Source of the DNA: Mobula hypostoma
Taxonomy: Eukaryota
Length of the DNA stretch: 64,000 nt
Direction: 5' to 3'
Assembly (NCBI RefSeq): GCF_963921235.1
Contig: NC_086107.1
Span: 106,022,001-106,086,000, forward strand
Shown here: positions 1-64,000 of the stretch, piece after piece
Layout of the letters: every line of letters begins with the position of its first letter
Position numbering within the stretch: the stretch's first letter is position 1
Position numbers and translations under genes: made by a program
Notes under the pieces: generated by a model
Databases searched by the model: none
What the model was told of the DNA's origin: nothing
What the model saw: the letters and a program-made list of their open reading frames with translations, nothing else

Positions 1-439
1 ATCTCTGCAATTTTTTCTATCAACGTGCCTGTCTAAGAGTCTTTCTCTGGTAGCTCATTCCATATGTGCTGCAACCTCTGTGTGAACATATCACCCTTCA
101 GGCCCCTTTTAAATCTTTCCTCTCTCATCTCAAACTCCAGTTTGATTCCTTTCCCCTGTGAAAAAGCCCCTATCTTTGCCCCTCATGATTTTATACACCC
201 CTGCCAGGTCACCTCTCAAAAAAGTCCCAGCCTATCCAACCCTTTCCCTTTTAATCAGCCCCTTGATTCCTAGCAATATTTTTGTAAATCTTCTTTGTAT
301 TCTTTCCAGCTTAATGATACCTAGCCTCTACAGTGGGACCAAAACTGAGATTTAGAATTGGACTTAGTTTATCATTGTGCCCTGATACAGTGCAAAATCT
401 TCATCCAGACTGATTATGCCATATATAAAATACATTCAG

Positions 440-750
440 TAAAGGCATCCGTTAGTCTTGTGAGACCATGGATCTGCGCCTGGAAAGTCTTCACTCTCCA
501 GGGCACAGGCCTGGGCAAGGTTGTATGGAAGACCGGCAGTTGCCCATGCTGCCAGTCTCCCCTCTCCACGACACCAATGTTGTCCAAGGGAAGGGCATTA
601 GGACCCAAACAGCTTGGCACCAGTGTCATTGCAGAGCAATGTGTGATTAAGTGCCTTGCTCAAGGACACAACACTCTGCCTCGGCTGGGGCTCGAACTCA
701 CGACCTTCAGATCGCTAGTTGAATGCCTTAACCACATGGCCACGTGCCCA
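440..750 (-). mobile_element. tRNA-derived SINE
   Basis: Minus-strand head TGGCCATGTGGTTAAGG (A box) and GAGTTCGAGCCC (B box). Near-identical copy at 29720-30030, partial copy at 32612-32780. Confidence 0.8.
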
Positions 751-754
751 CGTG

Positions 755-1401
755 CATTCAGTGGTATGCCACTTTATTAAGTACCTCCTGTACCTTATAA
801 AGTGGCCACTGGGTGTGTGTTCATGGTCTTCTGCTGCTGTAGCCCATCACGTGTTGTGCCTTCATAGATACTTTTCTGCACATCACTGTTGTAGTGGGTG
901 GTTATTTGAGTTACTATCACCTTCCTGTCAGCTTGAACCAGTCTGGCAATTCCCCTCTGATCTCTCTCATTAATAAGGTGTTTTCACCCTTAGAACTGCC
1001 ACTCACTGGATGTTTTTTGTTTCTCATGCCACCCTCTATAAACTCAAGAGCAGGGGCTCCCAATCTTCTCTGTGCCATAGACCAATACCATTAAGCAAGG
1101 AGTCCGAAGACCCCAGACTGGGAACCCCTGCTCAAGAGACAGATGTACATGAAAATCCCAGATCCGCAGCGGTTTCTGAGATACTCAGAGCACCCTGTCT
1201 GGCACCAACAATCATTTCATGGTCAAAGTCACTTAGACCAATTTTTTTTAGCAATTCTGATGTTTGATCAGAACGACAACTGAACCTCTTGACCATGTCT
1301 GCATGCTTTTATGCATTGAGTTGCTGCCACGTGATTGGCTGATTAGACAGTTGTAGTAATGAGCAGGTGTATAGGTGTACCAGTAAAATGGCCACTGAGT
1401 G
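755..1401. mobile_element. Non-autonomous Tc1/mariner-like element
   Basis: Inverted ends of the CACTCAGTGGCCACTTTATTAGGTAC type, ending in TA. Related copies at about 11943-12512, 46390-46783 and 61260-61590. Confidence 0.75.
1051..1130. mobile_element. 80-bp hAT-type MITE
   Basis: CAGGGG...CCCCTG termini with a perfect 8-bp TSD CTCAAGAG (1043-1050 / 1131-1138). Related copies at about 33533-33610 and 38198-38278. Confidence 0.88.
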
Positions 1402-2513
1402 TACATATAACAGAATTCAGAATATAGTGTAGTAACCTCAAAGGAAGATATCACACTGAAGTAAACTGGGAGAACAAAATTCATCTTTCGTTAATGAGAG
1501 GTCCATTCGAGAACCTGGTAACAGCAGGATAGAAGAGTCTGTTGAATGGGTGTTCAAGCTTTTGTATCTTCTGCCCAATAGGAGAAGGAGAAGAGAGAAT
1601 TACCAGGCTCCTTGAATATGTTGGCTGCTTTCTTGAGGCAGTGGGATGTGTAGATGGAGTCAATAGAGGGGATGCTAGTTTGAATGGTTGACTGGGCCTA
1701 GTTCACAACTCTCTGCACAGTTTGTTCATTAAGTGCTGTGTTGCATGATGTGGGCAATCATGGTCTTTCCAGGACCATGATTGTTCTTGGCAAATTTTTC
1801 TACAGAGGTGGTTTGCCATTGCCTTCTTCTGGGCAGTGCCTTTTACAAGACGGGTGACCCCAGCCATTATCAATACTCTTCAGAGACTATCAGCCTGGGA
1901 TCAGTGGTCACATAACCAGGACTTGTGCTGCTCATATGACCATCCACCACCTACTTCCACAGCTACATATGACCCTGATCGAGGGACGAAGCGGGTGCTG
2001 CACCCCGCCCAGGAGTGACCTGCAGGCGAGCAGAGGGAAGGAGCGACTCACAGCTCCTTTGGCAGAGACGTATCTTCACCCTGCCCAGTAATGGTTTATT
2101 ATTGTTGCATGTACCAAGACACGGTGAAAAGTTTGTCTTGCATACTGTTCATACAGAACAAATCATTACACAGTGCATTGAATAAGATAAAAACAATAAC
2201 AATGCAGAATAACGTGTAAAAGCTACTGGAAGTGTGCAGTGCAGGTGAACAATGAAGTCCATAATGAAGATGATTGTGAGATCAAGGGTCCATGTTATGG
2301 ACAAGAGGTCTGATAACTGTGGGACAGAGCTTTCCTTGAGCCTGGTGCTTCACGCTCTCAGGCTTTGGTGTCTTCTGCCCGATGGGAGAGGGGAGACAAA
2401 GGGACGTCTGGGGTGGGTGGGATCTTTGACGATTCCTTTACTGAGAAGAGAGGAGAAGCAACGTGGTGATAGTGATTTTCATAACATTTCATCAAGATGA
2501 CCCTGTCACTCAC

Positions 2514-2711
2514 CTCCTCAATACCTCCTATGAAGTCAGTGTAGAACCTCCGTATGACACCAGGGCTGATTTCACTGACCTTCATCGCCTTCGCTGCGTT
2601 TGTCTCCACGTGAAAGAGGCAGATCGCAGGCAAATCTGGCTCCTTCACTTTGAAGAACGTAGTCACTCGTCGGTTCTCCTTCTTGTCTGTGTTGACCAGA
2701 ACAAAGATGAC
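2514..2711 (-). CDS. ERP27: ERP27-like coding exon 6 (b' domain C-terminal part); final exon not located in the window
   Basis: Acceptor CTCTCTCAG, donor GTGAGT, 198 bp. VIFVLVNTDKKENRRVTTFFKVKEPDLPAICLF... matches ERP27 ILFILVDSGMKENGKVISFFKLKESQLPAL (recalled). Confidence 0.9.
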
Positions 2712-4584
2712 CTGAGAGAGAAGAGGCGGGCAGAGGTTAGGAGCTGAGTAATTGGCAGACACGTTGAGTCCTTGCGGAGAGGTCTCCTGAGCCGCATCAG
2801 GCGAAGAGCGAGAAGGTGGCAGGTGCACAGGTGGCCGATCGATCGCGCATTGAATCAATTGGACCTCCTGCACGCAGAGGGTTCTTTCTTTCCGCACGGG
2901 CTTTCAAGTCTTAGCGGCTTCGTTTGTAGCTCCCACACTATACGTTTCCCAGCGCATACTGTTAGTGACATAACTGAGTAAAAAGTTTTAATTCTACCAC
3001 TCCGCTGTCGTCCTGGCTCCACACACACGCAACATCTCCTATCTCTCTTACCAGCAGGCAAAAAACAAAGGGCAAATGACTTCAAATATGAACAAACAAT
3101 CCACTGGAGGAACTCAACAAGTTGAGAGGCAACTATGTAGGAGCGGTGTGGTAGTAGGGGGAAGAATTGTCGATGTTTGTCAGGTCAACCTTCGCTCTCC
3201 CCTCTTCCCTGTCGCATTTGCAATGGAGTTGTCCACGGGTGGAAGTTCACGGCAGGGCAAGGGTTAACATAATGTCCGGGCAAGGACAGATTGCGGTCAG
3301 CCCAGGCAATAAAGGTCTTTGAAGAGCAGAGTTTCACTTTGCACAGCAAACAATGGAGCCATTAGGCTTGCTGAGCCAAGGTAAGAGAGGGATTCAAGTG
3401 AAACCCCTTTTTACTGGGCGTCTCTGGAAATGCAGCTCGTTAGCTTTTTGCTAACAGCCACTGGGCTCTGCAGCGAGGAACCCACCTTTCTCAGGGTCCG
3501 TACGTCTAGGATGTACACGACCTTGGACCCGCCAAACCCGTGAGGTTGGAATGTCTCACCCACCCAAACCCCAGTGTGTGTGAATGCTGTGTGATTTACT
3601 GCCCCCTGCAGTTGGCTGTTGGCATGAAATCGTACACTACAGACAATTATAAATAAAGTATATTTCAGAATGTTAACCAAACAGTTATTAAAGAAAAGAA
3701 AGGAAAAAACAAAAGGGCACATCATAACTAAACAGTCAAATGTGCAGATAAGTTGGAGCTCATCTTGCATTTGTCTTTAACTCACGCACTGGTCCCTCAG
3801 TCTGCGTGAAAGCACACACCACCTTCCAAATCTCGCTCAAAACCCATCCCGAACCAACACGAGAGTATTGGTTCTTCCTCCTGGAAGCCACTCATCTGCA
3901 CAAAGCACCTTGTACAACAGGGACGGCATCCTCAGCCATCTTCCCTCCTGTCTCCTCCCAGCTCCCGCCAAAAAAGACCTCAACCTACACCAGTTTCCCT
4001 CACAAAAACCTCTCTGCCCAGCATTCTCTAGAACCTTCTTCCAATTGCACCATCCTGATTGGCTGACACCACATTCCTAAGTTGCACAACAAAGCCCCTT
4101 ATCTCAGCTCAACCCCAAACGGACTGCTCTTACAGAACTGCTAAAAATGAAATACCTACATAATATCAGCAAAAATCTTAACCATTGCATTAAACAAGGA
4201 ACACACACCAACTAAAGGACAATTACTTTCTTAACTTCAAATTTAACTTGTAGTTTCTATTACCTTTTAACACCTGTATTGTGAATGGTGACTGATCCTC
4301 TAAGTAACAAATTTGAACAAACATAGTTTATCAAATGGTCAATATCCATAACTGTTAGTCAATTCTGTAAAATGTAATTCCTTTGGGGTTCTAACATTTT
4401 TCTGTCACTCCTTCTTTGTTTTTTTTCTCTCTCTCTGTTTCGTGGATGTCTGCGAAGAGTAAGAACTTCAGGTTGTATACTGTCGCAAACACGAGGAAAT
4501 CTGCAGATGCTGGAATTTCAAGCAACACACATAAAAGTTGCTGGTGAACGCAGCAGGCCAGGCAGCATCTCTAGGAGGAGATAC

Positions 4585-4620
4585 AGTCGACGTTTCGAGC
4601 TGAGACCCTTCGTCAGGACT
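4585..4620 (-). ncRNA. Minimal hammerhead ribozyme motif, sense to ERP27 intron 5
   Basis: Reverse complement reads AGTC-CTGACGA-AGGGTCTCAGCTC-GAAA-CGTC-GACT. Confidence 0.7.
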
Positions 4621-5100
4621 AACTGAAAGAAGAGCTAGTAAGAGATTTGAAAGTGGGAGGGGGAGGGGAGATCCAAAATGATAGGAGAAGACAGGAGGGG
4701 GAGGGATGGAGCCAAGAGCTGGACAGGTGATTGGCAAAAGGGATATGAGAGGATCATGGGACAGGAGGCCCAGGGAGAAGGAAAAGTGGGGGAAGCCCAG
4801 AGGATGGGCAAGGGGTCAAGGGGTATAGTGAGAGGGACAGAGGGAGAAAAAGGAGAGAGAGAAAAAGAATGTGTGTATAAATATAAATAAATAAATAACG
4901 GATGGGGTACGAGGGGGAGGTGGGGCATTAGCGGAAGTTTGAGAAGTCAATGTTCATGCCATCAGGTTGGAGGCTACCCAGACGGAATATAAGGTCTTGT
5001 TCCTCCAACCTGAGTGTGGCTTCATCTTTACAGTAGAGGAGGCCATGGATAGACATATCAGAATGGGAATGGGACGTGGAATTAAAATCTTATTTCAGTT

Positions 5101-5136
5101 AGTCCTGACGAAGGGTCTCGGCCTGAAACGTCGACT
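5101..5136 (+). ncRNA. Minimal hammerhead ribozyme motif (PLE type)
   Basis: AGTC-CTGACGA-AGGGTCTCGGCCT-GAAA-CGTC-GACT: stem I AGUC/GACU, CUGAnGA core, stem II, GAAA, GUC triplet. Confidence 0.7.
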
Positions 5137-5521
5137 GTACCTCTTCCTAGAGATGCTGCCTGGCCTGCTGCGTTCACCAGCAACTTTTAGTTTGTATACT
5201 GTATACAGTCTCTGATATTAAGTTGATTTATTGAACCATTTCTGTGTTCAGGCTTCAGAATAGTGTAGTGACAGGGGCCGGGCTGTTCTCCTTGTGCAAA
5301 AGTAAATAAGGTATGTTTGAGGAGTGAGTGTGAGTTTTCAGAGTCCAGTTAAATCAGCCATGATACACCTGCTTGTAGTTTCCAGGCCGTGCTTCATCAA
5401 CACCTGAAATTCCATCCGACTTCCCAAAGAGCAAACCATTGACATCACCAACATTCAACCAATAAATGCAACACATCAAAGACATACACAAACAGCTTCT
5501 TACGAACTACCTGGGACTTAC

Positions 5522-5647
5522 CTTCCCCAGAAACTCAGGGGCTACACCTTTGAACTTGTCGAACAGAGGCTGATATTCTTTTGATGTCTTGCTGACAAGC
5601 AGAAGGAGCTGAGTAGGAACCCCAGACCCGAAGATCTGGCCTGCATA
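5522..5647 (-). CDS. ERP27: ERP27-like coding exon 5 (b' domain); not in the ORF track
   Basis: Acceptor TCTTTCTTCTCAG, donor GTAAGT, 126 bp. Translates YAGQIFGSGVPTQLLLLVSKTSKEYQPLFDKFKGVAPEFLGK. Confidence 0.9.
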
Positions 5648-7775
5648 CTGAGAAGAAAGAAATGCAATCATCTTCCAAAGCATTTTGTGCGGAGACGTTT
5701 ATGCAATTTGTTCACTCACAGGATGACAGTTCTGGAGTTTGCTGTCCATCCCTACCTAACTCTTGATCTGACAGCTTTCTGCAGGCTCTCTACGGTAATT
5801 CCCATGATTAGAAGGTTGTCCAATCAGGAACAACAAAAAGGCTAGATCTATATTATAGACATGGAGTCATAGAGCACTACAGCAAAGAAACAGGCCCTTC
5901 AGCCCATCTAGTTCATGCTGAACTGTTATTTCGCCTAGCTGTTGAGTTCTGTTCATTTGGGCCATGTAAACATTTAGCTGGGATGTACACTTCCCTTGTT
6001 ATGGGCGTGCACCCAGAGGCTGAGAGGGGATTTATGGGGAAGAAGATGGCAGCCTTTTTGTAGAGGATGTAGTCAGATAAAGTAAAGTTGTTTAAATGAA
6101 AGAAAATCTTGTCTTTGTCGTTTGAACGTTAACATAGTCCCATTGACCATTGGCCTAAGGAATCCACGTATTCCCTGGATTTGGAAAGATGAAGGTATCT
6201 ATGTATTCTACAGAGTTTGGAAGGATGAGAATGATCTGAAGGGGTCATGACAAGGGGGATGTTGCCATGCTCCCAGTAGTAGGAGCTTCTTGAATGGGGT
6301 GATCTGGCGACAAGATCAAGGGGCAGTCCCTTACAACTGAGAGGTAGAAAAATTCCTTCTTATAGAGGGTGATGAATCTCGGGAACTTTAACCGAGGAGG
6401 TTTTTGGAGGCTAAATCATCGGAGGTAATTAAAAAGGAGGTGGATACATCTTTGAAAGATTGAGAGCTCTGGGAACTGCCACAGTACTGTGCAAAAAACA
6501 ACTTTCATGATATATGCGAGTGATGATAAACCTGATTCTGATATGGGTCTCTATTGTGGACTGAGAGTGGGAAGGGGGCAGGAAGAAGGGAATCATGGTT
6601 GGGAAAAACAGATGGGAAGGGGAGAGGGAGTTGGAAGCACCAGAGAGACATTCTGTAAGGATCAATATACATTATACTTTATACTTTATTGTCGCCAAAC
6701 AATTGGTACTAGAATGTACAATCATCCCAGCGATATTTGATTCTACGCTTCACACTCCCTGGATTACAAATATTAAATATTAAAAATATTAAAAATAGTT
6801 AAAATTAGTAAATATTAAAAATTTAAATTATAAATCATAAATAGAAAATAGAAAAATGGGAAGTAAGGTAGTGCAAAAAACCCGACAGGCAGGTCCGGAT
6901 ATTTGGAGGGTTCGGCCCAGATCCGGGTCAGGATCTGTTCAGCAGTCTTATCACAGTTGGAAAGAAGCTGTTCCCAAATCTGGCCGTACGAGTCTTCAAG
7001 CTCCTGAGCCTTCTCCCGGAGGGAAGAGGGATGAAAAGTGTGTTGGCTGGGTGGGTCGTGTCCTAAACCAGTTGTTTGGAATCAAACGACCTTCCCTGGT
7101 GTGTCAGGGCTGGGTGTGTCTACACACACGCCGCCTCCCACCCCGGCACTCGTTTTCTGCCACCTGTCCCGCACCCCTCCCGTGGCACGCCACCCTCGCC
7201 ATTCCCAGCATCCTTTGCTCCAGCCAATTTACAAACTCACCCTCTGCTCCACATTGACAAGTACAGTACTGGGTATAGGTCTTAGGCATTCTAGCTACAT
7301 ATATGTGTCTAAGGCCTTTGCACAGTACCATATAACATAAAACATAGAACACCACAGCACAGTACAGGCCCTTTGGCCCATGATGTTGTGCCAACCTTTT
7401 AATCTACTCCTGGATCAATCTAACCCTTCTCTCCCATATAGCCCTCCATTTTTGTATCAATCATGTGCCTAACTACGAGTCTCTTAAATCACCCTAATGT
7501 ATCTGCCTCTACCATCAGCTCTAGCAACATGTTCCACGTGTTTACCACTCCCTGTGTACAAAAACCTACCTCTTACATTCCGCCCCCCCCCGCGTACTTT
7601 CCTCTCGTCACCTTAAAATTATGCTTTGTATTAGCCGCTCCCACCCTGAGAATAAGGTGCAGGCTGCCCACTCTACTAATGCCTCTTATTATCTTATACA
7701 CCTCTATCAATACACCTCTCCTCCTTCTCCATTCCAAAGAGAAAAGCCCCTCCTCACTCAGCTTTTCCTCATATG

Positions 7776-8389
7776 ACAATAAGAACACTGAGGCTGTCTA
7801 CAGGAAGGGTCAGAGCCGTCTCTATTTCCTGAGGAAACTGAGGTCCTTTAACGTCTGCCGGACAATGCTGAGGATGTTCTACGAGTCTGTGGTGGCCAGT
7901 GCGATCATGTTTGCTGTTGTGTGCTGGGGCAGCAGGCTGAGGGTAGCAGACACCAACAGAATCAACAAACTCATTCGTAAGGCCAGTGATGTTGTGGGGA
8001 TGGAACTGGACTCTCTCACAGTGGTGTCTGAAAAGAGAATGCTGTCCAAGTTGCATGCCATCTTGGTCAATGTCTCCCATCCACTACATAATGTACTGGT
8101 TGGGCACAGGAGTACGTTCAGCCAGAGACTCATTCCACCGAGATGCAGCACAGAGCGTCATAGGAAGTCATTCCTTCCTGTGGCCATCAAACTTTACAAC
8201 TCCTCCCTTGGAGGGTCAGATGCCCTGAGCTGATAGGCTGGTCCTGGACTTATTTCATAATTTACTGCCATAATTTACCTATTACTATTTGACTATTTAT
8301 GGTTCTTTATTATTTATGGAGCAACTGTAACGAAAACCAATTTCCCCCAGGATCAATAAAGTATGACTACTACGACCACTACTACTACA
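7776..8389 (+). mobile_element. Rex1/Babar-like LINE 3' fragment inserted into a CR1 fragment
   Basis: KKGQSRLYFLRKLRSF-type RT C-terminus (YRKGQSRLYFLRKLRSFNV...SFLPVAIKLYN), followed by AATAAA and an (ACT)n tail. Confidence 0.85.
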
Positions 8390-9969
8390 TGACATGCTTT
8401 CTAATCCGGGCAGCGTCCTCTGCACCCTCTGTAAAGCTTCCATGTCCTTCCTAAAGCGGGGCGACCAGAAAAGGAGATCAGGTCTGGGGTAGGAGGCCTC
8501 ACTTTGACAGGTGTTTGCAATGAAAGGTGGGGCAGGCTTGAGGAGCGGAGTTGTCCTCTCCTATCCCGCTGTCCCTCTTTTCTCGTGCAGGCCAGCCTGG
8601 GTTCGGGCAGAAGATATCCAAGCCCATGGAAGGAGTTTTATAACAATCCAGTCAGTTCCACGCACACCGTTAGCAATGCACTTTCACTGCAGATAGGCTT
8701 AATTAACAAATTTAGTGAGGGATGCGGCCTCTTATCTCTAGTCCGGTGATGGAATTAATCCCGTAACTTTTAGCCGGCTGGTGGTGTAGTGGCTTCCGCA
8801 CCAGACTCCGAGGCAAGTGGTCTCAGGATTAAGTCCAGCCTGCTCCTCGTACACTTTCTATTGATGCCGGGATGAGCACTGAGCTGGCAACTCGACCTCG
8901 TGAAAAACAGACAGAAATGCTAAAGAAACGACATGGTTGCCACCCGATGCACTGGCAAGTGCCGAAAGGAACAACGATTCAGTAATTAAGGCATTGAATA
9001 AGGCTCGATCACCAGTTCTTTATTCATCCTACATTAGGGTTCGTTCATCCTACATCCTAATTAAGTGAAGGCCATGGTTAATGGAATTTAATTTTGCTAA
9101 CTGCTCCAATGGGATCTGAACTCATGACTGGATCAATATTCCTGGATACTAATTTAGCAAGTTCTCCACTGTGCCATGATGGAATTGAGTCTCTGTGGCC
9201 AAGTTTGCAGTGAATGCAGGTGGAGGGGTAGGAATCTGTAAAAAGGCTTGGACAGATTAGGAGAATAAGCAAAGAGATTAGGGGAACGGGCAGATTAATG
9301 CAGCGTTGGGAAGTGCATGGTCATGAAGGAGGACAATTTAACATGGAGGAATCTAATGACATGCGGGGGGTGGCGTGGTCGTAGAGTGGTTAGCAGTGAT
9401 GTGTGGATAGGCATTGAAAAGGCTTGCCACAGGAGGGCGCAGGTTTAAGGTGCTTGGGAGTAGGTACAGAGGAGATGTCAGGGGTAAGTTTTTTACTCAG
9501 TGGTGAGTGCGTGGAGTGGGCTGCCGGCGACGGTGGTGGAGGCGGATATGATAGGGTCTTTTAAGAGACTTTTGGATAGGTACATGGAGCTTAGAAAAAT
9601 AGAGGGCTGTGGCTAACCCTAGTAATTTCTAAGGTAGGCACAGCTTTGTGGGCTGAAGGGCCTGTATTGTGCTGTAGGTTTTCTATGTTCCTATGTTTCA
9701 ATAAGGCTGAGGAAGATCGTGGACCTACTATAACCCCTAACCTCCTCGATTATCCCAATATTCCCTTGGGAACTGTTCTTTTTGCAAAGGATCTGTGGTT
9801 ACCCGCATTCTCAGTCCTCTCGTGTTAAGAGTTCAGTATGAGTTTGGACGTGGAATCATTTTCCAGCTCACTAGGCTCTCCAGGACTGGACGGCTCTGTC
9901 GCTGGGGCCTAACATTCACCACCCACCCCGAATCCTCCCCCCCCCCCACTCTGCGGCAGTGTACATTAC

Positions 9970-10089
9970 CGTGGGATTGTACTCGGTCACCAGGCGGAGT
10001 TCGTTGTGCCGCAAGAAGTGAATAATCTTCGTGACGTTCGGCTTCAGGTGACCTTCCTCGAAGGCATAGTCAGCGCGCCCTTCATCGAA
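9970..10089 (-). CDS. ERP27: ERP27-like coding exon 4
   Basis: CAG acceptor, GTAATG donor, 120 bp. FDEGRADYAFEEGHLKPNVTKIIHFLRHNELRLVTEYNPT; the VTEYNP motif is typical of ERP27. Confidence 0.9.
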
Positions 10090-10780
10090 CTGACAGCAAT
10101 AAAGAGAAGACAGGAGAAACTGCAGGTGCTGTATTCTTGAGCAGCATCCGGTAAAGAGCAGACTGACAAGGGCATTGGCATGCAATGCAAAGTGAATTGT
10201 AAGTCAAAGTAAAGCTATTAGCAAACTACATTTATGACACTATATTACTACCATAAGATTAATTTTCTTGCAAGCACTTACAGGAAAATAAAGAAATTCA
10301 ATAGAATTTATGGAAAGACTATATAGACAAAACCAATGTGCAAAAGAAGCCAAACTGCGAAACAAAACTATACTGAGAACATGAGATGTAAAGTCCTCGA
10401 AAGTGAGTCTGTACATTGAGGAATCAGTTCAGAGTTGAGGTGAGTGAACCTCTAGGCAGATTGGTGGAACAGAAACATGAGAAATTCTATACTGGAAATC
10501 CAAAGCGACACACGCAAGGGCTGGTGAGACCCAGCAGCATCTATGGAAATGAATAAACTTTTTTGTTCGTTGTTTCGGGCCAAGACACTTCTTCTGGACA
10601 GATCAGTAGAACTTTCTTTTCTTGGAGGGTGTGGGACTTGATCCCAGAGGGAATTAGCAAAGAGGGAAAGCTGGTGGGATTATGGATTGAGTGACGGAGT
10701 GGGCTGGAGAGAGATGGGACGAAGCTCATGTGGCAAATTAACACACAACTATCACTCTGTGGAAGCTGACTTGATCTTAC

Positions 10781-10918
10781 CTCTTTGAAAAGGGTGATGG
10801 TGCTCCTGCTGATGTTAAACTTCTCCCAGACGGTTGTGTTGTAGGTTACGGCGAAAGACAATCTTTTCAGCTTCTGAGCCACATCACTGAAAGCCTCGGC
10901 CTCCAAGGACTTCAGATC
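10781..10918 (-). CDS. ERP27: ERP27-like coding exon 3
   Basis: CAG acceptor, GTAAGA donor, 138 bp, phase 0/0. DLKSLEAEAFSDVAQKLKRLSFAVTYNTTVWEKFNISRSTITLFKE is PDI b-domain-like and includes an NIS sequon. Confidence 0.9.
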
Positions 10919-11029
10919 CTGGCGTGGGGAAGGAGCATGAAGAGAAGTCACAAGAGGCAATGAACCCAGAGTATCAGCAAACACGAGCAGGAGTCCTGAC
11001 CAATTCCGCCCCCATTCTCCCCAAAGTGT

Positions 11030-11310
11030 GGGACGCCATGGTAACACAGCGGTTAGTGCAACACTATTACAGCTCAGGGCGTTCCCGAGTTCCAAGTTTA
11101 CTTCTGGCACTTTCCGTAAGGGGTCTCTGTGAGTTTTCTCCGGGAGCTCTGGCTTCCTCGCACAGACCAAAGATGTATCGGGGAAGTTAATGGATCATTA
11201 TAAACTGTGCCATGGTTAGGTTAGGGTTAATCGGGGTTGTGGGGTTGCCGGGGAGGCATGGCTTGAAGGGCCAGATAGGCCTACTCTGCGCTGTATTGCT
11301 AAATAATTAA
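11030..11310 (+). mobile_element. HE1/V-SINE-like tRNA SINE
   Basis: GCGGTTAG head, GGGAGCTCTGGCTTCCTCGCACAGACCAAAGA core and CR1-like tail. Similar copies at about 23420-23680(-), 26250-26500, 28520-28800, 34640-34910 and 55290-55470(-). Confidence 0.6.
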
Positions 11311-11942
11311 TTATATTAAGCTTGTCGTAGCCGGAAGGAGAGGGGCGTGGTGGTATTGGGGGCAAGCCCCCACTACCTATTAAAAGCTTCCAATGGCGGG
11401 TGTCTCAGGTAGCCTCTGACAACCAAGTCCAGCTCCTGGCCTTCACGTGTGGCTTAGCTACTAAGCCCAGCAGAACTGTTTCTGCTGATAGGAGAAGGGG
11501 CAAAGGTGGGTTACTGGCACCTTAACACCAGTCGCTTTGGGCAGATGGGGCTTGTCAGCCGTGGTTGGCAGCTCGTCTAGGAGACGGAAAACTCGGATCT
11601 CTAACCTCTGCTGCCTTGTGGCTGCACCCACTCATGGGGGGGGGGTCTTCAGGAGTAAACCCCAAGGAAAAATCCGGAGCTGGAGTCCCTACGTTGAGAT
11701 CAACGCTGACTGGCAACTCCTGCGACACCATTGATGCCAGACTGTATCGGTCTCTGCCGCTCCCTCAGTTGCTTGGAGAGGGGGAGCTTGCTACATGAGC
11801 AATAGCAGGCTCCCCATATTGTACTCTCCTGGCTTGTGTATCACAACTAAGACGCAACATCCAGGGTCAAGCCCAACCATCTCCTCCTCCCCAAAATGTG
11901 GGACTGAGAGCCATTCAAGTATTTTAAAGAAGTTGAAAAAAT

Positions 11943-12512
11943 ACGATCAGTTACCACTTTATGAGGTACACCTGTACACCTGCTCATTAATGCAAATCTC
12001 TAATCAGCCAGTCATGTGGCAGCTCAATGCATAAAAGCATGCAGACACGGTCAAGAGATTCAGCTGTTGTTCAGACCAAACATCAGAATGGAGAAGACAT
12101 GTGATCCATGTGACTTTGACTGTGAAATGATTGTTGGTGCCAGATGGGGTGGTTTAAGTATCTCAGAAACTGAAGATCCCCTGGGATTTTCATGCACAAC
12201 AGTCTCTAGAGTTTACAGAGAACGGTGGGAAAAACAAAAAACATCCAATAAGCGGCCGTTCTGTAGGCGAAAACGCCTTGTTAATGAGAGAGGTCAGAGG
12301 AGAATGGTCAGACTGGTTCAAGCTGACAGAAAGGAGGCAGTATAGTAACTCAAACAGCCACACGTTACAGCAGTGGTGTGCAGAAGAGCATCTCCGAATG
12401 CACATGACAAACCTCGAAGTGGATGGGCTACAGCAGCAGAAGGCCATGAACATACTCTCAGTGGCCTCTTTAGTAGGTACAGGAGATCCCTAATAAAGTG
12501 GCCACAGAGTGT
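11943..12512. mobile_element. Non-autonomous Tc1/mariner-like element (opposite orientation to 755-1401)
   Basis: Reverse-complement similarity to 755-1401, lacking the hAT MITE insertion. Confidence 0.75.
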
Positions 12513-12699
12513 AGGTTATCATTCTGTAGATACAAGGGATTCGACAGAGGCTGGAAATCCAGAGTAACACACACAAAATGCTGGAGGAACTCAGCAGATC
12601 AGGCAGCATCTATAGCGAGGAGCATACAGTTAACATTTCAGGCTGAGATCCTTTATCAGTACTAGTGGGGAGTCTCAGCCCAAAATGACGACTGTTTAT

Positions 12700-13225
12700 A
12701 CAAAATACTCTGCAGATGCTGGGGTCAAAACAATACTCACAACACGCTGGAGGAACTCAGCAGGTCGGGCAGCATCCGTGGAAACAATCAGTCAACGTTT
12801 CGGGTTGGAACCCTTCATCAGGACTGTAGGGGGAAGGGGCAGAGGCCCTATAAAGAAGGTGGGGGAGGGTGGGAAGGAGAAGGCTGGTAGGTTCCAGGTG
12901 AAAAACCAGTAAGGGGAAAGATAAAGGGGTGGGGGAGTGGAAACAGGGAGAGGATAGGCAGGAAAGGTGAAGAAGGAATAGGGGAAAACACAATGGGTAG
13001 TAGATGGAGGCGGAACCGTGAGGGAGGTGATAGGCAGCTGGGGGAGGGGGCAGAGTGTAAAGGGGATAGGGGAACGGAGGGGGAGGAAATTACTGGAATT
13101 CCCTCTTCACTACCCTCCCCCCACCTTCTTTATAGGGCCTCTGTGCCTTCCCTCTTCAGTCCTGACGAAGGGTTCCGGCCCGAAACGTTGACTCATTGTT
13201 TTGACGCATTTTGTGTGTGTTGCTC
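12700..13225. mobile_element. Penelope-derived repeat with inverted arms, each carrying a hammerhead motif
   Basis: 12790-12825 (minus, CTGATGA..GAAACGTT) and 13158-13193 (plus, CTGACGA..GAAACGTT). The arms at about 12785-12870 and 13110-13200 are reverse-complementary. Confidence 0.75.
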
Positions 13226-13747
13226 CTGTCATTGTACAGAATATTCCAGATTCAGGGTCAGATGAATTGTCGATGACTTACGTGAGGTGAAATTTGTTGT
13301 TTTGCAGCAGCAGAGCAGTGAAGAAATAAAATTACCATAAATTACTAAAGCAAACCAATTATGCGCAAAAGAGAAATGAGGTAGTGTTGGCTGTTCAGAG
13401 ATCCTTCAGAAATCTGATACTGGAGAGGTAAAAGCAGTTTCTGAATCGTTGAGTATGGGTCTTCAGACTCCTGTACCTCCTCGCCGACAATATTCCCTCT
13501 AATTTGTAATGACCAATGAGCGCAAAGATCTTGCGCTGCGCAGTTTGTTGCCCGGTGACAACAACAAGTGTGAATCAATAAGTTCTTCAATTAAAACAGT
13601 ATAAATAAGCCAGTTCTAAACTCTGCGGACAAATCATCACAAACTCCACATTGTCAACACTGTCCACATCAGAAAGCAGAAAAGGAAATATGATTGTATA
13701 TGATTGTGAAATATATTTAACATGCCAATGAGGTAGAGGGTGACACT

Positions 13748-13752
13748 GTGTG

Positions 13753-13797
<45 letters not shown>

Positions 13798-16700
13798 AGT
13801 GTGTGTGTGTAGATTGTGGTGTGTGTGGTGTGTGTGTGTGTGTGTGTGGTGTGTGTGTGTGGGGGGAGCACATGGAGGTTGTGTTGTGTCTGTGGGTGCT
13901 GTGTGGTGTGTGGGGGGAGGAGGACACGGGAGTGGTGTTGTGTCTGTGGGTGGTGTGTGTGTGTAGATTGTGGTGTGTGTGGTGTGTGTGTGTGTGTGTG
14001 TGTGAGAGTGTGTGTGTGTGGAGATTGTGGTGTGTGTGTGTGTGTGTGTGTGTGTGAGAGTGTGTGTGTGTGTAGATTGTGGTGTGTGTGGTGTGTGTGG
14101 GGGGAGCACAGGGGAGTGGTGTTGTGTCTGTGGGTGGTGTGTGTGTGGGGGGAGCACAGGGGAGTGGTGTTGTGTCTGTGGGTGGTGTGTGTGGGGGGGA
14201 GCACAGGGGAGTGGTGTTGTGTCTGTGGGTGGTGTGTGTGTGGGGGGAGCACAGGGGAGTGGTGTTGTGTCTGTGGGTGGTGTGTGTGTGGGGGGGAGCA
14301 CAGGGGAGTGGTATTGTGTCTGTGGGTGGTGTGTGTGTGGGGGGAGCACAGGGGAGTGGTGTTGTGTCTGTGGGTGGTGTGTGTGTGGGGGGAGCACAGG
14401 GGAGTGGTGTTGTGTCTGTGGGTGGTGTGTGTGGGGGGGAGCACAGGGGAGTGGTGTTGTGTCTGTGGGTGGTGTGTGTGTGGGGGAGCACAGGGGAGTG
14501 GTGTTGTGTCTGTGGGTGGTGTGTGTGTGGGGGGAGCACAGGGGAGTGGTGTTGTGTCTGTGGGTGGTGTGTGTGTGGGGGGAGCACAGGGGAGTGGTGT
14601 TGTGTCTGTGGGTGGTGTGTGTGTGGGGGGAGCACAGGGGAGTGGTGTTGTGTCTGTGGGTGGTGTGTGTGTGGGGGGAGCACAGGGGAGTGGTGTTGTG
14701 TCTGTGGGTGGTGTGTGTGTGGGGGGAGCACAGGGGAGTGGTGTTGTGTCTGTGGGTGGTGTGTGTGTGGGGGGAGCACATGGAGGTTGTGTTGTGTCTG
14801 TGGGTGGTGTGTGTGTGTGGGGGGAGCACATGGAGGTTGTTTTGTGTCTGTGGGGGGAGCACAGGGGAGTGGTGTTGTGTCTGTGGGTGGTGTGTGTGTG
14901 GGGGGAGCACAGGGGAGTGGTGTTGTGTCTGTGGGTGGTGGGTGTGTGGGGGGAGCACAGGGGAGTGGTGTTGTGTCTGTGGGTGGTGTGTGTGTTGGGG
15001 GAGCACAGGGGAGTGGTATTGTGTCTGTGGGTGGTGTGTGTGTGGGGGGAGCACAGGGGAGTGGTGTTGTGTCTGTGGGTGGTGTGTGTGTTGGGGGAGC
15101 ACAGGGGAGTGGTATTGTGTCTGTGGGTGGTGTGTGTGTGGGGGGAGCACAGGGGAGTGGTGTTGTGTCTGTGGGTGGTGTGTGTCTGGGGGGAGCACAG
15201 GGGAGTGGTGTTGTGTCTGTGGGTGGTGTGTGTGGGGGGGAGCACAGGGGAGTGGTGTTGTGTCTGTGGGTGGTGTGTGTGTGGGGGAGCACAGGGGTGT
15301 GGTGTTGTGTCTGTGGGTGGTGTGTGTGTGGGGGGAGCACAGGGGAGTGGTGTTGTGTCTGTGGGTGGTGTGTGTGTGGGGGGAGCACAGGGGAGTGGTG
15401 TTGTGTCTGTGGGTGGTGTGTGTGTGGGGGGAGCACAGGGGAGTGGTGTTGTGTCTGTGGGTGGTGTGTGTGTGGGGGGAGCACAGGGGAGTGGTGTTGT
15501 GTCTGTGGGTGGTGTGTGTGGGGGGGAGCACAGGGGAGTGGTGTTGTGTCTGTGGGTGGTGTGTGTGTGGGGGGAGCACAGGGGAGTGGTGTTGTGTCTG
15601 TGGGTGGTGTGTGTGGGGGGAGCACAGGGGAGTGGTGTTGTTTCTGTGGGTGGTGTGTGTGGGGGGAGCACAGGGGAGTGGTGTTGTGTCTGTGGGTGGT
15701 GTGTGTGTGGGGGGAGCACAGGGGAGTGGTGTTGTGTCTGTGGGTGGTGTGTGTGTGGGGGGAGCACATGGGAGTGGTGTTGTGTCTGTGGGTGGTGTGT
15801 GTGTGGGGGGAGCACAGGGGAGTGGTGTTGTGTCTGTGGGTGGTGTGTGTGTGGGGGGAGCACATGGGAGTGGTGTTGTGTCTGTGGGTGGTGTGTGTGT
15901 GGGGGGAGCACAGGGGAGTGGTGTTGTGTCTGTGGGTGGTGTGTGTGTGGGGGGAGCACAGGGGAGTGGTGTTGTGTCTGTGGGTGGTGTGTGTGTGGGG
16001 GGAGCACAGGGGAGTGGTGTTGTGTCTGTGGGTGGTGTGTGTGTGGGGGGAGCACAGGGGAGTGGTGTTGTGTCTGTGGGTGGTGTGTGTGTGGGGGGAG
16101 CACAGGGGAGTGGTGTTGTGTCTGTGGGTGGTGTGTGTGTGGGGGGAGCACAGGGGAGTGGTGTTGTGTCTGTGGGTGGTGTGTGTGTGGGGGGAGCACA
16201 GGGGAGTGGTGTTGTGTCTGTGGGTGGTGTGTGTGTGGGGGAGCACAGGGGAGTGGTGTTGTGTCTGTGGGTGGCGTGTGTGTGGGGGGAGCACAGGGGA
16301 GTGGTGTTGTGTCTGTGGGTGGTGTGTGTGTGGGGGGAGCACAGGGGAGTGGTGTTGTGTCTGTGGGTGGTGTGTGTGTGGGGGAGCACAGGGGAGTGGT
16401 GTTGTGTCTGTGGGTGGTGTGTGTGTGGGGGGAGCACAGGGGAGTGGTGTTGTGTCTGTGGGTGGTGTGTGTGTGGGGGGAGCACAGGGGAGTGGTGTTG
16501 TGTCTGTGGGTGGTGTGTGTGGGGGGGAGCACAGGGGAGTGGTGTTGTGTCTGTGGGTGGTGTGTGTGTGGGGGAGCACAGGGGAGTGGTGTTGTGTCTG
16601 TGGGTGGTGTGTGTGTGGGGGGAGCACAGGGGAGTGGTGTTGTGTCTGTGGGTGGTGTGTGTGTGGGGGGAGCACAGGGGAGTGGTGTTGTGTCTGTGGG

Positions 16701-17927
16701 TGGTGTGTGTGTGGGGGAGCACAGGGGAGTGGTGTTGTGTCTGTGGGTGGTGTGTGTGTGGGGGGAGCACAGGGGAGTGGTGTTGTGTCTGTGGGTGGTG
16801 TGTGTGTGGGGGGAGCACAGGGGAGTGGTGTTGTGTCTGTGGGTGGTGTGTGTGTGGGGGGAGCACAGGGGAGTGGTGTTGTGTCTGTGGGTGGTGTGTG
16901 TGTGGGGGGAGCACAGGGGAGTGGTGTTGTGTCTGTGGGTGGTGTGTGTGTGGGGGGAGCACAGGGGAGTGGTGTTGTGTCTGTGGGTGGTGTGTGTGTG
17001 GGGGGAGCACAGGGGAGTGGTGTTGTGTCTGTGGGTGGTGTGTGTGTGGGGGAGCACAGGGGAGTGGTGTTGTGTCTGTGGGTGGTGTGTGTGTGGGGGA
17101 GCACAGGGGAGTGGTGTTGTGTCTGTGGGTGGTGTGTGTGTGGGGGGAGCACAGGGGAGTGGTGTTGTGTCTGTGGGTGGTGTGTGTGTGGGGGGAGCAC
17201 AGGGGAGTGGTGTTGTGTCTGTGGGTGGTGTGTGTGGGGGGGAGCACAGGGGAGTGGTGTTGTGTCTGTGGGTGGTGTGTGTGTGGGGGGAGCACAGGGG
17301 AGTGGTGTTGTGTCTGTGGGTGGTGTGTGTGTGGGGGGAGCACAGGGGAGTGGTGTTGTGTCTGTGGGTGGTGTGTGGTGTGTGTGGGGGGAGGAGGACA
17401 TGGGAGTGGTGTTGTGTCTGTGGGTGGTGTGTGTGTGGGGGGAGCACAGGGGAGTGGTGTTGTGTCTGTGGGTGGTGTGTGTGTGGGGGGAGCACATGGA
17501 GGTTGTGTTGTGTCTGTGGGTGGTGTGTGGTGTGTGGGGGGAGGAGGACACGGGAGTGGTGTTGTGTCTGTGGGTGGTGTGTGTGTGGGGGGAGCACAGG
17601 GGAGTGGTGTTGTGTCTGTGGGTGGTGTGTGTGTGGGGGGAGCACATGGAGGTTGTGTTGTGTCTGTGGGTGGTGTGTGGTGTGTGGGGGGAGGAGGACA
17701 CGGGAGTGGTGTTGTGTCTGTGGGTGGTGTGTGTGTGGGGGGAGCACAGGGAGGTTGTGTTGTGTCTGTGGGTGGTGTGTGTGTGGGGGGAGCACAGGGA
17801 GGTTGTGTTGTGTCTGTGGGTGGTGTGTGTGTGGGGGGAGCACATGGAGGTTGTGTTGTGTCTGTGGGTGGTGTGTGTGTGGGGGGGGGAGCACATGGAG
17901 GTTGTGTTGTGTCTGTGGGTGGTGGGT
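13748..17927. repeat. G-rich minisatellite, 48-bp unit, roughly 80 copies, preceded by (GT)n
   Basis: Unit GAGCACAGGGGAGTGGTGTTGTGTCTGTGGGTGGTGTGTGTGTGGGGG. Gives 16-aa periodicity in all six ORF frames. Confidence 0.97.
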
Positions 17928-17970
17928 GGAGCTGGTAGGCCTGAGCTCTGAACCACGGCCGCTCTCCTAC

Positions 17971-18062
17971 CTGGAGAAACCCGACGACGGTAACCGGGGC
18001 GGACTGGATGAAAGCTTCAGCACTGGGCACGTCGTTCAGCACTCGCGCCGATTGCTCCTTAT
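17971..18062 (-). CDS. ERP27: ERP27-like coding exon 2 (start of thioredoxin-like b domain)
   Basis: Acceptor TGTTTTACAG, donor GTAGGA, 92 bp. (D)KEQSARVLNDVPSAEAFIQSAPVTVVGFLQ resembles human ERP27 LTDVPAAMEFIAATEVAVIGFFQ (recalled from memory). Confidence 0.9.
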
Positions 18063-18521
18063 CTGTAAAACAAACTCCCAGTGACTCCCGGCGCTGATGC
18101 AGGAGACCCCCCCCCCCAGAAAACCCGTCAAAAACGAGTTTGTCCCTCAACAGTAGAGGATACTGTATTCCAGGAGGGGAGGAAGATTCTGCTGAGGGAG
18201 AATCCATTCCTCAAAATGGAATCACAGACTCAAGCGTGTGGAAGTTGAGGGGAAGTGGTGAGAGGGTTTGACGTTGGTTAGTGTTACTGACTTCATCAGC
18301 TTTGCGGAGGTGTTGGAAGGGCAGCTGGAATTACTGATGTGATGAGTGGCTTAGAGTGGGTGTCCATTCATGTCAGTCTGGGCTAGAGGAGAGACCACCG
18401 TCCTCACTAACCTCTGATCCCCAGACACGTTAGCACTGATGGTCCGCTGTGAGCACAAACAAGGCATGGAAGACATCAGCATGCACCAAAATCCTCTGCG
18501 AAGACAGACCGGGGAACAATG

Positions 18522-19540
18522 CAGTACCCTCCCTCCGACAGCGAGACACTCCCTCAGTACTGTCCCTCCGACAGCGAGACACTCCCTCAGTACTGTCCCT
18601 CTGACAGTGAGACACTCCCTCCGTATCGTCCCTCCGACAGTGTGACACTCCCTCGGTACCGTCCCTCCGACAGTGTGACACTCCCTCGGTACCGTCCCTC
18701 CGACAGTGAGGCACTCCCTCGGTACCGTCCCTCCGACAGTGAGACACTCCCTCGGTACCGTCCCTCTGACAGTGAGACACTCCCTTGGTACCGTCCTCCT
18801 GACAGTGTAACACTCCCTCAGTACTGTCCCTCTGACAGTGTGACACTCCCTCAGTACTGTCCCTCCGACAGTGTGACACTCCCTCGGTACCGTCCCTCCG
18901 ACAGTGAGACACTCCCTCAGTACTGTCCCTCCGACAGTGTGACACTCCCTCGGTACCGTCCCTCTGGGTACTGTCTCTCTGACAGTGTGACACTCCCTCG
19001 GTACTGTCCCTCCGACAGTGTGGCGCCCCCTCGGTACCGTCCCCCCCGACGGTGAGGCGCCCCCTCGGTACCGTCCCCCCAACGGTGAGGCGTCCCCTTG
19101 GTACCGTCCCCCCGACGGTGAGGCGCCCCCTCTGTACCGTCCCCCCCCAACGGTGAGGCGTCCCCTCGGTACCGTCTCCCCCCCGACGGTGAGGCGCCCC
19201 CTCTGTACCGTACGGTGAGGCGTCCCCTCTGTACCGTCCCCCCCCAACGGTGAGGCGTCCCCTCACGGTGAGGCGCCCCCTCGGTACCGTCGCCCCCCCG
19301 ACGGTGAGGCGCCCCCTCTGTACCGTCCCCCCGACGGTGAGGCGTCCCCTCGGTACCGTCTGAGGCGCCCCCTCGGTACCGTCCCCCGGACAGTGAGGCG
19401 CCCCCTCGGTACCGTCCCCCCGACGGTGAGGCGCCCTCTCGGTACCGACCCCCGACGGTGAGGCGCCCCCTCGGTACCGTCCCCCCGACAGTGAGGCGCC
19501 CCCTCGGTACTGTCCCCCCCGATGGTGAGGTACTCCTTCA
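18522..19540. repeat. 33-bp minisatellite, about 30 copies, probably SINE-derived
   Basis: Unit CTCGGTACCGTCCCTCCGACAGTGTGACACTCC, with 11-aa ORF periodicity. Confidence 0.95.
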
Positions 19541-19965
19541 ATGTCTCTCTGGGAGCCCCAACTTGGATTATAAATTGAAGACTAACTCAGCTGCAATAGA
19601 CGACCCCACTAAAGCAAAACTGACAATCAATAGGTTTATCTTGATAATAACTTCACAAGGTTGTGATATTTTAAGCTGCTGTTGTTTTACGTCGTGGTGC
19701 ATTGTAGCTGCTGAGTAGTTAGCCTGCTCCTTAGTCTTTCATCCACTCATGAGTAATTGTTCTGCTCAGCTTATTTTCAAAATAATAACTCGTGCACTTT
19801 AGGCACCGGGTTTCTCCCATTTTTCTCTGAGTTCGACAACATTACAGAGTATAGATTGAGAGATAGATTGTTCTAGAAGGATGCCATAGTGAAAACATTA
19901 TATTTGAAAGGTGGGGGAGGGGAGGGAGAAACGCCAGGCTCAAAGCTAAAAAAAAAATCTACTTC

Positions 19966-22827
19966 AAACAACAGGAATTCTGCAGATGCTGGAAATTCAA
20001 GCAACACACATCAAAGTTGCTGGTGAACGCAGCAGGCCAGGCAGCATCTCTAGGAAGAGGTGCAGTTGACATTTCAGGCCGAGACCCTTCGTCAGGACTA
20101 ACTGAAGGAAGAGTGAGTAAGAGATTTGAAAGTTGGAGGGGGAGGGGGAGATCCAAAATGATAGGAGAAGACAGGAGGGGGAGGGATGGAGCCGAGAGCT
20201 GGACAGGTGATAGGCAAAAGGGGATATGAGAGGATCATAGGACAGGAGGTCCGGGAAGAAAGACAAGGGGGGGGGGACCCAGAGGATGGGCAAGAGGTAT
20301 ATTCAGAGGGACAGAGGGAGAAAAAGGAGAGTGAGAGAAAGAATGTGTGTATAAAAATAAGTAACGGATGGGGTACGAGGGGGAGGTGGGGCCTAACGGA
20401 AGTTAGAGAAGTCGATGTTCATGCCATCAGGTTGGAGGCTACCTAGACGGAATATAAGGTGTTGTTCCTCCAACCTGAGTGTGGCTTCATCTTTACAGTA
20501 GAGGAGGCCGTGGATAGACATGTCAGAATGGGAATGGGATGTGGAATTAAAATGCGTGGCCACTGGGAGATCCTGCTTTCTCTGGCGGACAGAGCGTAGG
20601 TGTTCAGCAAAGCGGTCTCCCAGTCTGCGTCGGGTCTCGCCAATATATAAAAGGCCACATCGGGAGCACCGGACGCAGTATATCACCCCAGTCGACTCAC
20701 AGGTGAAGTGATGCCTCACCTGGAAGGACTGTTTGGGGCCCTGAATGGTGGTAAGGGAGGAAGTGTAAGGGCATGTGTAGCACTTGTTCCGCTTACACGG
20801 ATAAGTGCCAGGAGGGAGATCAGTGGGGAGGGATGGGGGGGACGAATGGACAAGGGAGTTGAGTAGGGAGCGATCCCTGCGGAATGCAGAGAGATGGGGG
20901 GAGGGAAAGATGTGCTTAGTGGTGGGATCCCGTTGGAGGTGGTGGAAGTTACGGAGAATAATATGTTGGACCCGGAGGCTGGTGGGGTGGTAGGTGAGGA
21001 CCAGGGGAACCCTATTCCTAGTGGGGTGGCGGGAGGATGGAGTGAGAGCAGGTGTACGTGAAATGGGGGAGATGCGTTTAAGAGCAGAGTTGATAGGGGA
21101 GGAAGGGAAGCCCCTTTCTTTAAAAAAGGAAGACATCTCCTTCGTCCTAGAATGAAAAGCCTCATCCTGAGAGCAGATGCGGCGGAGACGGAGGAATTGC
21201 AAGAGGGGGATGACGTTTTTGCAAGAGACAGGGTGAGAAGAGGAATAGTCCAGATAGCTGTGAGAGTCAGTAGGCTTATAGTAGACATCAGTGGATAAGC
21301 TGTCTCCAGAGACAGAGACAGAAAGATCTGGAAAGTGGAGGGAGGTGTCAGAAATGGACCAGGTAAACTTGAGGGCAGGGTGAAAGTTGGAGGCAAAGTT
21401 AATAAAGTCAACGAGCTCAGCATGCATGCAGGAAGCAGCGCCAATGCAGTCGTCGATGTAGCGAAGGAAAAGCGGGGGACAGATACCAGAATAGGCACGG
21501 AACATAGATTGTTCCACAAACCCAACAAAAAGGCAGGCATAGCTAGGACCCATACGGGTGCCCATAGCTACACCTTTAGTTTGGAGGAAGTGGGAGGAGC
21601 CAAAGGAGAAATTATTAAGAGTAAGGACTAATTCCGCTAGACGGAGCAGAGTGGTGGTAGAGGGGAACTGATTAGGTCTGGAATCCAAAAAGAAGCGTAG
21701 AGCTTTGAGACCTTCCTGATGGAGGATGGAAGTATATAGGGACTGGACATCCATGGTGAAAATAAAGCGGTGGGGGCCAGGGAACTTAAAATCATCGAAA
21801 AGTTTAAGAGAGTGAGAAGTGTCACGAACATAGGTCGGAAGGGATTGAACAAGGGGTGATAAAACAGTGTCGAGGTATGCAGAAACGAGTTCGGTGGGGC
21901 AGGAGCAAGCTGAGACAGGCAGGTTTGTGGATCTTGGGTAGGAGGTAGAAACGGGAAGTGCGGGGTGTGGGAACTATAAGGTTGGTAGCAGTGGATGGGA
22001 GATCCCCTGAGCGGATAAAGTCGGTGATGGTGTGGGAGACAATGGCCTGGTGCTCCTTAGTGGGGTCACGATCGAGGGGTAAATAAGAGGAGGTATCCAC
22101 GAGTTGTCGCTGTGCCTCGGCAAGGTGGAAGTCAGTACGCCAGACTACAACAGCACCACCCTTATCGGCGGGTTTAATAATAAGGTTAGGATTAGTGCGG
22201 AGGGAGTGGAGAGCAGAGTGTTCCGAAGGAGTGAGGTTGGAATGGGGACAAGGTGCGGTGAAGTCGAGACGGTTGATGTCCCGTCGGCAGTTAGCGATAA
22301 AGAGATCCAGAGCAGGCAGAAGACCAGAGCGGGAATATGAAGAAGAGGAGGGTTGAAGACGGGAGAAGGGGTCATCGGTGGGGGTGGAAGAGTCCTTGCC
22401 GAAGAAGTAGGCTCGGAGACGGAGACGGCGGAAGAAAAGTTCCGCATCGTGGCGAACACGGAACTCGCTGAGGTGTGGGCGAAGGGGGACAAACGTGAGG
22501 CCCTTACTGAGAACAGAGCGTTCTGCCTCCGACAGTTGAAGGTGGGAGGGGATGGTAAAGACCCGGCACGGATGAGAGCTGGGATCAGAGGGGGGAGGGG
22601 GGAGGCTGGGGGTGTCAATGGAGAGGGGAGGGTTGGAGTGAGAGGAAGATGGAGCCTCTGAGGGCCCAGGAGTTGACGATGGGATCTGAGGAAGACGGGG
22701 CTGCGGAGTGGTGGTGGGGGAAGGGGAGACGGGAGTCACAACAGCAGCACATAAAGACCAGGCCTGGAGTTCAAGGCTGGAGTCACAGTTGGTGGTTGCG
22801 CAGTTTTTTTTCTCCAGTTCTCCCATA
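19966..22827 (-). mobile_element. Penelope-like retroelement (Neptune-type), 5'-truncated; RT + GIY-YIG endonuclease, one frameshift
   Basis: ORFs 21822-22964 and 20393-21754 carry IKPADKGGAVVV, FYLLPKIHK, MDVQSLYTSI, GVAMGTRMGP, FLRYIDD, a CKRNKCYTC linker, and VIYCVRC...LYIGET...RFAEH. The frames are split near 21915, where the expected PGRPIVS is deleted. Confidence 0.92.
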
Positions 22828-22968
22828 GGGTTTCGGCCCGAAGCATCAACTGTACTCTTTTTCCATAGATGCTGCCTAGCCTGCTGAGTTCCTCCAGCAT
22901 TTTGTGTGTGTTGCTCGAATTTCCAGCATCTGCAGATTTTCTCTTGTTTGTGCTGAACAATCATTCAG

Positions 22969-23148
22969 GGGCCCTGTGCCCTGAATGATGAAATATCAGT
23001 CCTAGGCCCTGTACCCTGAATGATGAAATATCAGTCCTAGGCCCTGTACCCTGAATGATGAAATATCAGTCCTAGGCCCTGTACCCTGAATGATGAAATA
23101 TCAGTCCTAGGCCCTGTACCCTGAATGATGAAATATCAGTCCTGGGCC
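22969..23148. repeat. 35-bp tandem repeat, 5 copies
   Basis: Unit AGGCCCTGTACCCTGAATGATGAAATATCAGTCCT; CTGAATG recurs at 22981, 23016, 23051, 23086 and 23121. Confidence 0.95.
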
Positions 23149-23769
23149 GTGTGCGAAACATAACAAACTCTTTAGTTTTTGGCTCTTGGTTATTGTGTTA
23201 ATGGACAGTAGGCCTTTACTCCATGAAATGAAATAATCAAACAGGGCTGTGAGCCTTGTGTACTGAACATTGTGATTTGTCTCATACCAGGAGGTTGACA
23301 CAATAAGTAGTAGGGTCAGTCAGCACCTGAGGTGGGAAATGGAAAATTCGACTGTTCATTTCCCTCCATAGATGCTGCCTGAGCTGCCGAGTTCCTCCAG
23401 CAGTTTACTTATTTATTTATTGAGATACAGCGCGGAATAGGCCCTTCAAGCCTTTCACGCCACACTGCCCAGTAATCCCCCGATTTAATCCCAGCCTAAT
23501 CACGGGACAATTCACAATGACCAATTAACCTACCAACCGGTATGTCTGTGGACTGAGGGAGGAAACTGGAGCACCCAGAGAAAACCCACACAGTCACAGG
23601 GAGAACGTACAAACTCCTTACAGACAGCGACGGGAACGGAATCTGGGTCACTGGGTTAACCACTATGCTACCATGCCGCCCGTATCTCACGTGATGCTTA
23701 AGATTCCAGCAGTCTCCTGGGCCTTTTGTTCCGAAGCTGTCTGTCCTGGGCTCTGGAAAATGAATTAGC

Positions 23770-24047
23770 AGCCCAGGGTCCTGTATATTGTACTTCCAGA
23801 CCTGGGCCCTGTCTACTGAACTACCGGCCCTGGGCCCTGTATAATGAACTACCGGCCCTGGGGCCCAGTCTACTGAACTACCAGCCCTGGGCCCTGTATA
23901 ATGAACTACCGGCCCTGGGCCCTGTATAATGAACTACCGGCCCTGGGCCCTGTATACTGAACTACTGGCCCTGGGCCCTGTATAATGAACTACCTACCCT
24001 GGGCCCTGTTTACTGAACTACTGGCCCTGGGCCCTGTATAATGAACG
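23770..24047. repeat. 28-bp tandem repeat, about 9 copies
   Basis: Unit GGCCCTGGGCCCTGTATAATGAACTACC. Confidence 0.93.
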
Positions 24048-24302
24048 TTAGCCTTGGGGTTTCTTCTCTGGTTTAATTCACAGAATAGATTCAGGGGTTG
24101 GGGGTGGTTCAAGACAGGTCTGGAGTCCAGTCTAGGCACCCAGCCCCAGTGCTCTACAGGCAGTTCGCACCCTTTCCAGCTCGGTGGCATTCTTCCTGTA
24201 GCAGGTGAACAGAATCATGCACAAAACTCCAAGAGCAGTTTCACCAACATCCCATAGAGTTGTGACATGATGCCCCAACTCTTGCTTCAAAGCTCTAATT
24301 AC

Positions 24303-24957
24303 CAGACTGCAAAAACTCATTTCAGGGAGGTAGCATCATCAATTTGCGGGAGACTTCCCGGAGAGGTGGGATGTCTGCAACAGAGTAGCTCCTTAGCAGC
24401 TAACCAGCTAGTTCAAATAACGTTAGCTATGCTAATGAACGAATGACACCTGTTAAAGGGTCTCGGCCTGAAACGTCGACTGCGCCTCTTCCTATAGATG
24501 CTGCCTGGCCTGCTGCGTTCACCAGCAACTTTGATGTATGTTGCTTGAATTTCCAGCATCTGCAGAATTCCTGTTGTAAACTCACCTCAACATGTCTTTT
24601 ACAGTCTAACCCACCATGGGCAATAGAAGAGTCACTGTTGCAAACAGTGCAGCGAGCAACACTGTCATTATTTTTGACCCCTATTAGACAGGGGTACACT
24701 TTAGTGTAGTCTGGGGGGACGTACGTTTTATATTTTCTTTTTGGAACACTCTGCCACTCTGACTTTTTTTGGAACTCTCTTGCTCTCGCTCTCTCTCTAT
24801 CGCGCACATGCGCGCTCTCTCGCTCGTGGTCGCTCTCACTCGCGCTCGCTCTAAAAAAAATCAATTTCTGGGACATTGTATATAATTTGCGGGCACCAGG
24901 GAGCCACTATTAATTTGCAGGAGACTCCCGGACTTTCCGGGAGAGGTGGGATGTCTG
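24303..24957 (-). mobile_element. Non-autonomous DNA transposon (hAT-like) with Zn-finger transposase remnant
   Basis: Termini CAGAC...GTCTG. AATTAC duplicated at 24297-24302 and 24958-24963. Internal KRKYK...ARCTVCNSDSSIAHGGLDCKRHVE is followed by a GTGAGT donor. Interrupted by a PLE piece at about 24455-24575. Confidence 0.65.
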
Positions 24958-25126
24958 AATTACTGAAGTCAAGCATGCCATAAAGCTTTTTCTCCACCCT
25001 GTCTACCTGCATCACCGCTTTCAGGACTTTGAGGAAGGGAGCCCTGGGGAGTTGAAGTCATTCAGAGCCTGGCCCGGAGTGAAAAGGCTGAGAGGCTCGA
25101 GTGATGTCGATCTGTTTGACTCCTAC

Positions 25127-25262
25127 CTGCTGGAGAAGGCTTTTCTTCTCTGTTACTGTCCTCTCCCTCGGCTTCTCCTTGTTGGCCAGAGTCCTGGGCG
25201 GGGAGATCACCTCCAGCCCTGAGGAAGAGCAGAACGAAGAGGAACAGGGAGCAGGAGGTCAT
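25127..25262 (-). CDS. ERP27: ERP27-like coding exon 1 (signal peptide + acidic linker)
   Basis: ATG at 25262-25260. Translates MTSCSLFLFVLLFLRAGGDLPAQDSGQQGEAEGEDSNREEKPSPA+G, with a hydrophobic signal-like core. Donor GTAGGA; phase 1 matches exon 2 (G|AT = Asp). Confidence 0.8.
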
Positions 25263-25356
25263 TTTGAGTGGCCACTCAGACAACACAAACACACACACAC
25301 ACACACACACTCACACACAAGCAGAACGCTAGCTGGAGCCTGCTGAGCTCTCTGCC

Positions 25357-25431
25357 TGACGTGTGGCTGAATTATAATGCTGGCACCAAAGAAATCTTGA
25401 CCTTGGAGCAGGTGTGGGAACAGGGCAGGTG
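25357..25431 (-). promoter_or_regulatory. Putative ERP27 proximal promoter: PTF1-type E-box/TC-box, TATA-like and UPRE-like motifs
   Basis: Minus strand CACCTG-CCCTG-TTCCCA-CACCTG (25431-25409), ATTATAAT (25371-25378) and TGACGTGTGG (25357-25366), all within 170 bp upstream of the ATG. Confidence 0.5.
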
Positions 25432-27749
25432 CCGGGCTGATTCTCACCGGCAGCGTACACAACGCTCGCCATCATGACACTCATTTGTTGAGTTTTTTTT
25501 CCAAATGCCTGCGACTTAGTGGTGAAAAAACATCAGGACGGCGAGAACCTCAAACTGAAACAGGAACTGCGGGCCCCAAGATTGAGACAAAGGGTTGACC
25601 GTGGCCCGGCAGAGCGCTAAGTAAGAGTTCAATCCAAGTCCCGTTCCTGACTGGAATCCCAATTCTGATCCAGCTCCAGCTTTTGATTGAGATCCAGCTC
25701 CAATCCAGTCCTGCTCCTGATCCAGGCCGGTTTGTGCTAAGAATCCCTCGGTGTGCGCAGCATGAAATATTGATATGCATAAATAAATATTCATTGGTTT
25801 ATTTATCTGCTTTAAAGTTAGCAATGTACTATGGTGACATTTAGAAGTATAGACATAGAGAGTTATTCAGGCATCATTTCAATGCCAGGTCTTTTTTAAA
25901 GAGTCCCAATTAGTCAGACTTTCCCCTCCTTTCCCCCAGAGCCCTGCAGATTTTCCCCAGCAACTACGAATCCAAATTCCACTTCTGGAAGTTCCTCTTG
26001 AACTTGTTTCCACTGCACCATTAGACAGCGTGACCTGCATCACAACAGCTCGTTACCTGCGTGAAAATTTCTCATCTCTCCTCTAATTCCTCCGTATTAC
26101 CCTTCTTTGGTTCCCAGTGGAACCACCCTCCCTTTACGTACCCTGACAATCTCCGGAGATTTTCATGGTACTTTCCCACATGAGCACCCACTCGGTTCAG
26201 AGTATGTGAGTCTGACAAGGGACAGAGGTAATGGCAGACACAAGAGCAAACACACACACAGTACAAGTGACCCAGGTTCAATTCCCACCTCTGCCTGTAA
26301 GAAGTTTGTATGTTCTTTGTATGTGACTGCGTGGGTTTCCTCTGGGTGCTCCGGTTTGCTCCCACAGGCTAAGGATATAGGTTAGTTGGTCATTGTAAAT
26401 TGTCCTGTGACTAGGCCAGGATTAAATGGGGGGATTGCTGGGTGGTGTGGCTCGAGGGTCTGGAAGGGCTTATTCTGCGCTGTATCTCAATAAATAAAAT
26501 ATAAACTCACACACGTGTGCGTGACTCCGAAATGGGAGACAGGCAGAAATATAGACAACAGGAACACAGAGACAAAAACACACAGACACATACCCATACA
26601 TGCACACGAACTGATATTCAGATTGTACTGACAATGGTCTAATGGTCCACCGTGGCTTTGATTGGACCTAAATTAAAGCTACATGATATGATTCATGTCC
26701 CTCCCCAACCCCCTCTCCCAGTACAGCTTCAACTCGATTTGACCAAGACTTCGGTCCAGTGATCCGGGACTTAGAACGAGTGTCATTTACCGCCGTGCCC
26801 TGTAAACTACGGGACACTGCTTGAGTTCTCTTTGTATGCCACATCCGGGCAGTGCAGTCACGAAGAAGGCACACCAGTGGCTCAATTGCGTTCAGAGTTG
26901 GAGGAGATTTGTCACCATAGACTCGTGCAAATTTCTACAGATGTACAGCAGAGAGCATCCTGTCTGGTTGCGTCATCAGCATGTTTGGAGGCTCCGGTGT
27001 GCAGGGATCGCAGGAGGCTGCAGAGGGTTCTGGACTCACCACGCCCCATCACAGGCACAACACTCCCCGCCATCAAGGTCACCTTCAAGAAACAGTGCCT
27101 CGAGGAGGTGGCGTCGGTCACAAAGGACCCTCACCATCGGGGACATGCCCCCTTCTTCTTGCCAGCATCAGGGAGGAACCAGAAGCCTGAAGACCTACAG
27201 GCTTCTTCCTCTCGGCCACCAGCTTTCCGAACGGTCCCTGAATCCATGAGCACGACCTCATTATTCCTTTTTATTCTGCACTAACTGTAATTTATAGTAA
27301 TTTTACGTCCTTGTACTGTACTGCTGCCATAAAACAAGTTTCCCATCAGGTGCGACACTGATGATAAACCCGATTCCGAGTGAGGAAGATGAAACTGCAT
27401 TTCCATCCTTCTGGTCGGGGGGAGCTGTATTTGGACGCACCTGCTCCCCTCACCTTGAACCAGCCCCCAGCCCACTTTAATAGATCAATAACTAATGCAA
27501 AGGGTGGTGGGGTGGAGATACGTCTCCACCAAAGGAGGTGTAAGATGCTTTTTCCAGCCACTAGCCTGCAGGTCACTGTTGGGCAAGGTGTAGCACTGCT
27601 TAGCCCCCCCTCAACCCCCGATCTGGTCACGTGAAGCCATATGAGCCGGTGGTTGATGGTCATATGAGCAGCCAGTGCATATCACAAATCCTGGTTATGC
27701 GACCACTGACGCCAGGCGGACGATCTCTGAGAAGTATTGATGATGGCTG

Positions 27750-28145
27750 AGTTGAGCTGTTCTCTGATCGTGGCAATTTTACTTGCAAACGTCTTGTCAC
27801 CATGCGAGGAGGCATCGTCAGTACGCTGTTGATTGTGGTGTGCCCTCCGAATGCTTGGCCTTTATATACTTATCGATAAGCTGGTCGGATATCTTTTTGG
27901 AGGCTCATTTGTGATATGGGGAGGAATTCCCGTCGTTGACTGGCTGAGTGGCAAACTTTGTGCGTCGTGGTCTGGAATTTTGCCTGCATCGGCTCATACA
28001 TAGAATCGAGGTCCGCGAGTTTGTTTACAGAACTGTTTGCGGAAAAACACGCTTCTAGGAGTTCTCTTGCATACCTCATACTCACTTGCCCAGTAACTTT
28101 CACTGATGGCCAGTCGAGCTTGTGCTCCTCTCGATCTTCACGGGT
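27750..28145 (-). mobile_element. 3' fragment of a second Penelope-like clade (Poseidon-like) nested in a SINE-like repeat
   Basis: EEHKLDWPSVKVTGQ...ARELLEACFS...SVNK resembles a PLE GIY-YIG C-terminus. Degenerate CTGACGA hammerhead core near 27790-27825. Host sequence TGATGATGGCTG / TGATAACGGCTG is duplicated on the two sides. Confidence 0.6.
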
Positions 28146-29719
28146 ACTGATAACGGCTGGGGTCACCTGTCTTGTACAGACACTGCCCAGAAGAAGGCAA
28201 TGGAAAACCAATTCCGTAGAAACATTTGCCAAGAACAATCATAGTCATGGAAAGACCATGGTCACCCATGTCATAAGACACAGCACATAATGATGATGTC
28301 ATATGACATGGCACTTAACGATGATGTCATGTGACATGGGACATAATGATGATGTCATTTGACAAGGGACATAATGATTATGAGGAACTAACTCAGAATT
28401 TGATACATTTTCAGTATTTAATTTTACATTGATGTATGCTGTCCGGCTCATCCTTTATCAGATTCTCTTACCCCCCAACGACATTAGATGTAATGTACAA
28501 GAGCCCAAGTCCATTAACCATGGGTGCCATGGTAGTGTAGCGGTTAGCGCGACACTATTACAGCTCAGGGTGTCGGAGTTCAGAGTTCAATTCCAACGTC
28601 ACCGGTAAGGAGTTTGTACGATCTCCCTGTGGAATGTGTAGGTTTTCTCTGGGTCCTCTGGTTTCCTCCCAAATACTGGTTAGTAGGTTAATCGGTCATT
28701 GAAAATTGTCCCATCAACAGGCTAGGGTTAAAATCAGGGGTTGCTGGGAAGTATGGCTTGAAGGGATGGAAAGAACTATTCCGTGTTGTATCTCTAAATG
28801 AAATTAATTACATATAGATAGATAGGTAGAGAGACAGACTGACTGTCAGCCATTTTCAGAACATGGGAGAAAGGGGAAAAACCACCGTGGTCACAGAGAC
28901 AGCGTGCAAACTCCACACAGACAGTGCCAAAGGCTGGGATTGAACCGGGTCTCCGGAACCGCCAGGTAGCAGTGCAACCAGCTGCACCACTCTGCCACAA
29001 AATATTTTATCTTCTCATGAAAGCTCACCAAAATGAAACAATAACCTTTCTTTCTTTCTCCATGGATGCTGCCTGGCTTGCTGAGTACTTTTGACTCTTC
29101 CTGATGTTATTCCTGAATTCTCATCGCTCCTGGGAGAACGATCCCAGCTTTGCCGGTCTCTCTTTACCAACGCCTCTCAACCAGGCAGACTTCCAATGTA
29201 ACACACACACAAAGTGCCGGAGGAATTCAGCAGGTCAATCCCCAGAGAGGAATAAGCGGTTGATTTTTCCAGCCGACACCTGATGAAATGTTGACAGTTT
29301 GTTCATTTTCATAGATGCTACCTGACTTGCTGAGTTCCTCCAGCATTTTGTGTGTCACAGACACCAGAAAATCTGCAGATGCTGGAAATCTAGAGCAACG
29401 CACATGAGTAGCCTCCAAATTTCTTTTCGTTGTCGCTATTTTGTGTGATTTTGATTGGGGTGGATTGCAGCCTGAGTTAACGAGCAGCACAGCGCAAGAT
29501 TGAACTGAACTATTGAGCTAAACTGAATATGTCCGGCCTCCTTTCAATGACTTTGGGGGCTGCTTTTTTATTTTCTGTGGTTTTTGCTCGTTTTTTTGTC
29601 CGTTTGCACAATTCTTTTTCCTTGCGCATTGGGGCTTTGATGGAATGGGGTTTCTTCCTTTGTTTTCCTGGCTGCCTGTGGGAAAGTCGAATCTCAGGGT
29701 TGTATACTGCATACATAAA

Positions 29720-30030
29720 TAAAGGCATCCATTAGTCTTGCGAGACCATGGACCTGCGCCTGGAAAGTCTTCACTCTCCAGTGCGCAGGCCTGGGCAAGA
29801 TTGTATGGAAGACCAACAGTTGCCCATGCTGCAAGTCTCCCCTCTCCACGACACCAATGTTGTCCAAGGGAAGGGCAAGGGCCGATACAGCTTGGCACCA
29901 GTGTCGTCGCAGAGCAATGTGTGGTTAAGTGCCTTGCTCAAGGACACAACACGTTGCCTCGGCTGGGGCTCAAACTCACGACCTTCAGGTCGCTAGTCCG
30001 ATGCCTTAACCACTTGGCCACGTGCCCACA
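29720..30030 (-). mobile_element. tRNA-derived SINE (same family as 440-750)
   Basis: Direct sequence similarity over about 310 bp. Confidence 0.8.
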
Positions 30031-30309
30031 CACTGCATACATACTTTGATAATAAATGTACTCCGAATCTTTGAAAACCTGGATGGTATGAATATCGGTT
30101 TCCCCTTCCAGGAAAACAAAATCCATCCCCTTCCCCTCTTCTTCAATTCTCCACTTTAGCCCCTTACCTCTTCTCACCTGCCTATCACCTCCCCCTGGGT
30201 GCCCTCCTCCTCCTCTTTCTCCTATCAGATACCTTCCTCTCCAACCCCCCCCCCCCCCACCGGCTTCATCTACCACCTACCGAGTCCTTCTTCCCTCCCC
30301 CAACCTTTT

Positions 30310-30838
30310 ACATAGAACATAGAACATAGAATAGTACAGCACAGTACAGGCCCTTTGGCCCACAATGTTGTGCCGACCCTCAAACCCTGCCTCCCATATA
30401 AGCCCCCACCTTAGATTCCTCCATATACCTGTCTAGTAGTCTCTTAAACTTCACGAGTGTATCTGCCTCCACCACTGACTCAGGCAGTGCATTCCACGCA
30501 CCAACCACTCTCTGAGTAAAAAACCTTCCTCTAATATCCCCCTTGAACTTCCCACCCCTTACCTTAAAACTACGTCCTCTTGTATTGAGCAGTGGTGCCC
30601 TGGGGAAGAGGCGCTGGCTATCCACTCTATCTATTCCTCTTATTATCTTGTAAACCTCTATCATGTCTCCTCTCATCCTCCTTCTCTCCAAAGAGTAAAG
30701 CCCTAGCTCCCTTAATCTCTGATCATAATGCATACTCTCTAAACCAGGCAGCATCCTGGTAAATCTCCTCTGTACCCTTTCCAATGCTTCCACATCCTTC
30801 CTATAGTGAGGTGACCAGAACTGGACACAATACTCCAG
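30310..30838 (-). mobile_element. CR1 LINE 3' fragment nested in a PLE-derived repeat
   Basis: LEYCVQFWSPHYRKDVEALERVQRRFTRMLPG... with a (CATAGAA)n tail. Confidence 0.9.
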
Positions 30839-31311
30839 GTATTCCAGCATCTTCCTTCTTCCTTTCCAGTCCAGAAGAAGGGTCTCAGCCCAAGACGTTG
30901 ACTGTTTATTCACTTCCACAGATGCTGCCTGATCCATCGCATTCCTCCAGCATTTCGTGTGTGTTCCTCTGGACCTCCAGCATCGCGGAGTCTCTTGTGT
31001 TTAAAATTTCCCCTGTGCTCTATTTGGAAACCGTGAAGGACATTCACACTTAACAACTAAGGCAGGTTTAAAAACAGCAGAATGAAAGAGATAAAGGAAG
31101 AAAGATCCAGTTTATTGAAAAATATTTCCTCAGATAATAGATGGTGGAGCCACAGTAACAGTAACATTGTGAGCTGTTCGGAACTTACAAAGCCTCAGGG
31201 TGCTCAGCAAAGGCCTGCTCTGTGCCTGAAGGGAGTCTGGAAGGGGCAAGGAAATGTGGCTCACTGCCTGCGAGGCCAATCACATCATCATGGGCTTGAC
31301 AGAATCTCCCT

Positions 31312-31650
31312 ACAGGGTGGAGAGGGGCAGAGGGGGGGAGGAGTGGAGAGGGGGGGAAGAGTGGAGGTGGGAGGAGTGGGGGGGAGGTGTGGAGGGGGGA
31401 GTAGAGGGGTGGAGGGGAAGGGGGAGGGGTAGGGGTGGGGTGGAGGGGAGAGGGGAAACGGAGAGGAGGGAGACAGGGGGTGGGAGAGGAGGAGTGGGAG
31501 AGGGGGAGAGGAGGAGGGGGAGGAGTAGAGGGGAGAGGGGAAAGGGAGTGGGAGAGGGAGAGTGGGGGGGAGAGAGAGGAAGGAGAGGAGTGGAAGGATG
31601 GAGGGAGAGGAGTGTTGAGGGAGAGTGGGGAGAAGAGGAAGAGGGGAGAT
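31312..31650. repeat. Low-complexity polypurine (G/A) tract
   Basis: About 340 bp of mostly G/A. Confidence 0.95.
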
Positions 31651-31919
31651 CACCTGGAGACAAAACCCCACTGGAGAACCTCCTGTCGCACGAGATGCTG
31701 GTGTGAATCTATATCATGAAGTGAGAATTCGCCGAGATCGCGAGGAATGCGTGAACCTGCACACTAACCCCACCCAGCACAGACCGCACAATGTGGAGCT
31801 GTACAGCTGAGCTGATGCATCAGCAGATACAGTGCGTGAGATCTGGCTGAGAACTGTCCGAGAAGGAGCTCCCGATCGCCAGTGGATAAATCAGGACGCT
31901 CTGCGTGGGCTCCAGTCAC

Positions 31920-32134
31920 TCACTCTGCATCAGGAATCTCAGCCCAGTCCTTCTGGAGACAGAGGAGTCATCCACAGTTCATGTGTTCAGTCTTGTCGTC
32001 ATCGATGAAGTTCAATTTCATGGTGTAGTTGCCGCGAGATGGGAGCCCCTTGGGAGGGTCTCCCTTCGAAGACACAAACTCATACTCCTCCATCCATGGA
32101 CCGTAGCTGCCCATCATGAAAACTGCCTTTTCCA
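31920..32134 (-). pseudogene. ARHGDIB: Rho GDP-dissociation inhibitor (ARHGDIB-like) last coding exon with premature TGA
   Basis: Acceptor TCTCTCTCAG, phase 1. (V)EKAVFMMGSYGPWMEEYEFVSSKGDPPKGLPSRGNYTMKLNFIDDDKTEHMNCG*LLCLQKDWAE aligns with the RhoGDI C-terminus [20 protein letters not shown]...[22 protein letters not shown]. TGA is at 31970-31968. Lies next to ERP27 on the same strand, as in human. Confidence 0.75.
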
Positions 32135-35100
32135 CTGAGAGAGAGAGAAATAACTGACATTTCTGTAGCAACATTCACAGGGGCAGGGGCTTCACCTTGT
32201 GGAAAAGTGAACAACCAGCTAGCACATAGGAAGAATTTTTTTTTAAAACCTGCACATACTGGAAATCTGAAACAGGAACAGAAAATGCAGGAAATGCTCG
32301 GCAGGTCAGTCTGCCTCCGTGGGAAGAGGACCCGTTAGGCATCTCCACCATTTTCTGTTTCCATCTTAGCGCATTGGGAGGCTCTGCGATCAGCAGCTCA
32401 GAATGAACTGCTGGGGGAACTCAGCGGGTCGAGCAGCATCCGTAGGAGGTAAGGAATCGTCAATGTTTCAGGTAAGGGAGCAGCAGAATATGAGACCGGA
32501 TGCTCCAGCAAAGGACCCTGAGAATGGCTGAGAGGATCTTAGCAGACTCCCTACCAACCATTGGGGACATTTATCAGGAGCCCTTAGCCCTTAGTATTAT
32601 TAAGGACTGTGCTGGCGCGTTGCCAGGTGGTTAAGGCGTTGGACTAGTGATCTGAAGGTCGTGAGTTCAAGCCTCAGCTGAGGCAGCGTGTGGTGTCCTT
32701 GAGCACTTAACCACACATTGCTCCTGCACGTTTATAGCCCAGAGGCGGCGGTTGGCGCAGTATGGACAAGACAAGACAAGGATCCCACCCATCCATCCAG
32801 CATCCTCTTTGACTTTCTACCATCAGGCAGGAGACTCCGATACATAAAGACAAGAACGGTCAGGAAGGGAAGCAAGGCCATTAGGATTCTGAGCTCTCTG
32901 CCGCATCATCTTCGATGTGTCACCAGATAATCTATACTCTACCCGGCAATATTTAATTTATGCACTTTACTTTGCTTATCTGTGGATAATTCATTTGTAG
33001 ATTTAATTCTTAATTGTCTAAGTTATTGTGGGTTATGTGTACAACTGTGCTTTACATCCTGGTCTGGAGAAACTTTGCCTCATTTGGTGGTATACCTGTA
33101 GATAGTTAAATGACAATAAACTTGAGTTGAATTTGAAAACCCCGCATCAGGGGCCCGAAACATTGACAATTCCTTTCTTCCCATATTAGTCATTGCCTCC
33201 CTGGGAAAAGAAGTGCTGGTTGTCCACTCTAGCTCTGTCTCTTATCCTCTTATACACACCTCTATAAAGTCACTCTCACCCTCCTTCGCTCCAAAGAGAA
33301 AAGACCTCGCCTGACTTTCCTCACAAGACACGTTCTCTAATCCAGGCAGCATCCTTGTAAATCTCCTCTGCACCCTCTCTAAAGCTTCCAAGTCTTCCCT
33401 ATAAATGAGTGGACCAGAATGGAATGTGGTCAAACAGCAACACTTTGCACCTGTCAGGGTTAAATCCCAGGAGGAAGGGACTGATGGGATGTTCCCCTTG
33501 GAGTTAGCATGCGCTCGAGTTGAATAGTCTGTCAGGGGTTTCCAACCTGGGTCCACAGACTCCTTGCTTAATGGTATTGGTCCGTGGATAAAAAAGGCTG
33601 TGAACCCCTGGTCTTAGTCATAATAAGAGTTTAGAAGAATGAAGGGAGACCTCAACGAAGCATTTAAAAAAGGATTGACAGATTGGGTGTGGTGTGAAAT
33701 GCACTAAGGATTTCCAAGGCCTTGTGATATCGTTTGAGCATAAGGGATCCAGCTGTTTAGGTCTGAGATGGGGGAAAATGCCTTCATCGAGAGGGTGGTG
33801 ATGTGGCCCATGAAGGAATTAAACCATCGAACTGGAATGAGTCGAGACAGTGCGAGTAGACAAACCAAGTGTCTTTGCTCTTGACACCATTTTGTGTTGC
33901 AACCTCCATTTTGTGAACTGCATTTACTCAGGAATAGCTAGATCAAAGTACTTAAAAGTGGACGCAATGAGGCCTCTGCTGATAATCTGCTGAACTAGAG
34001 ATAATTCCCAACTAAGAGGCTGTTTGTGAGATGTTTCTTGGTAAGATAGAACATGCAGGTTTATGAGTAGGGCAGTCTGTGCCTGTAACATGAGGTAGGT
34101 AGCCTGAGCCTAGCAGTGATAATCCTGCTGAACTGCTCCGATTCAGGGAGAACAAAGAAAGAGGCATTAATTACGAGTCATTATTAATTACGAGTCATTA
34201 CTTGTGAGAAGGGCAATAAAATAACCTGCTATGTTCCTCCAGCACTTTGTGTGCATTCAAGATTTCCAGCATCCGCAGAATCTCTTGTGTTAATAAAATA
34301 ATTCTGTCTTGGACCAGAGCTAATGAAAAGCTGGTGCACATTAGCTGGTTAGGCCAGTGAGATTGGTACACAACAGTTTGAATTGATAAGGGAAGAGAGT
34401 AAGAAAGAGTGGCTTCGGGCGCAAAGCCATGAGAGCTCTGGAGACTAACCGTTGCAACGAAGATCCCTTGCCAGGGGTGGGTGAAGGAGGATCAATCATT
34501 TGGCCTGTGTTTGAAACTGGAGAGGTGGTCAGAGTGAGTATGGCCACAAAGGGAACAACAGCGTCTACAACTTAAATCACTGGCCTGGGGTCGACATGGT
34601 TACGTTGATATTTGTGTAGGGACAATGAAGTGCGAACGCTGGGCAACGGTAGCCTCGCGGTTAGCGCAACACTTTTGCAGCCCGGGGCGCTCCAGCGTTC
34701 AGAGTTCAATTCCGGCGCCACCTGTAAGGAGTTTGCATGTCCTCCCCATGACATCGAGGGTTTCCTCTGGGGGCTTCTTTTCCCTCTCACAGCCCAAAGC
34801 CGCAATGATTAGCAGGTTAATTGTAAATTGTCCTGTGATGAGGCTCGTGTTAAATCAGTGGGTTGTTGGGCCAAAAGGAGGCCTCTTCTGTGCTGTATCT
34901 CTAAATTAATTCATTAAGAGTTGTGTAGTGAGTTGCCTAACTGAGGTCGGTTTGAGATAGGTCAACAGGGCACCTTTGGAATTTTCTATCCCAGGGGTCT
35001 GTGGGGGCTTTGCCACTGAGTTCATTCAAAACAGAGGTTTCTGGATACAGAGCAAGCCAAGGGATATGGGAAAGGCAGGGAAACTCCCTGGATATTGATG

Positions 35101-35139
35101 ATTGGCAGAGCAGGCTCGAGGGACCTGGCTCACATTTCT

Positions 35140-35965
35140 TAGCAACACACTCAATATGTTGGAGGAACTCAGCAGGTCAGGCACTTTCTATGGAAGTGAA
35201 TAAACAGTCTATGTTTCGGGCCGAGACCCTTCTTCAGGACTGAAATGGAAGGGGGAAGATGCCAGAATGAAAAGGTGGGGAGTGGGGAAGGAGGCTAGCT
35301 GGAAGGTGATGGGTGAAGCCAGGTGGCTGGGAAAGGTCAAGGGCTGGAGAAGAAGGAATCTGATAGGAGGGGAGAGTAGACCACAGGAGAAAGGGAAAGA
35401 GAAGGGGACCCGGGGGAAGAAATAGGCAGGTGAGAAGAGGTCAGGGTGTGGAATAGAGAAAGTGGAGAGGGGGGTGGGAAATTTTTTACTGGAAGGGGAA
35501 ATCAATATTTGTGCCATCGGTTTGAACGCTGTCCAGATGGAATACAAGGTGTTGCTCCTAAGGGCGGCCTCATCTTGGCACAAGTCAAAATGGGAATTGG
35601 TGTTGGAATTAAAATGTCCGGCCACCTGGAAGTTCTGCTTGTGGCGGGTGGATCTGAGGTACTCGACAAAACAGTCCCCCAATTTACGACGGGTCTCACC
35701 AATGTACAGGAGGCCGCAGTGGGAGCACCGGAAGCAATAGACGACCCCAGAAGATTCGAAGGTGAAGTGTTGCCTCACCCAGAAGGACTGTTTGGGTCCC
35801 TGAATGGAGGTGTACGGTCAGGTGTAGCACTTAGGCCATTTGCAAGGAAAAGTGCTTGGAGGGAGACCAGCAGGGAGGGACGAACAGACAAGGGAATCGT
35901 GGAGGGAGCAATCCCCGCAGAAAGCAGAGAGGGGTAGGGAGGTAAAGATATGTTTAGTGGTAGGA
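35140..35965 (-). mobile_element. Older Penelope-like fragment (GIY-YIG)
   Basis: ORF 35209-35778 reads HFTFESSGVVYCFRCSHCGLLYIGETRRKLGDCF. Confidence 0.85.
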
Positions 35966-36473
35966 TATCTTAGATTGTTTTCTTACAATCTTATGATAAG
36001 TACAGGAACACCAGGAAAATATTCAATGAGAGCTGTATCAGTCTAGAAGTCATAAACCAAGGTTAATAACACACTGTTAATGTCCTCCAAGTGGACCACA
36101 ACCCTGTAGTAGGGTTTGGAGGCTTGTGTGCCTCAATGACCGGGAGAGCTCTGTTGGCTGGAGTCAGGGCTTTGGCTCTTGGTAGGGTCACCAATGCAAA
36201 ACAGGTCAAAGGGTAGAGGTCAGACTAAGAGTGGTCCACCGGTCTTCCAGGTTCAGGGGTTCAGCTCAGGGCTGACAACCCAGACTGATCAAACAAATTT
36301 GTTACGGAAACAGCGATGAAGAATCCTTCTACATCTGAGCGTGACAGTATTCCTCAGTCTCCACCCGGGACTCGCATGACTGACAGTAGTGAAAATGGAG
36401 AGGAAGCTTCTGACACGGTGAAGGAAGCCAGAGATGGAGAACATTCACTGCTGCCGTAAACAGCAGCGGCATT

Positions 36474-37263
36474 ACATAGAAACATAGAAACATAGAAAAT
36501 AGGTGCAGGAGTAGGCCATTCAGCCCTTCGAACCTGCACCGCCATTTATTATGATCATGGCTGATCATCCAACTCAGAACCCCGCCCCAGCCTTCCCTCC
36601 ATACCCCCTGATCCCCGTAGCCACAAGGACCATATCTAACTCACTCTTAAATATAGCCAATGAACTGGCCTCAACTGTTTCCTGTGGCAGGGAATTCCAC
36701 AGATTCACCACTCTCTGTGTGAAGAAGTTTTTCCTAATCTCGGTCCTAAAAGGCTTCCCCTTTATCCTCAAACTGTGACCCCTTGTTCTGGACTTCCCCA
36801 ACATCGGGAACAATCTTCCTGCATCTAGCCTGTCCAATCCCTTTAGGATTTTACACGTTTCAATCAGATCCCCCCTCAATCTTCTAAATTCCAACGAGTA
36901 CAAGCCCAGTTCATCCAGTCTTTCTTCATATGAAAGTCCTGCCATCCCAGGAATCAATCTGGTGAACCTTCTGTGTACTCCCTCTATGGCAAGGATGTCT
37001 TTCCTCAGATTAGGGGACCAAAACTGCACACAATACTCCAGGTGTGGTCTCACCAAGGCCTTGTACAACTGCAGTAGTACCTCCCTGCTCCTGTACTCGA
37101 ATCCTCTCGCTATAAATGCCAGCATACCATTCGCCTTTTTCACCGCCTGCTGTACCTGCATGCCCACTTTCAATGACTGGTGTATAACGACACCTAGGTC
37201 TCGTTGCACCTCCCCTTTTCCTAATCGGCCACCATTCAGATAATAATCTGTTTTCCTATTTTC
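36474..37263 (-). mobile_element. CR1 LINE 3' fragment (young)
   Basis: Intact RT C-terminus LYKALVRPHLEYCVQFWSP...FFTQRVVNLWNSLP with an (ATAGAAAC)n tail. Confidence 0.92.
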
Positions 37264-39809
37264 CTATTACGGGCTGTAACTCACAGTTAATATGACTGAA
37301 TGAACCGAGGCCCTATTTATATCCATAAACCCACGAACACTACCTCACTAATTTGCTCTCTTTTTGCACTACTTTTTTAAAAACGTATTTCTTATTGTAG
37401 CTGATAGTGCTTTTTAAATATATGGCACTGTGCTGGGGGCGCAAAACAACAAATTTCATGACATATGTCATTTTTCTCATTGCTACCGTCAGGAATGAGG
37501 TACAGAAGCCTGAAGGCACACACTCAATGATTCAAGGACACCTTCTTCCCCTCTGATTTCTGAATGGACATTGAACCCACGAACACTACCTGACTTTTAA
37601 AAAATTATTTACGTTTTTGCCTACTATTTTTAATTTAACCAAGTAATATACATTTTTTCTATATTTATCGTGTATTGCATTGTACTCCTGCCACTAAGTT
37701 AACAAATTTCACAACATATGCCGGTGATATTAAACCTGATTCTGATAATGGTCCTGAGTCAGCTCTTGCTTGTCACATGATTTTACTGTAACGCTTTGCT
37801 ACGGCTGCGCCTTGGGGAAAAGCAGTGAACTCAAGCCAATTCTCTCGTGCCATCCCTAGACCAACAGCTGCTGCCTTGTTCCCATCACTGACTGGTCCCG
37901 CACTGTGCTTTCATATATGCTTGAGGTGGGGCCCCAGTCTGCCTGGCTTCACCTCCGCCTACGTCTGGCTCCTGAGCTAAAAGATCGGATTGAAATAGAC
38001 AGCGCATCACCCCAGGGATCTCAGGCGAAAGTGGGGCTGCTTATCCACCTGGGCGATCCACCCTGCCCACCTCTCTTCTTAATGCTTTTAATGCCCCTGA
38101 CACATTGACCCCTCTGTTGCACATACAGTATGAACTGTGTCTCCACTGCAGTGCACCCACTGACCCTGAGAAGATGCTGAAAGCTATATTTTTAGAGCGG
38201 GGGTTCCCAAATTGCCTTTATGCCATGGACCCCTACCGTTAACCGAGGGGTCTGTGCACCCCAGGTTGGGAGCTCCTGGCATAGAGGGACCTCTGTAGAA
38301 CAGAGGGAACCAGGAGCATAAGCATGTAGAAAGTCACGCAGCATCTATAGAGGAAGTAAACTGATGAAGGGTGTTGAGGCAGATGATACGTCTCTACCAA
38401 AGGAGGAACAAGGTGCTCCTTCCCTCCACTAGCCTGCAGGTCACCCTTGGGCAAGATGTGGCACCTGCTTTGCCCCTCGATCAGGGTCATGTGAAACCAT
38501 GGGAGCAGATGGTGGATGGCCATATGAGCAGCTGGTGCAGTATCACAAGTCCTGGTTACACGAGCACTGATGCCAGACAGACAATCTCTGAAGAGGGTTG
38601 ATAATGGCTGGGGGTGGGGGGGTCACCCACCTTGTAAAGGCACTGCCCAGAAGAAGACAATGGCGAACCAAATCTGTAGAAAAATTTGCCAAGAACAATC
38701 ATGGTCACCACGTCATTCGACACGGCACATAATGATGATGTCATATGACACAGCACAGAATGATGATGTCATACAACACAGCACACAAGGAATGAATGAA
38801 AACTGATGAAAGGTCTCAACCCGAAACATCGACTGTTTACTTATTTCCACAGATGCTGACTGACTTGCTGAGAATTCTGTGTGTGTTGTTCAAGATCTCA
38901 GGATCTGCAGAAACTCCTGTGTTTAGAATAATTTGGTTCAATTACAGTAAGAAGGCGTTTGGAGGCCAGCACTAACTTACTGTTCTGAAAGGCCTGTGGG
39001 TCCCTAAAAATGGCATCACAAGCAAGCAGGGAGGTGAAGGAGGCTTCCGGCCCACTGGCCTTCATCAGTCAGGGCACTGGGTCGAAGGGTGAGGACGTTA
39101 TGTCGCAGTTGTGCAAGACGTTGGTGAGACCACAGTAGGAGTATTTTTTCAGTTTTGGCTACCCTTTTGGATTCACAGAGCCATTGAGCCACACAGCAGT
39201 GATACAGCCCTTTGGCCCAACTAACTGATGCTTACCAAACGTCCACACAGCTCAGCTAGTACCAGTTTCCTGTGTTCAACCCATTTCCCTCTAAGCCCCA
39301 CCCCTCCATGTACAGTACTGTCACAAAAGTCTTAGGCACGTGTATACAGCTAGGGTGCCCAAGACTTTTGCACAGTCCTGTAGTAATTTTATGTATCGCC
39401 CTGTACTGCTGTCATACAGAAAAAAACAATTTCATGACATATGAGTGATGATAAACCTGATTCTGATCTGGGTCTCTATTGTGGACTGAGAGTGGGAAGG
39501 GGACAGGGAGAGGGGAATCATGGCTGGGAAACGGGGAAAGGAGAGGGGAAGGGAGAATGAAAGGAGCAGGAAGCATCAGAGAGACATTCTGTAACAATCA
39601 ATTGTTTGGAATGAAATGACTTGCCTGATGTCTCCGGGCTGGGTGTGTCTGCATCCACACCAGTCCCCCACCCCTGTCACTCCTTCTTTGCCACCTGTCC
39701 CACATCTTTTACTCCCACCAGATTTACAAACTCACTCTCCACTCCATGTTAACTAATACAGTACTGTTCAAAAGTCTTAGGCACCCTAACTATATACTGT
39801 ATATGTAGC

Positions 39810-40780
39810 AAGGAGAAGGGAGGGGGGTGGTGGGAGCGAGGAGAGGGGAGGAGGGTGCAGGGAGCAAGGGGAGAGGGGACGGGGAGAGGGGAAGGCCCCT
39901 CCCCTGCCCTTCACCCTCTCCCTCGCCCCTTCCCCCCTCCTCTCCCCACTCTCCACCCAGTCCAACCTCCTCCCCACTCCCTGACCCCTCTCCACCCCCT
40001 CCTCTCCTTGCTCCCTGCATCCTCCCCCTCCCGTCGCTCCCTGCAACCTCACCCCTCCCCTCCCCTCTCCTCACTCCCTCCACCCTCCTCTTCCTCCCAC
40101 CACCCAGCCCCCTTCATCCCTCTCCCTCCTTTCACAGCCCCCTCACCTCTCCCCTCTCCCTCCCTCCTTGCCCCTTTCCCTTCTTCGTCCTTGTCCCTCT
40201 CCCACATTGCCCCCTCTCCTCTCTCTCTCTACCTCTCCCTTCTCCCCCTCCTCTCCCTCCCTCTTCCCCCTCCTCTCCCTCCCTCCTCCTCCCTGTCATC
40301 TCCCTCCCTCTTCCTCCTCTCCCCTCCTCTCCCTTCCTCTTCCTCCCTCCTCTTCCTTCCTCTCCCCCTCCTCTCCCTTCCTCTTCCCCCTCCTCTTCCT
40401 TCCTCTCCCTCCCTCTTCCCCCTCACCCCCTCTTCCCCTCTCCCCTCCTCCCCTCTCCTCCCCTCCCTTCCCCCTCCTCCCCTCTCTCCTCCCCCTCTCC
40501 TCTCCCTCCCTCCTCCCTCTCCTTCCCTCCCTCCTCCCCCTCCCTCTTCTCTCCCTCCCCTCCTTCTCCCTCCCTCCTTCTCTCTTCTCCTCTCTCCCTT
40601 TCTCCTCTCCTCTTTCCCTTCCTTCTCCCCTCCTCTGTCTCTCCTTCTCCTCTCTTCTCATTCCCTTCCTCCTTCTCCCCTCTCCTCATTCCTTCCCTCC
40701 TTCTCCCCCTCCTCATTCCCTCCCTTCCTTCCCTCTCTCCCTCCCTCCTCCCTCTTTCTCTCCTCTCTCCCTCCTCCATC
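39810..40780. repeat. Low-complexity polypyrimidine (C/T) tract, preceded by a short purine block
   Basis: About 900 bp almost exclusively C/T. Confidence 0.95.
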
Positions 40781-41606
40781 TATCAGAAATTCACATGTAA
40801 ATATGTACCAATATCTATCAGCTATAAAAGCCCCCACAGTACGTGACCATATGAAACTACTGAGCCCTCGTCTCTATCCAGGTCAACAAAACAGAGGCCA
40901 AAAATCACTTGATGTTTAACTTCTGAAAGTTGGCTCTTGCGATAGTTCCAGCTCACAAAAAAGAGGGAGTGATGCATCTACTGCCGACTGGCTGTCAGCC
41001 TTCTCTCTGTTTTCTTCTCACCTCCAGACACAAACACCTCCGCAGTCCCGAGAGCCTCTGCCCCCTCGTACCTCAGGAGAAAGTTGGGCTGTAGGTCAGA
41101 TCCACCAGAACGGGCAAGTTTTCAGAACAATGTTGTATGGAGCAGGCTTATATTTTGTCAAGCTTAACAGTGATCCAAATGAGCTGTTTTAGATGATTAA
41201 AGGATTTATGTTAACAAGGAAACAAGAAAGTACCATCCAACCCCATTCTGCCATTCAACTGATGTGGTTAATTCTAACCTAGCTTCAAGTACTCATAACG
41301 CCTCTCATTAGCAAAGTATTTGACAGGAATTTTTATTTTATTCATTTTAAAAGACTTGGGTATTGCTGACAAGACCACCATTGATCGTCCAAACCTACTC
41401 TTCCTTGAGAACATGGAGGTGACCCACCAATTTGAACCACTTCAGACTGGTTGAGTTCCCTGGTTTGGAACCAGCGATGTTGAAGGAGCAGTCCATAAAT
41501 GTCCACTCACAAGCAAGAGAAGATCGGCAGAATCTGGAAATCCAAGCAACCAGAGAAAACCTGCAGGATCTGGAAATACAAGTAACCGGAGAAAATTTGC
41601 AGATGT

Positions 41607-42390
41607 AAACACGAGGAATTCTGCAGATGCTGGAAATTCAAGCAACACACATCAAAGTTGCTGGTGAACGCAGCAGGCCAGGCAGCATCTCTAGGAAGAG
41701 GTACAGTCGACTTTTCGTGCCGAGATCCTTCGTCAGGACTAACTGAAGGAAGAGTGAGTAAGGGATTTGAAAGTGGGAGGGGGAGGGGGAGATCCAAAAT
41801 GATAGGAGAAGACAGGAGGGGGAGGGATGGAGCCAAGAGCTGGACAGGTGATTGGCAAAAGGGATATGAGAGGATCCTGGGACAGGAGGCCCAGGGAGAA
41901 GGAAAAGGGGGAGGGGGGGAAAAAGCCCAGAGGATGGGCAAGGGGTATAGTCAGAGGGACAGAGGGAGAAAAAGGAGAGAGAGAGAAAGAATGTGTGTAT
42001 ATAAATAAATAATGGATGGGGTACGAGGGGGAGGTGGGGCATTAGCAGAAATTAGAGAAGTCAATGTTCATGCCATCAGGTTGGAGGCTACCCAGACGGA
42101 ATATAAGGTGTTGTTCCTCCAACCTGAGTGTGGCTTCATCTTTACAATAGAGGAGGCCGTGGATAGACATATCAGAATGGGAATGGGATGTGGAATTAAA
42201 ATGTGTGGCCACTGGGAGATCCTGCTTTCTCTGGCGGACAGAGCATTGCAGATGTTGGAAATCCAGGAAACAAGGGAAAAACTGCAGATGCTAAGGCAGT
42301 CCTGGCTGAAGGGTCTCGGCCCGAAACGTGGACTGTTTACTCTTTTCCATAGATGCTGGCTGGCCTGCTGAGTTCCTCCAGCATTTTGTG
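41607..42390 (-). mobile_element. Penelope-like 3' fragment plus adjacent opposite-orientation PLE-derived piece
   Basis: High similarity to 19966-20590. GIY-YIG tail ending in the MNIDFSNF frame. Degenerate hammerhead motifs near 41706-41740 and 42298-42335. Confidence 0.85.
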
Positions 42391-42794
42391 TGGGTTCCAT
42401 AAATGCCCATGTCAGGATAGAGAAGGGCAATCAGCAGATTGTGGCATTCATATATGCCTCTTGTGGTGGCATATGTACAGATCATGGTGCTCACAGATGC
42501 CTCCTGCCCGTGACCTTCTTGGTGGCACAGGACTTGGCTTTGGGAGTTGTTATCAGAGCAGCCTGGGCAGGTAACTGCAGTGTGATTTTGTCGACAGTAG
42601 AGGCTGTGGCCACTGAGTACGAGAGGAAATGGATATCCCGGGTGGTGAGTGGGGTACCTTTTAAGTGGGCTACTTTGTCCTGGATGGAGTGTCTTGAGTG
42701 GGGCTGAGGCTGCACTCATCCAGGCAAGCGGACTGTATTCCATTACCACCTTGACTTGTGTCCTGTATTGCTAGTTCCAGGATACTAGAGGGGC

Positions 42795-43222
42795 AGCAGA
42801 GTAGCACAGGGCGGTAGAAGGGAGAAACTCTCCCTGCCATGAACCTCCAAGCGCCGCCAACTCGCCAATGCAGCACCATTGGAAGCACCCGACCGCAGCG
42901 GACTCTGAGTCCGTCCGAAAACTTTGAGCCTCCGACCAGCCCCTCCAACACAGCCTCTCCGAGCACCATCCTCTGCCGAGCGCTTCGACCCTGCCCCGGC
43001 CGCCGAGCAACAAGCAAAGCCGAGGACTCGGGGCCTTCTCCTCCGGAGATTCCGGATCACACAGTAGCAGCAGCAGCGAAGCAGGCATTTCAGAAGTTTC
43101 TCCAGATGTTCCTCCGTGCTCTCACGTCCGTCTCCATCAAATCAGGATTGTGCACGGCACCCTACTTGACAAATAACAGACATCACCACCAGAGTGGCCG
43201 CTGTGAGCCGCGTCACGCCGCC
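42795..43222 (-). mobile_element. Young CpG-rich interspersed repeat (non-autonomous LINE-like); inverted copy at 46832-47490
   Basis: Near-identical reverse-complement translations (MNLQAP...) at 42839 and 47204. Confidence 0.7.
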
Positions 43223-45209
43223 ATCTTCTCCTCCCGCCTGCATTAAATTTAATCTTAGAAGGTTAAAAGATTTGTCTTCTTTTGCACATTGGTTGTCAGT
43301 CTTTGTTGATGTATAGTTTTTCATCAATTTTAATTGTATTTCTTTATTTTTCTGTAAATACCCGCAAGAAAACAAATTTGAGGGAAGTATATGATAACAT
43401 ATACGTAATTAGATGATAAATTTTACTTTGATACCAAAGTTGTGAATTCCACAGACCCAGGTATATTCTACAAGTCCCAGCTCATCCTCGCACCCTTAGC
43501 CCAAAAAGCAAACTGCTGCAGGTTCCAGCACCTGTCTCCTGAAGAACACATGCTCCTGGCTAGATTGGTCAAAGCCAATAGAATGATTGACCAGACTGCC
43601 CCACCATCACTCATTCGATCCTGAACCCTGCCCCAGGCACTCTAGGATTAATGGGTCTTTCACCACCCAGCAATGACTTAAATCGGTGGTTCCTGTAGAA
43701 ATCCCAGACAGAAAATTTAACCCTTATCTCTGTTTACTGACAAAAAAATTCTGCTTTTCTTTAAAGCTCTTCTAAAAAGGGAGAGTGGGTGGAGTGGAAA
43801 CACAAGCTTGTCTGTGTGTGTGTGTTTTTTTAAATATATAAATGTTTTGGTTTGCAGTTTTATTTCTCTCTGATGTCTTTTCTTATTTATGTTCCGTCTG
43901 TTTCCTGAACCTGTGTGCCTATGACATTGCTGTAAGCAAATTTGTCCATTGTACCTGTACCTCACCATACTTGTGAACATAGTCATACACCAACACAGCA
44001 TGGATACAGGCCTTCAACCCAACTAGTCGATGCCAAACATCGAACCCACCCATCTCGAACCAATTTCTTGCGTTCAGCCCAATATCCCTCCATGTACCTG
44101 AGCAAGTGCTTCTTAACTGGCTCTATTTCCTCAACCACTTCTTCTGGCAGCTCGTTCCACGCACTCACCATCCCCTGTGTGAGAAAATCACACATGGAGA
44201 TTTACAAGGATGTTGCCAGGACTAGAGGCTGGTAATCTGGCACAACTAAATGCTGGAGGAACTCAACACTAATGAAGGGTCTTGACCTAAAGAGATAACT
44301 GCTCATTCCCCTCCATACATGCTGCCTTACCCGCTGAGTTTCTCCAGCATTTTGCACATGGTACCTTCTTTTATTTTTTGGTATTGGAGGTGGAAAATGA
44401 ATCCCTTGTCCATCATGATTTGTCATGTGGCAAAACATCAGGATTATAACTAATGAGAGCCGGAAAACACAGCAGGGATCCTTGTAATTCTGGGCATCAG
44501 CCCCAAGAAGTGAAGTCAGATCCCAGAAAGAGAAAAAGTTGCTGTTTAAGCATCTCGCTGCGACCAAGCAACTGGTAAAGGGTGTGATTATGTGACTCAG
44601 GCATGGAGATCTTGAATCGGGCAGACTCTGGTCCAAATTAACTGCAGTCTCATTTTCTGTCAATACCCATAACAATGGCCCTCAGGTAGACAAAGATGCA
44701 TAGTTCTACCCTAAAAGCTATCTGATAAAATGAGTTATCAAAGGCAGTGGGAGCATTGGTTTCTTGCTGGTGAATAGTCCAAGGTAACAATGCCATTGTA
44801 ATAACCATCTTCCCATTTTCTGTCTGTAAACATCCAGATCTTGTTGTCCCAATTCCATCACAATTATGTTGTACCACGGTGCATTCAACTAGCCAGAATA
44901 ATAGTTCAGACCAGACTAGATGGGCTGAAGAGACTTTTCTGTGTTGTAGTGTGCTGTGCCTCTATCCTTACAGCTTGTAGGTACAACCAACTTTCTAATG
45001 CAAATCACCAGTCAAAGAAATCTTAAACCTATTACTGACTCTCAAGTTACCTGTGAGATATATGACAATTGGTTTCGCTGCATCTTCACAGAGAAGAGTT
45101 ATTCAAGTCACAGTCACACTAAGTGCATTGGGATCTAGAAGAGGAATCTCAATGTCAGAAATAAAAGATTTTTCTTGGAAATGGATCATTAAATCATATA
45201 GGGTCCAAG

Positions 45210-45907
45210 TGTAAGGGGGTTTCGACTTTTATGTTACTGTGGAGGCTAATTAAAATGGCGTCTTTGTCATGTTAATCTGGGGAATGCGGCTTTGTTGTGT
45301 TAAACGCTGAGAAAGTTTGCGCTAGCAGCTTGTTTTTGCTTTAGAGTGTGATAAGAGAGTGCTACTAACCAATTGGGATAGTTGTTATGGTTTTGGTGTA
45401 TTTGAAGATACTGTATGCGCGGGGTTTTGGGTCAGAAGGCAGGAGAGCGAGACAGAGGATGGACGAGGTGCTGTGATGTCCGCTAACGGGGTCGGACCCC
45501 GAGGAGGGCGTTCGGCGAGGAGACGGAGACGGACTCGTGTGAAACATCTGATCGACCACCGTTGTTGGTCCCAGGCGGCCGGTCGAGGTGGTCCGAGGGG
45601 TCGCAGGGTGAAGAAGAAGGTCCTTGAGCTCCAATGGTTTTTGTGCACGAAGGGATTGAACTTTGATAAGTGTGGCGCCTTTTATTTTCCTTTTATATTT
45701 CATTCTCTTTTAATTATATAGTTCCAGTAATATCTATAAACTGTATATCATTTAATTGCATCTGGTGTATTGTCTGTTATTCGGGCGGGTTGGGGTACGT
45801 CACACAGCATCCACACAAATGAACTATCCAGTTTGCCGGGGCCGAGGCTGTTTCCCTAGACGACAGCGAGCCGAGCGACCCTGAGGGTGGCCGGGGGGGG
45901 GGCCACA
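45210..45907. mobile_element. Probable solo LTR
   Basis: TGTAAG...CCACA termini with flanks CAAG / AAAG. CpG-rich. Shares TGTGTG(G/A)ATGCTGTGTG in opposite orientation with the repeat at about 3430-4190. Confidence 0.55.
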
Positions 45908-47589
45908 AAAGGTATAATCCATCTCTCCCCCTGTATGCATGTCACCATGTCACACAGCCCCATCCTCTGCCTCCTCAGCACCGTCTGACCACTTTATTCC
46001 CTTGAATAGAAACTCCTACAAAAAGTAGTGAATACAGCCGGGTAAAGCCTTACCCGGGTACATCACCAGTAAAGCCTTCCCCACTATTGAGCACATCTAC
46101 ATGAAATCCTGTCGCAGCAAAGCAGCATCCATCATCATGGGCCCCTTCCACCCAGGTACACACTCTCTTCTCACTGCTACCATCAGGAGGAAGGTACAAG
46201 AGCCTCAGGACTCACACCGCCAAGTTCAGGAACAGTTACCACCCCTCAATCATCAAAGGAGATAGTGTCACTCGACTTGCCCCATCATCGAAATGTTCCC
46301 ACAATCAGTGGGCTCACTTTCAAGGGCTCTTCATCGCATGTTCTCAATATTTATTATTTATTGTTATTGTTTCTTATTTTATGCAGGAAAAAAATATGAT
46401 CGAAGTGACTTTGACTGTGGGATAATTGCGGTGCCAGACAGGGTGGTTTGAGTATCTCAGAAACTGACGATCTCCTGGGATTTTTGTGCACAACAGTCTC
46501 TGGATTTTACAAAGGAAGAGAAAACATCCAGTGGGCAGTAGTTCTGTGGGCAAAAACGCCTTTTTAATGAGAGAGGTCAGAGGAGATTGGCCAGACTAAT
46601 TCAAGCTGACAAGAGGGTGACAGTAACTGGGATAGCTGCGTTTTACAACAGTGCTGTGCAGAACAACATCTCTGAATGCACATTTTGAACCTTGAGGTGG
46701 ATGGCCACAGCAGCAGAAGACCACGTACATACACTCTATGGCCACTTTATCACAGAAGGTACCTAATGAAGTGGCCACTGAGTACATATATTGCACAAAA
46801 ATTTAAAAAAAGTCATAAGTACTTTAAAATACCAGCTCACAGCGGCCACTCCGGTGGTGATGTCTGTTATTTGTCCAGTAGGGTGCCGTGCACAATCCTG
46901 ATTTGATGGAGACGGACGTGAGAGTGCGGAGGAACATCTGGTGAAACTTCTGAAATGCCTGTTTCACTGCTGCTGCTACTGTGTGGTCCAGAATCTCCGG
47001 AGGGGAAGGCCCCGAGTCCTCGGCTTTGCTTGTTGCTTGGCGGCCGGGGCAGGGTCGAAGTGCTCGGCAGAGGATGGTGCTCGGAGAGGCTGTGTCGGAG
47101 GGGCTGGTCGGAAGCTCGAAGTTTCCAGACGGACTCAGAGTCCGCTGCGGTTGGGTGCTTCCAATGGTGCTGCAACGGCAAGTTTGCGGCGCTTGGAGGT
47201 TCATGGCAGGGAGAGTTTTTCTTCCTTCTACCGTCTGCGTGAGATGATGGGGCTATTGGGACTTTGAGACTTTTTTTTTTACCGTGCCCATGGTCTGCTC
47301 TTTATCAAATTACGGTATTGCTTTGCATTGTTTTAACTATATGTTATAATTATGTGGTTTTGTCAGTTTTCGTCTTGGTTTGTCCTGTGTTTCTTATGAT
47401 ATAATTCTGGAAGAACGTTGTATCATTTTTTAATGCACACATTTCTAAATGACAATAAACGAGGACTGAGTGTCCTCATAATCTAATCTAAAAATATTTT
47501 AATAGCACCACTGCCACTTTTGTGGGCCGCTGTGGTGATACAACCTTTCATTGTCTGGGGGGCTTCCCCACCAGACTCAGCCCTATATT

Positions 47590-48110
47590 CAAGATTCAAA
47601 AACTTTATTGTCATTCTAACCGTACATCAGCTCTGCAGGGCAGAATGAGACAGCATTTCTCAGGAGCAGTGCAATCATAACATAACAAACGCAAGACTAA
47701 ATAATAAACATAACATTAAATAGTAAAACACAACAGCCGCATGTCAGTTAAAATCAGTTATAAGTGTCCAGTGCAAGTTAAGAGTGTCCAAAGCAGAGTC
47801 AGGTGGAGCAGCTATTTAGCAGTCTGACTGCCTGTGGGAGGAAGCTGTTTAGTAGCCTTGTGGTTTTAGTTTTGATGCTCCTGTAATGTTTGCCTGATGG
47901 CAGAAGAACAAACAGTTCATGGAGAGGGTGTGAGGGGTCTTTAATGATGTACCGTGTCTTCTGGAGGCATCGACTCTGAAAGAGGTCTTGGACAGAAGGT
48001 AGGGAGACCCCAGTAACCTTCTCTGCTCCCCTAACCACCCTCTGTAAGGCTTTTTTGTCGACAGCACTGCAGCTGGAGTACCAGGTTGTGATGCAAAAGG
48101 TCGGCACACT
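47590..48110 (-). mobile_element. Rex1-like LINE 3' fragment
   Basis: FCITTWY...KALQRVVR...HPLHELFVLLPSGKHYRSIKTKTTRLLNSFLPQAVRLLN. Confidence 0.8.
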
Positions 48111-49124
48111 CTCTTTCTGTAGTGGAATGGCACTAGTGCTCTTCCCCACGGACCTTTTGTACTCAGCAGTCTGAGTTTCCGCCGGTACCCCTGCACCAAG
48201 GGTCGTGTCAGTCAGCGGTATCCCTATGCGGACTTCTCACTGTCTGTGAGCAACACGCACACACAAAACACTGGCGGGACTCAGCAGGTCAGGCAGCATC
48301 TATGGAGGGGAATAAATGGTTGAGGTTTCGGGCCAGCACTCTCCAGGACTGTTCACTTCCCTCTTTTGGGGGTGCCTGACTTGCAGAGTCCCTTCAGCGT
48401 TTTCTGTGTTTTGCTCAAAATTCATAGCATCTGCAGAAACTCTAGTGTCACCGTCCCCGAGGTATCTTGGGATGTTAAGGGTGCTACACAGAGGAAGGTT
48501 TGTTCGTACTTACTGACAGATAATACGCCAAATCTTCATTACCCCAGGACAGAACTGGCACTAATACTTAAACTTGCTGACAAATGTTTTTAATTAAAAA
48601 AGGAAGTCCATTTTTCTAAGCTATTAGTGCTATGTTCATAGTGCGGACTGCTAGCACGAAGTTGATATCGAGAGCAATATCTCAGTTCAATTTGCTCCAC
48701 CATTAACAGTCATCCCTCCAGCAGGAGCTACTGATTATGGGAAGTTGGGACTCCAGCTGGAATTGTGGAATGGTTGAGAAACGCGGGTACAGATGGAGAA
48801 GCTGTGACCCGATTTTGATTTGCTCGGACTTGCAGACCAGGAGGTGATGGTGTAACCACAGAGTGTACGTGTCCAGTCTCAGGCAAACCATCCGACAACT
48901 AAGTGTGACAGTTGTACACAGTTCCTCGTTCTCAGTTAAAGAGGAACTCAACAGAGTAATTTGAGTTGTTTGTATTCACGGTGTTCCTAACCGCCTTCAT
49001 CCTCTATAACCCTCTATCTCTGTAACCTCTTACGATCCCCACTATCCTCTCTATAACCTCCTCCAACTTCCACAAGCTTCTCCATCTCTGTAACCTCCTC
49101 CAAGCCGGACAATTCTCCATCTTT

Positions 49125-49915
49125 CAAACAAGAGAGACTCTGCTGGGAATCCAAGAAACGCACACAAAATGCTGGCGGATCCCAGCAGGCCAGGCAGCAT
49201 CTACGGAAAAAAGTACAGTCGACATTTCAGGCCAAGACCCTTCAGCAGGACTGGAGATAAAAAAGATGAGGAATAGATTTAAAAGATGTGGGGGGGAGAG
49301 ATAAATAAGGTGATAGGTGAAACTGGGAGGGGAAGGATGAAGTGAAGAGCTGGGAAGTTGGTTGGTGACAGAGATACAGGGCTGGAGAAAAGAGACTCTG
49401 ATAGGAGAGGACAGAAGGCCATGGAAAGGGGGGGGGAGGGGAAGCACCAGAGGAAGGCGATGGGCAGGCAAGGAGATTAGGTGAGAGCGGGCAAAGGGGA
49501 TGGGTCTGGTGAAGAAGAGGGCAGGGTGCAGGCGTCATTACTGGAAGTTCGAGAAATTGATGTGCATGCCATCCGGTTGGAGGCTACCCAGGCAGAATAT
49601 GAGGTTGTCCTCCAACCTGAGTGTGGCCTCATCGCGACAGTAGAGGAGGATTGACGTATCGGAATGGGAATGAGAAGTGGAATTAAAATGGTTGGCCACC
49701 GGGAGATCCCCTTTGTTCTGGTGGACGGAGTGTAGATGCTCGGCGAAATGGTCTCCCAGTCTACGTCGGGTCTCACTAATATACAGGAAGCCACACCGGG
49801 AGCACTGGACACAGCATATGATACCAAAAGACTCACAGGTGAAGTGTCGCCTCACCTGGAAGGACTGTTTGGGGCCCTGGATGGTAGTGAGAGAGGAGGT
49901 GTGGAGGCAGGTGAT
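49125..49915 (-). mobile_element. Penelope-like fragment (GIY-YIG) inserted in a degenerate CTCTGTAACC-type tandem repeat
   Basis: ORF 49538-50059 reads HFTCESFGIICCVQCSRCGFLYISETRRRLGDHFAEH. Repeat units flank both sides (49000-49120, 49925-50135). Confidence 0.85.
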
Positions 49916-51179
49916 GGAACCTTCTCCGATCCAGACAATTCTCCATCTCCTAGACCTCCTCCACCCCTGCAACCCCCAACCACTATAACCCTCTCTATCT
50001 CTGTAACTTCTTCCAACACCAACAAACCTCTTATCACCTCCAAATCCTGCAGCCCTCATATCTCAGTAGCCTCCTCCAACCCTATCTCTGTAATGGCCTC
50101 CACCCTCTATACCCTCTCCATCTCTGTAACTGCTCTAGACGTTAGAAGCCGTTTCACTCTTCGACCTCTGTCAACCATTACACCCACTGTATACTTAAGC
50201 ATGCTGAGTCGTAGAATTATGCAGGATGGCAACAGGTTATTCGTCCCACAGTGTTTATGTCAAACAGTGAGCACTTGTCCGTCTCAATCCCATCATCCAG
50301 AACTTGGACTGTAGCCTCCAAAGCCTGGCTGATTCAGTGTTCAATGCCGCCATTGCCCTGCTCTCTCAGGGAATGCTCCAGTCCCCACTAGATCTTCTAG
50401 TCTTTACACTAACTCATTGCTCTCCAGTTTTATCTACTCTACTCTGAGGAAATGTTTCCTGCAGTCAAAATCTATCTATACCAATCATAATATTATAAAC
50501 CTCAATCATGAGCCTTCTTAATCTCTTACATTCCAGGGGAAATGAAGCCAGCCTGTCCCGTCTCTGGAAAACTCCAACCCCAGCAATGTTCAAAGTTCCA
50601 AAATTCCAAAGTACATTCATTATCAAAGTGTGTATTCATTATACAACCTTGAGATTCAACCCCTAACAGGCAGTCACTAAGCAAAAAAACCCAAAAGATC
50701 CCATTAAAAAAAGACCGTCAAAGATCCAATGTGCAGAGAAAAAAAGAACAAATCATGTAAACAATGAACACCAGCAAATATTGTTCTGAACTGAAGCCCA
50801 CAAAGAGAGCAGGTCTATTGATCCTTAGTTCAGCTTAGAGCAGAGTAACAAGCTAAACTGGCCTGACCCTGGCCTTGGGCACCAATACCCTGATCTTTTC
50901 AATCTGGCCCGGCGCCTAAATCATCGTCCAAACATCGGGTTCAGTCGCTTCAATACGCCCTTGTTGCTTAGAACCCGCCTCTTCGATTCAGCCTGTATCC
51001 GACCTTTCCAATTCGGCCCTGCACTTAAATCGATCGAACCTCGGGTCTTCCTCACCCTCGACGATAGGCCCATAGTCTCGTCACGGTTCTGCCACATCAA
51101 ATTGCCTCCAGGTCCAAAGAAAAGCTACAGACTATTCTTTACGGTGATCGTTTGCCAGAAAAAGAGTGATCAACAAGGT

Positions 51180-51640
51180 ACTTGGTTGTTGCCTGGATTG
51201 GAGAGCATGCCTTATGAGAAAAGGCTGAGTGAACTTTGCCTTTTCTCCTTGGAGCGACAGAGGATGAGAGGTGACCTGATAGAGGTGCTGAGAGGCATTG
51301 ATCGTGTGGATAGCCAGAGGCTTTTTCCCAGGGCTGAAATGGCTAACACGAGAGGGCACAGTTTTAAGGTGCCTGGAAGTAGGTACAAGGGGGACGTAAG
51401 AGGCAAGCTTTTCCCCACACAGGGAGAGTGGTGGGTTTGTGGAACATACTGCCAGCGGCGGTGGTGGAAGCGGATATAATAGGGTCTTTTAAGAGCCTCT
51501 TAGGTAGGTACGTGGAGCTTAGAAAAATAGAGGGCTATGCGGTAGGGAAATTCTAGGCAGCTTCTGGAGTAGGTTACATGATCGGCACAACATTGTGGGC
51601 CGAAGGGCCTGTAACGTGCTGTAGATTTCTAAGTTTCTAT
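51180..51640 (+). mobile_element. CR1 LINE 3' fragment
   Basis: LPGLESMPYEKRLSELCLFSLERQRMRGDLIEV... Confidence 0.85.
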
Positions 51641-51940
51641 GCTTTTCCTTGTTTCATTAGTCATCAACCGGAAGTCACCAAGATTCAGCACTCCAAGATG
51701 GGTCTTGAAATGCATTTTCTTCCGTCCTTTATCGAAAGTGCCAACATTGGGTGCCTTTGGTAGAAGGTGTCAGTAGATTCTATGCCCAGCAGGCACATTC
51801 TCTGAGCTGACAGGTTCCCCTGGAGGCTGCCGTCAGGGCTGTATGGAACACTCTGATCAAATGTAAGGCAGAGTTGTGGAACATGGTTTTCTGTCTGGTC
51901 TTGTTTTCTGAAAAGCTGTATCTGTTCAAGTTAACGCTGA

Positions 51941-52970
51941 AACATAGGAAAACATAGAAAATAGGTGCAGGAGTAGGCCATTCGGCCCTTTGAGCCTGCA
52001 CCGCCATTTATTATGGTCATGGCTGATCATCCAACTCAGAACCCTGCCCCAGCCTTCCCTCCATACCCCCTGATCCCCGTAGCCACAAGGGCCATATCTA
52101 ACTCCCTCTTAAATATAGCCAATGAACTGGCCTCAACTGTTTCCTGTGGCAGAGAATTCCACAGATTCACCACTCTCTGTGTGAAGAAGTTTTTCCTAAT
52201 CTCAGTCCTAAAAGGTTTCCCCCTTATCCTCAAACTGTGACCCCTCGTTCTGGACTTCCCCAACATCGGGAACAATCCCCCTGCATCTAGCCTGTCCAAT
52301 CCCTTTAGGATTTTATACGTTTCAATCAGATTCCCCCTCAATCTTCTAAATTCCAACGAGTACAAGCCCAGTTCATCCAGTCTTTCTTCATATGAAAGTC
52401 CTGCCATCCCAGGAATCAATCTGGTGAACCTTCTTTGTACTCCCTCTATGGCAAGGATGCCTTTCCTCAGATTAGGGGACCAAAACCGCACACAATACTC
52501 CAGGTGTGGTCTCACCAAGGCCTTGTACAACTGCAGTAGTACCTCCCTGCTCCTGTACTCGAATCCTCTCGCTATAAATGCCAGCATACCATTCGCCTTT
52601 TTCACCGCCTGCTGTACCTGCATGCCCACTTTCAATGACTGGTGTGTAATGACACCCAGGTCTCGTTGCACCTCCCCTTTTCCTAATCGGCCACCATTCA
52701 GATAATAATCTGTTTTCCTATTTTTGCCACCAAAGTGGATAACTTCACATTTATCCACATTAAATTGCATCTGCCATGAATTTGCCCACTCACCCAACCT
52801 ATCCAAGTCACCCTGCATCCTCTTAGCATCCTCCTCACAGCTAACACTGCCACCCAGCTTCGTGTCATCCGCAAACTTGGAGATGCTGCATTTAATTCCC
52901 TCATCCAAGTCATTAATATATATTGTAAACAACTGGGGTCCCAGCACTGAGCCTTGCGGTACCCCACTAG
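51941..52970 (-). mobile_element. CR1 LINE 3' fragment (young; same family as 36474-37263)
   Basis: TSGVPQGSVLGPQLFTIYINDL...KFADDTKL RT motifs, open to the stop. Confidence 0.93.
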
Positions 52971-53039
52971 TCGTATGAATTGGGAGCAGATTTAGCCACT
53001 CAGCCCATCGAATCCATTCTGTCATGATAAATACTCTGG

Positions 53040-53760
53040 CTTGATAAAGGTACATGAATTGACAGAGGTGTACATGATAAGAGGCATAAATAGAGTGGAC
53101 AGCCAGTGCCTTTGGTTGGACAGAGTAGATGTGGAAAGGTTGTTTCCCTTGGTGGGTGAGTCCAGGACAAGAGGCCATAGTCTTAGAATTAGAGGGTACC
53201 CAGTTAAAACAGAGATGAGGAGAAATTTTTTTAGCCAGAGGGTCGTGGATTTGTGGAATTCGTTGCCACATACAGCTGTGGAGGCCCGATCATTGAGGGT
53301 GTTTAAGGAGGAGATTGACAGGTATCTAATTAGTCAGGGTATCAAGGGATATGGGGAAAAAGACGGAAATTGGAACTAGATGAGTGAATAGTTTAGCTCA
53401 TGGGGGAGCTGCGGAGCAGACTCGATGGGCCAAATGGCCTACTTCTGCTCCTTTGTCTTGTGTGATCTTGTGATCTTTTTCCCCATGGCAGAAATGGCTA
53501 ATATGAGCAGACGTAATTTTAAGGTGATTTGAGGAATGTATAGTGGGGGGCAGGGGTGGAAAGAGGAGAAATATCAGGCAGGGTCTGCAATTGCTCAGCC
53601 GGGGGCAATAGTAGAAGCTGGTACATTAGGGAGATTTAAGAGACTCTTAGAAAGACTCGTGGATGAACGAAAAATGCAGGGCTTTGTAGGATTAAGGGTC
53701 AGATTGATCTTGGAGTGGGTTAAAAGGTCATTGTGGGCTGAAGGGATTGTTTTATGCCAC
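53040..53760 (+). mobile_element. Nested CR1 fragments (younger copy at about 53115-53475 inside an older one)
   Basis: RLFPLVGESRTRGHSLRIRG...FFSQRVVDLWNSLP with a TCTTGTGA tail. The host CR1 resumes at TTTTTCCCCATGGCAGAAATGGC. Confidence 0.8.
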
Positions 53761-56700
53761 CCAACAATCATGCCTAATTTGATTGTAATCTCACCTCCAT
53801 ATTCTCACTGACCTGCTTTCATAATGTTCGGAGACTATTTCTAGATAAATCCGGAGATTTCTATGACTCCTCGTTCTTAAACGGTGATCCCCTAGTTTCA
53901 GGTTTCTTCACAAGAGGATTGGTTTTTTCTGCACGCAACTGTCAGGACTTCCCAAGATCCAAAATGTTTCGAACAAGTCCCCTCTTTCTTCCACACTCCA
54001 GCTGATACAGGCCTAGCCTATTCGACCTTTCTTCCCAAGATGCACCACCCACTCTAGGTGTTAGCCTAATAAGTGAAAACCAAAAGGACTTAAGATACTG
54101 GAAATCTGAAGTAAAAGCAGAAAATGTGGAAACACTAAGCCTATTTGCAGTATCTGCAGAAAGAGTGTTTCCAATTTCCTCTATTGTTATTAGTCTGGTA
54201 AATATTCCCTGATTGTGTATTTTCTCACCAGATCCCTTGGCACCTCATGGCTTTGTAACCTCCCATCAGTTAAATGCTTCTTTAACTTTCCCAACATTTT
54301 CCTACATTTATACTAATTTGTTCAAACCTTGCTGTCTCATTGGACGATGTGGCTTTGGAGCCTTCTAATTCCTCCTCAACACCTATCCCCTTTCACCTTG
54401 GCATGGGCGTGGAATGATGGGTGCAGGTTCAACTGCTATATTTAAAAGAAGTTTGGATAAGTACATGAATGGAAGAAAGGGTATGGAGTGCTGGTCAATG
54501 GGGCTGAGCAGAACAATAGTTTAGCATGGACTAGATGGGCTGAAGGGCCTGTTTCTGTGCTTTAGTGTTCTGATTCTACAGTAATCCATATAAATTTTAA
54601 AACAATGTGGACCCAACACCAGCCCTCGGACACACACTCGTTAACCTTGACGACCAGAAAAAGACTAATTTATTTTCTGTTTCCTGTTAGCCACTCAATA
54701 TATCCACACTATTATGTTCTCTTTCACACCTAACTTGAAGTGTAAGCATCCACAAGATGCTGGAGGAACTCAGCATCTATGTAAAAAGAGTAAACAGTCG
54801 ACGCTTTGGGCCGAGACCCTTCGTCAGGACTAGAAAGGAAGGCGAGAAGTCAGAGTAAGAATGTGGAGGGAGGGGACGAAGAAATACAAGGTGGGACATG
54901 ATAGGTGAAACTGGGAGAGGGGAGGGGTGAGGTAAAGAGCTGGGAAGTTCTTTCATGAAAGGGATAAAGGGCTGGAGAAGAGGGAAATCTGATAGGAGAG
55001 GACAGAAGATCATGGAAGGATGGGAAGGGGAAGGAGCATCAGGGGGAGGCAATGGGCAGGTAAAAGAAGGCATGAGAGAAAAACAGGAACAGGCAATGGT
55101 GAAGGAGAGGAGTGTGGGCAATTACCAGAAGCTGGAAAAATCAATGTTCACGCCATCAGGTTGGAGGCAGATGAGAGATGAGGTGTTGTTCCCGAAACCT
55201 CGACTGTTTACTCTTTTCCATAGATGCTGCCTGGCCTGCTGCGTTCCTCCAGCATTAGTGTGTAGTTGCTTCGGATTTCCTAATCACAGGACAATTTACA
55301 ATGACTTATTAACCTACTGGTACATCTTTGGACTGTGGGAGGAAACCAGATCACCTGGAGGGAACACAGAGTCACACGGAGAACACTCTAACTCCTTACA
55401 GGCAGCGGCGGGAATTGAACCCTGGTTTGCCTGTACTGTAATGCATTGTGTTAACCACTACCCAAACGTGCAGTCCCACTACTTTTGATGAAGTAATTGC
55501 ATTTACTACTTTCTAATCTAATAGCTCAAATCTAGGGAATTTTGGAAAATTAAAACTGATTTTCTCATTAGCCTCTTCTTTTAAGATCCTGCCGTGAAAT
55601 TCATCAGGACCCTGAGATTTATCAGTCTAAATCTCCAACAATTTTTTCAATAAGCTCCATGGTGATTATAGGTAATTTTCCTCCCTTCCTACTCTTGATT
55701 TGCAGGTTTTCTAGGCTATTACTTTTACTCTCTATGGTAAAGACTGAGGACTAATACATGTATAATTTATCTGACTTCTCGACTTTTCCATTAATTCAAA
55801 AACTTGCATTAACTCTTCTGTTTTAAATATTTCACATGGTAGTTTTATGACTGATTCCTTAAGGTTATTATAGCCAGGAGTAATAATGGAAGAAGCTAAC
55901 ACTACCTATTAAATGCTCCCAAAGGCATGTGCCCTCAAATAGCCTCTGACAACCAAGTCCAGCTCCTGGCTCTCACGTGTGACTTACCTACCAAGCCTGG
56001 TGGAACCATGTCCACTTAAAGGAGAAGGAGTAAAGGCGGGTGACTGGCACCTTAAAACCAGTCACTTCAGGCCTCGTCAACCACAATTGGCTGCTCATCT
56101 AGAAGGAAAACTCTGATCTCAAACATCCGCCGCCTTGCGGCTATACCCACTCACGGGGGAGGGCTTTGGGAGTAAACCTAAAGGATAAAATCCAGAGCTG
56201 GAGTCCCCAAGGCATCCTATGTTAAGTCAACACTGACCGGCAACTCCTGTGAAGCAGCTGGTGCCAAACTGTATCGGGGTCTGCCATTCCTTTGGGTTCA
56301 TCAGATGCATGGAGTGGGTGAGCTTGCTACACAGACAACAGCTTGCTCTCCATATTGTACTGCCCAGGCCTGTGTACCTAGACAACTAGGACGCAACATC
56401 CATGGCCGACCCTAATCGATACAGGCCTCAGTTTTATCTTTAGCTTTATCTGAAACTTATTTTGACTCATTAACATTTTATTTACACTTTGCTGCTCTTT
56501 ATATACTGTCCAGCCCATCTTTGCTGGGTCTAATGTAAATAAATCAGACTGTCCTATCTGGTTCACTATTCTCCTTTGGGGGGGTGGGGGGTGGAATCTG
56601 TGCTGACATGGTCTGCATCTAAATGTGATTCCAGCTCCACATTATTCTCATAAATGTCCTCTGAAGCCTTGCGGTTGTATTGACATTTCAAGGTACCTCA

Positions 56701-58747
56701 CACCACCTTCATGATAGGCAAGATACTCTTACCCTGAGAAATAACCTCCCCAACATGACTGAAGCTTAACTCATCCCAGACCTAGAAACATAGTTGTACA
56801 GCATGAAAACAGACCCTTCAGCCCAACTTGTCTGTGTCGGCCAAAGATGCCTTTCTGGGCTAATCCTATTTGCCTACATTAGGCCCATATCCCTCTAAAC
56901 CTCTCCAATCCATGAACCTGCTCAAGTGTCTTTGTAATTGCACCCACCTCGTTCCATCTATCCACCACCCTCTACACGAGGGCAAGGCTCATTCCAATCC
57001 TGACTATTCCCACACACATTCATGTCAAGGTGACAGACTGTTTGGGATTAGTAAAAATCTGTGAGGAAAGGGCAAGACGACTTCCATGGAGATGTTCAGC
57101 TCATGAACAAAGACACCAGATCCAGGAAATATGCCCACTGATGTCACATCCGTTAAAGCGAAGCACAGCAGCTGACTGGCAGTGAGTTGGGATTAGAAAT
57201 CCCAATTTGGGATTGGGTGTACACTCCAGACAAACCCTTTTCCCCAATCATTTACCCTTGGACCATTATTTACCCATCACGTAGTCTTACCCTCTGCTTG
57301 TAACCCGAGATTGTATTGTACCCTGTACCTTCAGACTGCATTGATTTGTGTCTTCACCCTCAGACCCTGTATCAATATTCTGCAACCCATGTTCTTCACT
57401 ATGTTCAAACCATGTTACCTCACAGCTGTTCCTTAAAACCCCAACTCTAAGGCTATGTACCCCTGATCTATACCACCTTACCCACCCATGTGTCCTCTTA
57501 CTGACTGCATGGACGATTTTTCTCCTTTTTAAGCCAGAACATGTACCCAAAGAATATGTACTCCAGACTATAACCGTAAACAGATTGGACAAACTTGGGT
57601 TGCTTTCTCTGGAAGCTGAGGGGAGATCTGAGAGGTAGGGTAGACAATCAAGAGTCTAGCTCCTAGGATGGAGATGACAAATACTGGAGGATATTGTTTT
57701 AAGGTGAGGGAGTGGAGACGTTATTTTTTTAAAACATAGATGCTGCTGCTGGTGAAAGCAGGCACATAGTAACATGCGAATCCAAATTGTTGTGCTCAAA
57801 TCCATTTGGTCTTGATCAACACCATTTTCAATCCTCCAAAAACATTGTACCTATCTAATTCAGGTCTCTTCAGCATCTGATTTTACCACTTCATCATGGA
57901 TAATTTGCTGTCAACTGCCAAGACATACCTCTAACTCTAGATCACCATCATTATGTGCCATGTCATATAACATGGGAGATCGTAGTCTCCATGACCATGA
58001 TTGTTCTTGGCTAATTTTTTTCTGCAGAAGTGATTTGTCATTGCCTTCTTCTGGGCAGAGTCTTTACAAGACAGGTGACCCCTCTAACTCTCTTTTAATG
58101 CTCCGTTAAATGCTGCATCCTAATACAGGGGGACGTCAACTCCCCTAATGCAAGTTCAGAATAACAACAATCTCAATGCACCAGCACGTGCTACAGGGCA
58201 TTTTATAATGCAGATAACAAGCTGTTAATCCTCCAAGAGGGCCACAACTTTGTCACATTTTGGAGGCTTGCGTGCCTCAATGACCTGGAGAGCGATATTC
58301 GCTGGAGTCAGGGCTTTATGCTTTGGCTCTTGGTAGGGTCACCCATACCAAACAGGTCAAAGGGTAGAGGCCAGACTAAGAGTGGTTCACTGGTCCTCCA
58401 GGTTCAGGAGTTCAGCTCAGGGCCAACAACGCTGACTGATAAAACAAAATTGCTGTGGAAGCAGCAACGAAGAATCCTTCTACACCTGAGTGCACCATAT
58501 TTCTGTGTCTCCAAGACTGACAGTAGTGAAAACCAAGAGAAGTTACTGACGCGCTGAAGGAAGCCCTGAACCCCACAAAAGACGGAGGACCTTCATTGCT
58601 GCCCTAAATGCCAGCAGCATAATAAGCAGCAAGTACAAGCTGTTAATGAAAACATGGACTGGTTCTGTTGAAGGAACACACGCACGATCACACAGCCTGA
58701 TTGCAGGATAAGTCCCACAGAATATAATAAAGCTACCATTCAATTTT

Positions 58748-58753
58748 TTTATT
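58748..58753 (-). terminator. Candidate DNAL4 polyadenylation signal AATAAA
   Basis: Plus-strand TTTATT about 790 nt past the stop, at the end of an AT-rich unique 3'UTR-like region. Confidence 0.45.
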
Positions 58754-59537
58754 AAAACATGTAAGAGCATTTCTATCACAAGAAAGTTCTTTTTTTTAAA
58801 AAAAGGAAGTAGTTCTAAACAAGCTAATGAAGTATTTTTCTCTAAGGCTTGTATTTCCGACCCCAGAACAGGTAATGTGAAATGGACAGGATTTTTATCT
58901 CCCCTCCCAATTTCTTCCTCCATCTGGTTCCTACAAGTTGCAGAATAAAAATGTAAATATATCTAAACCTCATGTAGTGTTATTAGGACAAACAGCTAGG
59001 AGGACTAAGCCACGTTTCATTTGCCAGTCAGAATATAAAGTTTACCACTATTCTCCTTTCCTCCACCTCAATAATGTTAATAGCTTCTGCCAGATCCACT
59101 AAAATCTAGAAGCTGTGGCTCCTCTGACAACCATGTGGTATGGTGAAAATTCGGCTTCCGGTAACTTGGCAGGAAAATCCATTCCTTGCAGCCATGCGAT
59201 GATGGCAATATGATTTAAGATTTTTTCAGGAAAGCATTGTACTTCTGTGGATTATTCAACTTGCTACTGCTCCAGTCACATTAATATTTCAGCATCTCAA
59301 CAGAATAACCCATTAAACCGTTTTTGACTTTTTTTTTGTATGTTATCTTAAAAACAGGGAAATAAAAATACTTTAGTCCTCATTCCTGCAGCTCTTGCAA
59401 CCCTAAAAAGTCCTTTCAATCGTTGAAATGTCCACTTGCAGAACTTATCATCAGTGACGATTTACTGACGTACAGCTGGATTTGGAGAACGGAGAGAAGG
59501 GAGGTTCATTGCTGCTGCTTCACACACAGTTCTTCAG

Positions 59538-59702
59538 TTATGTGCACTTCCACACACACACTGCCATGTTGCCCCCGAAATACATGTATAGAATGTTCTT
59601 CATCTCATGGGTGACTTCAAACCCAAACCCTTCACCGACCACAACGTGCCAGGAAGCTCCAAACCTCTTGTCCATGGTTTCTTTGATCATTTTGGCTGCA
59701 GT
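59538..59702 (-). CDS. DNAL4: Dynein axonemal light chain 4, last coding exon; not in the ORF track
   Basis: Acceptor TTTCATAG, 165 bp. Translates TAAKMIKETMDKRFGASWHVVVGEGFGFEVTHEMKNILYMYFGGNMAVCVWKCT* (TAA), near-identical to the DNAL4 C-terminus. Confidence 0.97.
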   Translation of the reverse strand, partial: TAAKMIKETMDKRFGASWHVVVGEGFGFEVTHEMKNILYMYFGGNMAVCVWKCT

Positions 59703-60341
59703 CTATGAAAAACAGAAAATAAGTTTAGGAAAAGAATAGGAAAATAGGTTACCAAGATGGCACCGGCGAACCTCAGCAAAATTCTGTGGGCTACATACAG
59801 TACTGCTAAATATACCTCTTTTGAATTACTCTCACTGCAATCAATGCGCAGCATGCAATTTCCCTTTAAGCAATGTACTTTTAAATCAACTTAATGATCT
59901 AGAGGTTTCACAATCTTCCGAAAGAATCAGCAAGCAGGTATGGCACCTTTTAAGCAACAGAAGTTCATTGCCATGGCCGGATGCAGGGCAGGAAGAGGGA
60001 CTCCAAGCCAAGCTGAAACACAGGAATGAGACCTCCTCTATCCAGCATCTTGCTAGCAAATATGCAGTTGCTGGAGAAAAAAAATTGAGGACCTGAGGGC
60101 AAGATTGCTTGTGTTGAAAGGAAATGAGATTGTTGTGTTCTATGTTTAACCGAGACATGGCTTACTCCCAGCACACCACATCTGGCGATCAGACTTGAAG
60201 GCTTCCCAATTCACAGGATGGATTGAACTGCTGATTCAGAAAAAGCAAAAGGTGGAGGTGTGTGTGTATTTCATGATAAACTCTCAGTAGTACTCAGATG
60301 TGGCAGTTCTGTTGAAAGCACGTTTCCTGACCTTGAAAACC

Positions 60342-60799
60342 TGTGGTAGAAATGGTTAAAACTAGTGTATGATGGGATACCTGACCATTCTGGAACAGCT
60401 GGGCTTAAAAGATTGCTGATGCGTGTTGAGAATAATCTAGGATGATAAGCATAGTACCAGAAACTCCAATAAATAAGATACTAGATCCCTGGAACCAGCA
60501 GGGAGGATGCGTCTGGGGGTAAATTCTAAGTCCTGATACCAGGAAGCAGGAACAACTGTTAGACTCGCGCTGAGAGATTACTGACGTCTTTTAAATGATT
60601 GATCACGTACTGACCGTGGGATGCCAAAGTTATGTGAAGTTGTTTGTCTTGCTGTATAAATATGAGCTTTGTACAACCTAAAAATCAGAGTTCTGGTGGC
60701 AGTGGAGACTGCTGCAGACTCTCCATGATATTATATTAATAAACTCTTAAAACGAAACTCAAAGTCACTCTGGTGTTCTTAGTTAGTGTTTCCACGACA
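60342..60799 (+). mobile_element. Solo LTR inserted in a Rex1-like LINE remnant in a DNAL4 intron
   Basis: TGTGGTAG...CCACGACA termini; TATAAA at about 60655 and AATAAA at about 60738. Flanks AAACC / ACACC look like a 5-bp TSD with one mismatch. The host sequence rejoins across the insertion. Confidence 0.75.
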
Positions 60800-61590
60800 A
60801 CACCTAATGATCAAATGCGTTCCATTCTATTTACTTAGGGAGTTCTCATCTGTGATCCTCACTGGAGTTTACATGCCACCAGTGGCCAAGCACCTGAGAT
60901 ACTGCATGATGCCATCTCCAAACAATCATCACTCCATCCTGATGCATTTCAAATCATAGTCACGGACTTCAAACAGGCTTGTTTAAAGAAATCCCTGCCC
61001 AATCACCATCTCATATAACCTGTAGCACCAGAGGACCCCACACACTAGACCATTGTTTATGCAAGATAAGGAATGCCTACCCAGACCACATTTCGGAAAA
61101 TTTGATCACTTGGCTATCCATCTTCTACCTGAAAACAGGCAGAGGCTAAAGAGCAAAGCTCCAGAGATTAGGACAACAAAGAGGTGGTCGTGGGGAGCAA
61201 AGGAGCATGCATCATGTTGATCTTTATCGACTACAGGCATAGTATGATCTTTACTGACCACACTCCTCTGACCTCTCTAATAAACAAGGCATGTTTTGCC
61301 CACAGAACTGCCGCTCACTGGATTTTTTTTTTTGTTTGTCACACCATAGAGACTGTTGTGCATGAAAATGCCAGGAGATCAGCAGTTTCTGAGAGATTCA
61401 ATCCACCTCATCTGGAACCAACAATCATTTCACTTAGATCACATTTCTTCCCCATTCCAATGTTTGGTCTGAACAATTGAACCACTTGACCATGTCCGCA
61501 TGCTTTAATGCATTGAGTTGCTGCCACATGATTGACTAATTATATATTTGCATTAACAAAGTGTACTTAATAAAGTGGCCATTGAATGTA

Positions 61591-62468
61591 TGTTATGGGC
61601 CCTGTCAGGGAGACAATGCAATGATAGAGGGCAGTTAAAGATGGAGGAACAGTGACACCAAAAAGAACAACAGTCTACAAATCAGAGAATTTGAATAAAT
61701 CAAGGACAGTGGACGCAGACAGACTAATTGTTTTTGTTCTTGCTGTGTTCTTGGAGATGGAGGTGGCAATTTTGTGAAGACACTCAGTTTTCCATTTTGT
61801 GAGCTTGAATTGTTAGGCTTGATCAGGGTTTTAAAGAAGACAATGATGCTCCAGGTAATCTGCTGGACTAGAGATCACTTCCAAATAAGAAGTTACTTGT
61901 GAGATGTTCTTTGGTTGGATATGACATGCAGGTTTGTGAATGTTGGGGTTGGTGCCTGCCTGGAGTGATTCGAACTTGTTGCTGATTGAGTACAAAGAAC
62001 CATTAATTATCGACTGTCACTTGATGGGAAGAGGGCAATAAATGGATGCTGGCTTGGAGCAGAGCCAATAACAAGGTGTTAAAGGACAGACACATAACCT
62101 GAGGCCAACGACACCAGAATGCAATATTTGAATTGATAAGGAATGGATATAAAAGTGGACGCTGTGTGTGTGCTGGCAGCAGTAACTTCGAAGAATAACC
62201 ATCGCAGATACAAGCATCAGCGACCCTGTGTGGAACGTGTGGCAACTGAATCAGGTCTACCAGGAACGCCTAGCCAGCGTAGACTCCTTTGCCCATGTAA
62301 TACCTTTGCCTATTCAGGAGAGTCAGGGATACTTAGTCGGCGTCCACACAGGTTATTTAGTTTATGAATTCACGTACTTGTTAGGTTAACCAACAAAGGT
62401 GGTTGTTGGTAAATACAGATCTCTCTGTGCCTCTCTGATCGTTATTACAAGGGGTGATTCTTATAACA
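61591..62468 (+). mobile_element. Probable solo LTR
   Basis: TGTTAT...ATAACA inverted termini with internal TATAAAA. Shares blocks (TTGTGAGATGTT..., TTTGAATTGATAAGG) with about 33800-34560. TSD is not clear. Confidence 0.6.
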
Positions 62469-63731
62469 TGCCTTCCCACACAAACACAATGACTCTGGAA
62501 ATACAGCCATCTAAATCAGCCCATGGTCAACAATTTAGAACCCTTAACAACCAACCCCATTATAGCAGTATGAGTGGCACACCAGCGTGGCGATTCGTGC
62601 AATGCTTTACAGCACCAGCTGTAAGATCAGGGTTCAATTTCTGCTGCTGTCTGCAGGTTTGCACATTCCTTCCTATAGGTGCCCCAGTTTCCTGCCACTT
62701 TGAAGTTGTGGGCATCCCATGTTGGCGTCAGAAGCGTGCAGCAGCTGCGGGCTGCTCAGCACGATCCTCACTGGTTTGATTTAATACAAAATAATGCATT
62801 TCACTGTGTTTTCATGTAAATGTGACAAATAAAGCTAATCTGTAGCAGTACAAGAACCAATACCACTCTACTTGGGGGAAGGAGGATTATCAGTAACAGC
62901 AACACGCAGAAAACAAATGAAGATAAGGACCGATTAAGTGGCAAAAATATAAATGTCAATACATTAAAATGATGGATTGAGAGGTGCAAACCATTACGTT
63001 TTGGATGGAGTTAGCAACCATCACAGCTCAGTCCCTCATAGGAAAGGCCCTCCCCACCATTCAGCACATCTACACAGGGAGTGTTGTCACAAAAAAGCAG
63101 CATCCATCATCAAGGAGTCCCACCTTCCAGGCCAGGCTCTCTTCTCACTGCTGCCATCGGGAAGGAGGTACAGGAGCCTTGGGTCTCACACCACTCGGTT
63201 CCCTTCAACCTTCAGGCTCCTGAACCAGGGTGGGTAACTTCACTCACCACAGCACTGAACTGATCCCACAACCTATGGGCTCATTTTCAAGAACTTCAAA
63301 ACTCATGTTCTCTGTATTACTTATTTATTACTTGTTTTTGAATTTTCACAGTTTTGTACATCAGTTGTGTGACAGTCTTTATGTGTAGCTTTTCCACTGA
63401 TTCTATTATATTTCTCAGTTCTGTGAATGCCTGCAAGAAAATGAGTGAGCCGTACAGTATATGGTGACATATACATACTTTAAGAATACATTTATTTTGA
63501 ACTTTGCATTTTATTCTCCTTGGCAAGCAGCAGCACAGTTCAGTTCATGTGATCACTATTTTCTCCTTTTGAAGAATACACAGAATTGGTGTTGTGGCAA
63601 AGTTCTACATGCTGGCAGCCTATTTCACCAGGAAGGACATCATGAGAGACTTTTCAGACACCTTGAAGCAACGTGAGGAGGAGTACCATCCCACCCACAA
63701 AAAATGCCTCATGAGAACTTGACAGACTCAC

Positions 63732-63815
63732 CTCATTATTTGCAGAATATTTTTCGCAAGCCGTGACACACAGTTCCATCGTCTCAACTTTCATTTCCTC
63801 TGGCATATCGCAATG
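63732..63815 (-). CDS. DNAL4: Dynein axonemal light chain 4, internal coding exon (first coding exon lies beyond the window end)
   Basis: TCCAG acceptor, GTGAGT donor, 84 bp. Translates HCDMPEEMKVETMELCVTACEKYSANNE. Confidence 0.97.
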
Positions 63816-64000
63816 CTGGAAACAAAGGACTGGGATGAGTAGGACATTCTTCTGAGCCAACAAAACTTTGGAATTCTGTACCTCACAGGTATTAAGGCTG
63901 CATTATTCAACATATTCAAGGTTTTTTTTCTGTTTTTGAGAATGAAAGATTTGAAGATCACATCAACCACAAGCAGAGCTAGTTTTATGTATTTATTTAG

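Follow-up and report, generated by a model that had tools for sequence, protein, structure and literature searches.

The 64,000-nucleotide stretch of Mobula hypostoma DNA analysed here (the window) most probably holds an old, unprocessed unitary pseudogene that stands at the ARHGDIB position, upstream of ERP27, and is shared by the rays of the stingray lineage. The locus lies at the ancestral position, with introns and splice sites kept, and carries disabling lesions (two stops, a lost start and missing exons), and the gene is intact in outgroups. Judged from its sequence, no RhoGDI protein can be made from the locus, and we infer that no functional copy exists elsewhere in the genome. The sequence-only reading of this DNA had proposed a unitary pseudogene specific to one lineage; the unitary pseudogene stands, but the loss is wider than one species, since a protein model from Hypanus sabinus is without the same exons. 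The features of the locus and its neighbours, in the order of transcription, are the following.

59538 to 63815, minus strand: upstream neighbour, a dynein light chain gene of DNAL4 type, which we take to be DNAL4; its last two coding exons (63815-63732 and 59702-59538) are open and match Pfam Dynein_light
about 57171-57118, minus strand: remnant of an alternative 5' exon, the start exon of the long isoform models of Pristis and Heptranchias
45135 to 57117, minus strand: repeat-rich gap in which the N-terminal regulatory-arm exon is expected; no trace
45051 to 45134, minus strand: what is left of an 84-nt RhoGDI coding exon in phase 1-1, its AG/GT ends preserved and its frame interrupted at 45105-45103 by the second TGA
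32135 to 45050, minus strand: repeat-rich gap in which two middle coding exons are expected (26 and 21 codons in Pristis); no credible trace
31920 to 32134, minus strand: decayed last coding exon of the RhoGDI gene, with its phase-1 acceptor preserved, a premature TGA at 31970-31968 and the natural stop at 31922-31920
2514 to 25262, minus strand: downstream gene of ERP27 type, six exons with AG/GT ends, 270 open codons, no CXXC
25262-25127, 18062-17971, 10918-10781, 10089-9970, 5647-5522 and 2711-2514, minus strand: the six exons of the ERP27-type gene

The last exon was described in the sequence-only reading as a RhoGDI exon that opens with a phase-1 acceptor and is interrupted by a TGA at a conserved Trp, with homology continuing beyond the stop, and this description is borne out. 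On the minus strand a polypyrimidine tract and the AG at 32136-32135 precede an exon start at 32134 in phase 1 (TG/GAA...), and the frame reads EKAVFMMGSYGP...HMNCG, then the TGA at 31970-31968 followed by C, then LLCLQKDWAEIPDAE and the natural stop. Read through the TGA, the exon matches positions 133-193 of the 193 in the Pfam Rho_GDI family (PF02115) with 57.8 bits against a cut-off of 26.5 (E 1.4e-15), which places it in the family, and the part before the stop gives E 1.1e-13. Frameshift-tolerant alignment of the exon scores 209, compared with 31-38 for plus-strand and reversed controls. The premature TGA occupies the position of Trp194 of human RhoGDI-alpha, in an alignment of query residues 2-64 with residues 141-203 of the 204-aa chain; Trp194 and the strand that follows it presumably line the prenyl pocket.

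The remnant of the last exon is 62% identical to Pristis over 71 aa. Among its first 65 codons, 33 differ from goat RhoGDI-beta, and these differences divide into 12 that are common to the intact Pristis protein, 2 that are common to an intact shark protein, and 19 that are unseen in intact orthologues. The residues held in common with Pristis include the W>C change in W-E-W, MMGSY and L-C-L, and the C-terminal extension of the remnant occurs in Pristis too. Because many of the altered residues, the Cys included, are shared with an intact protein, they are older than the decay. The invariant columns of the exon are changed at 4 of 31 places in the remnant and at 7 of 31 in the Hypanus model. 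The changes from conserved residues that had been listed earlier, such as TPVEEAP to SSKGDPP, are real, but reading all of them as decay does not hold, since the S, K and D of SSKGDPP occur in an intact sawfish or shark orthologue; by these sequence comparisons the list is a mixture of decay and fast protein evolution in batoids.

The same reading had found no convincing intact exons in the interval before DNAL4, and there is indeed no intact set, but the remnants at 45134-45051 and about 57171-57118 had been missed. The 84-nt exon, which was revealed through the Hypanus sabinus model, is 71% identical to Pristis (E 1.2e-9) and reaches a frameshift-tolerant score of 84 against controls of up to 34; its TGA at 45105-45103, in a TGA-A context, stands where Hypanus and the sharks have Arg and Pristis has Gln. 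The 5' exon remnant at 57118-57171 has CTG where the long isoforms of Pristis and Heptranchias have their start Met, and it matches the Pristis long isoform at 14/18 residues (E 1.3e-6), with an HMM score of 42.9 bits against 5.0 for the best control. This remnant is nearer to Pristis (14/18) than are the coding remnants (62-71%), and, 2.4 kb beyond the stop of DNAL4, it may have been kept as a promoter or an untranslated element.

The searches for the missing exons used the nearest intact orthologues as queries in a window that is free of any N, with the proteins cut at exon junctions, two of which are seen in the window and the rest of which were taken from the human gene as we understand it. 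In 45135-58600 the regulatory-arm exon did not rise above controls by HMM, tblastn, elasmobranch HMMs or frameshift-tolerant alignment (best score by the last method 29.0, controls 29-39). The two middle exons likewise stayed undetected by HMM, tblastn and elasmobranch HMMs. The best frameshift-tolerant score for the 26-codon middle exon was 35.2 (controls 26-33), in repeat-like sequence, and that for the 21-codon middle exon was 24.0 (controls 26-30). Candidates for the 26-codon exon at about 37376-37429, 38967-39002 and 43741-43770, with scores near or within those of the controls, were rejected, as was the 35.2 match, which lies marginally over the controls. A long low-complexity repeat is present between the last exon and the exon at 45.1 kb.

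What survives covers 99 of the 206 Pristis residues. The immunoglobulin-like domain is incomplete, with the two middle exons, or 47 beta-sandwich codons, missing and stops at 45105-45103 and 31970-31968. The absence of three of the five core coding exons is a heavier lesion than the TGA that first drew attention to the locus. Both surviving coding exons keep canonical splice sites, which counts against the pseudogene reading.

The state of the last exon in related genomes was examined in short-read contigs compared over 31700-32480, from 4 of 24 listed runs. The sequence-only reading had called for inspection of reads at 31968, and a contig from a run that may be the source sample (X1, depth 7.4) bears the TGA; it is identical to the window at 781/781 bases, so that a long-read error is unlikely. 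As the single sample of the matching organism, X1 bears on consensus error rather than on polymorphism at the TGA. The contigs of two other organisms, X5 and X6, have TGG at this site; X6 spans the exon in part (to 32032 and from 32098) and was used for the TGG only, and the X5 contig (organism B) runs across the whole exon, with 6 nt deleted at the place where the Hypanus model is 2 residues short. Run X21 gives no cover over the exon, which says nothing about expression.

The changes that separate the exon in the window from that in X5 are nonsynonymous in 12 cases (157 sites) and synonymous in 2 (38 sites). The resulting pN/pS of 1.45 rests on these 14 changes and was computed without transition correction and with the five codons at the deletion omitted, from the 40 of 65 differences that were listed, all at or below 32218. 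Values of omega of 0.1, 0.2 and 0.3 are rejected by this test (p 2e-5, 0.002 and 0.018), and a value of 0.5 is not (p 0.12), so that purifying selection on the exon is not detected in these 14 changes. Among the same 40 of 65 differences, the exon has 18/209 and its flanks 22/280 (Fisher p 0.87). Since the exon is neutral relative to X5, which has TGG, it was already drifting by the time the two lineages parted; the TGA arose afterwards, in one of them only. The TGA is not conserved, for Hypanus, Pristis and the sharks have Trp at this site as X5 and X6 have TGG, and it did not kill the gene: it is a late, lineage-restricted change in a gene that was already dead.

These data bear directly on two explanations that the sequence-only reading had offered as alternatives. 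It is very unlikely that the TGA is an assembly error, or a polymorphism, in an otherwise working gene. The TGG in the contigs of two other organisms would suit such an explanation, and with one sample only of the matching organism the TGA could be polymorphic, but it is present in the short-read contig X1, and the second stop, the lost start and the three missing exons stand whatever the base; moreover, the X5 copy, which has TGG, shows a 6-nt deletion and a neutral rate. The suggestion that leaky readthrough or recoding of UGA-C yields a functional or shortened RhoGDI has next to no likelihood. UGA followed by C is a leaky stop context, such a C follows the stop at 31970-31968, and the phase of the 84-nt exon fits that of the last exon. 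Against this, the upstream stop has an A after it (TGA-A), the locus lacks a start codon as well as the regulatory arm and the 47 beta-sandwich codons, and the 16 codons to either side of the TGA hold 9 of the 12 counted nonsynonymous differences to X5, with no conserved recoding context evident. With a stop that lacks conservation, in a frame already interrupted further upstream, readthrough is irrelevant to the fate of the locus.

Intact orthologues, full-length, open and 200-206 aa long, are found in five sharks and in the sawfish Pristis. The best 120 of 2014 profile matches were examined, with Pristis last among those 120, and five named cartilaginous fish were found among them: Hypanus, Heptranchias, Hemiscyllium, Pristiophorus and Pristis. 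Two Chiloscyllium species and the long isoforms came from the members of the protein clusters. The elasmobranch proteins, named RhoGDI 2-like, comprise the following.

Pristis pectinata XP_051898905.1 / XP_051898903.1, and Heptranchias perlo XP_067830413.1
Hemiscyllium ocellatum XP_060705121.1, two Chiloscyllium species, and Pristiophorus japonicus

The remnant forms one clade with these proteins, being identical to Pristis at 62/97 positions and to the sharks at 49-51/92, and it has the C-terminal extension and the W>C change in common with Pristis; unlike these full-length, open proteins, the window copy is without three core exons and carries two stops. The intact Pristis protein itself lacks several residues that are found across the family (W>C in W-E-W, RG>CG), and the batoid branch that bears it is long, which suggests relaxation before gene loss.

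The model from Hypanus sabinus (XP_059809166.1, 145 aa), the protein nearest to the remnant, holds only the two exons that survive in the window, is 74/95 identical to them, and is without the same exons; it differs in having no stop at either TGA site and in a 2-residue deletion. It aligns to 45940-45052 and 32218-31923 of the window, and parts of it match intronic sequence here. Its N-terminus (about 45940) and its middle (about 32200) were considered as real exons and rejected, since they match window intron and no RhoGDI. Although annotated as protein-coding, it is, from these alignments, probably a mis-called pseudogene patched with intron sequence, and this stingray protein model should be flagged accordingly as a likely pseudogene. 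An insertion of ~700 bp at about 45205-45910 appears to split sequence that is contiguous in the Hypanus model, and would thus be younger than the split from Hypanus.

If the gene had moved, as a duplicate or retrocopy, the remnant would be the abandoned parent of a working copy and the gene would not be lost. This is improbable, although the evidence covers those best 120 profile matches, of which Pristis is itself the last. At a likeness of at least 80%, the exon lies in a single contig both in X1, of which 96% of the run was read, and in X5, at low contig depth; no intact protein from the stingray lineage is among those best 120 matches; searches with the remnant and with the Hypanus model gave only the broken Hypanus model (1/3 and 1/16 candidates), and the next matches after it are at most 58% identical, in a set with one protein per 50% cluster, in which a copy could hide.

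The identification of the lost gene as RhoGDI-beta rests on synteny, and the trees support a beta+gamma placement rather than beta alone. In a tree of 34 rows, with fewer than half of the columns filled in either remnant row, the remnant and Hypanus group together (100/98) as sister to Pristis (99/95) within an elasmobranch clade (100/100). In a second tree, of 27 intact rows and four outgroups, from which the remnants and the long rows of skate and dog were left out, the elasmobranch clade falls within beta+gamma (100) and joins beta with a support of 58; the AU test rejects neither a placement with gamma (p-AU 0.345) nor one with alpha (0.195). The remnant is no closer to human beta (44/92 identical) than to alpha (40-43) or gamma (39-46). 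The sequence-only reading would have been overturned by a grouping with ARHGDIA or ARHGDIG, and on this point the best tree joins beta, but the alternatives with alpha and gamma stand unrejected.

The neighbouring genes give a clearer indication. The last RhoGDI exon lies 6.7 kb from the start of the ERP27-type gene, on the same strand, and this gene has a signal-like exon followed by b-b' exons; of five exons searched, two have ERp27 as their best PDB match, two have PDI and one has none. The last exon of this gene, the one with the ER-retention signal, was not found; it may lie in 1-2513 or beyond the window edge. The position of the locus between DNAL4 and an open ERP27-type gene points to ARHGDIB. 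According to PMC5722932, the human RhoGDIs each have a PDI partner of their own, which for beta is ERP27 (PDIA8), and this agrees with the earlier statement that ERP27 lies downstream of ARHGDIB in human. By the same source the human pair is 2.9 kb apart; the two loci are alike in having the RhoGDI directly beside the ERP27-type gene on the same strand, and they differ in that the window locus is non-coding, with 44/92 residues identical.

It is unlikely, on this evidence, that the locus is dead but not a beta orthologue, the elasmobranch clade being instead a fourth vertebrate RhoGDI lineage, or one derived from gamma, that sits beside an ERP27-like gene. The separate elasmobranch clade has a long stem and 100% support, the AU test does not tell the alpha, beta and gamma groupings apart, and the long isoforms carry a 5' coding extension that is conserved between Heptranchias and Pristis. 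Against these points, the neighbour is a b-b' PDI without CXXC, which is the ERP27 architecture, every human RhoGDI has a separate PDI partner (PMC5722932), the best tree already joins the elasmobranch clade with beta, and a separate protein with a gamma-type N-terminus exists in a skate (Rhinoraja longicauda XP_078274487.1). A fourth lineage with its own alternative N-terminal exon and an ERP27-type partner, accelerated in batoids and extinct in the stingray-lineage rays, so that the locus would be its fossil, is a correspondingly slim prospect; if true, a family in which three members are recognised would gain another, and true beta would be missing from all cartilaginous fish sampled here.

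The skate protein, which is named RhoGDI 2-like, is 163 aa long, its model includes no regulatory-arm exon, and no branch in the tree is longer than its own (0.75); it may be a RhoGDI-gamma that is diverging fast or decaying. The RhoGDI 2-like proteins of Erpetoichthys and Polypterus are full-length and stand apart from the alpha and gamma of these fish, in a weakly placed position in the tree, so that beta, reported as lost in ray-finned fish, may have disappeared only after the bichirs had split off.

Several repeats lie in and around these genes. An ERP27 intron holds a 4.1-kb array of a 48-nt unit (13750-17930, with about 64 copies at 96% in the main block), which gives spurious open frames of 1300-1500 codons, and a 33-nt minisatellite follows it at 18524-19530. 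In ERP27 intron 1, at about 20400-22900 on the minus strand, there is a degraded Penelope-like element whose Pfam RVT_1 and GIY-YIG matches are below cut-off, and fragments of the Penelope-like family occur at about 35200-35900, 41700-42300 and 49200-49900.

With the locus read as a dead RhoGDI-beta, the following history may be proposed. Sharks and sawfish retain an intact gene. In batoids it would already have diverged fast, with the W>C change in W-E-W and the C-terminal extension, before it was lost. Inactivation would have come after the split from the sawfishes and before the split of this ray from the Hypanus-like lineage. Three of the five core coding exons, the whole regulatory arm included, would have gone either as the cause of inactivation or as its consequence. 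The surviving exons would then have drifted neutrally and gathered private lesions, the two TGAs and the ATG>CTG change here and the 6-nt deletion in the other lineage, and Rho chaperoning is presumably carried out by RhoGDI-alpha and gamma. The mechanism is ordinary gene loss, and other fish are known to do without this gene. Its biological effect was probably small: the mouse knockout of RhoGDI2, which is expressed mainly in lymphoid and myeloid cells, is described as mild in PMC5104321.

The ERP27/RhoGDI-beta pair has been called poorly conserved, and PDI/RhoGDI pairs have been proposed to be held together by functional linkage, in PMC5722932; an ERP27 partner that stays open while its RhoGDI dies is a natural counter-example to the linkage proposed there. 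No report of a loss of RhoGDI-beta in rays was found in the literature searched, most subscription papers being outside it. According to the legend of Suppl. Fig. S2 of PMC5722932, RhoGDI-beta is lost in ray-finned fish and in Callorhinchus milii, the sole cartilaginous fish in that study, and sharks are now seen to keep a gene that this one holocephalan genome suggested was lost. The locus is probably another, separate case of RhoGDI-beta being lost among fishes; it can be dated to between the sawfishes and the stingrays, and the branches next to it carry relatives in which the gene is intact. Relative to the losses given in PMC5722932, the ray locus is alike in being a loss of RhoGDI-beta in a fish lineage, and it would differ in leaving a visible remnant and in being nested among relatives that keep the gene.
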